IMG/VR virus record: IMGVR_UViG_3300031718_000012
Span: 1 to 60,280 of that record
Length of the DNA stretch: 60,280 nt
Origin: a virus
Taxonomy: Duplodnaviria > Caudoviricetes
Strand: one strand, 5' to 3'
Translations under genes and position numbers: made by a program
Part shown: piece after piece, positions 1-60,280 of the stretch
How positions within the stretch are numbered: the first letter of the stretch is position 1
Layout of the letters: each line of letters starts with the position of its first letter
The notes under the pieces: model-generated
The model's input: only the letters and a program-made list of their open reading frames with translations
The model's database searches: none
Told to the model about the DNA's origin: nothing

Positions 1-172
1 GCAATCGTTCGGGCGTTTGCTTTCGATTTGCTCCGAGAATCAAACCGAAATGGTCTTGCACGCAGCCGAGGTTGAATCGACGTTGCAACTCTCCACCGAC
101 CAAGAAGCCGAAGCCGGCGATCTGGCCGCGCTCCAAGAGATTGCCGATCGAGAAGGCTGGGAAACAACCTAA
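1..172 (+). CDS. 3' end of a hypothetical protein, truncated by the window edge
   Basis: Open frame from nt 2 (QSFGRLLSICSEN...DREGWETT) to TAA at 170-172. Confidence 0.5.
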   Translation, partial: QSFGRLLSICSENQTEMVLHAAEVESTLQLSTDQEAEAGDLAALQEIADREGWETT

Positions 173-229
173 CGACATTCCAAGTGGCACCGCGCAGCCG
201 AGAATGCGCGGAACAAACGAGGTACGAAA

Positions 230-1300
230 ATGAAAGCAGGAGTGGACCTTCAGGCACTAGCAGCCGAAATCGAGCGACAGCGAAACACCAAGCGCGATTT
301 TAAGGCAAGCACGTCTGAACTAACCCTGATAGATGAAACCGAAGACGCAAAAGGCGCGCTCGCGCTGAAAATCAACGGCCACGGAACATTCGGCGTCACC
401 GAATTGTGCCATGACCAAATCGCAGCGCATCACGGCATCCCGGCCAAGTATTACGACAAGATGCGGCACGAAGCTCCCGAGCTGCTGGTTCGCAATGTGA
501 ATCACTGGTTCGATGCCACGAAGGACACGCGAATGCTCCGGACTCTCGACGGCCGGGCGCGTGCCTTCCTCTCCAATCGTTATCGCTCGATCGACAACGA
601 CGACGTAGCGACGGCGGTGCTTCCGATGTTTCTCGAACAGTCCGACCTTGGTTTGAAACTCGAGTCCTGCCAAGTCACCGAGACGCGGCTGTACATCAAG
701 GCAGTTTCGGAACGCATCGTCGGCAAGGTCGTCGGCGACGTGGTGCAATCCGGAATCTGCATCACCAATTCCGAAGTGGGGTTGCACGCCTTCAAAATCG
801 AGCCGCTCGTGTACGTCTTGCGTTGCACAAACGGGATGGTCCTAAATGACGCCCGTATGCGCAGGTACCACGTCGGACGTCGCACGGAAGAACTCGAAAC
901 GGCCGTCGAAGTTTTTGCGGACGACACACGCAAGGCCGACGACCAGGCGCTGATGCTGAAAATGCGTGACGTCGTGAAGGCGTGTTTCGACCAGGTTAAG
1001 TTTAACGAGATGACTCGCGGCCTCGAAATCGTCGCGGGGAACAAGCTGCAACGGAATCTGGTGGACACGGCCGACAAGGTCGTTGAAGTTTTCCAGATCG
1101 CCGACCGACATAAGGATGGAATCCTCGCGCAGCTTGCGGGGCACGCCAAGACCCGATGGGGATTGTCGAATGCTCTGACGGCCTACGCGCAGGACGATGC
1201 ACTCGATTACGACGAGGCAAGCCGCTTCGAGGAACTAGGGGGCGAAGTCATGACCCTCTCGAACACGAAGTGGGAAGAAGTCGCCGGGGTCGCGGCCTAA
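230..1300 (+). CDS. DUF932-family phage/plasmid protein
   Basis: Motifs RAFLSNRYRSIDN, ITNSEVG, LRCTNGMV; GAGG RBS. Confidence 0.8.
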   Translation: MKAGVDLQALAAEIERQRNTKRDFKASTSELTLIDETEDAKGALALKINGHGTFGVTELCHDQIAAHHGIPAKYYDKMRHEAPELLVRNVNHWFDATKDTRMLRTLDGRARAFLSNRYRSIDNDDVATAVLPMFLEQSDLGLKLESCQVTETRLYIKAVSERIVGKVVGDVVQSGICITNSEVGLHAFKIEPLVYVLRCTNGMVLNDARMRRYHVGRRTEELETAVEVFADDTRKADDQALMLKMRDVVKACFDQVKFNEMTRGLEIVAGNKLQRNLVDTADKVVEVFQIADRHKDGILAQLAGHAKTRWGLSNALTAYAQDDALDYDEASRFEELGGEVMTLSNTKWEEVAGVAA

Positions 1301-1307
1301 CACAAAT

Positions 1308-1329
1308 CGGGGCGGCGAAAGCCGCCCCG
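1308..1329 (+). terminator. GC-rich hairpin with GAAA tetraloop (no U tract; pause/processing site or weak terminator)
   Basis: CGGGGCGGC-GAAA-GCCGCCCCG just after the DUF932 stop. Confidence 0.45.
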
Positions 1330-1349
1330 CGCAGTCCGGAAGGTGAACT

Positions 1350-1493
1350 TTGAGCGACAAAATCGTTGAGCTTTGCAGGTGCGGACATGCCAAGAAGCGT
1401 CATGCTTGGCGAAATGGAATTCCGCAGGACGGGAAGTGTCGCGTGTTCCGATGTAAATGCGTTCGGTTTACGTGGACCGCGAAGGCCAAGTGA
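1350..1493 (+). CDS. 47-aa Cys/His zinc-finger microprotein (not in the ORF track)
   Basis: TTG start after GGAAGG; MSDKIVELCRCGHAKKRHAWRNGIPQDGKCRVFRCKCVRFTWTAKAK; fills the gap before ParB-like gene. Confidence 0.65.
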   Translation: MSDKIVELCRCGHAKKRHAWRNGIPQDGKCRVFRCKCVRFTWTAKAK

Positions 1494-1519
1494 CAAATCC
1501 AAAAAACACAGGAGACGTG

Positions 1520-2275
1520 ATGGACACACCGAAAGTAGACCTACAGAAGTTGAAGGCGCTCATTCTGCCGTTGTCGGGCCAACAGAACCGGGACCTGGTA
1601 GCGGACATCAAGAAGAATGGCTTGCTCAATCCGATCGTACGGTTCGAGGGCAAGGTGCTGGACGGCGCCGCACGCGAAACGATTTGCCGTGACCTGGGTA
1701 TCGAACGTCGGTACGTCGAGTTTGAATCGCTGGCGCTATCCTGCTCACCCGCTGATTACTTATGGTCGCAGAACGTCACCCGGCGTCATCTGACCGACGA
1801 CCAACGTGCGGTGCTGGCGTTCGCATGGGAGAAAGAGTTGAAGGGCGAAGCCAAGGCCCGACAGCTTGACGCTCTCAATAAGGGTAGTGAGCCGGGGAAG
1901 AAATCCGGCCTCGCCCCGGAGTCAAACCGGACGCGCAAAGAGATTGCGAAGCGCGCGCACGTCACGACTCACAAAATTCAACAAGTGGAAACGGTGAAGA
2001 AACGCGCACCGCGTCTGCTCAAAAAAGTAGCAGACGGAAATATGAAGTTGAAAGACGCGGTGAAGGCTGCAAGGCCGATCGCCGTGATGAAGCCGAAGAA
2101 GTGGACGGTGGCCGAGGCGCTCGCAGAGTCAATGACGTGGATTACCCGCGGAATTGACAACGCTCTCCCGCGCATCGACAACCCGAAGGCGTTCTTGCTC
2201 GCGCTGGGGCCAAAGATACAGGCACTCTGTGCAGATCGCGCCAAGGCGTCCGGGAAGGCCAAGAAAGCCGCCTAG
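1520..2275 (+). CDS. ParB/Srx N-terminal domain protein with HTH
   Basis: LVADIKKNGLLNPIV...VLDGAAR...SQNVTRRHLTDDQRA, then TRKEIAKRAHVT; GGAG RBS at 1511. Confidence 0.75.
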   Translation: MDTPKVDLQKLKALILPLSGQQNRDLVADIKKNGLLNPIVRFEGKVLDGAARETICRDLGIERRYVEFESLALSCSPADYLWSQNVTRRHLTDDQRAVLAFAWEKELKGEAKARQLDALNKGSEPGKKSGLAPESNRTRKEIAKRAHVTTHKIQQVETVKKRAPRLLKKVADGNMKLKDAVKAARPIAVMKPKKWTVAEALAESMTWITRGIDNALPRIDNPKAFLLALGPKIQALCADRAKASGKAKKAA

Positions 2276-2331
2276 TCAGCGGGGGCGCAGCCGGGAGCGC
2301 GGAATCCCGGCACAAATTCTTGCGAGGGATT

Positions 2332-2547
2332 ATGGACGCCGTACACGAGACACCGAACGATGACGACGTGGTGCGCCGTCGCAATCTGAATACTGGGTTT
2401 CATCGCGACATGCCTTTCGGCGAGGCGCTGGACGAAATCACCAAGAAGGCGAAAAGCCAGTACCGGAATCGGTTCAAGGTCGCAGGTCGCTTGGCCGAGG
2501 GCGAGAAAATCGAAATCGGAATCCACACCTATGAATTCCGCGACTAG
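2332..2547 (+). CDS. hypothetical protein
   Basis: GAGGG RBS, operon position. Confidence 0.5.
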   Translation: MDAVHETPNDDDVVRRRNLNTGFHRDMPFGEALDEITKKAKSQYRNRFKVAGRLAEGEKIEIGIHTYEFRD

Positions 2548-3100
2548 CCTTTTCCCAACCGAGGGCAAAAACGAATTGCGTGACCGCGCGCGAAAAATGG
2601 GCCAGCTTCAATCGCGGATCTCCGACACGCCGGGAGCTATCTCTGGACTCAAGGGCACGTCGGGCCAGGTTCTGTACTTCATCCGGAAAGCCAAAGCGCG
2701 GACGTTGGATATGAACGACCACGATGGCCTTGTGCGGACCGTGGACACCGAACAGATGTTGACTGACCGCGACCGGCGCTACATGCAGCGCGGTAAATGG
2801 TGGAAGCCGATTCCGGAAGGCTGGCCCGGTCGCGGGAGTTATTGCACCACGCTGCACCCGAAGGAAATCGCGTACCTACAGAAAGTAGTAGATGAAATCG
2901 AGACAGAGATTTTCCAACTGGAACATGACCTGCCGGAATTGAAAGTCGAGCTGGCCAAACTCGCGCAGCACGGACCAATCCCGGCAGACCTGGCCAGACG
3001 CTACGGCGTGAAGGAGAGCAACGATGGTCCATTATGCAGTCGAGTCACAATTGAAAAAAATCGAGTGCCCGTGCAAGGTCCACCCGAACGGTGTCTGTAG
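2531..3100 (+). CDS. hypothetical protein with coiled coil
   Basis: 189-aa ORF in operon orientation; heptad-like LQKVVDEIETEIFQLEHDL. Confidence 0.55.
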   Translation: MNSATSLFPTEGKNELRDRARKMGQLQSRISDTPGAISGLKGTSGQVLYFIRKAKARTLDMNDHDGLVRTVDTEQMLTDRDRRYMQRGKWWKPIPEGWPGRGSYCTTLHPKEIAYLQKVVDEIETEIFQLEHDLPELKVELAKLAQHGPIPADLARRYGVKESNDGPLCSRVTIEKNRVPVQGPPERCL

Positions 3101-3218
3101 CGCAAGGAATCGAACGGTCGAAGAACTGGCAACGGTTTACGACGGGGGTTTCGGATTTGAAATCTCCACTGACGAACAGGCTGTACTTAAATTCAGGAAC
3201 TGGAAGCAGCAAGCGTAA
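3024..3218 (+). CDS. small hypothetical protein
   Basis: AAGGAG RBS; CPCKVH...C motif. Confidence 0.5.
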   Translation: MVHYAVESQLKKIECPCKVHPNGVCSARNRTVEELATVYDGGFGFEISTDEQAVLKFRNWKQQA

Positions 3219-3254
3219 CCAGCACGCGGAAGCTGGCCAATCGAGGGATACCTA

Positions 3255-4379
3255 ATGAGTGGCACGACGGAACGGAGAATGAGTTTGTTTTACCGCGACA
3301 TCGAAGTCGGCGGCAAAAGCGACAAGGTCTACACCGTGGAAATCGTGAGCGTCGGCACCAAGGCGACGCCGGCCTACCAAGTGAAATATTTGTTCGGGCC
3401 TCGCGGCGGCTGGGTGCAATCCGGGTTCAAAACCAAGAACGCGGTGACGCTGACCGAAGCGAACGCGACGTTCGATGAAGTAGTCGCGCACCAGATTGAA
3501 AAGAAAGGCTACCGGCCTGAGGCAGAATATGCGTGCGCAGGTCCAACACTCGCCGCGGTCGAACCGAAAGATGCAAAATCGACCACCCGGTATGCGTGCG
3601 AACAGCCACAAGATGCGACGCGCGAGGAATCCGATGCGTTAATCAAGAACTCGAAATTCTGGCTCCAACAAAAGATGGACGGCGTTCGTCGGCAAATTCA
3701 CAAGACGCCGGCGGGAGCTTTCATCGGATACAACAAACTCGGGAAAGCCGTCGAGCTTCCGACGTCGATGCTGGCCGAGCTGATGGCCATTCCCGCGAAA
3801 AGTTTTTGGATGGACGGCGAGCTGGTCGGCGATAAGTATTGGGCGTTCGACCTGTTCGAGCTGAACGGGGACGTTGTCGCGCAGGAAGCGTACAGCACGC
3901 GATTCACCCGGCTGACACAATTGCTTGGCATGGGCGAGAACGTCTGCATAGTGCCGACGGCCGTCTCGATCGCGGCCAAGACCGCAGCAATGGCGGGACA
4001 CGTCCAGTTGCGGCATGAAGGCGTGGTATTCAAGCGGACCGACGTGAAGTACCGCGCAGGAGATTCCGGCCAGCACAAGCGATTCAAGTTCGTGAAATCG
4101 GTTTCGTGCTACGTCACGTCACTCAGCACCAAGAAGGCCAGCGCGACGGTGTCCATGCTCGACGGCGCCAGGTGGATTGAAGTGTCCGACGTGTCGACAA
4201 ACGGCAAGGGTACGATCGCTAAGGGCGACGTGGTCGAAGTGCTGTTCCTCTACGCGACGGCCGGACGTCGGCTTTACCAGCCCCGCATCAAGGAAGTCCG
4301 CACCGATGTCGAAGCCGCGGACTGCACCATCGACCAACTCGCCGGAAAATTCAAAGAGGGAATCGCCGAGGCCGCATGA
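3255..4379 (+). CDS. ATP-dependent DNA ligase with N-terminal WGR-like domain
   Basis: Motif I QQKMDGVR, III MDGEL, IIIa WAFDL, IV EGVVFK, V RFKF, C-terminal OB-like region; N-terminus SDKVY...LFGPRG...KKGY. Confidence 0.85.
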   Translation: MSGTTERRMSLFYRDIEVGGKSDKVYTVEIVSVGTKATPAYQVKYLFGPRGGWVQSGFKTKNAVTLTEANATFDEVVAHQIEKKGYRPEAEYACAGPTLAAVEPKDAKSTTRYACEQPQDATREESDALIKNSKFWLQQKMDGVRRQIHKTPAGAFIGYNKLGKAVELPTSMLAELMAIPAKSFWMDGELVGDKYWAFDLFELNGDVVAQEAYSTRFTRLTQLLGMGENVCIVPTAVSIAAKTAAMAGHVQLRHEGVVFKRTDVKYRAGDSGQHKRFKFVKSVSCYVTSLSTKKASATVSMLDGARWIEVSDVSTNGKGTIAKGDVVEVLFLYATAGRRLYQPRIKEVRTDVEAADCTIDQLAGKFKEGIAEAA

Positions 4380-5115
4380 GCCGAATCCGTTCCACTCCTA
4401 AACCCTGGACGGCGCGTGAAGATAAAAAACTCCGTGCGCTCTATCCCACGATGCCGAACCTCGGAATCGGGGAACATTTTGGGCGCACGGACAAATCGGT
4501 AGCTTCACGCGCCAAGGTACTTCGGCTCGACAAAGGCACCCGGAAGCGCTTCACCGAGAAAGATGACGCGATAATCCGAAAACTTTATCGACGTCACACA
4601 ACCGTCTCGATCGCGAAGATACTTAACCGGAGGGCCATGTTCCGGCGAACAAAGGATTGCGGCGACCAGGCTGGTCCGTTGGCCGGGGCCGGATGCAGTC
4701 GACGCAATTCAAGAAAGGCGAAATCACCGGGTCGGCGCTGGCTAGATTAAAACCCGTCGGTACGGTCGTGATGCGAGATGGCTACATGATGATGAAGGTC
4801 AAAGCCGAACCCGAGACAGTCGCAGGTAAGGGCGCTCACTCCACGAACTGGATGTACGTTCACAAAATGGTGTGGGAATCCGCGAACGGAATGATTCCAA
4901 AAGGCTGGCGAATGTGGAAAGACGGCGACCACCTGAACTGCTCACTAGATAATCTCGAACTGGTGAGCGGTCGGGACCATGTCATGCGTACATCTATTCA
5001 AAATTTCCCACCGGAGCTACGAAAGACGTACCAGCTAATCGGTGCGCTCAAACGGAAACTAAAAAATCGCAAGAAAAAAAGGGAGAACATTGATGGCCGA
5101 GAACAAGCTAGCTGA
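4376..5115 (+). pseudogene. HNH endonuclease with Myb-like N-terminal repeats, split by a frameshift near 4625-4633
   Basis: Frame 1 PWTAREDKKLRALYP/RFTEKDDAIIRKLY; second frame resumes GHVPANKGLRRPGW...YVHKMVWE...KDGDHLNCSLDNLELVS. Confidence 0.7.
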
Positions 5116-5395
5116 CCTTCGTAACATTCTGTTCGAGCAGTTGGAGCGGTTGAAAAACGCCGAGCAACCGGATTCGGAAATCAAAAGAGCCGAAGCGGTT
5201 TCCGAAGTCGCTACCACGATCTTAGCGACCGCGCGCGTCGAGCTGGACTTCTTGAAAATGGTGGGCCAAGAATTATTGCCGCCCACCGTCGACGCGGCCG
5301 CGACGGCGCGCTTCCTCGAAATGGAAGCCGACCCGAGAACCAACCCGAAAGCGAAAGGCCTCGGCACCGGAAAGAATCTTGGGGGCGGTCGATGA
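5090..5395 (+). CDS. small phage protein typically paired with this HNH type
   Basis: NKLADLRNILFEQLERL...EIKRAEAVSEVA; GGGAG RBS. Confidence 0.7.
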   Translation: MMAENKLADLRNILFEQLERLKNAEQPDSEIKRAEAVSEVATTILATARVELDFLKMVGQELLPPTVDAAATARFLEMEADPRTNPKAKGLGTGKNLGGGR

Positions 5396-6060
5396 CCATG
5401 ATGTTCGAGTTTCCGGCAGGGCTGTCCGACAAGTACGAACCGAAGCGGCTGAAAGACTTCATCGGCATCGACAAGCCGCTTGCCACCATGAAGGCCTTCA
5501 TCAAGCGCCCGTATCCATCGGCGTGGTTTTTTATCGGGGCATCTGGCCTCGGCAAGACTACGCTAGGTATGGCGCTCGCACGCGAGGGGAACGCCGAGCT
5601 GCACCTGGTCCCATCGCAGAAGTGTGACGCCGCGGCGGTCGACGAAGTCACGCGACGATGCTGGACCGGGGCCTTCAACTTCTTTGGCGACCGCAAGGGG
5701 AAGCCGGCTGACTTCCATCTGGTCCTGGTCGACGAGGCCGACCGGATGTCGATGGCCGCGCAGTTGCAGTTCCACTCGAAGCTGGACGCGACGGCGATGC
5801 CGCCGAACACGGTATTCATTTTCACGGCGAACAGCGCGACGAACCTCCAAGACTCGTTCCTCTCTCGGTGCCGTTGTCTGGTATTCGAGCGCGAGTCGAT
5901 GAAGAAAGCACTTCCCGCGTTCCTCGTGAAAGTGTATAAATCGGAATGTCGTTTGACCTTGCCCCTAGCTCAAGCGACGAAAATCGCAGAACAATCCAAC
6001 TGGAACGTCCGCGATGCGCTCATGGAGCTTGAAGTTTCGCTCCTGGCGCGAGCGGCATAG
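5392..6060 (+). CDS. clamp-loader-like AAA+ ATPase (DnaX/RFC clade)
   Basis: KYEPKRLKDFIG, Walker A GASGLGKTT, Walker B LVDEAD, FIFTAN sensor 1, SRC motif, NVRDAL sensor 2. Confidence 0.85.
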   Translation: MTMMFEFPAGLSDKYEPKRLKDFIGIDKPLATMKAFIKRPYPSAWFFIGASGLGKTTLGMALAREGNAELHLVPSQKCDAAAVDEVTRRCWTGAFNFFGDRKGKPADFHLVLVDEADRMSMAAQLQFHSKLDATAMPPNTVFIFTANSATNLQDSFLSRCRCLVFERESMKKALPAFLVKVYKSECRLTLPLAQATKIAEQSNWNVRDALMELEVSLLARAA

Positions 6061-6071
6061 GAGAACGGAAC

Positions 6072-6299
6072 GTGACGACCAAGCCGAAAATATTGGACCG
6101 AGACTTTTTCGTGAAGGCTGGAAGCCGGGGCGGGAAGGTCCGCGCCGAAAAAGCCTCCGCTGAACAGTTGTCGGCCTGGGGGAAGAAAGGCGGGAAAGCC
6201 GGCGCCGCGAAGCGTTGGGCTGGCCACAAAAAGAAACGACCCGCCCTCAAACCCAAGGCGAAGGCCAGATACAACGCACCGATTCCGAGCGCGGCCTGA
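6072..6299 (+). CDS. small basic KGG-repeat protein
   Basis: AGSRGGK...WGKKGGKAGAAKRW; GGAG RBS, GTG start. Confidence 0.65.
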   Translation: MTTKPKILDRDFFVKAGSRGGKVRAEKASAEQLSAWGKKGGKAGAAKRWAGHKKKRPALKPKAKARYNAPIPSAA

Positions 6300-6486
6300 G
6301 CCGTGGCTTGTAACTGCCCCTCGTCCCCGTGCGCGTGCTTCATCAAAGGCGCGCCGTGCGCGTGCGCGTGTTCCGTGGTTGAGCCCCTTGACCCGGACGC
6401 GCGCAAGGCCACGCTGATAGCCGAAGTCAAACCACAATGCGCCATGTGCGACCCGCCCGGCCTTGAGCCAACAAAGGAATTGACCC

Positions 6487-6804
6487 ATGCGAAAGCTCGA
6501 TTTGTTTTTGACGCTCCCGTTAATGACGGCGTTCTACGCACTCCCGGTGGCGCACGCGCAAAAGGAATTCGGGACGATGCGAATCGTTCAGGACGAGAAG
6601 CCGCCGTCCCACATGGCCGTCCCGAGTCCGACCCCCTGCTATTTTGAATGGCTGGGACCTAACATCATTCGCATTTGCCCGGGCGGAATAATCACTGAAA
6701 TTCCGGCGACGGTCGATCACTACGACGAATGGTGGCGTTTACATGTCCTGACCAATGAGTGGGAAATGACCCAGGCAAAGCGTCATAGCTTGGGGCGCGC
6801 ATGA
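6487..6804 (+). CDS. putative secreted small protein
   Basis: Signal-like MRKLDLFLTLPLMTAFYALPVAHA; AAGGA RBS. Confidence 0.55.
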   Translation: MRKLDLFLTLPLMTAFYALPVAHAQKEFGTMRIVQDEKPPSHMAVPSPTPCYFEWLGPNIIRICPGGIITEIPATVDHYDEWWRLHVLTNEWEMTQAKRHSLGRA

Positions 6805-7768
6805 CCGCGCGGGAAATCGCCGAAGCGGAATTGATGAAGATGCGGCCCCGCTCCCGCGAGAAAGTCATTCGCCTGGTCTATGCGCTGGTCGGTCCGACGA
6901 AGGGCGACGAAGTCGTGGCCCGAGTTGGCGAGCTGGCCAGGACGAAAGGTTTACCGTAGGATTCCCGGACTTCGTCCGGGGTGATGACTGCGGTGAAAGC
7001 GAGGTCAACATGCCCCAAGAAGGTTCACCCGACCTAGCACTCGGCCTCGTGTATCTAGTCGTGGCGTTTTTGATTCTGGCCGTTGTTGTTTGGTTCACGC
7101 ACAAGCTGTGGCATAGACGTAAGCAACCGAAAGTGAAGTGGCCTCCCCGCCGTTCGCAGCAAATCCCAACAATAAAAAAGGAGAACAGAAAATGTCATCT
7201 GACGTACAAGTAACCCATCGACCCAGGCCGCTCGACGGCCGAGTATCACCAACACCGACCGAATGGAAGATTCGTTGCCATGTTACTGGTGAAATCGTGA
7301 ATCTGACTCGCCAGGAATATCTGGTACAACTCGAATCCGACCATTGGACTTGTCCATACGACCGCGGACCGGCCACGTTTATTGGAGACATAGCTTGAGG
7401 CCGCGAGCGGCGCTCGCGATCGCCGCGCTGGTTAGCATGCTGATCGTGTTCTCACCCGTGATTTTTGCCGAATTCGCCGACACCGCCAGGCGAGAGGCAT
7501 GCCAAAACTTCCTACGGCGGCGACTCAAAAAAGGAGAGGCATGCGCAACCTAGCGAAGCGACTCGGAGCACTAGTCATGCGTTGGATTTTTGGGCCAATT
7601 GAATCTCTCGACCCGGTCGCCCTGACGTCGACGGCGCCCTGGCCTCTCACCAACTACGCGGAAGAAGAAGAACCCAAGAAGGAGCAACCGCCCTACCCGT
7701 GGTGTCCTCAACCCGAGAAGTGTATCCCGCTCGGCTACTGCCCGAAGAACCCCGGTTGTGGCGATTAG
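6801..7768 (+). other. run of tiny hypothetical genes (about 6801-6959, 7010-7213, 7192-7398, 7395-7553, 7541-7768), some with TM segments
   Basis: Abutting short ORFs, several with GGAG/GAGG RBS. Confidence 0.5.
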
Positions 7769-7797
7769 GCTGCTACCGTCAATTACCGCTAAATACC

Positions 7798-7826
7798 AAA
7801 GGCCACCCGTTTGGGTGGCCTTTTTT
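7798..7826 (+). terminator. intrinsic terminator, probably bidirectional
   Basis: AAAGGCCACCC-GTTT-GGGTGGCCTTTTTT between convergent blocks. Confidence 0.85.
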
Positions 7827-7925
7827 GCGTTTCAGGGCCGTTTGCCGCGGTTTGGCGGTTCCGAGCCTGTTGCGGGGTACCCCGGCTGCTAGAGGGCGGG
7901 ATTTGCGGCAGGAACGCCAGGACGC

Positions 7926-8456
7926 CTATCCGCTGCGTTTGCCGCCAATCGTATGGTTCTGGAAGACCAGCTTATTGCCATTGCTCGGCACTACGGCATC
8001 GACCAGGTAAGTCGCCATCGCCCGGTGCAGGTGCTTGGAAGTCGAAACGGCATCTCGCCAGTTTAGGTTGTCGGAGTAAAAGCACCGTCGACCGAAAAAG
8101 TTGTGAAGGTGCGTTTCGCTTTCGTCGACGCAGAAGACCGCGTTGACCATCATCATGGCCATGTCCGCGATCGCGCGGAGACGAATCAGGTGGTCACGCT
8201 GCTTCGCCAACATGGCTTCATCGTAATCGTGCTCGGTAATATGCTTCGCAATTTCACCGCCCAAATCGTGGATGTGCTTAATCAGATCTTCGATACGACC
8301 GTCTTTGTCTTTTAGCTTTGCGTTCTGCGCGGCGATTACGGCCTCTTGTGCTGTGAGCTGGTCGCGTAGCTCGTTGACGATCGCCTCCTGGACGGTGAGA
8401 AACTTGGCCAGGTGCCCGACAGTCTCTTGCTGCTGTTCCTTGGTGAGCTTCTCCAC
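7926..8456 (-). CDS. coiled-coil hypothetical protein
   Basis: GGAGGA RBS then GTG; long heptad region. Confidence 0.6.
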   Translation of the reverse strand: MEKLTKEQQQETVGHLAKFLTVQEAIVNELRDQLTAQEAVIAAQNAKLKDKDGRIEDLIKHIHDLGGEIAKHITEHDYDEAMLAKQRDHLIRLRAIADMAMMMVNAVFCVDESETHLHNFFGRRCFYSDNLNWRDAVSTSKHLHRAMATYLVDAVVPSNGNKLVFQNHTIGGKRSG

Positions 8457-8464
8457 GATTCCTC

Positions 8465-10333
8465 CTAGATGTACATCCACGAAGCGGCCTTCACCTTCTT
8501 ATCGCTGCCGTCCTCGATCATGCCAGCCGTACGCAATTCCGAAATGTAATTCTTAAACGAACCCGTCGTAGGCGACACCCCGAGATATTCCCCGATCGAT
8601 TCCCGCGAAACTTCATCGCCCTGGTGTCCGTGAACGAACCGCAGGATCTTCGCCGTCGTGCTGCCGAAAACGTTGGCCGCGCGATTTAGGAGCTCGGCCG
8701 AGTCGGTCACCGGATCTTGCACCGACGGCGCCGCAGACCACCCGGTCGACGTCAGCTTTACTTTTTCTCCCGTTGTTTCGATTAGACCGGCCACGCGCAG
8801 CGCACTCAAATAATTCTTGAAACTTCCGGTACCAGCCTTCACGCCGAGCCAGCCGGCTACTAGCCCTCGACTCGGCTCGGTCACATTGATGCCGGCGAAA
8901 GCGGCGAGCGCCTCGAGGATCCGCTTCTGTGGACCCGTGAGAGAGCCATCGCCTTCGAATTCAATTGGACGTGGTTTGTGCGCTGCCGCTTCCTTCTCAG
9001 GTGAACCGTGCCGCGCAGATGCAATCTCTGCTCCTTTTTTGGATTCCACGCCCAAACCTTTTGCGAGTCCGACGTCGATCGTGATGCTTTCTTTCCTGGT
9101 CGCGGCTTCGATTTTCTCAAGGATCCGCTGCGCATCGCGTTTCAGAACATCCAGCTCGCGCGCCCTGACCGCCAGGCGATCGCCGGCCAGCTTCTTGATG
9201 TCGTGCTTCACCCGCTCGAAAGTTTTGGCCAGGTCATCGTCGGTTAGGCCGGTGGCGTCGAAGTTGATTGCGTTGATGCGTACTATAATTTTCATCGCTT
9301 CCCTCAAAATGTTTGCGAGCGTGCTGATTGCGAGCGCCTTCGCCTTGTCCACTACCAGCGCAGTTGGCGATGTGACGACAGAGGCCTTGGGCTGGGCACG
9401 CAATAGCGACTTCAGCTCGCGGACCTGGCGCTTGAAATCGTCGATCGTTTTTGCTTCTTCTTCGGCTTGCTTCGGAATGTCGCCGAGCTTCACAAGCCAT
9501 TCGCGGACTTTCTCGGTTGGCGGTGGCGGCTTTAATTCGTACTTCCGAGCTTCCTCGCCGTGTGGCGTCTCGATCGTGCCGACGTGCATCAGCTTCAGCT
9601 CGCGCGTGATTGCGCGACCGAGCGCGAAAAAGTATCCCGGCTCGAGCAATTTAATCGTGGCGAAGAATTCGGCTTGCTCTGGTTTCGGGATCCCGAGCTC
9701 ATCGGCTGCGCGCTTTTGGTTTATCGTCTCGAATGTGGGCCCGACCAGGCGATTGAGACACATGCCGGTCAGATCCTTGCTGAGCGTGGCCAGGCGTTGC
9801 GTGGCAAAGACGCCGGCGAGCATGCGTTTGCGGCCGCGCGTTGCGAGTCCTCGCATGGAATCCGCAGCGACCGAATCGCCCTTCCCATGTTCGGGGCAGA
9901 ACATATGCGCCTCGTCGACGATGACCAGGTAGGGGTGCCGCAATTCTTTCGGGGCGTCGATCAGTGCATCAAGGAATCGCTGGACCCACAGGTGCCGCTG
10001 CGATGCCGGCATCTCGTAAATGTCGCAGACGGCAGACGCGCGGCCCTCGAGCAGCGTCCGCGCGAGCTTGTCGGCCGTCCGGATGTCTGCCGGGGTATCG
10101 CCGCCCTTGCCGACCAGGAAGAAATCGAACTGGGTGCGCAGGGGAGCGAATTCACCTTCGGGGTCGATGATTATGATTCCGACCTGGCCGAATGCCTGTT
10201 CGATCAGGCGCTTTAGAAGCCAGGTCTTACCGCCGCCGGAATCCGCGGTGATCAGCAACCGCGTCGACATCAGAAGCTTTAAGTCGACCGAGACGTTACT
10301 GTTTCCGCTTTTTCCCAGAATTGCTTTTTTCAT
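8465..10333 (-). CDS. HerA/FtsK-superfamily (DUF87-like) ATPase with coiled coil and two C-terminal winged-helix-like repeats
   Basis: Walker A ADSGGGKT, IIDPEGEF, Walker B IVDEAH, RGRKR, ATQR; duplicated GSFKNY(L/I)SxLRxAG(L/M)IE. Confidence 0.85.
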   Translation of the reverse strand: MKKAILGKSGNSNVSVDLKLLMSTRLLITADSGGGKTWLLKRLIEQAFGQVGIIIIDPEGEFAPLRTQFDFFLVGKGGDTPADIRTADKLARTLLEGRASAVCDIYEMPASQRHLWVQRFLDALIDAPKELRHPYLVIVDEAHMFCPEHGKGDSVAADSMRGLATRGRKRMLAGVFATQRLATLSKDLTGMCLNRLVGPTFETINQKRAADELGIPKPEQAEFFATIKLLEPGYFFALGRAITRELKLMHVGTIETPHGEEARKYELKPPPPTEKVREWLVKLGDIPKQAEEEAKTIDDFKRQVRELKSLLRAQPKASVVTSPTALVVDKAKALAISTLANILREAMKIIVRINAINFDATGLTDDDLAKTFERVKHDIKKLAGDRLAVRARELDVLKRDAQRILEKIEAATRKESITIDVGLAKGLGVESKKGAEIASARHGSPEKEAAAHKPRPIEFEGDGSLTGPQKRILEALAAFAGINVTEPSRGLVAGWLGVKAGTGSFKNYLSALRVAGLIETTGEKVKLTSTGWSAAPSVQDPVTDSAELLNRAANVFGSTTAKILRFVHGHQGDEVSRESIGEYLGVSPTTGSFKNYISELRTAGMIEDGSDKKVKAASWMYI

Positions 10334-10700
10334 TGACCATTCCTTCGCGTTGAAGAACGCCGTGCATGAACTTCAAAGCCGGACTATACAGCGCCTTTCG
10401 TTCGTCTACAGTGACCTGGTTAGGGCCGAAGCGGAACAGCCGCCACCCCATACGGACAGCTTCGTTCGCCTTGTCGTTATCTTCCTCGTAACCTTTGCCG
10501 CGAGTGTGCGCGCCGCCCGAGAAGATCCCGCCCTGGACTTCGACGGCAACCTTGATCGACGGCCAGGCAAAATCGAAAAGCCACCCTCGCTCATAGTGGA
10601 ATTGGTACTGACGAATCGGCGTGCGAATCCCGAACAGAGCGAACTGCTGGAACAGGCTTTTCTCCAGCTTGCTTTCTTTCTTCGGCTTTTTGGTTTTCAT
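10296..10700 (-). CDS. DUF559/Vsr-like endonuclease
   Basis: QYQFHYERGWLFDFAWPSIKVAVEVQGG...H...DNDKANEAVRMGWRLFRF. Confidence 0.8.
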   Translation of the reverse strand: MKTKKPKKESKLEKSLFQQFALFGIRTPIRQYQFHYERGWLFDFAWPSIKVAVEVQGGIFSGGAHTRGKGYEEDNDKANEAVRMGWRLFRFGPNQVTVDERKALYSPALKFMHGVLQREGMVNEKSNSGKKRKQ

Positions 10701-10918
10701 ATGGTGATTATTTTTTTCTCCTTTTGCAGAAGGATGACTTGGATCGGAGCGCGGCATGCCGTGTTGTTACAGAACATCGTGACCATTACGAATTCATCCG
10801 GTGCCAGCGGGAAGTCTACCGGCCGGAAGAAAGCGCCCATCGGATCTGCGCCGCAGAACGGGCACCGCGGCTTCGGTGCGGCCTCGAGCTGCTCGGCGGT
10901 TAGGACTGGAATGTTCAT
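10697..10918 (-). CDS. small zinc-ribbon protein
   Basis: CPFCG...CNNTAC; start overlaps the upstream stop. Confidence 0.6.
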   Translation of the reverse strand: MNIPVLTAEQLEAAPKPRCPFCGADPMGAFFRPVDFPLAPDEFVMVTMFCNNTACRAPIQVILLQKEKKIITI

Positions 10919-11652
10919 GACTTTTTGAAATTCAGGTCTTCGGTTTCGGGTTCGGTGTCGGCCATGTAGAGCCAGACTTTTTTGGTGTAGTAGTTGTCGG
11001 CGAAATAGCAGACGGTCGAACCAACTTCGCCGATGATCTGGAAGCTGTACCGGGTGTCGCGCGAAATCTTCCCCGAGCCCTTGCTTTCAACGACCGAGAT
11101 GATGCCGTTGCGCAAGCGCGCACCTTTCAGGTGGAGCAAGACGTTGGGTTTCTCGTCGCCGTCTTTCGGGTCGAGCTTTACGTACACCGTTTGCGGCCGC
11201 GTGTTCTCGGCCTTGGTTTTGACCAGAGTCTCTTTCGATTCGTCCAGATATTCCCAGGCCCGTTTGACGTTTCGAGGAATCAGGGTGCGATGTTCATCTC
11301 GAAGCGGGATGCTGAACTCCATGCCGACGATCAGAGTGTCTTCGTCGGTGTCGTAATGAGGTTTGACGTAGGTGGCCATCATGTGGCCGTTGATGACCGT
11401 GGTAGGTGGCGTGTCCAGCTCGCCGGGCTTGAACATCTCGCGAGTGGCCTGTTCCCGTTTCGCCGCTTCCTCGGTTTCGGCGGCGACGACGTCGCCTGGC
11501 TTTACCATCTCGAGCCCTTGCGCTTCGGCTTCGGCGACCAGGCGTTGTCGAAACGGCGTGACGGCCGCAGTTGCCTCGGAATCTATACCCTGTGACTCTT
11601 TCACTGACTCGGACGTTTCCCGCCCGGCCAATTCTTTCTTGCCCTTCGTCAT
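10915..11652 (-). CDS. hypothetical protein
   Basis: AAGGAGG RBS before MTKGKKEL. Confidence 0.7.
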   Translation of the reverse strand: MTKGKKELAGRETSESVKESQGIDSEATAAVTPFRQRLVAEAEAQGLEMVKPGDVVAAETEEAAKREQATREMFKPGELDTPPTTVINGHMMATYVKPHYDTDEDTLIVGMEFSIPLRDEHRTLIPRNVKRAWEYLDESKETLVKTKAENTRPQTVYVKLDPKDGDEKPNVLLHLKGARLRNGIISVVESKGSGKISRDTRYSFQIIGEVGSTVCYFADNYYTKKVWLYMADTEPETEDLNFKKS

Positions 11653-11660
11653 AAGCCTCC

Positions 11661-11849
11661 TTAGTGTTTGTGAAAAAATGCGATGAGAAGTCCGACCGAA
11701 ATGACGACCGCGATAAAAAGGATCCACGCGGCCGGGGAATTCTGCTTTGCGCCGACGACAATAACCCCGGCCTTACACTTCTTGCAAGGATGACCGTCGA
11801 CCTGGCCGTCCTTGCATCCCGGCACATCGCATTGGACCGCGAACTTCAT
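11661..11849 (-). CDS. small Zn-binding membrane-anchored protein
   Basis: CDVPGC...CKKC plus C-terminal TM helix. Confidence 0.55.
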   Translation of the reverse strand: MKFAVQCDVPGCKDGQVDGHPCKKCKAGVIVVGAKQNSPAAWILFIAVVISVGLLIAFFHKH

Positions 11850-13000
11850 CGCGCCGGCGGGACGCCGTTTTTGATTACTCCCATGAACGCCGCGTACTGG
11901 TCGACGGTGATCTCCTGCGGCTTATCGACGCCGAAATGCTTGCACGCTCTTTTGACCCAGGTGGTCATGTCGTCGAATTTCGGACAGATGTCCGTCGCGA
12001 GCGCGAAGACCGCGTCACATTCGGCCTTTGAAATCGCCTTGCCTTTGGCCTTGGGTTGAGTAGACTTCGAACCTCCGCGTTGATCACCGCCATTCGTTGC
12101 GCCAGTCGCACCGCCATCGAATAGAGTGCCGCCCTGTGATCCCTTCGAGCCATTTTCCTTTTCCTCCTCCGACCGCCGAGTGGCGCCCTCCGTGACGTCT
12201 ATTCCCTCGGCCTCGAGCAACGCGTAATCATCGACGCCGAGCCCAATCTTTTCTACTCCCGCTTCGTGGTAATCCTCGAGCGCCGCTGCTTTCTGTAACC
12301 TGTGATCGTTTGTGCTGAGTTCAATTCGCTTCGAGAGTCGACGAATCGTGGTCTTAATCCACTGGCGGTCTTCATGTGTGACCCACGGCCCCCCGGCATT
12401 TGCCTTCATCGACGGGGAGTTTTTCTTGATACGTAGAATTTCGTCGCGGCCCATGAACTCGAAGTCGGGACGATTGTGCTTCGTGTAGGTGATTACCGAG
12501 TACGCGCCAATCCAATCGTTGGGATCCATCGACTCGGGATATTTGACCTTGTGGTGCATCTGATGGTCGGTGCCCATGATGATATCGAATTCATCATCTT
12601 TGCGGACTACACAACCGAACATCCCGGCCACGACACCGGTGCGCATGGCTAACGCGATGTAGCCCCGATAGCCGGGCCACATCTGACATTTCAGAACCCG
12701 CTCGCTCCCCTTGCCTTCGCCGAGCGGAACTAGGTAGGCCTGGCCGAGCGCGGGGTCTAGTTCTAGTCCGAGCTGCGCCGCTTCCATCACAGAGCCGGTC
12801 ACACTGAGCGGAGTGCATTGCAGAAGCTTCGGCGTTCGCTGCGCGGCTGTGATGACCGTGCGCACAAATTTATCAGCAGTCAATCCCCTGGGAAGCGCAG
12901 TCTGAATTTGCTTGAGCATGGCGCGGTCGTTTAGTTGCCGAGCCAGGTCTTGAATCGGAGTCAATTGTTTCTTTGCCAGATCCTTTGAATCGGCCATCAC
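11846..13000 (-). CDS. recT: RecT-family single-strand annealing protein
   Basis: PKLLQCTPLSVTGSVMEAAQLGLE...GQAYLVP...GYRGYIALAMRTG...PWVTH...KTTIRRLSK. Confidence 0.9.
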   Translation of the reverse strand: MMADSKDLAKKQLTPIQDLARQLNDRAMLKQIQTALPRGLTADKFVRTVITAAQRTPKLLQCTPLSVTGSVMEAAQLGLELDPALGQAYLVPLGEGKGSERVLKCQMWPGYRGYIALAMRTGVVAGMFGCVVRKDDEFDIIMGTDHQMHHKVKYPESMDPNDWIGAYSVITYTKHNRPDFEFMGRDEILRIKKNSPSMKANAGGPWVTHEDRQWIKTTIRRLSKRIELSTNDHRLQKAAALEDYHEAGVEKIGLGVDDYALLEAEGIDVTEGATRRSEEEKENGSKGSQGGTLFDGGATGATNGGDQRGGSKSTQPKAKGKAISKAECDAVFALATDICPKFDDMTTWVKRACKHFGVDKPQEITVDQYAAFMGVIKNGVPPAR

Positions 13001-13009
13001 TTCCTCCGT

Positions 13010-13219
13010 TTAATCGCGTTCGTAATACGAATCATCTTTGCCTTGCTCGGCCTTAGTGACGTGAAGGTCGCCACAGTGACGACATCGGTAGACCTTCACT
13101 CGGCCACTCGCTTTCCGCATTGAAGCCCGCGCCACATGCTCGCTGGGATGGCGGCGCTTGCCGGTTCTCTCGCAGATAATTATCTCCGGCGGTCCCGGAT
13201 TGAGTTTGGGTTCGGTCAT
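13010..13219 (-). CDS. small zinc-finger protein
   Basis: CERTGKRRH...VYRCRHCGDLHVT. Confidence 0.6.
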   Translation of the reverse strand: MTEPKLNPGPPEIIICERTGKRRHPSEHVARASMRKASGRVKVYRCRHCGDLHVTKAEQGKDDSYYERD

Positions 13220-14220
13220 CCCCGCCCGCGCCGGAATGGAATATTGAGCGGACGGCAACCTGGAATCTTCATCGCTTCTTTTTGCGTGGCCGCGATTAGG
13301 TTGAGCTGCTCCTGATTGATGTCGAGCAGGTGAGTCAACTCCGGGTGCGCGATGACGTGGTCGGGAGCCAGGCCGAGAATGAACCGGAACGTCGTGCCTT
13401 TATGCTCGATCACGCCAGTCCACTTGTCGACCATGGTGAACGCCGCGGCCTGGCGATTCACGACTGGAGCGACCGGCTTGACTTCGGCCACGACCGGTTC
13501 ATCTGCCACTGCCTCAGCCATCGCTAAATCGGACGCTGCAACTTCGATGTTCTCGGCGACCCGCTCCGCTTGCTTCTCGAGCTTGGCCGCGCTTTGAGCC
13601 AGGCGCGACGCTTCCCCGGGATCCTCAGCCTGGGCTGCCGCCGCCGCCGCATCGTCGGCTTTCTTCCGGAGCTCGGCTGCCTCAGCTTCCTCGGCTTCGA
13701 GCTTTTGGCGAGCCTCATCCTCCTGCTTTTTTCTGTCCGCGCGTTCCTTGTCGGCCTTGGCCTGAGCTTCTCGTTCCCGCTTTTGACGCGCGACAGTTTC
13801 GAGTCGGTCCACTTCCTGATTGAACTCGTAGAGTTTCAGACCCAAGCCCGATTTATTTTGCTTCGACAAATCCTGAACGGCCTTGCGTTCGGTGGTCAGG
13901 CCCTTGTGTAGAAGGTGAGCGACTTCGATCAGCGGATCCACCACAGCGATCGCATCGTCCTCGTTCCCGGAGATTGACAGGTAGAGCGCGTTCGCGTCAT
14001 CGAAAGTTTTCTGGTCGACCTTTTTGTCGCCGGTGACCTTTAGCTCGAGCTTTTCGATTTTCTGCGCCAGAGTTTTTTGCTTGGCAACGTGCGGGGCCAT
14101 GTCCGACCTAACGAGCGTCAACCAATTCACGACGCGGTCTTTGGTGAGAGTTAGGATCTGGCCGGGCGTCGATCGAGCTACTTCGTCTTTCTTTTTTGCG
14201 AGTGCTTGTCCCATCATCAT
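13216..14220 (-). CDS. coiled-coil phage protein of the recombination cluster
   Basis: AAGGAG RBS; long E/A/K/R-rich helix, C-terminal MKIPGC. Confidence 0.7.
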   Translation of the reverse strand: MMMGQALAKKKDEVARSTPGQILTLTKDRVVNWLTLVRSDMAPHVAKQKTLAQKIEKLELKVTGDKKVDQKTFDDANALYLSISGNEDDAIAVVDPLIEVAHLLHKGLTTERKAVQDLSKQNKSGLGLKLYEFNQEVDRLETVARQKREREAQAKADKERADRKKQEDEARQKLEAEEAEAAELRKKADDAAAAAAQAEDPGEASRLAQSAAKLEKQAERVAENIEVAASDLAMAEAVADEPVVAEVKPVAPVVNRQAAAFTMVDKWTGVIEHKGTTFRFILGLAPDHVIAHPELTHLLDINQEQLNLIAATQKEAMKIPGCRPLNIPFRRGRG

Positions 14221-14789
14221 GCTCCTTGAACCGCTGCGAGCTGTCTGCTCCAGCGTAGTGCATCGAGAAAAACTTTTAGGTCGGCCGCGAGTGTTGAGAC
14301 TGGATAAATCTTCATGTCGTAATTTTTCCCTTCGCGAAGGCCCGGCATGAGCGAAACCGCGATTCGCAAATGAGGAATGCCGAGGGTATAGGCGGCGAGC
14401 TGATACCTGGTCCACCGCGCAATCTGGCCAGTCTTGAAGTCGACCATGACTGGAAGCCGCTGGCCGCGCATCTTGCCACGCACGTCGAGCTGGCCAGCAT
14501 AGCCGTGCTTCTTCGAGAAGACCTTGTGTTCCCACTCGGTAGCCCGGAATCCGGTTTCAGCGACAAAGTTTTGAACTCCGACGAGGTACGGTTGAAGCCA
14601 TTCCGGGACGTGGCCCAGGTCATTGTCGAACCAGGCGTGAACCATTTCGTGGACGCGCGTTCCACGATCGAGATCCGCTTGCGTTCCCCAGCCCTGCAGG
14701 ATGCCGGCGGATTTTAGAACTGACGTGACACCGGGGACGCTAACGCCATTCCACTCATACGAGTGGGTTCCTGCATAGAATTCGAGCAC
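14217..14789 (-). CDS. PD-(D/E)XK (RecB/Cas4-like) exonuclease
   Basis: VPGVTSVL, RGTRVH, GYAGQLD, VDFKTG, QLAAY. Confidence 0.85.
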   Translation of the reverse strand: MLEFYAGTHSYEWNGVSVPGVTSVLKSAGILQGWGTQADLDRGTRVHEMVHAWFDNDLGHVPEWLQPYLVGVQNFVAETGFRATEWEHKVFSKKHGYAGQLDVRGKMRGQRLPVMVDFKTGQIARWTRYQLAAYTLGIPHLRIAVSLMPGLREGKNYDMKIYPVSTLAADLKVFLDALRWSRQLAAVQGA

Positions 14790-14792
14790 GGG

Positions 14793-14975
14793 CTATAGTC
14801 GTTTCTTGTAGAACTTTTCGAGGATGAATTCGATTTGCTTGGGGACAGAGCGTTTTGCGTCCGTAGCATCGCGGTCAATTTCATAGTGTAGGTTTGCCGG
14901 AAGTCTCAAGCCGACCGCGACAGGGGACTCTACCAACTCATCGCCCGGTGCCAAATCTTCTTTTGGTTTCGCCAT
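14793..14975 (-). CDS. Arc/ribbon-helix-helix DNA-binding regulator
   Basis: VGLRLPANLHYEIDRDATDAKRSVPKQIEFIL. Confidence 0.75.
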   Translation of the reverse strand: MAKPKEDLAPGDELVESPVAVGLRLPANLHYEIDRDATDAKRSVPKQIEFILEKFYKKRL

Positions 14976-14981
14976 CCCGGG

Positions 14982-15045
14982 ACTCTAGACCCGACGAAAT
15001 AATCTGTCAAGAAGTATTGCAAAAATTGACATTCGGAGTTATGGT
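14982..15045. promoter_or_regulatory. back-to-back sigma70-type promoters
   Basis: Minus: TTGACA(15010-15005)-17-TAGAGT(14987-14982). Plus: TTGCAA(15017)-17-TATGGT(15040). Also inverted TGTCAA-N15-TTGACA. Confidence 0.75.
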
Positions 15046-15062
15046 TCGGCTCCGGAGAAACC

Positions 15063-15365
15063 ATGGACAACATTTTGAAGCTGCTGGGAATGATTCTGCT
15101 GGCCACGATCGGAGTCGTCGGAGCCTGTCTGCTTAACGCGTGGGTTTTGACCCGCCTCTGGGCCTGGTTCCTGGTTCCTATCTTCCATCTGCCAGGCCTT
15201 GGCTTGGCTGGTGCGACCGGCGTCTCGGTGGTGATTACCTTACTGACGCATCAAAGCACTCCCGCTGGACCCAAGAAATCAGTCGGCCAGTTGACCGGCG
15301 AAGTTATCGCAACTCCACTGACCTTGCTTCTGATCGGCTATGTCGCCCATCTTTTTCTCCGCTAG
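15063..15365 (+). CDS. small multi-pass membrane protein
   Basis: GGAG RBS, three hydrophobic segments. Confidence 0.7.
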   Translation: MDNILKLLGMILLATIGVVGACLLNAWVLTRLWAWFLVPIFHLPGLGLAGATGVSVVITLLTHQSTPAGPKKSVGQLTGEVIATPLTLLLIGYVAHLFLR

Positions 15366-15366
15366 T

Positions 15367-15758
15367 ATGCATCGCTGCCCGCGCTGCAAACACGAGATGA
15401 AAGAGCATGAGCCCGACCAAGTGTGGTCGCGCTACTGGGAATGTCCGTCGTGCTGGTCGTGCTGGCACATCATCCTCGAAAAAGTGACGTACAAGCGCAG
15501 AACTCGCGGCGTGTGGCGATTCGAGCGCGGCAGGGAAATGAGACAGGGGGCGGTATGGCCTACTTCAAAAGCATCGAAAAAAAATGTGTCGACTGCCACC
15601 GGCGAGCAACCGTCGAAGTCTTTGGGGATCGGAACGAGTCCTACGGATATTTTTGTCTTAACGACGGAAAGCGTCGCGTCAGCAAAATGCAGAAAGAGAA
15701 AGAAGAAGGCTCAGCCAACCGCGTCGACGTACGTCACATAAAAGTGCCCCGACAATAG
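15367..15758 (+). other. two overlapping small Zn-ribbon ORFs (15367-15741 and 15555-15758)
   Basis: CPRC...CPSC and CVDC...FC motifs. Confidence 0.45.
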
Positions 15759-16103
15759 CGACATAATTTCGTTGAACGCCATCATGCTCTCACCGATGAA
15801 ATCGGACGAAGGGTGAGTCAATCCCACGAGACAGCAACCCTCGGTATTTTCCGGCGTGTTCCCGAAGTGAATTAGAACGTCATCGTTAGGGAACCCGGGC
15901 ACACCATAGAGGCGCGGAGTAAAAATCGGCCGGCCCTCTAGCTGCGACAGCCTGGGGGATTGCGTGATGTTCGCGCCGTAACGACCGGCGACGACAGGCA
16001 GGAGCGGTTCGAGAGTGAAGCACTGAAAGTCTGGCGCAATCTGCAGAATGCCGGTGGTCGACTGCAGACTGCGCCACTTTCGCGTTATGACGACGTCGGG
16101 CAT
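15711..16103 (-). CDS. DUF5675-family protein (L,D-transpeptidase-like; candidate endolysin)
   Basis: CFTLE...GRY...SPRL...VPG...VLIHFGNTPENTEGCCLVG. Confidence 0.8.
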   Translation of the reverse strand: MPDVVITRKWRSLQSTTGILQIAPDFQCFTLEPLLPVVAGRYGANITQSPRLSQLEGRPIFTPRLYGVPGFPNDDVLIHFGNTPENTEGCCLVGLTHPSSDFIGESMMAFNEIMSLLSGHFYVTYVDAVG

Positions 16104-16973
16104 TTACTCCCAGGCTTTCCCGAGATGGCCCATCTTGACGTCGGTGGTGAGATTCGGATTCGCCAGGAAATCGTACGAGAGCAAACCGAAGCCGCCGGGG
16201 TCATCACTGACCGGGCACTTCGTTCCCCACGTCACATCCCAGGAATTCTCGAACCAGACGGCGCCGGGATTCGGCGCGCCAGGGCACCGAATGTCATCGT
16301 CGTATCCGATCAGCGCGTGTAGCGCGTGACCACCTTGCAGTGTTTCGCGCGACAGGTTCGGGTAGGGAATCAACCCGGTCCGCGCGGCATCGTCGCTCTC
16401 GAATGAATCGTAAACCGCGACGCCGATGACGGCCGTGTAGTCCGACAGGATGCACGACTTTATGTTCGCGATTACGTTTCCGATGGTGTGAAACGCGCCG
16501 CCAGGATATTGCGCGGCCGTTGCGATCTGCGCGGCGTTCGGGCGAACATTGCAGACGTTCTCGTCATACGGCATATCGGTAAGAGGACACCAACCGAATC
16601 CCCCGGCCTTGGGATCTGGAACCTGGACCGCCGACGAAATCATCGCGCCGACATCGCCCTGGGTGAACGTGCCTTCGAGGATCCGCTCCATCGCGTACGC
16701 GAATGCCGGGGAGAAAACTACCGGGCCGACTTGAGGTTTCCAGCGCAGATAAAGGCGCTCACCAAACGAGCAGCACGCGTGGCCGTCGCAGGATCCTTGC
16801 GTGCCCTGATTCTTGACCTTGGGAATTCTCCCCGAGACGAATGCGCGGCGTGGCCACGCGGACGGCGCCGGTGCTTTGACCAGGTGCGAGGGGAACCCGG
16901 GGGCCGCATGATCTGGAAGAGACGAAAGCAAGCCATAACGATGACCTTTAGGCGAGAGCTGCAGTTGCGGCAT
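16104..16973 (-). CDS. papain-like C1A cysteine peptidase
   Basis: VKNQGTQGSC, GGHAL, FENSWDVTWG catalytic motifs; AAAGGA RBS. Confidence 0.9.
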   Translation of the reverse strand: MPQLQLSPKGHRYGLLSSLPDHAAPGFPSHLVKAPAPSAWPRRAFVSGRIPKVKNQGTQGSCDGHACCSFGERLYLRWKPQVGPVVFSPAFAYAMERILEGTFTQGDVGAMISSAVQVPDPKAGGFGWCPLTDMPYDENVCNVRPNAAQIATAAQYPGGAFHTIGNVIANIKSCILSDYTAVIGVAVYDSFESDDAARTGLIPYPNLSRETLQGGHALHALIGYDDDIRCPGAPNPGAVWFENSWDVTWGTKCPVSDDPGGFGLLSYDFLANPNLTTDVKMGHLGKAWE

Positions 16974-16994
16974 GTGTGGTGTCCTTTCCGGCTG

Positions 16995-17024
16995 GCCCGT
17001 CAAGCTGCATTCAACTTGACGGGC
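16995..17024. repeat. 30-bp palindrome, copy 1 of 3
   Basis: GCCCGTCAAGCTGCATTCAACTTGACGGGC; related copies at 42801 and 59129. Confidence 0.75.
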
Positions 17025-17103
17025 CATGTCCGGTGCTCGCGGGTTCGGAAGGTGTCTAAACTTCCCTGTACCTACCCGCTAACCGCGCGTCGTGGGATTA
17101 TGC

Positions 17104-17784
17104 CTACAGGTGCAAATGTTCCGCGATCGAAATGTGCATGTAGACCGTAGCCGGGCAATTCAGACCAGCCTTTGCGCCGGATTCCAGAATTTCGTTGTAG
17201 CCCGACTTGAAGCTCGCGTGCGACCGCTTGTGCGGGACGATTGGCAGCACGGTCGTTGAACCGTTCGCCGACCTCGAGTAAACGGCCGTCAGGCGCGCCT
17301 TAGCGACCTGCGCCAGTTGCGGTTCTTTGGTCATGAAGCCCGCGATTGTTGAGAGTACGAACTGGATGATTCCAGCGATCGTGCTGAGCAGGTTCCCGCC
17401 AGGCAGACCGAGAGATGACAGGAAGTCGCCGAAATTGTCGACCACGGCTTTGACCGCGGCTTCGACCTTTTGCAGCGCGCCCTGGGGCGGCGGGGTGACT
17501 GCCAAATATTCAACGGCCGCGCCTTTCAGGTCGACGAGGGCAGCCTTCGCGACGGCGAGCGCGAGCAGAATCGGCGCGGAGAAAACAAAACCGTTCGCCG
17601 TAAGCAGAGTTTGAATCGAGTTGATGGCGTCCTCGGCGATCGGAGCGAAGTTTAGGAGCTCCTGCACCGGGTCGCAACCTTCCATGAGTAATGCGCCAGC
17701 GCCGACGCCGGCGACCCTCAAAACTGGAAACGCAAGTGCGCCCTTCACCAGATGGCCGTTGAACATTCGTCGTGAGAGATTCAT
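17104..17784 (-). CDS. putative Tat-exported (lipo)protein
   Basis: MNLSRRMF twin-arginine motif, hydrophobic stretch, LLMEG-C; AAGGAG RBS. Confidence 0.65.
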   Translation of the reverse strand: MNLSRRMFNGHLVKGALAFPVLRVAGVGAGALLMEGCDPVQELLNFAPIAEDAINSIQTLLTANGFVFSAPILLALAVAKAALVDLKGAAVEYLAVTPPPQGALQKVEAAVKAVVDNFGDFLSSLGLPGGNLLSTIAGIIQFVLSTIAGFMTKEPQLAQVAKARLTAVYSRSANGSTTVLPIVPHKRSHASFKSGYNEILESGAKAGLNCPATVYMHISIAEHLHL

Positions 17785-17915
17785 GTTGCTCCTTTCGTGC
17801 ATTTATTTTTGCGGCAAGACTCTGCCGAGTCCTCCCAACTCATCCCGCTATCCGCAGCGCCAGAAACGTTTTTGTCACGGGTGCAGACCTGCCTTCCCAC
17901 TCTTGCCGCAACTCG

Positions 17916-18302
17916 TTACTTCGGAGCTGGAGCCGGTACGGATCCCGCGGTCGGTGGCGTCGGCGGCGGCGGCTTCAACTTGTAGAATTTTCGAGTACTG
18001 ACGTTGATGTCGTAGCCTGGCCCGGCCTCTCCGGTCATCTGATTATTCAAGCGTTGCGCCACTCCGCGCCACTGGTCGACGACAGGCTGCATTTTCTTAT
18101 CGTCCTCCGCGAGCTTCTCACGCAGATTTTCCCAGATGGCCAGGTTGTCGAGATACTGCTGCGAGGGACACTTTTCATCTGCACCAGCGACGCAGGTATC
18201 GGCGCTATATTTGTGATGATGGTCGACCCCGAATGCCCAATAGAGAGCGCCGGCGAGAAGCGCACAGACCGCGACAAGCCCTGCGGTGTTCTTGAAGTTC
18301 AT
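17916..18302 (-). CDS. membrane-anchored periplasmic protein (possible spanin-like)
   Basis: N-terminal TM, Cys pair, coiled coil, Pro-rich tail; GGAGG RBS. Confidence 0.55.
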   Translation of the reverse strand: MNFKNTAGLVAVCALLAGALYWAFGVDHHHKYSADTCVAGADEKCPSQQYLDNLAIWENLREKLAEDDKKMQPVVDQWRGVAQRLNNQMTGEAGPGYDINVSTRKFYKLKPPPPTPPTAGSVPAPAPK

Positions 18303-18325
18303 AAGGTGGAATTTCCTCCGGCGAC

Positions 18326-18354
18326 AATCTACATCCGACCGGGCCGCGCGTCAA
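18326..18354 (-). promoter_or_regulatory. internal sigma70-type promoter
   Basis: TTGACG-17-TAGATT upstream of the 18302 start. Confidence 0.65.
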
Positions 18355-18755
18355 CGATGGAGCCAAAGACTGAGTAACTGGCCCAGCACGACCAAGACCA
18401 GCCCTACCCATTGCAACCTGGTTTGCCTCTCCTGATCCTTCGTCTTCTTCTGCTGCTTCTCCATATTCTCAGTATTGGTTTTTACCGCGCCGGCGAGACT
18501 CTGTACGCTTTCGAGCTTAGATACTTTGTCCTTCACGGAGCCCAGCTCTTCGCGGAAATTTTCCCGCATGTTCGCCACGTCCGAACGGAACCCGTCGATC
18601 ACACCCTGGACCGCTCCCTGCATGATCGATAACTCGCTTTTGTCTGCTTTGTTTCGGAGCTCCTTCAATATGTCGTCCTGTTTTTTGTTTATGTTATCCA
18701 GGACTCCTACTAAGGGCACCGAAAGCATGGGTTCAGACGGTTTGTTGTTTGACAT
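18351..18755 (-). CDS. coiled-coil protein with C-terminal TM helix (XhlA/holin-associated type)
   Basis: Heptad repeats then LQWVGLVLVVLGQLLSLWL. Confidence 0.6.
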   Translation of the reverse strand: MSNNKPSEPMLSVPLVGVLDNINKKQDDILKELRNKADKSELSIMQGAVQGVIDGFRSDVANMRENFREELGSVKDKVSKLESVQSLAGAVKTNTENMEKQQKKTKDQERQTRLQWVGLVLVVLGQLLSLWLHR

Positions 18756-18784
18756 TTTTTTTGATTTCCTGCGAGACATCAAAC

Positions 18785-19255
18785 CTACTTTCCGGATTCA
18801 GTGGAGCTTTTCTGGACCACCGTAGCCTCCGGAGCTACTAACTTCACTTCATCGACCTTATCCTTGGGAACGTTCATCTGCTGGAAGTCCGAAGGAGCCA
18901 GCTTGTCCTTGAAGAACGCGGGAATAAATTTCTGTGCGAAGAACCAGTCGATCAGCGAATCGGAAACGAAACCTAGCGCCATGAATGGCACCACGCCGGG
19001 ATTGATGTTGAACGGAAGGTGCCATCCAAATAGACCGAAGACGGCCGTGAAGCCGAATTTCTCGCACGCGTACCAGATAAAAAACGCAATGAACCATCGC
19101 GTCAGAATCGTGATGACGTTGCGCACGACGAAAGCCCAAACCGTGTGGAGCGGATTGGGATCCGCGGAAGTTACGAGCTGCGCGCGTTTCAGCAAGAACA
19201 CAAACTCGCCCAACAGAAAGCCCAGATAGCTGAAGACCAGAAGCCAGTTAATCAT
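18785..19255 (-). CDS. candidate holin
   Basis: Three to four TM segments, charged C-terminus, position after fibre genes. Confidence 0.55.
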   Translation of the reverse strand: MINWLLVFSYLGFLLGEFVFLLKRAQLVTSADPNPLHTVWAFVVRNVITILTRWFIAFFIWYACEKFGFTAVFGLFGWHLPFNINPGVVPFMALGFVSDSLIDWFFAQKFIPAFFKDKLAPSDFQQMNVPKDKVDEVKLVAPEATVVQKSSTESGK

Positions 19256-19265
19256 CGCGTATCTC

Positions 19266-21578
19266 CTAAATGCTCAGAGCTGCTTTTACCTTCGACACGA
19301 ACCAGGCAAACATCGAGCTGACTGGCGACGGCGCCGTCGGAGTTCCGCCGCCGACGGCTGTTAGTGGATGTGGATAGGTGTACGGGGTGTAGGTTAAGCC
19401 CCAAGTGTTCGTTGCGGTGCAGGTGTAGAATTTTCCTTGGCCGCTGTAGCTTGCGGGATTCGACCCAGCCGTCGTATTCCACGATCCCTGATCCGTTGCC
19501 CAATATCCTACCCCGGTGGTACAGGTCGTTGGACGAAGAGCGAGCGTTCCGTGGCCGTCACCCGTAGTTCCATTGAACGGGGTACAGGTGCTGCCAGTAG
19601 GACATGAAGTTTGCGCGGTTTGATTCGATGGCTCGATAAAATAATTCCGGTTTGCCAAATATCGCAGACTCTGGTTCGATTCCAGCTTTACTGGATGCGC
19701 GATTGTCAGGCCGTTCAAAGTTGTCGCGATGATATGTGGGGGAACTAAACTTGCCGTGGGTATAAGCGGCAGAGGTACTTGAACTCCGGGCGTGCTTTGG
19801 ATGGCCTGCTCCATTGCGCGCCCCGGATCGTCAAGCGTTTGCGGCGCTCGCGTAATGACGCCGACATCCCCGGTATTCCAGGTCTGGGCTGAGCTGGTGT
19901 TAGTCGTTGGAGTCGCGTCGTACGTGAATGCCGTTCCAGAGTTTGTCGCAATCGTACTGCAAAACCCCTGGGTAACATTGCAAAGCGAGTAAGGTGACCC
20001 GCTGTTTACCCATTGGCTCGCGGTATAGCTTACCGAGCTTGTCGGAGTGCTGGCCCCATTAGACCCGGTGTGAGTGAACGCCCCATATAGAGTCGTTTCG
20101 GTGAGTCTGATCTGACCGCCATTGGTGAACGCCAGACCATTCAATCCGAATGAAGTAAAGCCACCGACGGTCAGCGAGTTCGCAGTGTTCGACAGGACGA
20201 AAGCTGTAGCGTCAGTTGTTGCATCCCACGCGAGCCATATATTCGCTCCAGGTGAACCGACGTTCAGGGTAAACGCGCCCGAGGTCCACGGAGAAGTCGT
20301 AATTGGAATAGTCGACCCACTCACGGTGCCAATGACCCAGGGGCCGGTATCGACTCTGTTGTCGAGAGCGTCGTAAACTGATCCGCCGCAGCGCCCATAT
20401 CCAGTGTCGCGAAAGCACCTCTGATGCTGGATGTTGAGCAGAAAAGTTAAAGTGGTAGCTCCGCCGAGGCAGCTAACATTCCCGCCGAAAGCCAGCGCGA
20501 TTCCGTCGCGCATGTTGAACGGACCCACGTCGTCGCCGTTGCACTCCGTTATGCTGTTCCAGACGAACGTATCTTCCAGAGAAACGTACTTGCATCCCAA
20601 TCTAGCTCTTCCGCTGGTGTCGGTTCCGTGACAAGTCAAGAACGGCGCGCCCAGACTCCCGCCAGCGTAGCTGTTGAATCGAGATTCGAAACGTCCGCCG
20701 CCGCCAAATCCGGGTTGGCCCTTGGGCGGAAACTCGCTCTCGGTCGTTCCGTACTGCCAGTTATTGTTTTCCAGATATATTTGAGTGCTGTCCGCGTTCC
20801 CTGGCCAAGGTTGCGTCCAAGAATTGTCGCCGTATCCCGCCGTGCCACCAGCAGGAACGCCCATATAGTTCGACATTTCTAAGTTCGAACATTCGATAGA
20901 GCCAGACCCGGCAAGAGGGATACAGGTCGTGTGGTCGATCACTCCGAAGAAATTGTCGATGAGAATTTTTCCGTTGGTCCCCGAACCGTTCGCGGAGTTG
21001 CTGAAACCTGTAAAAGAAATGTTGTCGATGCGGATGAAGGGAGCGCCGGAAGTTGTTTCGACTCCATACAGACTCATTGGCGGGCCGCCGTTCGTCAGCG
21101 CCCCCGTGCAGGGCGACGGATTGCCGCTGCCGTTGCATGGAACTATCGCTAGCATCGAAACGTGAACGTATTGCCCTGGAATCGCCGCCGAACATCCAGC
21201 TTGCGCTACTCCGTTAAAGGCGATTAGCGGAGTCGAACTATTATTGAATTGATCCAAGATAGTTGTGCTGTTGGTTGCCGAGCCCAATTGGGAAGGTAGA
21301 TTGTTTGGTACGCCAGCACCGATTATCGAAATGCATTTATTTGTGTTTACGCCAGCGCCCCAGACACAAGTACCCGCAGGGACGGCAACCGTGTCGCCAT
21401 TTGACGTGAGGTTTATGGCGTTCTGTACGTCGGTCGAGCCGCAAGTGACGGCGTTGAAAGTCGTAGCGCCGGCGACGCTGGGGAACGCCAGGAAGAGCCC
21501 GGCCATAAATATCGGCTGCCAGACCAGCTCAAGCGCTAGGACAAATGTTAGGACGTACGCTACAAATTTTTTCATCAT
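19266..21578 (-). CDS. signal-peptide-bearing beta-helix/glycan-interacting protein (tailspike-like)
   Basis: TDVQNAINLTSNGDTVAVPAGTC pectin-lyase-like start; G/N/T/S-rich; YTPYTYPHPL end. Confidence 0.65.
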   Translation of the reverse strand: MMKKFVAYVLTFVLALELVWQPIFMAGLFLAFPSVAGATTFNAVTCGSTDVQNAINLTSNGDTVAVPAGTCVWGAGVNTNKCISIIGAGVPNNLPSQLGSATNSTTILDQFNNSSTPLIAFNGVAQAGCSAAIPGQYVHVSMLAIVPCNGSGNPSPCTGALTNGGPPMSLYGVETTSGAPFIRIDNISFTGFSNSANGSGTNGKILIDNFFGVIDHTTCIPLAGSGSIECSNLEMSNYMGVPAGGTAGYGDNSWTQPWPGNADSTQIYLENNNWQYGTTESEFPPKGQPGFGGGGRFESRFNSYAGGSLGAPFLTCHGTDTSGRARLGCKYVSLEDTFVWNSITECNGDDVGPFNMRDGIALAFGGNVSCLGGATTLTFLLNIQHQRCFRDTGYGRCGGSVYDALDNRVDTGPWVIGTVSGSTIPITTSPWTSGAFTLNVGSPGANIWLAWDATTDATAFVLSNTANSLTVGGFTSFGLNGLAFTNGGQIRLTETTLYGAFTHTGSNGASTPTSSVSYTASQWVNSGSPYSLCNVTQGFCSTIATNSGTAFTYDATPTTNTSSAQTWNTGDVGVITRAPQTLDDPGRAMEQAIQSTPGVQVPLPLIPTASLVPPHIIATTLNGLTIAHPVKLESNQSLRYLANRNYFIEPSNQTAQTSCPTGSTCTPFNGTTGDGHGTLALRPTTCTTGVGYWATDQGSWNTTAGSNPASYSGQGKFYTCTATNTWGLTYTPYTYPHPLTAVGGGTPTAPSPVSSMFAWFVSKVKAALSI

Positions 21579-21582
21579 CCAC

Positions 21583-24500
21583 CTAGTGATTGGCGATTAT
21601 CAGAGCAACCGCATATTGCGGAGTCGTTGAGCAGCCGGTTGACGCCAGCGTGCTGGCTGCGGCGTAAAGTAGAGCGTTGACCGAAACGTTGGACGCGATC
21701 GACACCACACTTTGGACGAACGTTCCTGAGCCATTACCGACTGTGCCATTCCCCGAAATCGTCAGTGTCGGCCCGGCAATGGTCTGGGTGTTACCGTTCG
21801 CGTCGGTGTAGGTGATCGTCGGCTGAGCCGTGTTGCTCGCAGCTGAACAGCCGACGCCGGCGCGCGTCTGGTAAACCTGAATTCCAACGATGGCGCCACT
21901 GAAGAAGCTAGCCGCGCTGCTCGAGCCGAGCGCTGCACCAAAATTGGTCGCAGCGGAAACGGGATTGCCGCCCGCGATCGTTGCAGCGACGTTCAACACG
22001 TTAGAGGAATTGTTTTGGTTTAATCCCCCCGAGAAAGACAGCGGGGCGTCTCCCTCGTAATCGGTCGACGTCGCCGTGTTGGCCGCGACGAACATCGTGC
22101 GCCATTTGTTCAGGACCGGGACCGACGCGCTGCCGTTGAAAGTATCGCCACCGGCAAATGCGACCGTTGAGTTCGTGGTTCCGACGGTCATCAAGAAAAT
22201 CTGGAACGTGGTCGATGGCTGCGTGGCTGGAAAGGTATACGCGCAAGCCGCCGTGCAATTCATGATGACGAGCTTGCCGTTGTCGGCGGAAGTTGCTCCC
22301 TGGGACGTCGTGTACGTGACCGACCCGTTGAACCCGCCGCCGCCCGAACCGTTCGACGCTGCGGTGATCAGGCCTTTCGCGTTGACGGTAATGTTCGCAT
22401 TCGTGAAAGAGCCGACATTCGAGTTGACCGTGGCAAGCGTTGTAACCAAGCCTCCGGCTGTGGTGGTTAGGTCGCCAGTAAGCGCGGGGAATGCGGTGCC
22501 CGATAGCCGCCCATTCGCATCGGTCGGAAGAATCTCAGCCGACCAGTAATTGTTCGAAGCATCGGTCCACCAGAAAGCACACTCGGGATTTCCGCTCGCT
22601 CCCTGGCTACGCAGGATCTGCGTCGCATTTCCGTTTACCGTCGACGTCGTTGGCGTAACAGTCGCGACGACCGTTCCGGTATTGCACAACGCGAAAGCGA
22701 AACCGCTGGTGAGCGTCGCGCCCGAAGGTACGCTCAGCGCCGTCGACGTGGTGTTATTCGTGAGCTGGACGAGGTGTACGTTATCGGTCTGGGTGACCGC
22801 CGGCGTCGCGCTCGATTGCGCGTCGACTGGAACGCCAGGCGTCGAATTCACGATCGCCGTGCCGTTGTACATGAGCGTCTGGCCCGACGTGAGCGACGTC
22901 AGCGTGAGTGTGGTGCCCTGCAATTTCGAAACAGTTTGTGACGTGCTAGTTCCGGTCAGGTCGCCGCCCGCCGTGAAACTTCCGCTGGGACATCCGGACG
23001 TCGTAGCGCCGCCGTTCGCATCGGTGCACAGCGCCGCGCTGGTTCCGGTAATAGTCCCTGCCGACAATACGTTGACATCAGTGCCTTGAATCGCGGTGAA
23101 GAAGACAGCTTTCCCGGATCCCAGTTCGTCGGTGAGCGCGGCCGCAAGATTCGCGCTGGACGGAGTGCCCAGAAAAGTTGCGACACCGGTGCCCAAGCCC
23201 GAGACTCCGGTTGAAATTGGCAGACCGGTGGCGTTCGTGAGTACTCCGCTCGCGGGAGTGCCGAGAGCGGGAGTGACCAGCGTCGGCGACGTAGCGAAGA
23301 CGAGGGCGCCCGTTCCGGTTTCTCCCGTGACGGCCGCGGCCAGATTCGCGCTCGACGGAGTCGCGAGAAACGTGGCTACCCCGGCTGCCAGGCCAGACAC
23401 ACCGGTTGAAATCGGTAGACCTGTCGCGTTAGTCAACACCCCGCTTGCTGGCGTCCCGAGCGCCGGGGTGACAAACGTCGGCGATGTCGCGAAGACCAAC
23501 GCGCCGGTTCCGGTTTCGTCGGAAATTACTCCAGCGAGTTGCGCGGAAGTTGTCGCGGCGAACTGGTTCAGGCCGGATCCCGTGACGCCGCAAGTGGCGC
23601 ACGCGATCGCGCCGGCCGCGCTGATGGTGATTGGCGAGCTGCCGCTCAGTCCAGCCGATCCGACATTCGCGATCGGTATCCCCGTCGGCATCATCGCCGC
23701 CGTCAGACCGTTCAAGGTCGCGCCAGCCGTAAGCGTTAGAATTCCCGTAGCGCCCAGCGTCAAGGTATGCGGAGATGTGAACGTCAAATCCGGTTCGCAA
23801 CCGAACGCGCCGCCATTGTTGATTTGAACTGACAGCGCGGTTGTGGTGCAGGGGACGCCGGCGCTGCCGTTCGCCGCTGCGGTAATTGAGCCGTCAGCAG
23901 CAACCGTGATATTCGCGTTGGTGTAGCTGCCCGGAGTTACCGCTGTCGCCGCGATGTTGGCGTGCGGGATCCCGGTGGGGAGCATGGCGACCGTCAAACC
24001 GTTCAGCGTGGACCCGGCCGCGAGCGTCAGGATTCCGGTGGCACTCAAGGTGAGAGTGTGCGGCGAAGTGAAAGTTAAATCCGGCTCGCAAGCAAAAGCT
24101 CCGGAGACGTTGAGCTGCACCGAGCCCGCGACGGCGGTGCACGGAACCGTGATGGTTCCATTCGACGCCGCGGTGATCGACCCGTCAGCGGCGACGGTGA
24201 TGTTGGCGTTCGTATAGCTGCCGGGCGTGACGGCCGTGGGCGCGATGTTCGCGTGCGCGAGCTGCGCGACCAGGCTTAATACGCCGTTCGTGTCGAAGAA
24301 AATTCCGGTGGAAGCGGCGAGAGTCGGAAGCGCCAGGCCGCGCAAACCGACGACGGTTTGTGACGTCAGTGTCCCGTTCAGATCCCCGCCGGCTGCGAAC
24401 AGCGGACAAGAAACCGTGGTCGCGCCGCCGTTGCCGTCGGTGCAAAGCAAGAGCGCTGAAGTCCCTCCGATCGTTCCCGAGGAAAGCAGGTTGCTGTCGG

Positions 24501-25146
24501 TGCCCTGGACCGCGAGCGTCATGGTGTCGACGTAGGGCGAACCGGACGTTCCGGATCCGGTTTGCGTCAGCGACCATACACGAGAAGGCGCGGCGATAAT
24601 TTGCAGGAAATTATTTGACCCGGTAATCGCGGTCTGCGCGCCCCACTGGTAGCTCGCAAAAATGCTCGAGCCGCTGGAAGATCCTCCGAAGATGAATCCA
24701 TCGACGGTGACCAGGCCGGCGAATCCGGTCGACGTGGTTGAATCATGAAGGAATCCGATGACCCAGGTTCCGGCGGTCGGCGGGTTCGATTGTGCGTGGC
24801 ACTCGGTCGACGTAGTCGGGCTGTTGACGACGTAGCTCGCGCCGGAATTGAAAGTGTTCGAGTCGAAGGTGCAAAGCGCCAAGCCTCCGAAAGCAAGCGC
24901 GGCTGGCGTCGTCGCGGAAACTCCCGCGCCACCGACGACGATATAGGTCGGAACCTGAGTGTCCGTGATGCCGGCATTGATTGCACGGCCGGCGAGAGAA
25001 ACTTTTGCGGTTCCATTGAGCGTGGTTCCCGTCGTTGTGTCGTTTGGCTGGGGGAACGCGCGCGCGCCATTTATGACCGCCTGGCCCTGGGCCCCCAGGA
25101 CGGCGAGAAGAATGAGCAGAACCGGTGCGAAAAGTTTTTTGATCAT
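21583..25146 (-). CDS. repeat-rich tail-fibre-like protein with signal peptide
   Basis: VTPGSYTNANITVAADGSITAA and TPASGVLTNATGLPISTGVSGL repeats; MIKKLFAPVLLILLAVLGAQG leader. Confidence 0.75.
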   Translation of the reverse strand: MIKKLFAPVLLILLAVLGAQGQAVINGARAFPQPNDTTTGTTLNGTAKVSLAGRAINAGITDTQVPTYIVVGGAGVSATTPAALAFGGLALCTFDSNTFNSGASYVVNSPTTSTECHAQSNPPTAGTWVIGFLHDSTTSTGFAGLVTVDGFIFGGSSSGSSIFASYQWGAQTAITGSNNFLQIIAAPSRVWSLTQTGSGTSGSPYVDTMTLAVQGTDSNLLSSGTIGGTSALLLCTDGNGGATTVSCPLFAAGGDLNGTLTSQTVVGLRGLALPTLAASTGIFFDTNGVLSLVAQLAHANIAPTAVTPGSYTNANITVAADGSITAASNGTITVPCTAVAGSVQLNVSGAFACEPDLTFTSPHTLTLSATGILTLAAGSTLNGLTVAMLPTGIPHANIAATAVTPGSYTNANITVAADGSITAAANGSAGVPCTTTALSVQINNGGAFGCEPDLTFTSPHTLTLGATGILTLTAGATLNGLTAAMMPTGIPIANVGSAGLSGSSPITISAAGAIACATCGVTGSGLNQFAATTSAQLAGVISDETGTGALVFATSPTFVTPALGTPASGVLTNATGLPISTGVSGLAAGVATFLATPSSANLAAAVTGETGTGALVFATSPTLVTPALGTPASGVLTNATGLPISTGVSGLGTGVATFLGTPSSANLAAALTDELGSGKAVFFTAIQGTDVNVLSAGTITGTSAALCTDANGGATTSGCPSGSFTAGGDLTGTSTSQTVSKLQGTTLTLTSLTSGQTLMYNGTAIVNSTPGVPVDAQSSATPAVTQTDNVHLVQLTNNTTSTALSVPSGATLTSGFAFALCNTGTVVATVTPTTSTVNGNATQILRSQGASGNPECAFWWTDASNNYWSAEILPTDANGRLSGTAFPALTGDLTTTAGGLVTTLATVNSNVGSFTNANITVNAKGLITAASNGSGGGGFNGSVTYTTSQGATSADNGKLVIMNCTAACAYTFPATQPSTTFQIFLMTVGTTNSTVAFAGGDTFNGSASVPVLNKWRTMFVAANTATSTDYEGDAPLSFSGGLNQNNSSNVLNVAATIAGGNPVSAATNFGAALGSSSAASFFSGAIVGIQVYQTRAGVGCSAASNTAQPTITYTDANGNTQTIAGPTLTISGNGTVGNGSGTFVQSVVSIASNVSVNALLYAAASTLASTGCSTTPQYAVALIIANH

Positions 25147-26078
25147 TGCGTCAGCACAACCTTTCCGGCCTGAGCGAGCGCCCAGAGAATCGTTACATTC
25201 CCTGAGCTGTCCACGTTCAGGCTGGCGGGTTCGATACGATTTCCGTTCGAGTCATACGTTGCGACCTGCAGGCTGGGCCCCAGGTTGTGAGTCGCCACTG
25301 GAATCGACCAGGTGGTGGAGCTGGTTTCGGTCTGCGCGAATACCGCGGGCCCCGTTCCGTTCAGAACGCAATAACCGGATTGCGCGATCGAGAAGGTGAC
25401 AACGACGTCGAACGTGGTTTGGTTGATCGTCCAATTCGCGGGCAGTAGCGCGTTCGCGGGTGATGCGTTGTCATAGCACGCGAGAATCAGATGGGTGGTA
25501 GCGAGCTGGTGAACTGAGCCAAGCATGGTGACCGTGGTGACTGAGACAAACGACTGCGCGTAGTTCGGCGCGGCCGGTCCTCCACCGCCCCCGCCTCCAC
25601 CCCCGCCGCCCTGCCTCCAGGTCTCAATCCACTGCGACCCGATGAGCGTCAGCCCGATCGCGTCGGTCGACGTGCTGCAGGTCCATGGCGACACGGCCAG
25701 CCGGATATCCACGGAACTGACAATCGAAGTGAAGTGGTCACCAGTGCCACAGAAAATCTGAATCGATTTGCCCGGGAACCCGCCGTTGAACGCGGTAATG
25801 TTCACGTTCGCGACGTTCTGCGTAAGCCAGTTGGTATAGCCAGCGACCGAGGGAGACGACGTTGACTGCTGCAGCTTGCCGTAACCGCCTAGCAGTCCAT
25901 CCAGAATGTTGAAGTTCGCGTTAAGGCAGTTGCCCCACACGCCGATGTTTCCGATGGGCGGAAGCCATAGCCGGACGTTTATGGTTGGCGTGCAAGGAAA
26001 ATACTGCGCATGCGCCACGCCCGAAACGACCGCCAGAAGAAAAACTAGAGCCGCGAGTTTTAGAATTTTCATTCGCAT
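25143..26078 (-). CDS. tail-fibre-like protein with signal peptide and poly-Gly linker
   Basis: AHA signal peptidase site; INVRLWLP...WGNCLNANFNILD fibre-anchor-like motif; two (H)NLG...YD repeats. Confidence 0.7.
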   Translation of the reverse strand: MRMKILKLAALVFLLAVVSGVAHAQYFPCTPTINVRLWLPPIGNIGVWGNCLNANFNILDGLLGGYGKLQQSTSSPSVAGYTNWLTQNVANVNITAFNGGFPGKSIQIFCGTGDHFTSIVSSVDIRLAVSPWTCSTSTDAIGLTLIGSQWIETWRQGGGGGGGGGGGPAAPNYAQSFVSVTTVTMLGSVHQLATTHLILACYDNASPANALLPANWTINQTTFDVVVTFSIAQSGYCVLNGTGPAVFAQTETSSTTWSIPVATHNLGPSLQVATYDSNGNRIEPASLNVDSSGNVTILWALAQAGKVVLTQ

Positions 26079-26087
26079 GTCGTCACC

Positions 26088-26161
26088 AAAAAAAAATGGC
26101 TCGCAAGCGCCGAAGCGCCTACGAGCCATCAGAGTCGGTCCTAAAATTCAGGAGCTCAGAT
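26088..26161 (-). promoter_or_regulatory. conserved structured element plus intrinsic terminator (copy A)
   Basis: ATCTGAGC-TCCT-loop-AGGA-CCGACTCTG then ATGGCTCGTAGGCGC-TTCG-GCGCTTGCGAGCCAT and a T tract. Confidence 0.8.
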
Positions 26162-26168
26162 CAAGGCT

Positions 26169-26360
26169 CTACAACCTGGTTTCTTTCAACTCTCGCTTAA
26201 GACTCTTGTGCAAACATTCCGCGTCGACCAGCTCGCCATCGCGAAAGTGAATCGACACCGTTCCGTTTCGCGGACCCACTTTGAGAGCGTGAAACAAAAC
26301 TTCATCGACTTCGAGCTTTTCCCCTGTCGACGATTTGACTTCGCACTTGGGCTGGGCCAC
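26169..26360 (-). CDS. 63-aa DUF2292 (YezD/OscA)-like protein
   Basis: AGGAG RBS, GTG start; DEVLFHALKVGPRNGTVSIHFRDGELVDAE matches the helix-G-x-V-x-I-xx-DG pattern. Confidence 0.65.
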   Translation of the reverse strand: MAQPKCEVKSSTGEKLEVDEVLFHALKVGPRNGTVSIHFRDGELVDAECLHKSLKRELKETRL

Positions 26361-26368
26361 GCGCTCTC

Positions 26369-27040
26369 CTACAGACTTGGGACCACCGTGAACTGCATGT
26401 AGCTTTCGTTCACGGTAAAAATTTGGCCGAAGACCTCGAACGACATCGAAGATGCATCGGTCTGACCTTTCGATGTGAACGTGACGGTCGCGCCATTCGC
26501 GTAGTCGGCGGTCACAAAACTTGCGGCGAGTGAACCGTTGGCATTGTTCGCGACGGTATCGGCCTGTGACGGCCCCATGATCGTCGTGCCATCGGTGACG
26601 TACATGCTGATCGTGTTGCCGCTCGATGCCGTGTTCGATGACCAAAAATACATATAGGTGATCAGCACGCGGCAAGGGCAACCGGATGCCGGCATGGTGA
26701 TGGACTGACTGTCGAGCGAGTTCAGCACGCCGCCTGAAATGGTGGTCGTTCCGGCGAGAAACTTGGTGGTGACCGCCTGGACCGGACCGCCGCAGGAAAG
26801 CGGAATCGTGGTGAGCAAGCCACCCGTCGAAGCCTGGACGCATTTGCCGGTGGTCAAGGCCGAATCGGTGAGGGTCGTGAAGACTCCGGTCGATGGTGTG
26901 GTTGCCCCAATCGGAGATGAATCAATCGTTGAGGACTGTACCGCGATGCTGCGGACGACTGTATTCGCCGCGCCGACCGCCACGACGAAAAGCGCGGCGA
27001 GGAATAGGGTTTTCGCGGTATTGACCAGAAAATTCTTCAC
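26369..27040 (-). CDS. short fibre/tip-like protein with signal peptide
   Basis: GGAGG RBS, GTG start; KTLFLAALFVVAVGA leader; IDSSPIGATTPSTGVFTTL fibre-like motif. Confidence 0.7.
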   Translation of the reverse strand: MKNFLVNTAKTLFLAALFVVAVGAANTVVRSIAVQSSTIDSSPIGATTPSTGVFTTLTDSALTTGKCVQASTGGLLTTIPLSCGGPVQAVTTKFLAGTTTISGGVLNSLDSQSITMPASGCPCRVLITYMYFWSSNTASSGNTISMYVTDGTTIMGPSQADTVANNANGSLAASFVTADYANGATVTFTSKGQTDASSMSFEVFGQIFTVNESYMQFTVVPSL

Positions 27041-27042
27041 GC

Positions 27043-27135
27043 CTAGCCTCCCCACTTCGCGTTCCCGATGGCGTTGCCGAGCGAGGCTGCCGCTTGCTTG
27101 GCCGCGTTTTTTACCTTGGACCAAAACTTCTTCAT
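27043..27135 (-). CDS. 30-aa cationic amphipathic peptide (not in the ORF track)
   Basis: MKKFWSKVKNAAKQAAASLGNAIGNAKWGG; 2-nt gaps to both neighbours. Confidence 0.6.
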   Translation of the reverse strand: MKKFWSKVKNAAKQAAASLGNAIGNAKWGG

Positions 27136-27137
27136 AT

Positions 27138-36408: not shown

Positions 36409-37902
36409 TTAAGAATTCACTGAAACCAAGACGTCGACTTCCTGTACGGCGCCCGCGAGTTTGACCGCGATTTGAATCGGCACACCGATTCGCGCCGACC
36501 GTTGGGCTTGGGTCTGCGAGGCCATCGACGGGCACCAGATGTAATAGCCCTTGCTGACCGTGTCTCCGGTATTGAGGGCCCCGAATCCCGCGGACGTCCA
36601 GGTGCCGGGAGCAAACAATCCGTTGTTTACGAATTGCTGAGCGACATTCGCGATCGCGGTGGTGATGGTCGCCATGCCGGGATCCGTTTGCGGAACCTTG
36701 GTCGGAGTCGTGAAAAGAACATTGAAGACCGCAGTCTGCGCCAGAATCGCGAAAACCAAAACGCCAATGACGGAATCGATGTACTGGCCCGAGCAGCATT
36801 GGCCCATTTCGATGATCGCCGTAGCGTTATTGTAGGCGACGTATACGTTGCAATTTTTGGCTTCGAGCGCGTTGACCTGCGTGATCGACAGGTTCTCCGG
36901 AGTGATGCCCGGCTCCTGTTTGTACATGAGCGTGATGGCCGAACCGCTCGCCTGGTAGTTGGTGGTGAGGATCCGGCCGAGCAAGCTGACGACGGCCGCG
37001 GAATTAGAAGACGAATACTGCACGCACGTCCGGTTGAGTCCCAACTGTTGCAGCAAATATGCGAGCGACGTGGTGTCGCCAGGAGTGAGCGTCGCCGCTT
37101 CCTGCGACGTCACACCGTAAAAGTGAATGTTGGCCGACGTCGCTTCGATATAAGGTCCGATCGCGAGCGCGTCGGCGTCCACGATTCCCAGCACGGTCAA
37201 ACCAAACCACAATTGGCCGAACAGCGAATCCATGAGCGTGACGCAGGTGATGGCGCTTTCGGCAACTAGGCCCGGCGCTTGGAACGAACCGGATGCGAGC
37301 TGCGAAAGTCCGGTCAACACCGAGATGTCGGTTCCCGAACCAGGCGCGGTGGCAAATGACACAGAAGACGCTGCACCGGTGGTGTTAGACGTAACGACGA
37401 AACGCTGATAAATCGCGTTCCAGACGATCGTTGCGCCAGTTAGTCCCCCTTGAATGACCGAGGCGACGGCGTTCATGTTTCCTACGGCCGAGAAGTTCAG
37501 TCCGGTCAAGTGTTCGACCGACCCGCCGTCGATCGTGATATTCATCGCGCCGGTGGTGATTGAGGTCCAGAAAGACGGAAGCTGCGAAGCCGCGGGAAGC
37601 GTCGCGCCGAGTAGCTGGCCGGCTGACGCAGTCTTGACCCAGCGACCGATTAAAAGTGAGGTGGGTTGCGGGTTCTGTGAGAACCAGAGAACGGCGGCGA
37701 GATATTCGGGGGCGCTCGTTCCGAAGTCGGCGGCCACTTGCGCGATCGACGTATAAGTCCGAATGCGCGTCACGGTGTCGATGACGGTGGACGACCCGAC
37801 GACCAGCATCGAATTGATGTTCTGCGCTTGCGCGGCCTGCGCTTGCAGCGAAACCTGGACGTTGATCAGTCGTGAAATCGGAAGCGTCGCGACACTCGAC
37901 AT
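36409..37902 (-). CDS. tail sheath protein (DUF3383)
   Basis: DFGTSAPEYLAAVLWFSQNPQP...MYKQEPG...KVPQTDPG...IAVKLAGAVQ. Confidence 0.9.
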   Translation of the reverse strand: MSSVATLPISRLINVQVSLQAQAAQAQNINSMLVVGSSTVIDTVTRIRTYTSIAQVAADFGTSAPEYLAAVLWFSQNPQPTSLLIGRWVKTASAGQLLGATLPAASQLPSFWTSITTGAMNITIDGGSVEHLTGLNFSAVGNMNAVASVIQGGLTGATIVWNAIYQRFVVTSNTTGAASSVSFATAPGSGTDISVLTGLSQLASGSFQAPGLVAESAITCVTLMDSLFGQLWFGLTVLGIVDADALAIGPYIEATSANIHFYGVTSQEAATLTPGDTTSLAYLLQQLGLNRTCVQYSSSNSAAVVSLLGRILTTNYQASGSAITLMYKQEPGITPENLSITQVNALEAKNCNVYVAYNNATAIIEMGQCCSGQYIDSVIGVLVFAILAQTAVFNVLFTTPTKVPQTDPGMATITTAIANVAQQFVNNGLFAPGTWTSAGFGALNTGDTVSKGYYIWCPSMASQTQAQRSARIGVPIQIAVKLAGAVQEVDVLVSVNS

Positions 37903-37914
37903 GGCTAAATCCTC

Positions 37915-38565
37915 CTACAAATTGAAAGGCCCGATGCCGTAGGGCAGTTGCCCGTATCCCGGCTCGACCTTGAAGTCTTGTTTACCGCCCTCGCCGGCAT
38001 CGACGCAGAACGGGACACCAATCAAATTCGGCGACTTGTACTTGTAAATCTGTTGGCGGCGCAAACTGAATCGCACGTCTTCGCCTCGAAGCCACTTATT
38101 CTTGACCAGTGCGGGAGCCGTGACGGTTTCGCGCACCAAAATCAAGTTAAAACCGTTTTGCATGAGCTGATATCGATTCTGTTCTAACGCAATACCGATT
38201 GCAAACACTTCGCTGTTGGCTTGTGCCTTAGGACCATAGAAGCTCGCCAAAATTTCGAGCTCCTGATTTCGAATCACGCGATCGTGCGAAAGGTCGAAGT
38301 TAATCGGCGACGTGTGATGGTCGACGAAAGCGAACGCCGGCCGAGTGCGTGTCAGCCCTCCGACCGCGGCCCACGAAACATCGCGTTCGGGCGGGTCGGG
38401 TGGATTCTCCTGCCAGCGCGGTCGGACTAAATCGCCATCCAGTCCGGTAATCTGCGCGACGGTTTGCTGCATCAATCGATCGAGCAGCAAATCGTTCAGC
38501 TCGCCGTTGGTTGAATACGGCGGCGTGAATGCGCCAGGGCCAGGTTGGATTTCGGGTTCGATCAT
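37915..38565 (-). CDS. neck/tail terminator protein
   Basis: ITGLDGDLVRPRWQENPP...ILASFYGP...QNRYQL. Confidence 0.8.
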   Translation of the reverse strand: MIEPEIQPGPGAFTPPYSTNGELNDLLLDRLMQQTVAQITGLDGDLVRPRWQENPPDPPERDVSWAAVGGLTRTRPAFAFVDHHTSPINFDLSHDRVIRNQELEILASFYGPKAQANSEVFAIGIALEQNRYQLMQNGFNLILVRETVTAPALVKNKWLRGEDVRFSLRRQQIYKYKSPNLIGVPFCVDAGEGGKQDFKVEPGYGQLPYGIGPFNL

Positions 38566-38969
38566 TCCCGCGCCTTCGTCGGGCGGTCGACCATGTCGGT
38601 CGACTCGCAGGTACATTGCACAAATCCCTTCGCGAAATTCGAATAGTCCTTCACATCCGTCACCAGGAACTGATTGCCGTTCCACTCAATGACGTCCGGC
38701 TGGAACTGGACCTGGTCGGTCGTTTCCGATTCGCCGCGCAGCGCGAACCGCGTGATGATGACAATCGTTTTGGCGTTGACCTGGCGCGCGGCCTCGCGGG
38801 TCAAACCTTCCTGGCCATCGGGATAAATGACGCCGCGAACATTCGGGATGCGGTTGATGGTCATCTTCCCTTCGCCGAAATTGTTCACGACCTGCTGTCG
38901 CCGCAAAACGATGCAGGTGTCGAGCGTGTACGGATTCGTCAGCGCGACAGACAAATCCATCATCGGCAT
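38562..38969 (-). CDS. head closure / head-tail adaptor
   Basis: VLRRQQVVNNFGE...QPDVIEWNG; synteny. Confidence 0.7.
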   Translation of the reverse strand: MPMMDLSVALTNPYTLDTCIVLRRQQVVNNFGEGKMTINRIPNVRGVIYPDGQEGLTREAARQVNAKTIVIITRFALRGESETTDQVQFQPDVIEWNGNQFLVTDVKDYSNFAKGFVQCTCESTDMVDRPTKARE

Positions 38970-39496
38970 CAGCGTGTACTCGGTCGCAGCACATACGAAT
39001 AGTGCTGCAGAAGTTGCGCGGTATCGATGAGCGGCTTCGTTCCGGTGCGGCCGCGACGCCGGCGAGCTGCCAAGGTCGATGCGTCGAGCGGCGCGAATGG
39101 CCCGGTCTGCATTTTATTCTGGACGCCCGAAACCGCGATTTGCCCGACCGCGTGAAGATTGCGTTCGACTCCGGTCGCGCTTCCTTTCAGCGCTTCGAGC
39201 GCGGCGGCTTTTAGGTACGGCATGAACTTCGGTTCGGCGTCGAGGATCCCGGGCTCGAGATGCGGCCGCGCGGGAATATTTTGCGTGGGGCTACCGAAGT
39301 TGTGAATGTATGCGAGTGCGGCGTTCCCGATTGCGGTTGGCTTTCCAGTGGCCGGGTCCGGGTCCCGGTAATCTTTTTCCTGCGGGATGCCGACGAGGAC
39401 GTCGGTCTTCGTGAGCGCCGCGACGCCGCGCGCGAGCTGCGCGGAATTGTCGGTGACCTTGATGGACGAAACCATTTTGATCAGTGGTCGCGGCAT
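38969..39496 (-). CDS. neck / tail completion protein
   Basis: VLVGIP...NAALAYIHNFGSPTQNIPARP...KPLIDTAQL. Confidence 0.8.
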   Translation of the reverse strand: MPRPLIKMVSSIKVTDNSAQLARGVAALTKTDVLVGIPQEKDYRDPDPATGKPTAIGNAALAYIHNFGSPTQNIPARPHLEPGILDAEPKFMPYLKAAALEALKGSATGVERNLHAVGQIAVSGVQNKMQTGPFAPLDASTLAARRRRGRTGTKPLIDTAQLLQHYSYVLRPSTR

Positions 39497-40014
39497 CAGT
39501 TTCCGAAGGTGGTAATTCCAGGGCGGGTATTGGGTCCGGAGTACGCTGGACCTCCGTCCGAAGCTCCGGGAACTGTTCCAGCAATGCAACCATCTGGGCC
39601 AACTTGGATAGGGCCCATTCCAGCCAACTGCAGGAGTCGGTAGAAACGAGTACCGTATGTCGTGAGGTTGTAATTGCCGGCTCCTTCCTCGAGAGTGTCG
39701 GGCACATCGTAACTGAGATTGACGTCGCCCGCGCCTTCGGCCGAAATCGCGCCCTTCGAAATTCCCGGCCATCCCCCGGCTTGCGCGGAGCTCTGCGCCT
39801 GAGCCTCGAGCACCATATTGTGCGCGGCAAAAAGTTCGGTGGCCAGATACAAAATGTTGGGATCAACGAACCGTTCAGGGCGAAGAAGGAAAGAAGCGAC
39901 CGCCAGCCAATAATTTAGTGTTGAAGGAAGATACGTGGTGGCGTTCGCGAATTCAGGAAAGTCTTCGCGGAATTGCGCGACGGTTACGACGGGAGTAATG
40001 TTTGCAAACGGCAC
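39496..40014 (-). CDS. DUF4054 head-tail adaptor
   Basis: FREDFPEFA...LFAAH...YNLTTYGTRF. Confidence 0.85.
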   Translation of the reverse strand: MPFANITPVVTVAQFREDFPEFANATTYLPSTLNYWLAVASFLLRPERFVDPNILYLATELFAAHNMVLEAQAQSSAQAGGWPGISKGAISAEGAGDVNLSYDVPDTLEEGAGNYNLTTYGTRFYRLLQLAGMGPIQVGPDGCIAGTVPGASDGGPAYSGPNTRPGITTFGN

Positions 40015-40020
40015 CGGGCC

Positions 40021-40299
40021 TCACGTTTGTTTCCAGAGCGCGGCGTTGCGGCGATTGATTTCCGCTGCCGTAATTTTTACCGGAACGGTTTCTTCCGCGT
40101 CGATCGTCGGCTGGTACGACTGCGTCGATCCCGCGCCAGATCCCGCGCCGTTCCCAACCAGGGGCACCTGATAATCGGCCGATTTGCGCGCTTCGTTTTC
40201 GGCGATCGCCACAGCTTGTTTCTCCGGCTTCCCTGCATGGCGCTCGGTCGCGATGTTTTGAGAAATGGTCGCCTGCGAACTGCCCTCTTTTAGCGGCAT
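40021..40299 (-). CDS. small head-associated phage protein
   Basis: [16 protein letters not shown]...KQAVAIA motif common in phage head modules. Confidence 0.7.
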
Positions 40300-40307
40300 G
40301 CGACTCC

Positions 40308-40811
40308 TTACTTATCGAAGCCGAGTCCCGTCGCGATGGGCTTCTTTTGCTGGTTGCCGCGATTCGACTTCATCTCTTCCGCTTTTTTGTTGATGGTGTA
40401 ATTCTTGTGCGCAAGAATCGTTTTCGTTCCTTCCTCGTCGACGATTTTGGTAGCTGCTTCGCGGTCGGGAGTTTCGCCATCGGCGACTTGTTCCGACATG
40501 AGCCAGCTGATCGCTTCCTCGCGCAGCGGATTGACTTGCGTCGCCGCGCCGGCTTCGCTCCCGACTTCCGAGGCGGGCCGCATGTTGGCGACGATGTATG
40601 GATGGTTCTTCAGCTCGACCGCGACGGCGTTCATGCCCTTGAAGTAGTCGATCGTTTCCCCCTGGTGCAAGGTAAGCGTGAACGGCGAGTCGGCGAACAT
40701 CAGAACTTTGTCGCCCGAGAGCTGCGCCAGGTGGGGAACTTCGGGCATGGGCTTCAAGTGCGGGAATCGCTTCTGAACTTCTGCTCGCGTCGGGGGAGTG
40801 CTGGTTTCCAT
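40308..40811 (-). CDS. hypothetical protein following the capsid gene
   Basis: AGGAG RBS, synteny. Confidence 0.65.
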
Positions 40812-40883
40812 GGCTTTTGTCTCCTAAAGCTACGGGCCGGATTATGAGTCCGGCCCGCGAAAGTTGTCAACGACGACCGGCGT

Positions 40884-42062
40884 TTAGATCTGGTCGAAGT
40901 AGCCGACGGTCTGGGGGTACACGAATTCCATGACGCCCAGGCGGCAGAAATAGGTGGTCTTGTGGTAGATCCCGTCGTACTGAATCGGAGTGCGCTGCAA
41001 CATGGTCATCGGGAAACGGACCTTGTCGTAGGCCTTGGTGTACACGATCATCCGATCGACCGTGTTCAGCGTTCCGATCGTGCCGCCGGCTCCTGCGCCG
41101 ATCGCCCACTTGAGCGGAAGAATTTCGAGCTTCGCGCCGCCGTTCTGCTCGAGCAGGTTGTTGTCTTCGATGTACTTCTTGATCGATACGTTCCCCGCGT
41201 TTGAAACTTTCGCCGTGGAGATGTAGCCGTATTGAACTGGAGGAAGCAGGATCCGGTTCGACATGATGGCGAAGCCCGACGCCGTCCAGACCGAGACGAG
41301 CGCGGTGTTGATGTCGGCCAGAATTTCATCCGGCGATTTGCTGACCCACTGCGTGAAGCCGGCTGCGCCCGCCGGGACGTTGGTCTTCGTCACGTTCGGG
41401 TTGGTGATTAGGCCCTGGTCGCCGGTGGACGTATCGCCGATGTAGACCTGTTCGTCGATGTCCATCTGGTGCTTGAGCGACATGCCCTGGAATTTCTGCA
41501 CGTCGATGGGACGGCCGAGTTTCGCCGCGCTCTCGAGTTCCGGAATCGTGTACTTCAATTCCGTGCCCCAGAGGCGCAAGGGCGAAACGAACTTGCCGAT
41601 GTCGACGCCGATGCCGGTAATTTGCGACGTGTTCTTTCCGATCCACGCCTTACCGTTGCCGATGCCGTTCCCCGCGCCCAGGCCTCCGGACGCGCCGTAG
41701 GTCGAAGCAGTGAAGCTCGACACTTCGTCGGCGAGCGTGACGTCTTCGCGCAAGTCGATGTCGCGGCCCCAGGTGACGGCGGCGAGAGGGTTGTGGAGCG
41801 TCTGATCGAGGCGTTCCAATTCTCCGATCAGGAACGCGCCCGTCGAGTCATAGGTGCGCGTCGACCCCGAAGCGGAATCGTAAACGTCGCACGGGCGACC
41901 GAAGCGCATCCCGGCATGCGTGGGGATATTGTCTCCGCACAGACCGTGGTCCATGACCATGCTCGTCTGGTCGAACGTCATGAGCTGGTCATTGGTCCGA
42001 CGGCGCCCCGCGAATTCTCCGCCACGCACCGGGCGGGAAAACAAGCTCTTGAGTGATCGCAT
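40884..42062 (-). CDS. major capsid protein (DUF2184 / HK97 fold)
   Basis: AFLIGELERLDQ...WGRDIDLRED...YTIPELESA...DEQVYIGD...GVMEFVYP. Confidence 0.9.
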   Translation of the reverse strand: MRSLKSLFSRPVRGGEFAGRRRTNDQLMTFDQTSMVMDHGLCGDNIPTHAGMRFGRPCDVYDSASGSTRTYDSTGAFLIGELERLDQTLHNPLAAVTWGRDIDLREDVTLADEVSSFTASTYGASGGLGAGNGIGNGKAWIGKNTSQITGIGVDIGKFVSPLRLWGTELKYTIPELESAAKLGRPIDVQKFQGMSLKHQMDIDEQVYIGDTSTGDQGLITNPNVTKTNVPAGAAGFTQWVSKSPDEILADINTALVSVWTASGFAIMSNRILLPPVQYGYISTAKVSNAGNVSIKKYIEDNNLLEQNGGAKLEILPLKWAIGAGAGGTIGTLNTVDRMIVYTKAYDKVRFPMTMLQRTPIQYDGIYHKTTYFCRLGVMEFVYPQTVGYFDQI

Positions 42063-42109
42063 GTCGTTACGCTCCCGTTACAGATTCAAAATCTGCTGCT
42101 GCAAAATTG

Positions 42110-42757
42110 TTAGAACTTCAGTTCGACGAGGCCATCTGGACCGGCCGGGCCGTTGAAATAAACGCTCGGAACCGGAAGGGCGATGGTCGAACCGCCGGTG
42201 GACGACACTTCGAATCCACCCTGGACGTGCGCGCCGCTCGAGGCCGCAACCCAAACGAAAACCGGAGCGCCTTTGACGATCGCGCCCGTGCCCGATTGCG
42301 CAACGATGACGTAGCCCGACTTCAACACGTCGATGACGCCGGCCGGCGGTACACCCGCGGTTGGTGCGCTGGTCGGACCGGAAATCGCGACGGCGCCGAA
42401 ATTCGAAGTCGAAGACGGCTGAATCGGGAAAGGACGAACCGCGACGCCCGCGATATTCGTCAGGCCGGTGTCGCCCGCGACCATGCCGCGATAGGCGTTC
42501 GGCGTGTTGCCGGTCAGTGAGAAATACACCGCCAGGCCGTAGGCCCCGACCGGGTTCGTCGTGTCCTGCAAGCCCTGCTCAATCCAGAACGGGTGTGATC
42601 GATTGACGTCGCCCTGGAATCCCGTGCCCATCCGGAAACCGAATGACACGCCGTCGTGGGTGCGCCGACGCATGACCAGGAGATTTCCCTTTCGATCGCG
42701 CATGTGCGGCGTCGGGGAGAAGCTGCCAACCAGTGCTCGCATGGTTTCGAATTTCAT
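42110..42757 (-). CDS. capsid decoration/cement protein
   Basis: RMGTGFQGDVNR...GVAVRPFP...DVLKSGYV; between scaffold and capsid genes. Confidence 0.75.
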   Translation of the reverse strand: MKFETMRALVGSFSPTPHMRDRKGNLLVMRRRTHDGVSFGFRMGTGFQGDVNRSHPFWIEQGLQDTTNPVGAYGLAVYFSLTGNTPNAYRGMVAGDTGLTNIAGVAVRPFPIQPSSTSNFGAVAISGPTSAPTAGVPPAGVIDVLKSGYVIVAQSGTGAIVKGAPVFVWVAASSGAHVQGGFEVSSTGGSTIALPVPSVYFNGPAGPDGLVELKF

Positions 42758-42800
42758 GGTCTATCGGCTCCTTGATTCAAAATCGGTTCACAAAACTCTT

Positions 42801-42830
42801 TGCCGTTCAGTTGAATTCAACTTAACGGGC
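42801..42830. repeat. 30-bp palindrome, copy 2 of 3
   Basis: TGCCGTTCAGTTGAATTCAACTTAACGGGC. Confidence 0.65.
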
Positions 42831-44249
42831 GTTTTGGCGATTCCAGAATTCCGCGTTCGCCTTGTTCACATCCGTGATCGAGCGGATCTTGCCCTTGCCG
42901 GAATCGGCCGTTGCGGCTGCGCCGTTCGCGCGAGCCGGCTGCGCTTGGTTAGCAACTTTCTTCGCCGCGCCCACCGCGTTGAATAGCGTGCGCGTTTCGT
43001 GGCTCGACAGTTTCTCGATACCATCGGCGGTAATTTCGCGGCCGCGAATGGCCCACGTGAGCTGGCACGTTGCCGCATCGAGCAATCCGAGTTTCAGCGC
43101 GCGCTTGCGCAGACCGGTGACGGCTTTCAGCGTGACCGTCGGCTTGGCTTTTGAATCGAACGTTGCGAGCTGCACGCCAGGGGCGATGATTTCGGCTGTC
43201 GCGAGCGTCTGTTGGAACGAACCTTCGAGGACCGCGGAGTCGCCGGTGAGCGAGATGGCCGAGTCGCCGGTTCCCGGCGGCACTTCCTCGGACATTTCGT
43301 CCTTGGCTTCTTTTTCCTCTTTTTCCTTTTCCGCTTCGGCGTCCTTCGAGGCTTTGTCCTCGGACTCGGTCTTGCCTTTCTTGAGTTCCTCGATCGAGTC
43401 CATGACTTTCTTGAACGAGTCGTCGATTTTCTTTTCCATCTCGCCGAACTTGCCCTCGATCGCGGCGTCGTTCCACTTGGGAGCGCCATCACCCGGGGCC
43501 GTCGACGTTCCGGCTTTGCCCGGTTCGCCGCCGATATGGAAGTGCTGTTCGACCTTGTGACCTTCATCCGCGGAGTCGTACGTCATGGCCGTCGCTTCCG
43601 TCGGAGCTGCGGCCAGAATCGCGTCGATGTTTTTCTTGGCATCGCCGGTCAGCTTGGAAGCGGCGCAGCGCAGGGATTCCAGAAAGTTTTTCTTGGACAT
43701 TTCGTTTCCTCCGAATTTTTCATCGCCGACACGACACGTTGAACCGCATCGCGCCATATCGACCAGCGCCACATGGTTCACGATGATATTTTTCTGATAA
43801 CCGCGCCCCGGCTCCGTCTGGAAATAGTCGCAGTCGTATCCGCAGGACAGCTCGACCTTGCCCCCGTCGATTTCTTCGATCGCATCGGCATCCATGACCA
43901 CGACATCAGCGACCAGGTAATCCGAGAGGTCGCCTTTGCCCCGGCGAGGATCCAGCACGATTCCGATCGCCAATTCCTTGAAATTGGTGGGATCCACTGG
44001 GTGGTGGAAACTGATCAGCGGCTTTGCGTTCGCGCTCGCAATCGTTTCCGGCCGGAACACTTCATCTTCGTGGCGCTCGATCGTGACCAGGCCGCGTTCG
44101 TCGCCCTTGAGGTGAACTTCGGCTTCGGTGTAAATCTGCTCGCCGATGCGCGCGATCGGTGATTCGGGGAAAACGTAGAAACCCTCGGGCGTCTTCCACT
44201 TTTTCGCCGAGAGCTTTTCGGTTGTGTAGAACCGCATCGCCACGCGCAT
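42822..44249 (-). CDS. DUF2213 prohead protease-scaffold
   Basis: TPEGF...PIARIGEQIY...ELSCGYD...NHVALVDMARCG, then acidic scaffold region. Confidence 0.9.
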   Translation of the reverse strand: MRVAMRFYTTEKLSAKKWKTPEGFYVFPESPIARIGEQIYTEAEVHLKGDERGLVTIERHEDEVFRPETIASANAKPLISFHHPVDPTNFKELAIGIVLDPRRGKGDLSDYLVADVVVMDADAIEEIDGGKVELSCGYDCDYFQTEPGRGYQKNIIVNHVALVDMARCGSTCRVGDEKFGGNEMSKKNFLESLRCAASKLTGDAKKNIDAILAAAPTEATAMTYDSADEGHKVEQHFHIGGEPGKAGTSTAPGDGAPKWNDAAIEGKFGEMEKKIDDSFKKVMDSIEELKKGKTESEDKASKDAEAEKEKEEKEAKDEMSEEVPPGTGDSAISLTGDSAVLEGSFQQTLATAEIIAPGVQLATFDSKAKPTVTLKAVTGLRKRALKLGLLDAATCQLTWAIRGREITADGIEKLSSHETRTLFNAVGAAKKVANQAQPARANGAAATADSGKGKIRSITDVNKANAEFWNRQNAR

Positions 44250-44255
44250 TGCTCC

Positions 44256-44328
44256 AAAAAAAAACGGCCACCGACCCGGTTAGGGTCGATGGCCGTCAGA
44301 GTTGGTCCCGTCTAGCGGGAGCTCAGAT
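44256..44328 (-). promoter_or_regulatory. conserved structured element plus intrinsic terminator (copy B)
   Basis: ATCTGAGC-TCCCG-loop-CGGGA-CCAACTCTG then ACGGCCATCGACCC-TAACC-GGGTCGGTGGCCGT and a T tract. Confidence 0.8.
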
Positions 44329-44344
44329 TGGGGCCGCTAAACTT

Positions 44345-44851
44345 TTACAGAACGCCTTTGTTCGAACTCGCTACCACCTGCGCCGTGCAAGACGTCCCGG
44401 TGAAGGTGCCACTCGAAACAATTTCGAAACCGGTATAGCCCGCAAGGTTCACGGTGTAATTCACGGCGGTCACGTTGAAAGCGGGGAACGCGGCTCCGGT
44501 GACGATCACGGGTACGTTCGAAGTGTAGACGCCGGCGAAATAGGGAATCGCGAAATAGTTCGTCTTGGTGGGCCCGACGTCGGCGGTCGCCTTGATCTGC
44601 AGGGTGCAAGCGGTCGCGGTCCCGGAAATTATCACCTGGGCGGTGGAGACGCCGCCGATGAGCTGAGTCTTGGTCTGCGAGGTCGCGGTGAAGACCATCG
44701 CGGGGTATTGCACGTTCGGAAGGAGTATCGCTTGTGAACCGGGGTAGTTCGGAGTTTGTGCTGTCAGATGCCGCTCGGCGAAACCGCCGACGATGAGCAA
44801 CGCGGCCATCACTGCGATCGAAGAAATTTTTCGGAGCCAGGTGTTATTCAT
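44345..44851 (-). CDS. signal-peptide-bearing beta-sandwich-like protein in the head module
   Basis: MNNTWLRKISSIAVMAALLIVGGFAERHLTA-Q; two Cys; GGAGG RBS. Confidence 0.7.
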   Translation of the reverse strand: MNNTWLRKISSIAVMAALLIVGGFAERHLTAQTPNYPGSQAILLPNVQYPAMVFTATSQTKTQLIGGVSTAQVIISGTATACTLQIKATADVGPTKTNYFAIPYFAGVYTSNVPVIVTGAAFPAFNVTAVNYTVNLAGYTGFEIVSSGTFTGTSCTAQVVASSNKGVL

Positions 44852-44868
44852 TTCGCATTTCCTCCGGG

Positions 44869-45463
44869 TCAGTCCCCATACTGGAGAACAAAGGCCGCGT
44901 TGTACAGGATTAAATTATTCGCGTTGTCGAATTGCGGCAAGGCGTTCGGAAAAGTAAATAGCACCGTCGTGCCGTTGAGCTGCACCGTGACGTTCGCTAG
45001 GTCGCCGACGATGCCCTCGCCCGTGATGGCTGGATCCACGATTCCGGTGGGAAGGTTCCCGCGAAAATCTTCGCTGACTGGGGCCACGCTGCAATCGATC
45101 GAAAGCGTGGTTGATTCACCGTCGGAATTAAAGGGAACGTTGTATTGCTTTCCGGGCGTGTTCACACTCTGGAATCTAAGTACGATCTGCGGAATTGTCA
45201 ACTGCGGTTGTCGAATCCGCTATCTGGTAAAACTCGAATTTAATATTTTTTATCTTGGTAGAAATCCAGTCGTACATCTCGGGGGCCCCTACAACAGAAA
45301 CTCTTTGCCTAAGAATATCCGTCTGACGTTTAGTCAGGCGGATTCGGCATATGCCGTCGGTTGAGCAACAGATTTTGCGCAAATCTTCAAATATTTCCGA
45401 GGGGGTCTTTCGGTCCCACTTAGCTGAGCCAGCAGCGCCGATGATGCTAATTTCCACCTTCAT
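44869..45463 (-). other. two small hypothetical genes (44869-45201, 45176-45463)
   Basis: Operon-oriented ORFs between head morphogenesis and 44851. Confidence 0.5.
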
Positions 45464-46254
45464 CGAATCACATCCGGAATAATCGGCTCCGCGTAGCAGC
45501 GACAATTCGGGCCTTGGCCTGGGTGGTATCGCATCCCATCGGTCCCGGCGACCGGCGGATTTTTCCACGCGAAAGTTTTCCCATCGAGCTTCCGATGCTC
45601 GGCGCGCACATCCGAATCGTGAACCGTGTGCCAGACGTAATGCGTTGAGCCGATATATCGCGCGCGCGATTCCTGCAGGAGAGCCGCGGTCCGCGAAGTC
45701 TCGGTGCGTGCAATCAGTTTCGCGCGGCCGATTGTTACCTGGCCCGACTTCATGATTTCTTTTTCGATTTCCGAAGCGCGCGTGGAATTCATCAAGCCTT
45801 CGGTCGTGAGTTTGTGGATCCTCTGCGCGGCTTCGGTGGGCAGCGAAGTAATCAGGTGAACCTGTTCGGACAGCGCCGTGCGGAACAATTCGCCCGTCGG
45901 TGCGGTGCGTAACTCTTTGCGCAACGACCGCGCCATTTCCTTCGACAGTTCGGTCCAGGTCCCGAGGTCGCGCTTCTTGACTTGCTCGTGCATACGCTCG
46001 GTGACTGCGCGCGCCCAGGGCCGGATCAGCTCGGCATATCGGTTGAGCATCGTGGTTAGCTCCGACACGTTCTTGACTTTCCCGCCGGGAGCCATGCCGT
46101 CGACGAGCGTTCCAACTTTTTTGGCGACGGCGACGAGCTGGCGCTGGAATGATTTTTCAGCGGCGCGCGCGCGGGTGAATTGCTGCTCGGCGATTCGCCG
46201 GCGTTGAAGCGGGGTGAGTTTCTTCGGCTTAGGCGTTGGCTTTTTTGGCGGCAT
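45460..46254 (-). CDS. head morphogenesis protein (Mu gpF / SPP1 gp7 family)
   Basis: RAKLIARTET...YVWHTVHDSDVRAEH...HPGQGPNCRC. Confidence 0.9.
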   Translation of the reverse strand: MPPKKPTPKPKKLTPLQRRRIAEQQFTRARAAEKSFQRQLVAVAKKVGTLVDGMAPGGKVKNVSELTTMLNRYAELIRPWARAVTERMHEQVKKRDLGTWTELSKEMARSLRKELRTAPTGELFRTALSEQVHLITSLPTEAAQRIHKLTTEGLMNSTRASEIEKEIMKSGQVTIGRAKLIARTETSRTAALLQESRARYIGSTHYVWHTVHDSDVRAEHRKLDGKTFAWKNPPVAGTDGMRYHPGQGPNCRCYAEPIIPDVIR

Positions 46255-46519
46255 TGTTTTTCCGGAACATTTTTTCGTCGGGGCAATCGGCGAAATGCGG
46301 TTGATACTTCGGGCCGCATGGCGCGACCGGCGCCGTCGCAAATAATTTCCCGGCGGTGGTTTCTGGAATCGTGATTACGCGCGACATCGGAATCTTCGCG
46401 CCGCCTGGCGTCTTGAACCAGAACACGCGCGATCGACAATGCGGTCCAGTGCATGCCGCATCGTTGGTAAAAATAAATCCCTCGGCCTTGAGCTGCTCGT
46501 GAGTGGCGGGGTATTTCAT
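46229..46519 (-). CDS. zinc-ribbon phage protein
   Basis: CTGPHC...WFKTPGGAKIPM...HFADCP; GAGG RBS. Confidence 0.7.
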   Translation of the reverse strand: MKYPATHEQLKAEGFIFTNDAACTGPHCRSRVFWFKTPGGAKIPMSRVITIPETTAGKLFATAPVAPCGPKYQPHFADCPDEKMFRKNNAAKKANA

Positions 46520-46856
46520 TTGTTCCTCTCGAACGTGACTTTACCGATAGCCTGGTCGCGCGCAACGGCGTCCAGGTCCGCGGACGAAGGCAGCCCGCCG
46601 CGACCGTGATGCGCGGGGCACTCGGCGACGCGGTCTGCCGAACAGTGCACGTTACGACAACGCCACAGGTGCTCGCCCGTTTTGCACCAGTGCTCTTTTC
46701 CGTCGTTTGTCTCGACCATGCTTCCTCCCGTGGCCTTCGCCACTATGGTTCTTCCAGAACCACGCCTCCATGTCGAGCGCGAATGACGCGGTTGCGACGT
46801 CACGGTCATGTGGGCTCCGCAGATACAATTGCAGACGATCGGTGAAAATACCTGCT

Positions 46857-47222
46857 TCATTTGTGGCCTCGCTTTGCTTTTGGTTGCGGCTTCGCGAGAA
46901 ACCACTTGTTGGTGTTCGGCTCGAATTTATAACCGCGCGCCTTCATGAACGCCAGCCCTCCGGTCTTTGAACCTTCCGTCGTGATGACGCGGCCATATGC
47001 CCGCAGCAGTCCAGCATTGAGCGCGCTGCGCACTCCTTGCCTTCGCGCCCATGGCAGCGTATAGCTTCCCCACACGTCGAAACAATTCTTGCCGTTGGTA
47101 ACTCCCCAAACGAATCCGAGTGGGCTGGGGAACGCGCGATTGAACAGAGCGTAAAAAGCTACGCCGAAGCCGAGAGCTTGCATGTCTATCCAATCTTTCG
47201 AGTGGTCGATTTTTATTTTCAT
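46857..47222 (-). CDS. GNAT-like acetyltransferase
   Basis: YTLPWARRQGVRSAL acetyl-CoA loop; GLAFMKARGY. Confidence 0.6.
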   Translation of the reverse strand: MKIKIDHSKDWIDMQALGFGVAFYALFNRAFPSPLGFVWGVTNGKNCFDVWGSYTLPWARRQGVRSALNAGLLRAYGRVITTEGSKTGGLAFMKARGYKFEPNTNKWFLAKPQPKAKRGHK

Positions 47223-47361
47223 GCGCGTTCCTTGATGCGCCTGGCTACCGCAGCTTTCTGTTTCTCGATCGTCTTGCGCTTCGATTCGTCCGAAGGCTCG
47301 ACGGTGATTTTTGGCCCGAGCGATTTTGCGTCGGCGACTTTCTGGAATTGGATTTTGAAGG

Positions 47362-47685
47362 TCACCGGTCGAATCCTCGCGATTTCAAATCGCTCAATAG
47401 GCTCAGAAGTACTTCGTGCATGATGGCGTAATCGTGTGGCGTAAGTTTTCGATCGCCAAGCGCAATTTGGGCCGTGTTCGTACTCGCCAGCCATTCCTCG
47501 ACAACCGCGACTGCTTCCTTCGCTGACGGCGCCGGGATCACAACAGTATCCGCTTCCTGCCTTTCTATTTCGTCGAGGATCCGGCGAGCGCGAAATACGG
47601 CGTTGTATTCGTCGAGGCCTATCGCGCCATGAATCCCCGCAGCCATGTGCGCCAGAAGCTTTTTACGTTCCGAAAACTGACTCAC
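47362..47685 (-). CDS. hypothetical protein
   Basis: GAGGA RBS; start overlaps the initiator stop. Confidence 0.6.
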   Translation of the reverse strand: MSQFSERKKLLAHMAAGIHGAIGLDEYNAVFRARRILDEIERQEADTVVIPAPSAKEAVAVVEEWLASTNTAQIALGDRKLTPHDYAIMHEVLLSLLSDLKSRGFDR

Positions 47686-48383
47686 TGAGTCCTCACGATT
47701 TTCGCGTCGTAACCGCGACGCTTGAAAAATTCCACCCAGTCATCGGCGCGCGACCCGACCATGGTTTCGGCTTCGGTCTGCGTCCAGAGGCGTTTCAGTT
47801 TTGAGGGGTATACGACTTTGATCTGCTCCCCACCACAGAACACGATTTCGGTTTTGGTTCGAAGGCGAACGGAAGGCGAATGGTTCCCCCCACCGTTTTT
47901 GTGGGGGGTAGGGGGGGCATTTGACTTTCCCTCCCCACCCATACCAAACCCAACCAAACCTAGGTAGGACTGTCCTAGGACAACAGTCGGATCGGCGGTT
48001 CGATGCATGTATTCCCTAAGTCCTTTCGCTGGAGGCTCTGGGCCGCGTTCCATCCGCTCGCGCTGAGTTGGCGGCGGAAGCCTTCCGGTCTTGTCAATTC
48101 CGACCCAAAAGCCCCATTCCTTCGCCGCACGTTCGCTCCACCTGAACAGCAAACCGACCCGCTCGAACTCTCCTAGGATTGTCCTAGCCATGTCACAGGA
48201 TATGTCGGGGCGGTTGTATGAATAGACCTTCGTCCAGACTAAAAAGGGGTCACATTCGAAGACTCCGTTGGCCAGGGCGAGTGGGATGAGATTGGCGTAT
48301 TCGGGGCGAAAAGTGAGCGGCATCACCGCTCGAATTCTATTTGAAGTCCAGACTGCGTCACCGTCAACGATGCGCTTTGGCAT
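47682..48383 (-). CDS. putative phage replication initiator (winged-helix type)
   Basis: MPKRIVDGDAVWTS...LIPLALANG...LGEFERVGLL N-domain and GLVGFGMGGEG..PPTP linker typical of lambda-O-like/replisome organisers. Confidence 0.65.
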   Translation of the reverse strand: MPKRIVDGDAVWTSNRIRAVMPLTFRPEYANLIPLALANGVFECDPFLVWTKVYSYNRPDISCDMARTILGEFERVGLLFRWSERAAKEWGFWVGIDKTGRLPPPTQRERMERGPEPPAKGLREYMHRTADPTVVLGQSYLGLVGFGMGGEGKSNAPPTPHKNGGGNHSPSVRLRTKTEIVFCGGEQIKVVYPSKLKRLWTQTEAETMVGSRADDWVEFFKRRGYDAKIVRTQ

Positions 48384-48494
48384 CAGTTCATTGTCCTTGT
48401 TTCGCCGGATGAAAAGCCCTCGCGTGCAGTTGTGGGCCATCCGGCGAAGGAAGGTTTACCACTGGACCACACGCGAGAGCAAAACCGCTCGGGG

Positions 48495-48523
48495 AATATA
48501 GTACTAGGTAGCCCCTAGGTCAA
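48495..48523 (-). promoter_or_regulatory. sigma70-type promoter of the initiator operon
   Basis: TTGACC-17-TATATT with CTAGG-N5-CCTAG in the spacer. Confidence 0.75.
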
Positions 48524-48590
48524 GTGTTCTGATACACTTTCCACAATGTTTTCCACCGGCCAGGCTTGAACGCCTAGATGTCACCCACAC

Positions 48591-48794
48591 TCAGGCCTCG
48601 CCGGCCCTTTCCGCTTCGATTATTTTTTCTCGGATTTGTTCGCGGGATTCTTCGACTTCGATTTCATTTCCATCGAGAAGGTGAATCACGCCGCCGTCGA
48701 CGTCGGAATGGTATCGCGCGATGTTCTCGGCGACCACGTCGTTCTCGACAATCTTTTTATTCTCGACGAATTGTCGGACTGTGATGAGTGTCAT
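48591..48794 (-). CDS. small FlbD-like protein
   Basis: AENIARY...VIHLLDGNEIEVEESREQIREKI. Confidence 0.55.
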   Translation of the reverse strand: MTLITVRQFVENKKIVENDVVAENIARYHSDVDGGVIHLLDGNEIEVEESREQIREKIIEAERAGEA

Positions 48795-49126
48795 GGTGTT
48801 ATCGCTCCGTTTGTCACATGGCCATGCCAAGCGCAGCCAGAATCGAGAAGAATCGAAGGCGTGAGCGTCAGATCCTCGTACGATGTCCCTGATGCACCCC
48901 AGCGCGTTGGCTTTCCATCTTTTCCATGTGAACCTTGGGCCGGCAGAACGCCGCGACCGGAGAATGAAACCTCGACCATGTGTGTTCCTACTGGGCCTTT
49001 ATTTTTCTCGAAGCACAGCGGACACAAAAACCAAATTCCCTGGGCACTGGAAAAGCTTTCACCGTGACGCGTTATCCTATCGCCTTCGTACTTGACGAAG
49101 CTCGGCTCCAAGCCAATTAGCCTCAC
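48791..49126 (-). CDS. DUF6527-like zinc-binding protein
   Basis: WFLCPLC...H...WG...DLTLTPSIL...CAWHGHVTNG. Confidence 0.7.
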   Translation of the reverse strand: MRLIGLEPSFVKYEGDRITRHGESFSSAQGIWFLCPLCFEKNKGPVGTHMVEVSFSGRGVLPAQGSHGKDGKPTRWGASGTSYEDLTLTPSILLDSGCAWHGHVTNGAITP

Positions 49127-49311
49127 CGGGGATTGGCCAGCACGAATTTTTGAAGTTCTTCGTAAAGCGGATCGTCACACAGCGCGAGGTTGAGCGGCTT
49201 GTCAAAATCTTTCTGTTCGATCGTCACCAGGTCTATTCGAACTCGCACCGCTTGCAGCTTGCCTGGGTTTATTTTGCTGTTGAAGTCGATGAAATACTCT
49301 CCCACTTTCAT
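49123..49311 (-). CDS. small hypothetical protein
   Basis: Start overlaps the portal stop region; GGGGG RBS. Confidence 0.55.
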   Translation of the reverse strand: MKVGEYFIDFNSKINPGKLQAVRVRIDLVTIEQKDFDKPLNLALCDDPLYEELQKFVLANPR

Positions 49312-51050
49312 AGTGCCCCCATTATTTTTTTGAGGAAGAAGTCGCAGCCGCCCTCGGCCGCGATCGGACCGCGCACAATCTGGCAAAGTTCCGGTGACTG
49401 AAACCGCGCGCAAATCCCGCAATGATTTTCGCCCTTGCGCTCCGCATGGTATCCCGCCTGCTTCTGCGTTAACTTCGCGGACTCATCGCAATCGTTCGTC
49501 GTGCGTCGATCGCCAGCGCGCTTCGGACTAGGCGATTCTTCGCCTTCCTCGACTTTCGATTTCGTGGATCCTTCGCCCGCGCCGCTACCCGCGCCGACAT
49601 CCGGACCTTCGGGAACTGGCGGCCGCGGAGTGTCATCGGCGGCTTCGATTTCGTCGTCTGTGATGTTCGTCCAGACACCAGTCTTGACGGACGATTCTTT
49701 CAGCTCCTTCAACCCCACCTGGTCGCTGATCAATCCGGAGCTCACGGCCGACATTACCGTTTCGGTTACGCTCTTGGCCAGGTCGCCCTTTTCGGTTTCA
49801 GTCATTTGCCACAGCGGATTGAACGTCAGTCCGAAACCTTTCGGCACCTTGATACCGTTGGATTGCGCGATACAACGATATGCGATCGTAAGCGGCCCGA
49901 GCAGGTGACGGTTCTGCTGCTGATTGATGCCGTCGTAATAAGTGCGCAAATCACTCTCGCCCGTCGAATTCAGGCCGCCTGGGGACTGGCCGAACAGGCG
50001 CGTCATCGGAACCTGAAGCGCACCCGAGATTTGCATGGCGAATTGCAACAGCGCCTCGTTCAATCCCGAGAACGGCGGTGCCGCCATCGTCTCCATTTCG
50101 TCGCCCATGTCCAGGAGCGTGATGCCCTCGTTCGACTGCGTCTGCCGCATGAACTGCACGGTCTTCACCAGACCTTCGAACATTTTTCCGCCGCCGGCGA
50201 CGGTAGTTCGGAAGTCCTTGAGCTTGTAAGTGCGCAGGTAAGATTTGTAGACCAGCTGAGCGGCGCCGGTGGTGGCCGAGTCGAACGCGATCATGCGATC
50301 GTACATTCGCTCGAGGACCGACAGGCCCCACAGATTTTCCTGCAGCCGCTGTTGCCAGGGCAGCCGAATTCCTTCGAGGCGCATGATGCGCGAGTAGTGA
50401 ATCTTCTGGCCGTACAGCATCGGCGCGTCTTGCGTGACCGTGTAGAACTTCGGCAGGCCCATGTGCGGGCCCCATTCGGTGACCAGGTCGCTGAGCGAAC
50501 ATTCCACCTGCCAGCGATCGAGCGAATAGATTCCCTTGAACTGGTTCTGGCCGACCGTCTCGATTCGGAATGGCGTCGAAAGTTTTTGCCCATCGATCAG
50601 CAGCACGCCAATGCAGCCGCCGTACAGCCGCGACCACTTGATCACGTCGTTCACGCCGTTCCACACGCCGAGCATCCCGGCCTGTTCCTCGATCGCCGCG
50701 GAGTCATCCGGATCGATATCGCCCTTCATGGTGACGCCGGCGCGCGTCATGTCATCGGCGACCAGGTCGATCGCTACGCCGCCAATCCAGGTTCCCCGGT
50801 GGATCCACTCGAGCAGCGTGCGAATGCGCGTGATGGGATTGAAACCGTAAGTCGTGGCCGAGCTGAGATTGGAAGTGCCGATGCCCAGGCCTGCGGCAAA
50901 GTTTTGGAGCGAGTCGGACGTCTTGGCCAGTGACGCGACGGCGGGCGTATCGAACTTCCCGAGAACGCGCGCACGCGCCAGGGCATCATTTGCCTTGGCT
51001 TGCTTGGCGAAATCGCGGACGCTGCGCTTCTCTGGCGGTTTATTCTTCAT
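49308..51050 (-). CDS. portal protein (DUF1073 family) with C-terminal HiPIP-like domain
   Basis: AIDLVADDMTRAG...WSRLYGG...IHYSR...WGLSVLE...PMTRLFGQSPGGLNSTGESDLRTYYD...FNPLWQ. Confidence 0.9.
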   Translation of the reverse strand: MKNKPPEKRSVRDFAKQAKANDALARARVLGKFDTPAVASLAKTSDSLQNFAAGLGIGTSNLSSATTYGFNPITRIRTLLEWIHRGTWIGGVAIDLVADDMTRAGVTMKGDIDPDDSAAIEEQAGMLGVWNGVNDVIKWSRLYGGCIGVLLIDGQKLSTPFRIETVGQNQFKGIYSLDRWQVECSLSDLVTEWGPHMGLPKFYTVTQDAPMLYGQKIHYSRIMRLEGIRLPWQQRLQENLWGLSVLERMYDRMIAFDSATTGAAQLVYKSYLRTYKLKDFRTTVAGGGKMFEGLVKTVQFMRQTQSNEGITLLDMGDEMETMAAPPFSGLNEALLQFAMQISGALQVPMTRLFGQSPGGLNSTGESDLRTYYDGINQQQNRHLLGPLTIAYRCIAQSNGIKVPKGFGLTFNPLWQMTETEKGDLAKSVTETVMSAVSSGLISDQVGLKELKESSVKTGVWTNITDDEIEAADDTPRPPVPEGPDVGAGSGAGEGSTKSKVEEGEESPSPKRAGDRRTTNDCDESAKLTQKQAGYHAERKGENHCGICARFQSPELCQIVRGPIAAEGGCDFFLKKIMGAL

Positions 51051-51249
51051 CGCGTTTTCTCCGGTAGCCGGATCCTCCGTGCAGAGCGCACACGGATTTC
51101 GATTGATCTTCGAGGAGCATATGACAAACCTTACATCGTTTTGCGGGCTTCGGGGGTTTCGTTCCTGCGCGGATGTAGTGAAGTGTTAAGCCGCGTTCTC
51201 GATCGACTTTACGCAGAGGTACAGCGATGAAGGTCGGCGGCTGGGCCAC
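51040..51249 (-). CDS. small zinc-finger protein
   Basis: CKVC...CALHGG. Confidence 0.5.
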   Translation of the reverse strand: MAQPPTFIAVPLRKVDRERGLTLHYIRAGTKPPKPAKRCKVCHMLLEDQSKSVCALHGGSGYRRKRDEE

Positions 51250-51268
51250 GCCGAAAATCTAACATGGT

Positions 51269-51808
51269 TTACTTCTTGGGGTTTCGACAATCCTCGGAAA
51301 TGAAGATCCTGCCGTTGACGGGCGGATAAATTGTTAGGACGTATCCCGCTTTCAGCAATCTGTCGAGAGTTTCCGGGGGCACCGACTTCGACGGCTTTCC
51401 TGAGACTGTGCCGTCCGAATATGTGTCGTAGAGGTAACCGCCGGTCGAGCCTGTGCATGTGCTGGACGCAACCGGGTCGCCCGATACGATTTGGATATCG
51501 GCGATCTTGGGAAAGTTGTCATCCTTCGGAGATTGTGCAGCGGCCTTGTTCACGTTGGCACAAGCGGACGCGACGAACGATTCGGCATCAGCCAAGTTCG
51601 TGAGCGTCGAAGATTTGTTGCAGCCGTTCGCCACATAGCCGATGCCGGGGATATTCTTGACCGTGCCGAGAATCGGTCCCACCGACAAAACGTACTGCCA
51701 TTCGTTCGCTGTCGTTTGGATCCAAACCGGAGTGCCCGGGACTTTGCCAGCGCAGCCGAACAAAATGACCACCAACATTACCCAGGTGAATCTCAGAAAG
51801 TTTCGCAT
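51269..51808 (-). CDS. putative lipoprotein
   Basis: MRNFLRFTWVMLVVILFG-C; GGAGG RBS. Confidence 0.65.
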   Translation of the reverse strand: MRNFLRFTWVMLVVILFGCAGKVPGTPVWIQTTANEWQYVLSVGPILGTVKNIPGIGYVANGCNKSSTLTNLADAESFVASACANVNKAAAQSPKDDNFPKIADIQIVSGDPVASSTCTGSTGGYLYDTYSDGTVSGKPSKSVPPETLDRLLKAGYVLTIYPPVNGRIFISEDCRNPKK

Positions 51809-52397
51809 GGTGTTTCCTCCAGGTAAAACCAGCGGAGCCGCACTTTACTCAGTCGCAGAATGAGTAGCGCTCCCCGGTAGCGGCTCTGCGACATCACCGA
51901 TACCTTAACAAGAGAACGCCTGCGGCCCCGCTGTCCTGCCTCGTCGTCGGGGTTAACTCGATGCACGCGCTCTTGCGCGACGTGCCAGAACTTTTGCCTG
52001 ACGGCGCCCGATTGGTTTTCTCGGCGTCCGCACCCAATGGCTGTGGTGCGGGTCGAACACGTAGCCGCTCGCCAGGGCCGCGCCGCCGCGCGCGTGTTTG
52101 TGACCAGGCGTCGAATCGCTGCAATGCATCCTACGCTTATTCGTGCCGAAGCAGGTCGGGTTGCGCTTCCTTGCCAGATCCGCTGAGTCCATCGTTCACC
52201 GTTGGTACGACGTGTCCGCGACCACTCAGAATCGTGTCGCAAGTCGCCGCGAAATTTACCACGCAATTCTGGGAGACGCCATCAATTTCGGAGATGGCCA
52301 GCCGTGGCGCGCCTGGAACGCCTTTCGCGAAATTCGCCTGAAATGAGGCCAAAAGCACGAATATCGACGTCAATAACAGGGAATTGTCACCGTTTTG

Positions 52398-52577
52398 TCA
52401 GAGATCCGTGAAACCGGAAAAGCAGGGAAGTTCGCGCATCCGGTCCACGTTGACCGTCCCGTCCGCTCGATAAAATATGGCGATGATTGGCTGGTCCGTC
52501 TCCTGGGTTTTCTTCGCGTAGGCCAGAAGCTTGTCGTACAGATTTGCCTCGTCGGTGTTTTTGAATTTTAGGCTCAT
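52398..52577 (-). CDS. 59-aa hypothetical protein (not in the ORF track)
   Basis: MSLKFKNTDEANLYDKLL...; ATGA overlap with the upstream gene. Confidence 0.5.
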   Translation of the reverse strand: MSLKFKNTDEANLYDKLLAYAKKTQETDQPIIAIFYRADGTVNVDRMRELPCFSGFTDL

Positions 52578-52864
52578 GGGATTTTTATCGTTTCGATGTT
52601 TGAAAGTGGGCTGGTGCCGTTGGCGTTCGTTGCGGTTTCCGCATAGTCGTATGACAGACCGCTCGCCACCGACGTATCGACAAATGACGTACCTGTGGTC
52701 ACGCCCACGCGGATCCAGCCGTCCGCGCCATGGGGCGACCGCATTACGTTATACGACGTGGCACCTGGAACCTTGCTCCAGCTCGCCACCACGGAATGAG
52801 AAGAACCGCCGCCGCATCCCTTGAACATCAGGAATAGAGCGGCGGCGGCAACTAGGAGCTTCAT
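52574..52864 (-). CDS. fibronectin type III domain (lipo)protein
   Basis: FKG-C lipobox-like; SWSKVPGATSYNVMRS...FVDTSV...YDYAETATNANGTS. Confidence 0.75.
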   Translation of the reverse strand: MKLLVAAAALFLMFKGCGGGSSHSVVASWSKVPGATSYNVMRSPHGADGWIRVGVTTGTSFVDTSVASGLSYDYAETATNANGTSPLSNIETIKIP

Positions 52865-53298
52865 TGTAGAACGAGTGGGTTCTGAGTGGGCGCGCCTGGG
52901 GGCCCGGGATTTGGCGTGACGCCGGACGTCTCATTCGACTTCGGACCTTCGCCAGAACAATTCGTTGCGCTGATCGTATAGAAAGCCGCGGCTCCCGGCG
53001 TGACGTTGGTGTCGATGAACTGCAGATTCGCCGGCGGCGGATTTAGAACCGTGAGCAGAACTTCGTTGCCCGATGCCGTGCCTTTGTAAATCGTGTTCGC
53101 CGTGACGGCCGTCGAACCGCTTCCACTCGGGCAAGTCACTTTCGGATCCACGACGCCCTGGCCCCACGACAAAGTCGTTTGATGTTGCGTGGCCGAAGCT
53201 TTCAACTGCGGCGCTGCCGCATGCACGCGGCCCATTCCGGCGACGGCGAGAACTGCGGTCAGAGCTGAGAACAGGAAAAGCGATGCGCTGAGTTTCAT
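52861..53298 (-). CDS. secreted fibronectin type III domain protein
   Basis: Signal peptide ending VHA; TLSW...IYKGT...FIDTNVTPG...YTISATNCSGEGPKSNE. Confidence 0.75.
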   Translation of the reverse strand: MKLSASLFLFSALTAVLAVAGMGRVHAAAPQLKASATQHQTTLSWGQGVVDPKVTCPSGSGSTAVTANTIYKGTASGNEVLLTVLNPPPANLQFIDTNVTPGAAAFYTISATNCSGEGPKSNETSGVTPNPGPPGAPTQNPLVLQ

Positions 53299-53329
53299 GG
53301 TGTGCCCTCCGGCGCGAGTCTATCAAACT

Positions 53330-53403
53330 TGGAGCCCCAGGTGAGAATCGAACTCACGTTTGCTGATTACGAATCAACCGCTCTACCACTGAGCTACCGG
53401 GGC
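53330..53403 (-). tRNA. tRNA-Thr(CGT)
   Basis: GCCCCGGTAGCTCAGTGGTAGAGCGGTTGATTCGTAATCAGCAAACGTGAGTTCGATTCTCACCTGGGGCTCCA; full 74-nt cloverleaf with encoded CCA. Confidence 0.95.
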
Positions 53404-53404
53404 A

Positions 53405-53731
53405 CTACGCCGCGATTTCAATTCGCCAGCCGATACGCGGCCTACGACGGCGAAAATTCACTTGAGCTTGGTAGAGGGTTGGCGCTTTGTTCGGGTCGAA
53501 CTCCCGGTCCTGCAGGAAACGTTGTGGCGTCCCCATCGCGACCATTTCCGGACCGCTTAAGGCTGTCACAAGTTGCGGCCCACTTTCCGTCGGGAGAGTA
53601 CGACATCCCGTCAGCAAAGAGGCCGCTATCAGGAGCGCCGACAGTGACCACCGAGAATCCATCCGGACATTCTGCGTCCCAAACGTAACTCGAAACCCAT
53701 ATTGGCTCAGGTGCTTTATCACGCGCATCAC
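53405..53731 (-). CDS. hypothetical protein, possible lipoprotein
   Basis: GAGG RBS; internal LLTG-C. Confidence 0.45.
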   Translation of the reverse strand: MMRVIKHLSQYGFRVTFGTQNVRMDSRWSLSALLIAASLLTGCRTLPTESGPQLVTALSGPEMVAMGTPQRFLQDREFDPNKAPTLYQAQVNFRRRRPRIGWRIEIAA

Positions 53732-53759
53732 CTCGCTTTTTTGGCAGGTTGCCGCGAAC

Positions 53760-53924
53760 TTAGAAACCTAGAACGTGACGGCCGTTGCCGAGCAATATCC
53801 AAACGAGCAAGACGATAAGGATGACCGTGACGGTGGAAATGCCGCCACCGGTTCCCCAGCGATCGTAGCCGACGTACCCACCACCACCGAGCAAAAGCAA
53901 AAGCACGACCAGCAAGAGCAACAT
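53760..53924 (-). CDS. DUF3309-like small membrane protein
   Basis: MLLLLVVLLLLLGGGGYVGYDRWGTGGGI...ILLG; AGGAGG RBS. Confidence 0.75.
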   Translation of the reverse strand: MLLLLVVLLLLLGGGGYVGYDRWGTGGGISTVTVILIVLLVWILLGNGRHVLGF

Positions 53925-53934
53925 GGTTCCTCCT

Positions 53935-53974
53935 AAAAAAAACGGGGAGAGCCAGGCCAGCTGGGCTCTCCCCG
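53935..53974 (-). terminator. intrinsic terminator
   Basis: CGGGGAGAGCCCAG-loop-CTGGCTCTCCCCG followed by T8. Confidence 0.8.
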
Positions 53975-54017
53975 CTACTGCTATCGAGTGGGGCAAAGCG
54001 CCCCTTGCGGTTTAGGT

Positions 54018-54719
54018 CTAGCTGCCAGCGGGTGGCGTGACCGGGGGAGTCGCCGGGATGCCGATGACTTCCGACGCTTCCACACCGACTGCCGTTTCGA
54101 ACAGCTGTTGGCCCGTGTCGTTGTTTCCGCCGGTGATCGCGTAGCTGACCGGGAACGGGTCGTTCACATCGGCGCTACCTGCGGCCGCTGGCGTGAAGAC
54201 GCCCGAAGCCAGCGATTGGATATTGGTCCAGAGTTTCCCGCTCGAGTCTACGAACGAGAAAACGCCTGGCGTCGTATCCTGCACGAACGAACCCGGCGTG
54301 CCGTTGGCACCCGCGCCCGCGGTCATCGAGATCGACGCGCCAGCCGGAAGAACTGCGCCCGGAACGCCGGCCTTGTCGAATCCGAAAACTGCAATGGCCT
54401 GGGGGTCGGAATCGGAAATCTGAATCGGACCGGCCGCCTTCGCAGCGCCCGGCTTTACAAACGCGAGAAGCTTTCCTTTTTGAAGCGCCATGTTCATCTC
54501 CTTGTTGTTGACTGCTGCGATTTGAAAACTGACTGCGATGTTGCTGGGCGGCGGGGGAATCGGCTGATTAAAATCCTGCGCGATTTGTTGCAGCGCAGAA
54601 GCTCCGAGCGCAAACGAACTCACCAGGCTTTGGGCCGACCGCGCAAGGCTTTCGCCGATGACTGCGAAACGCTCGAAAAGTTTGTGGGTCGGTTCGTCCA
54701 GGCTGATGATGATTCGCAC
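54018..54719 (-). CDS. hypothetical protein (probably leaderless)
   Basis: 233-aa ORF; TATCAT -10 lies 7 nt before the GTG. Confidence 0.6.
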   Translation of the reverse strand: MRIIISLDEPTHKLFERFAVIGESLARSAQSLVSSFALGASALQQIAQDFNQPIPPPPSNIAVSFQIAAVNNKEMNMALQKGKLLAFVKPGAAKAAGPIQISDSDPQAIAVFGFDKAGVPGAVLPAGASISMTAGAGANGTPGSFVQDTTPGVFSFVDSSGKLWTNIQSLASGVFTPAAAGSADVNDPFPVSYAITGGNNDTGQQLFETAVGVEASEVIGIPATPPVTPPAGS

Positions 54720-54783
54720 GGGCTGAATGATAACCCCGAAGCATGTTACGCGGAAATGAAATTTTCAGGTTTCGAGAATTGCG

Positions 54784-57700
54784 TCAGGGTTTCTCTGTAG
54801 GTGAAGAACGGTCCTTCGGCACTCGACAAACGACGGAACCCAAATCCTTGACTCTGCAGGTCCAAAGCTCTGAGTCAGCCTTTTGCTTTCCAATCCGAAC
54901 GCCGTCCTCGAATCCGTTCGCTTCTCCAATTCTGTAGCAATTCATTAGGTCGTTTGCGTCCACATAGCCGTGGTGCCATGCCATTCCGCGACCTTCGCCG
55001 GGCAAGGCTTCGCACCACCCGTGCGGAAGCTCCGTTTGCTCCTGCGCGTGAACGCAATCTCCGAAGCCTACATTGGGATCGTCGTAGACAGTGCATGGCG
55101 GGAGATGCGCAAGTTTTATTTCGGGGTGCGCGTGATACCAACGATCAGCCGAATGCTTCCCCCACGAATGGCCGATGAACCAGAATCCTGCCGCCGTGCA
55201 CAGTACCAAAATCGCTCGATCTAATCGCATTACTGAATTATCCTCGGCCGCGCAGCGCGCTCCTGCTCGAGCCAGATGCCCATGACGATGCCGTATTGAA
55301 TCCCTTGCGCGATCGCCTGCACCGGACTCGACCCGGCCTTTTCACAATGATCGCAGATTTCGATGACGAACTGTTTCATCGCCGGGTCATCACGCATTGA
55401 CTTGCGAATTATGGCGGTCAGCTCGCCGCGTTCCTGCGCGCGTGCGCCGCCCAACATCTGCTTTACGATTTCGTGAATGTCCCACTCAGCTTTCATCTGA
55501 ATATCCCCTCGGTCGAATGTCAGTGACCATGACGCAGTCAATTCGACAAACACAATACGGCGGAAGTGGTCCAACGTGGCGAGTTATTCGCGGGAAAACA
55601 TAAATCTTCATGCCGTTACCGGAATCGTCGCGGGCCACAGCGCCCCAAGTCGAACCCGGGTAAGCACGGAATCCAGTTCGCGCGAAATCCAGAGTCCTGA
55701 TTTGAAGACCGTCCATCACGATAAAAATTCCATTTCCATGACGAGCAGCTCATCCATGGGAACCTCGGCCACGCAACGCGGATTCGAACACAGCGTCTCG
55801 GCAACGTCAACCCAAGAGCACGGGAAAGACTCGGCGTCATCGCCATTGTGGATGACATAACACGGCGTGGTTTCGGTGCACCCGCAGATGCGACACACTC
55901 CGCTAATGGGCATGTATCTCCTTGCAATTCTCGCCCTCTGGACATTCCCAAGTGTTCGCGCAGTACACTCGGTCGCCGCACTGTAGCAGCATGCGCGGAA
56001 TCATGAATTCGTTCCACCAGCGATCGCTATCTTCCTGGCCTTTTTTCTTGCCTAGTCCGAAGCCGAGCATCATCGCCAGAATAATCATCCCGGCGATCGG
56101 TATGCACGCGTCTGCGATCGCTCCCACCCAAATCTCCCACACGGTGAGCTTCTTGCCGCACTCCACGCAGCACCGCGGATCTTCGTGCGGACACTCATTC
56201 GTCTCGTTCGACATCGACAATCCTCCCGTCCTTGAAAGCGACTATGACCGACTGGTCCTTATCGAAACCGCAATCGAACCCGAAATAAATCTGGCCGGCT
56301 GGCAGAACCGCCGAAGCTTCGGCCTCCGCGACGTGGACGTCTGTGCGAGTGAGCGGTTTGCCTGGGTCGCGCGGCCGCTCCATGATTTTCTCGCCCGGCT
56401 TGAGCGGCGGCAAATTCTTGAGCATGTACCAGGGCAGAGGCGCAGACTTTTCCGGGACGGCGCCGCCGCCTGGCGCTTCCATCTCGCTAACGATTTGCTT
56501 TTGCGATTTGCCGGTTTCGATTGTCTGGCGCGGGCCTACGAATTCATCTTCCACGGCGGTTCCTCTTGGTGTGGCGAAAAGACCTTCGGGCTGTTAACAA
56601 ATTTTTCAGGTTCTTGTTGCTGCTTTCAATATCACCCGACTTCTGGTCGATTATCCGCGTGATTTTTCGGCGCTCATCTTCGGCATAGGCCTTGTGCTCG
56701 TAGCAGTAACCTTTTTTGCGGACCATCCAGACCGTCGGCTTTTTGTTGCAGATTACGCAGCCCGATTTCTCGGCAATCATATTGTCGGCGAAAGTGTCCT
56801 TGAGCGTCATCCGTGTGACCTCATCGCTCCCACGATGAACAGAACGGCCAGCAGCGCCAGGCCGATCGCAATCGTTATGACAAAGTGGCGGTCACCCGTG
56901 TCGAGCAACCGCCACGCTTTGTGAAGTGGACTCATCCCTTTTTTTCTTGCGGCGGGAAAAACACCGGCGGCATGTGACAGTGAGCGAACGCGAACCGAAT
57001 CAGCGTCACCATGCCTTCCGGTGGAATCACCAATTCGAAACCCTCGCGCCCCGGCAACATCGGATTGACGTGCAGCCGAATTGATTCTGGCACGCCGTTG
57101 TGTGTGACCACTTCCGCTTGAACGCCATTGCCGAGATATACCTGTGGTTTTTCCAAGGCTCATTCCTCCTGTACTTGCGCTTTAAGATACTCCACCTGCT
57201 TTGCAAAATCGTCGACCGCCGCGAGAAAGCCGTGAACTTCGTTGCGTTCATATCGGGCGAGCAGCTCGGGGCTGGCCAGGAAAGTATCGCGCATATCCTT
57301 CAAGACCTCGGCGGCTGTCGCACTCAATCCACCAGGCCAACTCGGTCCACCAGGTCCTTTGATTGGGACACGCGTGAAGTACAGATTGCTGTCCCTCACG
57401 AAACGCTCGAATTGCTCGAACGCCGAACTTACCTCAGCTTTCATTTTCTGGTCCGCTCGTTCCTTTAGCCGAGCTTCCAATTCACTGACAGCACTCATCA
57501 TCCCTCCGGATTTATTTCGTTCAACACCTGCCGCAACGCCATGCACAACCGCGACTTCACGACCTCCGGTGTCTTCTTCTCCACATTCGCTGGCCGACAA
57601 TTCCCGCACCAACACAGATACGCGCCTTCGTGGTACGTGACGACGGCATTTTCTTCGAGCGCGGTGATCAGCTTGCCGCCCGCGCGATGACGCCGGCAGA

Positions 57701-58526
57701 GCGTGACCGGCGCAGGGTTATCTGACGGGTCGTGACAATCTGTGCATTCTTCTTCGTCGCTGTCGATGTACGGGTTTCGTGCCACGTTATCTCCAGATGT
57801 GTGAGTAGATACTTTCGCGCCATTGCGCTGGGCGCTCGGCAAGCCGAAAATCGTAAAGGCCGATGCCCGGGAAATGCCAGTCGCCCATGTGCCAAGTGCT
57901 GAGGAACATCGCTGGCGTCGGCTTCCAGTACGGCCAGCCATCGTACATGCAGATGTCGATAACCTTGCGCCAGTAATCGCCATCCAAGACCTGCAGAACC
58001 TTATTGTCCTCGTCGGGTTGATACAGGGACGCTAGAACCTTTGCTCTCGTCTTACGTCGAAGGAAGATATGCTCTACCTGAAACCACATTTCGATGTCGC
58101 GCGCCATGCGTTCGCATTTATTTGCCTCATCCGTGCAGAGACCCGAATAGTGGCGCATGAAATCGTAGGACCAATCAATCGGTCCCATGTTCTCGCCTTC
58201 GTTGTGCGTGACTTGGTAGCTTCTCATTTGCCGCCGACTCCCACGGCCAGGAACACCCCGATGATGATGATCGCCGCCACGCCAACCGCGAACGCCATTC
58301 CTTGTAGAGCGACTTTCCAGCCCATGCTATCTGACGCTAGGGCCACAATGACTAGAAACGCACCGAGCACCATGCAAGCGCCGACGCACCTTTTCACGAC
58401 GTCCAAATCCATGCGGTCGATTGCGCGGTAAAAGAATTCCCTCATCACATCCTCCCATATGCCCACAATGACCATCACCAGCACGATCACGGCCAGCGCC
58501 ACAATTTGTAATAAATCGGAAAGCAT
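54784..58526 (-). other. operon of about 13 small hypothetical genes, several Zn-finger or TM (e.g. 54784-55230, 55230-55496, 55716-55913, 55903-56220, 56195-56554, 56544-56810, 56932-57156, 57160-57501, 57498-57785, 57787-58227, 58224-58526)
   Basis: Abutting ORFs with overlapping start/stop codons and RBSs; CRICGCTE..PC...CSWV...LCS motif in 55716-55913. Confidence 0.6.
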
Positions 58527-58533
58527 GAGCGCA

Positions 58534-58577
58534 AGTGTAGCTAGGGCCTAGCTTATGTCAAGAAGTTTAGGTATGCT
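58534..58577. promoter_or_regulatory. divergent promoter pair with palindromic operator
   Basis: Minus TTGACA(58561)-16-TACACT; spacer palindrome AGCTAGG-G-CCTAGCT; plus-strand -10 TATGCT at 58572. Confidence 0.75.
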
Positions 58578-58583
58578 CTCCGC

Positions 58584-58649
58584 GTCGGGACGGTTCCCGG
58601 GAAACCGGAGATTGCGCGCTGGCTGTGGTAGCAGCCGTTCAGTCCCGAC
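58584..58649 (+). ncRNA. candidate 66-nt three-way-junction RNA / leader
   Basis: GTCGGGAC...GTCCCGAC closing stem enclosing CCGG-GAAA-CCGG and GGCTG-TGGTAG-CAGCC. Confidence 0.5.
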
Positions 58650-58682
58650 AAAGTTTGACGGATATTTACACCGGAGAAACCA

Positions 58683-59129
58683 ATGGTCCGAAGGGGATTT
58701 ATTTTTGCTGCTCTGTCCGCATTGGGCCTGGTCGCTTGTGGCCATCGGGCGGAAGTGCAGGGTATTCAAACTCAAGATGGCGACGGCTCGGAAGCGACAC
58801 CGTACACCGACCGGATAGCTCACGGGCCGCTCGACCGCGTCAGCACTCCGCTGCTCTACGCCAGATCGCGGGTTGCTCTCCAATTGCAATTGGACTTTCC
58901 GAGTTTCAGCACATGCGGACGCTGTCGATGGCCCTGGGCAGTCGTGCGTCTTCACTCCACGCATTTCGACTCTAACCGTGGAATGTTTCCGCTTTGCGAG
59001 GATTGCTGGACTGAGTTGCAAACTCCTGAAGACCGCATGCCCTATTACGATGCGTTGATCGCGGAGTGGGACGAGCCGAGCATAAGAGATGCGGTGCACC
59101 AGGCGGTCGAAGACGAAGCGAAGAAGTAG
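58683..59129 (+). CDS. putative lipoprotein-like protein with zinc finger
   Basis: LVA-C lipobox; CGRC...LCEDC; GGAG RBS. Confidence 0.55.
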   Translation: MVRRGFIFAALSALGLVACGHRAEVQGIQTQDGDGSEATPYTDRIAHGPLDRVSTPLLYARSRVALQLQLDFPSFSTCGRCRWPWAVVRLHSTHFDSNRGMFPLCEDCWTELQTPEDRMPYYDALIAEWDEPSIRDAVHQAVEDEAKK

Positions 59130-59158
59130 CCCGTCAAGTTGAATTCATCCACACGGAG
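59129..59158. repeat. 30-bp palindrome, degenerate copy 3 of 3
   Basis: GCCCGTCAAGTTGAATTCA matches the first 19 nt of the consensus. Confidence 0.6.
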
Positions 59159-59163
59159 AAACC

Positions 59164-60069
59164 ATGAACCAAGAATTGTGCCAGTGCGGCCAGCCGCGGA
59201 ACTCGATTCGCCATTCCTTCACATCAGCGTCCAGCGTGGACGCTCACGAATTCAAGCCTGCGGATAACCCGGCGCTCCGAGAAACCAGACCAGAGGCGCA
59301 GCCGCCCAGCCAGGCGCATCAACAAGATGAGCTAAAAAATCTCGCGGCGTGGCTTGTAAATAAATCAGAAGATTTGATGAAGCAGGCCATGGCTCGGCGG
59401 GGAAATAGCGAATGCATGTCAAAGGCGACACTTCAAGAGCTAAAGGAAGCCAAGAAACTTGCTGAGCGCATGTCGGGTAGAAAAATGCGCCCCGTCAACA
59501 TGGAAGAGAACAGGCGAGATGTAGAGATTCAGAACAAAATAGCAGAGAAACTAGAAACCGAGTCGTTTTGCCTGTCCCTGTGGGCTGAAACTATTGGCAA
59601 GTTGGCTGCGGCCCAGCGCGAGGCCAGCGTAGCTCCCCCGCAGGATTTGTTGCCACTGTTGCAGAGGGCGGCTTCGATGTTGGCGATGTTGGCTGTTCGT
59701 GACCCGCAAGGGCGAAAGACAATTGACGATTTTGCGGATGAGCTACACGAAACCTGTTTGAAAATTAAAGCGATGCGTGCGCAGGCCAGCGTAGCAGAGC
59801 AGCCCACCCCGCAGACGGGCGAGTATTTGTGTGGTGCGTGCCATAGTCCGATTGGTGAAGGTCAGATGCAGGCGTCTGCGAGAGTAGCCGAACAGATACG
59901 CAACGAGGCATTGGAAGAAGCGGCCCGCGAAGTGAGTTTTGAGGGCGATGGTTATTTCATGGAGAGTCCCGGCGCAAAGGAATTGGCGGTAGGGAGAGCT
60001 TTGCTAGAAGCAGCCAAAACGATTCGGGCGCTGAAATCCGGGGCTGGGCGCAAAGGGGAAACGATATGA
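59164..60069 (+). CDS. mosaic hypothetical phage protein
   Basis: GGAG RBS; repeated AQASVA/EASVA linkers; RNEALEEAA module. Confidence 0.65.
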   Translation: MNQELCQCGQPRNSIRHSFTSASSVDAHEFKPADNPALRETRPEAQPPSQAHQQDELKNLAAWLVNKSEDLMKQAMARRGNSECMSKATLQELKEAKKLAERMSGRKMRPVNMEENRRDVEIQNKIAEKLETESFCLSLWAETIGKLAAAQREASVAPPQDLLPLLQRAASMLAMLAVRDPQGRKTIDDFADELHETCLKIKAMRAQASVAEQPTPQTGEYLCGACHSPIGEGQMQASARVAEQIRNEALEEAAREVSFEGDGYFMESPGAKELAVGRALLEAAKTIRALKSGAGRKGETI

Positions 60070-60280
60070 ACCGAGAGCAGGTAGCCGCTTCAATTGCCGC
60101 AGAGTGCGAGCGAGCGCAGAAGAAGTTCGACAGTTTCAACAGCGCCCACGAAGGTTTCGCCGTGATCGAAGAAGAGTTTATCGAGCTGCGGGATGAGGTG
60201 TTTGCTGGCAAGAGGCGCGATGTTCCGCAGATGAGAAAAGAGGCTATCCAGCTTGCGGCAATGGCAATGCGCTTCGTGTT
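60066..60280 (+). CDS. MazG-like all-alpha nucleotide pyrophosphohydrolase (truncated by window edge)
   Basis: ECERAQKKFDSFNSAHEGFAVIEEEFIELRDEVF...MRKEAIQLAAMAMRF. Confidence 0.7.
   Translation, partial: MNREQVAASIAAECERAQKKFDSFNSAHEGFAVIEEEFIELRDEVFAGKRRDVPQMRKEAIQLAAMAMRFV

Follow-up and report, generated by a model that had tools for sequence, protein, structure and literature searches.

Phage late-gene control is textbook knowledge for a few model phages, in which it is exerted by N, Q, put, late sigma factors or Mor/C. To our knowledge it is essentially unknown for the bulk of soil phages. The nut signature is a boxA word with a conserved boxB loop, and the apical loop of boxB carries N recognition. 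nutL and nutR are a near-identical pair within a genome and differ between related phages, and N proteins are phage-specific. HK022 put is a pair of polymerase-binding stem-loops whose processive action needs no protein. ANTAR RNAs are two hexaloop hairpins. In ON riboswitches the P1 helix shares bases with the terminator.

RAT hairpins (BglG/SacY/LicT) are 29 to 33 nt long and share 6 to 10 nt with the terminator, according to the available part of PMC5393181. Processive antitermination systems of the nut/put kind are summarised in PMC11658703, the accessible portion of which presents HK022 put, EAR, conAn2 and canT as cis-acting structured RNAs of mobile elements that pass polymerase through terminators. 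The average terminator stem is 7 to 9 bp, and a terminator with a 15-bp stem withstood a processive antitermination system (PMC10325885, accessible text).

The two modules and the genes behind them

The stretch of DNA analysed (the window, 60,280 nt) is the complete 60 kb genome of a soil phage. It carries one hairpin-plus-terminator RNA element in two copies, A and B, both on the minus strand. The sequence-only reading had reported a repeat at two sites and this was confirmed. ATCTGAGCTCC has two exact matches, both on the minus strand (26151-26161 and 44318-44328), and GGACCRACTCTGA is exact at 26129-26141 and 44296-44308. The gap between the two words is 9 nt in each copy, and the words common to both copies surround a variable inner hairpin. 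At up to 2 mismatches the matches to ATCTGAGCTCC numbered 12 where 13.9 were expected, which leaves the exact pair alone as exceptional. The folding z-scores of the 80-81 nt modules A and B were -6.0 and -6.3. The repeated element in the window is real. H1 denotes its imperfect hairpin and P0 a candidate helix extending H1.

26086..26172, minus strand, whole module of copy A: GAGCC word, H1, terminator, T9 and GG (60.8 bits with model R2)
26088..26096, minus strand, T9 tract of copy A, followed by a GGTGA ribosome-binding site and ATG at 26078
26095..26130, minus strand, terminator hairpin of copy A, 16 pairs; GAT + GGCTC at its start (26123-26130) double as 3' strands of the H1 outer tier and of P0
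26128..26161, minus strand, H1 of copy A: tiers ATC/GAT, GAG/CTC and TCCT/AGGA, 1x4 internal loop, variable apical loop
26165..26169, minus strand, candidate 5' strand of P0 in copy A, GAGCC, overlapping the G of the mini-ORF TAG stop
26169..26360, minus strand, putative 63-codon mini-ORF with a GTG start and AGGAGA 4 nt upstream
44250..44339, minus strand, whole module of copy B (52.7 bits with R2)
44256..44264, minus strand, T9 tract of copy B, followed by GGAG and ATG at 44249
44263..44297, minus strand, terminator hairpin of copy B, 15 pairs, with GGCC (44291-44294) as the P0 3' strand
44295..44328, minus strand, H1 of copy B, inner tier TCCCG/CGGGA
44332..44335, minus strand, candidate 5' strand of P0 in copy B, GGCC

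The earlier claim of a terminator fused to each copy was borne out by the 16- and 15-pair stems, each followed by T9 and then GG. In both copies a G+C-rich stem-loop precedes a U-tract on the transcript strand, as in an intrinsic terminator. The two were the longest-stem terminator-like hairpins, each in its own scan. Total numbers of terminator-like hairpins in the scans were at shuffle level (26 vs 24.6, 33 vs 26.4 and 12 vs 16.1).

Each copy stands directly before a gene block on the same strand.

18351..26078, minus strand, block behind copy A: 311-aa, 1187-aa repeat and 770-aa proteins and two small ORFs
40884..44249, minus strand, block behind copy B, made up of the next three genes
42822..44249, minus strand, DUF2213 protease/scaffold, first gene behind copy B
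42110..42757, minus strand, XM1 gp53-like minor capsid protein (decoration)
40884..42062, minus strand, major capsid protein
45173..45201, minus strand, sigma-70-like promoter TTGACA-17-TAGATT, lying about 850 nt upstream of copy B and conserved in the relative G001
40841..40870, minus strand, sigma-70-like promoter TTGACA-18-CATAAT, directly past the capsid gene, conserved in G001

No sigma-70-like site was found on this strand between 44256 and 40870, the block behind copy B. From copy A to 18354 the only promoter-like site scored 9/12 and lay within the 770-aa gene. The description of a structured transcript-sense element on strong terminators, ahead of promoter-less late blocks, was upheld. 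The 311-aa protein has an N-terminal signal-peptide-like segment. Lysis genes had also been placed behind copy A, but the proteins scanned in that block gave no lysis family match.

Copies in related phages and structure of the hairpin

Three further copies were found in two related uncultivated phage contigs, one in L048 and two in L135. Model R2 gave 51.5 to 60.8 bits for all five copies and at most 15.4 bits elsewhere in 1,671,485 + 493,740 bases. Approximately 2.2 Mb of other relatives' loci and 40 related records searched whole yielded no further copies. One architecture is common to the five copies in the three phage contigs. The L048 terminator has 13 bp and T8, and the L135 copies have long stems with tracts T5AT4 and T6AT3, so that stems among the copies are 13-16 bp or more. 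In 5/5 copies the ribosome-binding site and start codon follow about 6-12 nt past the U-tract, which leaves no room for a promoter. In L135 the two modules are only about 900 nt apart and flank one gene, element 2 lying about 10 nt past the stop of the tail-fibre gene.

Identity within a genome was 72% for A and B and 82% for the two L135 copies, against 45-60% across genomes. Copy A resembles its paralogue B more than it does L135 element 2, its positional orthologue. The apical loops and terminator stems of A and B have wholly diverged despite the identical words of 11 and 13 nt. Co-evolution with a genome-specific partner would be expected to give this greater likeness within than between genomes alongside diverged loops and stems.

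The flanking words had been described as single-stranded; they are in fact paired and make up the outer tiers of an imperfect, larger hairpin. H1 is 34 nt long (about 47 nt with P0) and has three tiers, one mismatch, a 1x4 internal loop and unconserved apical loops of 4-7 nt. With a structure of 16 pairs laid on the five copies, 86.1% of 79 cells were paired, compared to 25-50% when the partners were slid, and both-sided changes occurred at 6 pairs. The covariation score was reached by 0/500 shuffles, a statistic that overstates independence, given that the sequences number only five and come from three related genomes. H1 by itself was not unusually stable (z = -1.7 and -1.0 in copies A and B). 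Owing to the variable apical loop, the distance between the outer words differs by as much as 3 nt from copy to copy, and the transcript strand contains G-U pairs.

These features bear on whether the site acts as DNA. It is most improbable that the module is a late promoter or operator whose half-sites are the two words and which a phage sigma factor or activator would recognise. Two conserved words with a variable spacer would suit such a site, as would the TCTGA word, which we take to resemble the -10 element of RpoE/AlgU-type promoters. Three relatives (L092, L093 and L095) carry a sigma-70-like promoter and an upstream dyad at the corresponding junction. The word distance is not fixed, however, the changes are compensatory with G-U pairs on one strand only, and L048 and L135 have different words. 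Any transcript that started past the words would have its 5' end inside the terminator. The earlier statement that the window holds no Q-like or sigma late regulator also stood, as a six-frame search of it found no sigma, Q or Mor family gene. Six-frame searches of the window and G001 found no CAT_RBD, ANTAR, Sigma70_r2, Q (two families) or Mor. By family, the counts were 0/3 records for CAT_RBD (PF03123, HMM search, E<=1; control positive in 9/14 genomes), 0/3 for ANTAR (PF03861) and 0/2 each for the Q families PF06530 and PF03589.

Release of the module as a stable 3'-UTR RNA of about 85 nt, acting in trans as a base-pairing regulator or protein sponge, is very unlikely. The modules do lie in the 3' UTR of upstream genes, have no promoter-like site of their own and end in a strong terminator with a long U tail. 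Their conserved bases are mostly paired rather than exposed, and no complementary phage site was above chance, matches with up to 2 mismatches being at shuffle level. The fixed join to the ribosome-binding site of the next gene in 5/5 copies would also be left unexplained.

H1 abuts the terminator in 5/5 copies, with 0 nt between them in the consensus register, and its 3' outer-tier bases are the first bases of the terminator. GGCC or GAGCC is found 2-3 nt upstream of H1 in 5/5 copies. In the consensus this word forms P0, a helix of 4-5 bp that extends H1 and takes the next 4-5 terminator bases as its 3' strand, so that H1 and P0 share 4-8 nt with the terminator (P0 plus GAY). In consensus P0 87.5% of cells pair, compared to 8-54% with partners slid, and the covariation of P0 alone was reached by 57/500 shuffles. 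P0 was present in the nascent-RNA MFE of 3/5 copies and in neither L135 copy. When random genomic 18-mers took the place of the upstream flank, the energy gain was matched or exceeded in 22-46% of trials, and pairing to the terminator base was seen for 41-72% of shuffled flanks. The P0 overlap helix is weak: it is consistent with the data and not above chance in controls. The P0 conformer is less stable than the terminator conformer by 5.8-13.2 kcal/mol, and termination is therefore the default.

A protein-free, riboswitch-like ON switch in which a small ligand stabilises P0 and H1 is hardly credible. The closing helix shares bases with the terminator as such a switch would require, but the internal-loop sequences differ between genomes, while ligand pockets are normally invariant. 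The element is also small, its P0 is no stronger than chance and it has no Rfam match. Rfam 15 gave tRNA only across the whole window. In the two 161-nt regions at E<=10 the top score was 15.2 bits, where the gathering scores are 37-100, and the families differed between A and B; no Rfam match to the put model was obtained for either module.

Comparison with described systems and a possible gate

It is tentatively proposed, at somewhat less than even confidence, that the modules are gates. In each a factor-stabilised hairpin would abut or overlap the terminator base, with RAT-like geometry and nut-like phage specificity. Transcripts from upstream sigma-70-type promoters would meet a long-stem intrinsic terminator before a promoter-less late block and would stop there by default. 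H1 would be the binding site of a candidate phage-specific trans-acting factor, most likely a protein. The bound factor would hold the terminator base or block its closure, and the polymerase would continue into the capsid and fibre-like genes. The repeat, its conserved structure, the terminators, the absence of space for a promoter and the greater likeness within genomes are observed, while regulated read-through, the role of H1 as the switch and the existence of the factor are inferred.

The likeness to RAT lies in an imperfect hairpin with a stem broken by two conserved internal loops and a variable apical loop, as in H1. At its 3' end the RAT hairpin overlaps the start of an intrinsic terminator of greater stability, and transcription stops by default, as far as the available RAT text goes. 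The module, where termination is likewise the default, would overlap its terminator by 4-8 nt in the consensus; P0 is in the nascent MFE of 3/5 copies and is equalled by random flanks in 22-46% of trials. RAT differs further. No CAT_RBD was found in any frame here, and the module lies between phage structural genes with full upstream genes on the transcript, whereas RAT belongs to sugar-operon leaders.

With lambda N/nut the module has in common RNA hairpin sites upstream of terminators, two per genome, near-identical within a phage and differing between phages (nut features partly from the available parts of PMC11658703 and PMC4496710). It differs in its unconserved apical loops, in having no boxA, with only GCC common to the five copies 5' of the hairpin, and in always abutting a terminator. 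It precedes late structural genes rather than early genes, and no N-like protein was identified. HK022 put, EAR, conAn2 and canT resemble the module in being cis-acting antitermination RNAs, a function only proposed for the module. They act at a distance on many terminators and are larger or have two dedicated stem-loops, whereas the second stem-loop of the module is a canonical terminator with U8-U9. ANTAR RNAs differ in their loops, which in the module vary in length and sequence, and no ANTAR domain protein was found. TerR of pLS20 is similar in its stem of about 15 bp, set against the reported average of 7-9 bp (PMC10325885, accessible text). It ends an operon with nothing to read beyond, while capsid genes lie directly behind the module.

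H1 might alternatively be a nut-/put-like loading site. Such an RNA, by itself or together with a small phage protein and host Nus factors, would make the polymerase termination-resistant here and at later stops. A near-identical pair in each genome, differing from one related phage to the next, would fit, and no other late regulator was found in the window or G001. This is nevertheless quite unlikely. Processive sites act at a distance and need no terminator contact, while H1 abuts the terminator in 5/5 copies. The apical loops are unconserved, no boxA-like word is conserved across the five copies, and two L135 modules about 900 nt apart would be redundant for a processive device. The terminator stems are long, and the resistance of long stems to one processive system, as given in the accessible text of PMC10325885, argues for a dedicated local device.

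The modules could also be plain, very strong operon-end terminators, with H1 an accessory that insulates terminator folding from the sequence upstream or stabilises the 3' end, and the blocks expressed by residual read-through or a general late polymerase change. At least five distant relatives (L114, L035, L034, L038 and L042) have a plain short-stem terminator directly before the same protease gene without H1; reading through it there requires no H1-type hairpin. The modules sit at the 3' ends of upstream genes, the P0 overlap is energetically not above chance and the z-score of H1 alone is unremarkable. We consider this reading unlikely all the same. An insulator needs structure only, and would leave unexplained the 11- and 13-nt identical words of the paralogues amid diverged loops and stems, and the 72-82% identity within compared to 45-60% between genomes. 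It would also leave the virion proteins made in greatest amount without a promoter and downstream of T9 terminators of 15-16 bp, and long stems withstood one processive system in the accessible text of PMC10325885.

The factor of the proposed gate had been sought next to copy A, which starts 7 nt past the TAG of the 63-codon ORF, as first described. The ORF had been called DUF2292/YezD/OscA-like, but no Pfam DUF2292 match was found even at E<=10. The six-frame search with PF10055 was positive in 0/3 records at E<=1 (control positive in B. subtilis). Its sole DUF2292 lead, at Atlas rank 10, scored 0.81, below the reliability line of the tool, in a cluster that is 30% DUF2292. No homologue other than the ORF itself was found, and L135 lacks the ORF at its orthologous site. 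Judging by its sequence, it is an orphan and not a member of the DUF2292 family. Co-occurrence with the element had been predicted; the ORF adjoins 1/5 copies only, an outcome that had been named in advance as counting against the proposal. The partnership of the element with the mini-ORF, an orphan without DUF2292 signal that L135 lacks, is therefore unsupported. As far as the data go, a role as the gate factor is not supported.

The wider claim is rather doubtful: an undescribed phage antitermination in which a genome-specific RNA-binding factor would read the paired words and internal loops of a hairpin of about 47 nt clamping the base of a long-stem terminator that would otherwise be proof against antitermination. 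One key would fit several locks (the capsid operon, the tail-fibre gene and the secreted fibre-like proteins) and would set the timing of late expression or make it conditional. This complete 60-kb genome keeps its capsid genes, which have no promoter of their own, behind a 15-bp, T9 terminator, and in three related phages every stop of this kind carries the same sequence-specific hairpin. As a factor-operated switch the hairpin would make a gate of about 90 nt, compact and portable, and would suggest a new RNA-binding antiterminator. If H1 is not a switch it is still a clean lineage-specific terminator accessory motif, absent from Rfam. The very small family (five copies, uncultivated hosts) limits reach and testability. 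The predicted promoter at 40841..40870 would set off transcription again, through the neck/tail genes ending at copy A.

Gene order and promoters of the record

The analyzed sequence of 60,280 bp is a whole IMG/VR virus record with completeness rated 100% and a G+C content of 57%. One sequencing run was found to contain it, a soil metagenome that is the probable source DNA run. No RNA run with the sequence was present among the sequencing runs listed. Between 58526 and 7926 nearly all genes are carried on the minus strand. The order starts with small ORFs of no known function and a tRNA-Thr, followed by:

49308-51050, minus strand, portal
47682-48440, minus strand, basic 252-aa protein, candidate regulator, first gene behind the promoter-like site at 48523
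45460-46341, minus strand, head morphogenesis protein, Mu gpF-like
44345-44851, minus strand, 168-aa protein with a signal-peptide-like N-terminus
42822-44249, minus strand, protease/scaffold, DUF2213
42110-42757, minus strand, minor capsid protein, XM1 gp53-like (decoration gene)
40884-42062, minus strand, major capsid protein
36409-37902, minus strand, sheath
33567-35159, minus strand, tape measure with lysozyme domain
29366-30544, minus strand, baseplate wedge
27138-27704 and 26369-27124, minus strand, tail-fibre proteins
after the tail-fibre genes, minus strand, 311-aa protein (signal-peptide-like N-terminus), 1187-aa repeat protein and 770-aa protein
later in the minus-strand order, RecT and HerA-like ATPase

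The tRNA-Thr (CGT) is located at 53330-53403 (minus strand) amid the small early ORFs. The 1187-aa gene contains two tandem 195-nt repeats at 23114-23503 which are 74% identical, and further internal repeats approximately 1.4 kb apart. The window gave no homologue of the relatives' large terminase when searched with BgManors32 TerL and with 18 ORFs, each 350 aa or longer, lying 5' of the capsid gene in six relatives' loci, putative terminases included. These queries matched only the portal, gpF-like and protease genes. The region upstream of the portal (51250-52860) contains short ORFs only. The 622-aa HerA/DUF87-like ATPase (8465-10333) had a weak PHROG match to 'terminase large subunit'.

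Intergenic sigma-70-like promoters with a perfect TTGACA were located on the minus strand at 58561, 45201, 40870 and 15010, and near-perfect ones at 48523 (TTGACC) and 18354 (TTGACG). The record of the related uncultivated phage contig L048 is colinear with the window from approximately 57.9 kb to 36.4 kb and has counterparts of promoters 45201, 48523 and 40870 at matching places. The promoter-like sequence at 40841-40870 (minus strand, TTGACA-18-CATAAT) directly follows the capsid gene, and its -10 element forms part of a G+C hairpin loop. The matching site in L048 retains TTGACA and has a -10-like word in a loop whose stem is different and compensated.

Two further repeated words were noted. 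GATTTTGAATC is present exactly at 42774-42784 and 42083-42093 on the minus strand. There it directly precedes the decoration and major capsid genes' ribosome-binding sites, and similar words are at the same two places in L048. With at most one mismatch it had 8 matches compared to 1.7 expected. It may be a translation enhancer. Three copies of a near-perfect palindrome of 26-28 nt (core CGTCAAGTTGAAT and its complement) are located at 16995-17022, 42801-42828 and 59129-59156. Among them, one is in the divergent early region, another covers part of the protease gene's stop codon, and another directly precedes the 307-aa gene's ribosome-binding site. The palindrome is a candidate operator or RNA hairpin.

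A repeated hairpin and terminator module

A sequence-only reading of this DNA had described two copies of a structured RNA element fused to terminators. The repeated 11-mer and 13-mer on which it was based were found again, each exactly twice, both on the minus strand and with 9-nt spacing in both copies (26129-26161 in copy A and 44296-44328 in copy B). Looser matches were at shuffle level. Each word pair is followed by a terminator-like hairpin, whose stem (16 pairs in copy A, 15 in copy B) is the longest in its scan, and then by T9 and GG. A ribosome-binding site lies in the next 6-9 nt, after which the 311-aa gene (ATG at 26078) or the protease gene (ATG at 44249) starts. The 80-nt modules folded well beyond shuffles (z approximately -6). 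This was due to the terminators, as the upstream 40 nt alone gave z values of only -1.7 and -1.0.

The words had been taken for single-stranded but pair with each other as the arms of an imperfect hairpin, H1. Its outer tier (ATC/GAT) is separated by a U-U mismatch from the middle tier (GAG/CUC), and a 1x4 internal loop (C against CCRA) lies between the middle tier and the inner tier (UCCY/RGGA). Apical loops are not the same in the copies, and the terminator stem begins with the three bases that end H1. The whole element had no Rfam match.

Relatives were searched for further copies. The protease/scaffold relatives encoded on viral and metagenome contigs were only approximately 30-40% identical, and none came with the element. 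With the capsid protein as query, 29 genome loci and 80 viral-contig loci were found (44-71% identity). Among these only L048, the closest (69%), had the element, at the same site between the 168-aa homologue and the protease gene. The whole 22-kb L048 record contained one copy. The baseplate wedge protein added 33 loci, and a covariance model of H1 identified two copies in one of them, the 4.6-kb contig L135, whose wedge protein is 66% identical. L135_2 is the positional orthologue of copy A, as it sits before the homologue of the 311-aa protein. L135_1 precedes a tail-fibre gene, a third position.

The second covariance model (R2), built from these five copies, scored them at 51.5-60.8 bits. 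Apart from them nothing scored above 15.4 bits in 100 + 67 sources (1.67 + 0.49 Mb). Whole-record searches of 40 related records, of which 23 are 90% complete or more, gave no match at E<=0.1. IMG/VR pattern scans yielded the same three contigs and otherwise only terminator-less matches, of which the three checked for frame were in coding sequence. The family as seen so far comprises five copies on three contigs. The element is a small, new motif family absent from Rfam. A limited, non-exhaustive literature search surfaced no phage element of this kind. In three relatives' loci (L092, L093 and L095) the junction equivalent to copy B has a dyad (TTTTCCGGTAACCGGAAAA) followed by TTGACA, 5' of the protease gene. 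This is predicted to be a regulated promoter and not a terminator.

In the five-row alignment of 16 pairs 86.1% of cells were paired compared to 25-50% with the partners slid. Six pairs had changes on both sides, one of them arising from a one-column shift of the palindromic GGCC, and the covariation score was reached by 0 of 500 shuffles. Given that only three related genomes supplied the sequences, support for the structure is good but not overwhelming. The outer words lie at distances that vary by up to 3 nt because the apical loop varies, and G-U pairs are present on the transcript strand. Both observations speak for RNA and against a spaced DNA site.

GAGCTC-N18-TCTGA was considered as an RpoE/AlgU-like promoter. 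Such a promoter was rejected because the words stand at variable distances, have other sequences in relatives and come with no conserved -10 element. An activator dyad was rejected on the same three grounds.

Identity outside the apical loop was 72% between copies A and B and 82% between L135_1 and L135_2, compared to 45-60% for all cross-genome pairs. Copy A is nearer to copy B than to its orthologue L135_2. The apical loops and terminator stems of the paralogues have no sequence relation, so the copies are not the product of a recent duplication. Most simply read, each genome would keep its own copies matched to something genome-specific.

Transcription through the terminators and a possible switch

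No promoter-like site was found on the minus strand from copy B to 40870, and from copy A to 18354 the sole one scored 9/12 and was inside the 770-aa gene. The next start codon is approximately 6-12 nt from the U-tract in all five copies. The capsid and fibre-like blocks must therefore be transcribed through the terminators. The repeat and its association with terminators, as first read, are real and conserved. The terminator stems are 13-16 bp or more, about twice reported averages. A 15-bp stem made a terminator resist a processive antitermination system in B. subtilis (PMC10325885).

Each of the five copies has a short word 2-3 nt 5' of H1, GAGCC in copy A and GGCC in the others, whose complement is formed by the initial 4-5 bases of the core terminator arm. 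The resulting helix, P0, would close H1 and take the terminator base. PMC5393181 describes such a geometry for the RAT hairpins to which LicT binds. P0 was contained in the nascent-RNA MFE structure of three of the five copies, and 87.5% of its cells were paired compared to 8-54% when slid. The terminator conformer was favoured over the P0 conformer by 5.8-13.2 kcal/mol. By default transcription would thus stop, and P0 and H1 would be held in place only with a factor bound. Three controls temper P0: random genomic 18-mers replacing the flank stabilised equally in 22-46% of trials, pairing with the terminator base was seen for 41-72% of shuffled flanks, and P0 covariation alone was matched by 57 of 500 shuffles. 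On these grounds the overlap of P0 and the terminator is rated plausible and unproven.

Ribosome-controlled attenuation was also considered. The upstream stop codon is 0, 10, 6, approximately 27 and approximately 50 nt from P0 in the five copies, distances so unequal that a terminating ribosome could not mask P0 in all of them, and this reading was rejected. A trans RNA partner inside the phage was rejected as complementary words were at chance level only. The best-supported reading is a hairpin that would bind a factor and work locally on the abutting terminator. The most likely of the readings, if somewhat short of probable, is that the element works as a factor-dependent gate on the late genes, with RAT-like geometry and nut-like specificity but belonging to neither family.

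The mini-ORF and the search for a regulator

The mini-ORF of 63 codons (26169-26360, minus strand) is preceded by a good ribosome-binding site. Frame arithmetic puts its third-position G+C closer to 0.57 than to the values of 0.65-0.8 typical of genes in this genome. No homologues were found, as a word-indexed search matched only the mini-ORF itself. An exhaustive HMMER search gave itself and two long proteins (E = 2.5e-4 and 6e-4 over 24-35 residues), and the Atlas gave a sub-threshold lead only. The proposed likeness to DUF2292 was not recovered: there was no Pfam DUF2292 match at E<=10, and a six-frame search in which the control was positive likewise gave none. The single-sequence structure model was unreliable (pLDDT 53.8) and too poor for a structure search. 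The mini-ORF's suggested role as protein partner of the element is unsupported, since it adjoins only one of the five copies and is missing at the orthologous L135 site. Only from its position after the tail-fibre genes do we infer that it may be a fibre chaperone.

Neither the window nor the L048 record gave a six-frame HMM match to Sigma70_r2 or Q (two families), in agreement with the earlier remark that no Q-like or sigma late regulator was visible, or to CAT_RBD, ANTAR or Mor. Scans of some 60 ORFs against Pfam, PHROG or NCBIfam gave no named regulator. NCBIfam had no match for the 252-aa protein (47682-48440) or eight other small proteins. The 252-aa protein had 133 homologues in metagenomes and bacterial genomes, with a precomputed Pfam domain in one of the 120 listed. 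Its conserved part begins at M20. The model had a pLDDT of 74, with the N-terminal domain above 90. Foldseek against the PDB gave a best E of 0.08, the weak matches being winged-helix DNA binders. This widespread, unnamed, possibly winged-helix protein is the sole regulator candidate and is regarded as a lead only.

Follow-up and report, generated by a model that had tools for sequence, protein, structure and literature searches.

A HiPIP-like domain fused to a phage portal protein probably places up to twelve iron-sulfur modules in the virus head

HiPIPs are electron carriers of the bacterial periplasm, whose fold buries an iron-sulfur cluster and tolerates oxygen. What, then, would a domain of this kind be doing at the end of a phage portal protein? 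The question is raised by a stretch of viral DNA of 60,280 nucleotides (IMG/VR record IMGVR_UViG_3300031718_000012, hereafter the window), a complete, uncultured, 60-kb, myovirus-like phage. A sequence-only reading of it had claimed that a HiPIP-like domain is fused to the portal C-terminus and had suggested that it could ride into the head as redox or iron cargo or as an ejected anti-defence factor, possibly to be cleaved off. Relatives of the capsid protein, 44-66% identical to it, are spread over Burkholderiales, Binatia, Acidobacteriota and other groups, too wide a scatter for naming a host.

The portal gene (Table 1) ends in a TGA stop that shares bases with the ATG start of the small ORF that follows (ATGA). 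There is an A7 run near this stop codon. The product is identified as a portal protein by Pfam (PF06381 Phage_portal_3, E 3.4e-92) and NCBIfam (TIGR01555, E 2.3e-65), and in the PDB it matches the portals of Pam3 (8hds, E 6.8e-34), E217 (8fvh) and Pa193 (9b41). In a full-length AlphaFold model the confident core extends to about residue 480 (blocks 80-480 mostly at pLDDT 70-97) and is followed by a linker stretch, residues 483-527, at pLDDT below 50; comparable acidic/Pro tails occupy the linker position in related portals. The tail beyond it reads as quoted earlier and continues for eight residues more (LKKIMGAL). The span previously assigned to the domain runs from 49308, the first base of the stop-codon span, to 49510, which falls in residue 514, just ahead of RRTTND.

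Table 1. Features of the portal gene and of the head module in the window
Feature	Coordinates	Strand	Evidence
Portal gene, 580 aa + stop	49308..51050	(-)	uninterrupted ORF
Portal core (PF06381), residues 84-432	49755..50801	(-)	Pfam match
Acidic/Gly/Pro/Ser linker, ~residues 481-514, ~35 aa, flexible	49509..49610	(-)	sequence, pLDDT
RRTTND, residues 515-520, candidate maturation-cleavage/processing motif at linker/cargo boundary	49491..49508	(-)	motif scan
Predicted HiPIP-fold module, residues 521-580	49311..49490	(-)	profile, alignment, structure searches
Major capsid protein gene	40884-42062	(-)	PF09950 E 5.5e-76
RRRTND, residues 20-25, N-terminal leader end of major capsid protein, just ahead of conserved MTFD	41988..42005	(-)	
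Decoration/minor capsid protein gene	42110-42757	(-)	PF23982 XM1_gp53_minor_capsid E 8.9e-13
RRRTHD, residues 30-35, N-terminal leader end of decoration/minor capsid protein	42653..42670	(-)	
DUF2213 protein, 475 aa, putative protease/scaffold for head maturation that would act on the motif	42822..44249	(-)	PF09979 E 3.3e-43, residues 19-177
MuF-like head morphogenesis protein, same head module	45460..46341	(-)	phrog_324 E 1.3e-65

The terminal 55-60 residues of the portal bear the signature of short HiPIPs, a Tyr followed by CxxC-x8-C-x12-C, with Tyr534 as the conserved tyrosine and C544, C547, C556 and C569 as candidate ligands of a predicted [4Fe-4S] cluster. The Cys spacing is identical to that of PioC and of all 62 Tat-bearing homologues (62/62). 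All nine near-invariant columns (Y, four Cys, F, P, V and G) of a 104-sequence alignment are kept, the non-Cys ones being Y28, F44, P47, V53 and G55 of a 74-aa query that comprises the portal tail; the tyrosine is the conserved one that in HiPIPs precedes the first Cys by some 10 residues. In a phmmer search of the PDB, PioC (6xyv) was the sole match (E 3.7e-7, 50/54 residues), and the NCBIfam Iro model (NF041615) was recovered with E 6.6e-8 at 32.8 bits, below the family cutoff of 100 bits. In the protein library, 210 representative proteins match the portal domain at E<=1e-3. The resemblance of the portal tail to HiPIPs exceeds chance, and these matches, together with the fold described below, bear out the original identification.

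The Pfam HIPIP model, which had been proposed as a check, fared otherwise: at E<=10 nothing in Pfam matches the 74-aa tail, PF01355 included, and, as PF01355 matches 53 of the 104 aligned sequences at E<=0.01, its link to the portal domain is transitive only. PHROGs likewise gave no family for the tail and seven standalone homologues, and a word-indexed protein search returned the query itself or no candidates, which reflects index limits and not rarity. The portal domain, internal to its ORF, has no Tat signal or other leader. In HiPIPs a Trp before the fourth Cys shields the cluster. At this position, where most HiPIPs carry Trp, the portal domain has Gly568, so that the W-to-G exception to the Iro-type signature is real; of the Tat-bearing forms 54 of 62 have the Trp, of the viral forms only 48 of 105. 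Cluster shielding may therefore differ, or another metal may be bound in some viral forms.

Structure prediction points the same way. An AlphaFold model of the domain has a pLDDT of 83.5, rising to 89-95 across residues 21-70 of the 74-aa query, and in a Foldseek search of the PDB with this model HiPIPs take ranks 1-18 of 22; the holo HiPIP 1isu superposes at an rmsd of 1.4 A over 55 columns and PioC reaches a TM score of 0.78, at E-values that are weak (best 2.3e-3). VIA-align against 48,161 chains gave ten matches at Z>=2, of which the seven top-ranked are HiPIPs at Z 5.0-7.1, below 8 and hence in the range that the tool rates as middling, and the remaining three (Z 2.3-3.1) come from glycyl-radical enzymes, in which they form HiPIP-like Fe-S subunits. 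The full-length portal model leaves the domain unfolded (pLDDT <50, residues 538-580), in an alignment that contains it in only 2 of 30 rows. The domain model matched only HiPIP-fold Fe-S proteins, and it indicates that the portal terminus adopts a true HiPIP fold.

We then consider how widely such domains occur among viruses. Viral contigs were scanned with a degenerate DNA pattern in which F, P, V, G and I were fixed, so that variants are undercounted in the resulting tally of at least 120 matches. Among the matches listed, 120/120 are in frame, 59 of them in ORFs of <=130 aa and 46 in ORFs of >=400 aa; none of the 54 distinct small ORFs in this set has a hydrophobic leader. Pfam analysis of 50 distinct long ORFs, again among the matches listed, recovered portal families in ten (PF04860 in six, and the P22, SU10, Mu and SPP1 types in one each; five Pfam portal families in all), S78 in six, S78_2 in two, DUF2213 in five, MuF in four and capsid proteins in three, besides NUDIX (six), InPase (four) and ART-PolyVal (one). 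In 7/7 portals checked the HiPIP domain lies C-terminal to the portal core, whereas in 6/6 protease or MuF fusions checked it is at the N-terminal side. Architectures in the protein library include HiPIP+InPase, NUDIX+HiPIP+DUF2213 and ART+HiPIP+InPase, and the 82 ORFs neighbouring standalone HiPIP genes include seven portal, five capsid, four TerL and one S78 gene. These architectures suggest that phages attach the domain interchangeably, behind portals and before prohead proteases and MuF, and its contexts among the matches listed appear to be mostly head-interior or virion-carried proteins. The domain is also joined with virion-carried enzymes, namely NUDIX, InPase, ART and ParB/Srx-like proteins.

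In a phylogenetic tree the Tat-bearing and viral forms separate, with five label changes, where 200 shuffles averaged 50.2 and never fell below 43, and the Tyr, the Cys spacing and the Phe/Pro/Val/Gly core are kept throughout the viral branch. Judged by sequence, the portal module appears to be a member of a large, signal-less and almost purely viral HiPIP branch. Among 50,697 GenBank phage records the sole match is a 67-aa 'hypothetical protein' of Synechococcus phage S-SRM01 (E 4e-3). The same portal-HiPIP fusion, likewise with Gly-Gly-Cys, is present in a syntenic relative, L134, the only one of 12 portal-related and 109 capsid-related loci in which the HiPIP domain was found.

Solved portals have their C-termini, which form the crown or barrel, facing the head interior. 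With twelve inward-facing C-termini, the dodecameric portal would bring up to 12 modules into the capsid interior, and it is in this manner that iron-sulfur modules are probably placed in the virus head. Among the distinct tails of related portals, which were classed by eye, 17/28 have no cargo; in the rest, Nudix-, InPase- or ART-like enzymes occupy this position, which suggests that the portal C-terminus is a swappable cargo slot and no component of the packaging machinery. As in other portal-fused cargo, there is an extra in-frame domain on the portal, and it is one common to ART/NUDIX/InPase multidomain virion-associated proteins. The notion of cargo riding into the head on the portal thus has comparative support, both from these tails and from the recurrence of the domain on portals, prohead proteases and MuF proteins. 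The sequence-only reading is thus partly supported, as regards HiPIP homology and, by comparison, the cargo idea; its suggestion of an iron cargo is unlikely, because 12 clusters would hold 48 Fe atoms.

The module is preceded by RRTTND, which had been likened to candidate protease sites in the capsid proteins. The pattern RR[RT]T[NH]D, defined after the motif had been seen, has three matches in the six frames of the window versus 0.04 expected (200 shuffles), and these belong to the major capsid protein, the decoration-like protein and the portal itself, in agreement with the proposed likeness; the portal reads AGDRRTTND and the capsid protein AGRRRTND. In the decoration protein the Pfam profile begins at residue 38, after RRRTHD. 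A script flagged leaders ending in [RK]x[KR]T[RHN]D in 35/66 distinct capsid rows and 42/61 decoration rows of relatives, and several relatives' capsid or decoration rows begin directly at the conserved core. Leader ends within one phage are identical at 4.56 of 6 positions versus 3.48 with shuffled partners, a value reached in 0/2000 shuffles. A basic-x-D element stands just ahead of Nudix-like cargo in 5/5 related portals (KKRTRD in L161). In the closest relative, L134, the junction has only ATGD and the leaders end in RFRAND and RMKAND, and a search of the L002-L008 portals for the strict motif gave no match.

Hence the suggestion that the domain is cleaved off gains from a motif common to the capsid-protein leaders and loses from the L134 junction. 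Against the PDB, the decoration protein has no match and the capsid protein matches Pam3 only, from residue 133 on, so that the N-termini are not covered and the leader ends are not placeable from solved structures. Decoration proteins of the PF23982 family are on the capsid exterior in XM1, according to the available part of the source (PMC10457771), which makes cutting of the decoration leader by an internal protease not straightforward. Since relatives retain such leaders, release of the HiPIP module by a maturation protease is plausible, and we regard this putative step as evenly balanced. The candidate for the activity is the DUF2213 protein, for which the PHROGs annotation 'head maturation protease' is a label only and the activity putative; in the PDB it matches Pa193 gp24, a 'scaffolding protein' (9b40_G, E 1.9e-4). 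In the available part of the Pa193 paper DUF2213 is a 'putative scaffolding protein' and the word 'protease' is absent (PMC11456595), and among the papers listed for DUF2213 none is on cleavage specificity.

The analysis establishes that the domain is a HiPIP homologue in sequence and predicted fold, that it recurs on head proteins, and that the portal has a motif in common with the capsid leaders. From them we infer cluster binding, cleavage, and ejection with an early role, in the following manner. A PF06381 core is continued by a floppy linker and a HiPIP-fold domain with one [4Fe-4S] cluster, the binding of which via Cys544, 547, 556 and 569 is predicted and likely. If the maturation activity thought to remove the capsid and decoration leaders also cut the portal behind RRTTND, the product would be a separate module of some 60 aa, able to exit with the DNA. 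We lean toward this reading, in which the portal is a carrier and the module lies inside the head, where it may be clipped free. Ejection of the module, followed by an early redox or effector function, is a tentative proposal that we hold with some doubt. A buried, oxygen-tolerant cluster would suit an Fe-S module that has to survive outside cells. A broader reading, which we consider unlikely, is that tailed phages of many lineages pack an oxygen-tolerant [4Fe-4S] HiPIP into the head by fusion to portal, protease or MuF, have the maturation protease free it, and inject it with the DNA, to serve as a redox effector or sensor. On that reading it might, for example, change the redox state of a host defence enzyme of the Fe-S or radical-SAM kind, or activate co-packaged NUDIX, InPase or ParB/Srx-like enzymes in the reducing cytoplasm.

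The module might instead stay on the portal crown inside the head without being released, as an aid to assembly or to DNA packaging or retention, or as a knob touching DNA or scaffold. This is consistent with the absence of a clear motif at the L134 junction, with the barrels that solved portals of the family have at their C-termini inside the head (Pa193; available part of PMC11456595), and with the small subunits of glycyl-radical enzymes, in which the HiPIP fold is a structural Fe-S subunit. However, the 17/28 related tails without cargo and the enzymes on the others argue for a swappable slot, the domain also occurs on proteases, on MuF proteins and standalone, and RRTTND matches the capsid leader; we consider permanent attachment doubtful.

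It is likewise improbable that the four Cys bind Zn or nothing, leaving a HiPIP-derived structural mini-domain devoid of redox chemistry. Zn binding is possible at Cys4 sites, this domain and 57/105 viral forms lack the shielding Trp, and Pfam HIPIP finds no match on the query; yet the Cys spacing, the Tyr and the cubane-wrapping Phe/Pro/Val/Gly core are kept across the viral branch, every structural match at Z>=2 is a [4Fe-4S] protein, and the fit to the holo HiPIP (1.4 A over 55 columns) would imply a cluster-sized cavity. Finally, the closest characterised relatives being periplasmic HiPIPs, a host electron-carrier gene could have been caught by chance as an auxiliary metabolic gene, the fusion being accidental or an assembly error and the protein, if working, a periplasmic HiPIP. 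This is strongly disfavoured and very improbable, given the in-frame position behind the portal with no signal peptide, the same fusion on an independent syntenic contig (L134), the at least 120 viral occurrences, mostly on head proteins, and the separation of the viral branch from the Tat-bearing forms.

In the literature we found no paper on a portal-fused HiPIP domain and no report of an Fe-S cluster in a phage head or among injected proteins; if the broader reading of an injected redox effector or sensor holds, the HiPIP module would be the first internal head protein with redox activity. A signal-less HiPIP branch in at least 120 viral contigs, mostly on head proteins, would point to a redox cofactor having an unrecognised role, either while the capsid is assembled or in the opening minutes of infection. 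The shared leader motif offers a testable rule for the freeing of portal-fused cargo, one that would also cover the Nudix-like and InPase-like cargo of the relatives.

Among known systems, PioC of Rhodopseudomonas palustris TIE-1 (6xyv), the Iro type, 1isu and 3h31 have the fold, the CxxC-x8-C-x12-C spacing, the Tyr and the Phe/Pro/Val/Gly core in common with the module. Unlike PioC and the short HiPIPs, the module has no Tat signal, forms the C-terminus of a portal that is made in the cytoplasm and bound for the capsid, has Gly in place of Trp, and is below the Iro cutoff and missed by Pfam HIPIP. The small subunits of glycyl radical enzymes (benzylsuccinate synthase 4pkf_B and 9pzj; 2y8n_B) are, like the module, cytoplasmic HiPIP-type folds in a larger assembly, whereas the structural match to them is weak (Z 2.3-3.1) and their context unrelated. 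Siphophage tail-tip proteins of the lambda gpL type carry [4Fe-4S] clusters and so also place a cluster in the extracellular virion, in another protein and fold and at the tail tip as opposed to the head interior. The polyvalent and portal- or MuF-fused effectors are likewise linker-borne cargo on a virion protein, and the module also joins their NUDIX, InPase and ART-PolyVal domains (available part of PMC5512222). Iyer et al. 2017 name portal-InPase, portal-PBECR and portal-2H fusions, and the available part of their main text has no mention of iron-sulfur, Fe-S, 4Fe-4S, high-potential or cysteine (PMC5512222). In contrast to such cargo, the HiPIP module is without known enzymatic activity. 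Closest in its proposed logic is phage T4, whose internal proteins and Alt are packaged in the head, cut by the prohead protease gp21 and injected with the DNA. The portal module would similarly be delivered to the prohead, released by a protease at a motif shared with the capsid and exit with the DNA, but it would be targeted through its covalent link with the portal and not by a capsid-targeting peptide, and its putative P1 residue is Asp.

The portal protein was proposed in the sequence-only reading to end in a HiPIP-like [4Fe-4S] domain, and the tail sequence quoted there is exact, with the protein extending eight residues beyond the quotation. The phage record is complete and linear (60,280 bp; CheckV 100%) and encodes a contractile tail (sheath, baseplate wedge and a tape-measure/lysozyme protein). 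TIGR01555 likewise matches the portal protein in the NCBI family search, and its residues 43-501 match the solved portals of cyanophage Pam3 (E 6.8e-34), E217 and Pa193 in a PDB search. At its stop codon the portal gene overlaps the beginning of a 62-aa ORF (ATGA), about 3 kb of small ORFs separates the portal from the MuF gene, and no terminase gene was seen adjoining the portal.

Features of the portal region and other loci of the window (a slash follows each motif)
Feature	Position (nt)	Strand	Residues or size	Description
Portal ORF	49308..51050	minus	580 aa	
Portal core			residues 84-432	Pfam Phage_portal_3 PF06381, E 3.4e-92
Portal linker			about residues 481-514	acidic/Gly/Pro/Ser composition, C-terminal to core
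RRTTND			residues 515-520	between linker and HiPIP-like tail; AGDRRTTND/CDES
Capsid-protein motif	41988-42005		residues 20-25	AGRRRTND/QLMTFD
Decoration-protein motif	42653-42670		residues 30-35	VMRRRTHD/GVSFGFRMG
Portal-downstream head genes				MuF-like protein, DUF2213 protein, XM1-gp53-type decoration protein, major capsid protein
Portal-MuF interval	46229-49311	minus		small ORFs
Cys-rich ORFs in interval	46229-46519; 46516-46905	minus		
ORFs in interval	47219-47494; 47682-48440			the only ones here with homologues in the syntenic relative L134
DUF6527 protein in interval	48791-49126	minus		E 9.3e-6
ORF just upstream of portal	51269-51808	minus	179 aa	lipoprotein-like leader (hydrophobic stretch, then Cys); no PHROG match
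tRNA-Thr	53330-53403	minus		anticodon CGT; the record's only tRNA
Tape-measure/lysozyme-like protein	33567-35159	minus	530 aa	tape-measure-like N-terminal and endolysin/lysozyme-like C-terminal part (phrog_2276, phrog_7)
Sole terminase-like match	8465-10333	minus	residues 24-218	C-terminal part of phrog_2666 profile, E 5.5e-15; ~39 kb from portal gene

The Pfam check proposed for the domain fails, as the last 74 residues of the portal (P0002) have no Pfam match even at E<=10. The NCBIfam Iro 'iron oxidase' model matches tail residues 21-69 (E 6.6e-8) with 32.8 bits, far under its 100-bit equivalog cutoff, and a phmmer search of all PDB sequences recovers a single protein, the 54-residue HiPIP PioC (6xyv; E 3.7e-7 over 50 residues), which has the same CxxC-x8-C-x12-C spacing. 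HMMER over 1.84 billion representatives returned 210 proteins at E<=1e-3, none below 1e-10. In an alignment of the tail with 103 small matches from this search, 53 of whose 104 members are matched by Pfam HIPIP at E<=0.01, the near-invariant Tyr, four Cys, Phe, Pro, Val and Gly columns are all kept in the portal tail. The one clear departure from the family is that pointed out earlier, Gly568 where most HiPIPs have Trp. The AlphaFold model built with this alignment has a pLDDT of 83.5 (89-95 over tail residues 21-70). Foldseek against the PDB gave 22 matches at E<=10, with ranks 1-18 all HiPIPs (PioC at TM 0.78; 1isu at rmsd 1.4 A across 55 columns); the small size of the domain keeps even the best E-value at 2.3e-3. 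Across 48,161 representative chains, VIA-align gave Z>=2 for 10, namely seven HiPIPs (Z 5.0-7.1) and three small Fe-S subunits of glycyl-radical enzymes that resemble HiPIPs; Z values under 8 are middling by the tool's own warning, and the weight rests on the absence of other folds. The predicted structure and the Iro-model, PioC and alignment-column matches all support the assignment, and we conclude that it genuinely belongs to the HiPIP superfamily, the domain being neither an Iro/PioC equivalog nor a periplasmic carrier.

Word-indexed protein searches with the tail returned the query alone, and the sole match among GenBank phages, in Synechococcus phage S-SRM01, is weak. A degenerate DNA pattern encoding C-x2-C-x2-F-x2-P-x2-C-x2-V-x-G-x-I-x5-C matches at least 120 IMG/VR contig stretches. 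All of the 120 matches listed are in frame and have the Lys-rich/Tyr segment upstream; 59 fall in ORFs of at most 130 aa, 15 in ORFs of 131-399 aa and 46 in ORFs of at least 400 aa. The 54 distinct small ORFs among these have their first Cys at a median position of 27, and none carries a hydrophobic leader. Most of the 82 ORFs flanking 58 standalone HiPIP genes among the matches listed lack a Pfam name, and those named are mostly head/packaging proteins (7 portal, 5 capsid, 4 large terminase, 1 S78). Pfam families in 50 distinct long ORFs among the matches listed include portals (Phage_portal 6; P22, SU10, Mu and SPP1 portals 1 each), Peptidase_S78 6, S78_2 2, DUF2213 5, C39-like peptidase 2, Phage_capsid 3, Mu_F 4, ChaB 2, NUDIX 6, InPase 4 and ART-PolyVal 1. 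The module is C-terminal to the core in 7/7 portals examined, and N-terminal in 2/2 MuF proteins and 4/4 protease proteins, of which two are protease-capsid fusions. Two loci (L050, L073) have single ORFs ordered HiPIP-like module, S78 prohead protease and HK97-type capsid domain.

Long matches in the representative library combine HiPIP+InPase, HiPIP+DUF2213, NUDIX+HiPIP+DUF2213 and ART-PolyVal+HiPIP+InPase. Small library proteins with two tandem HiPIP-like modules (P0003, P0008, P0018, P0046, P0064, P0072, P0075, P0099, P0104, P0151) have a Tat-like leader in some cases and none in others. BFVD holds the fold within uncultured-phage proteins auto-named Zeta-toxin-domain, XkdF, ParB/Sulfiredoxin, HAD-like, helicase, SppA and prohead protease; UniProt automatic naming has already labelled two viral proteins with a HiPIP profile; and the nearest ESM Atlas clusters, a lead only, are viral 'hypothetical proteins' with HIPIP matched by 15-36% of members. 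In a poorly resolved tree (52 columns) the portal module lies among viral and signal-less rows, and labels change between Tat-bearing and IMG/VR forms 5 times, where 200 shuffles average 50.2 changes and never fall below 43; since kin share labels, this denotes clustering, not direction. Trp precedes the last Cys in 54/62 Tat-bearing forms versus only 48/105 viral forms.

Portal tails were sampled from the first 12 portal relatives and from portals adjoining capsid-protein relatives (310 confirmed, 80 loci used). Among 28 distinct related tails, classed by eye from motifs, 17 are bare acidic/Pro, and the cargo on the others is Nudix-like (5), InPase-like (4), ART-like (1) or HiPIP (1). Phages of this group apparently use the portal C-terminus as a slot for cargo. 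Cargo-bearing PF06381 portals occur at L150, L158, L161, L146, L157, L162, L192, L208, L177, L200, L002/L003, L008 and L009/L010; by eye, the cargo behind a similar linker is Nudix-like, InPase-like, ART-like or ParB-like (DGHHR). The HiPIP-bearing relative, L134, shows synteny with the window, at identities of 54% for the portal, 61% for MuF, 46% for DUF2213 and 69% for the capsid protein, and its module likewise ends Gly-Gly-Cys, which makes the loss of Trp a lineage trait and not decay.

The likening of RRTTND to sites in the capsid proteins is borne out by a motif common to the portal, capsid and decoration proteins. RR[RT]T[NH]D, a pattern composed after the sites were seen, occurs three times across the six frames of the window versus 0.04 expected (200 mononucleotide shuffles). 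Most capsid proteins of relatives have a short leader with [RK]x[KR]T[RHN]D at its end, directly before the conserved MTFD, a few starting straight at M-x-T-F-D, and their decoration proteins have the same kind of leader end ahead of V-A-F-x-F-R-M-G. A script flagged this class in 35/66 distinct capsid and 42/61 decoration rows, missing further obvious cases printed as 'other' or 'core not found'. FVGRQRTRD occurs in both proteins of L188, and VGHRRTHD closes both leaders in L143 and that of the capsid protein in L139. Several phages without one leader also lack the other (e.g. L192/L195, L196, L208). Among loci L134-L213, capsid and decoration proteins of some lineages both begin at the conserved core. 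Within a phage, the last six residues of the two leaders share 4.56/6 identities versus 3.48 for shuffled partners (18 pairs by strict regex; 0/2000 shuffles reach 4.56), a figure inflated by relatedness. A basic-x-D element directly precedes the cargo in 5/5 Nudix-like portals (KKRTRD, RKRMRD, RAMRARD, KTKTTKD, GPARD). The leaders of relatives appear to support the remark on RRTTND independently, and the pattern fits one putative processing activity, cutting after Asp, that would release the leaders as well as the portal cargo.

The portal is best read as a carrier protein for HiPIP modules. Solved portals, including that of Pa193 with its C-terminal barrel, put the C-terminus inside the head, and therefore a portal dodecamer would tether up to 12 modules in the capsid interior. 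Release at the candidate site RRTTND is an evenly balanced prospect. Against cleavage, the L134 junction has only ATGD, the portals of L002-L008 lack such a motif, and decoration proteins of the same Pfam family lie outside the capsid in XM1 (PMC10457771). The only candidate cleaving enzyme is the DUF2213 protein, labelled 'head maturation protease' in PHROGs; against this, the Pa193 paper treats the homologue gp24 (9b40_G, E 1.9e-4) as a putative scaffolding protein and, by term search, contains no 'protease' (PMC11456595). The rival reading of a permanently attached portal-crown appendage seems rather unlikely.

If freed from its carrier portal, the module may leave with the DNA and then have an early redox or effector role, a suggestion that we hold only tentatively. 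The iron-cargo idea is unlikely, as 48 Fe atoms per virion are a negligible iron supply. Cluster binding by the domain is likely. The HiPIP fold keeps its cluster buried and is stable to oxygen, which would make it a sensible fold for a cofactor that has to persist in free virions. A Zn-only structural knob is an unlikely account of a domain with these structural matches, and accidental host capture, given a syntenic relative with the same module, is very improbable.

Portal-enzyme fusions of this kind are already published (Iyer et al. 2017, PMC5512222), and the terms iron-sulfur, Fe-S, 4Fe-4S, high-potential and cysteine are all absent from the main text of that article as searched. Literature searches found no paper on a HiPIP fused to a phage portal or among polyvalent proteins, nothing related on HiPIP and bacteriophage capsids, and, among the papers listed and by titles and abstract openings, none on a HiPIP or head-borne cluster in virions or portals. 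Portal-fused cargo and the HiPIP fold are each known, and what is new is the HiPIP fold in an unexpected place.
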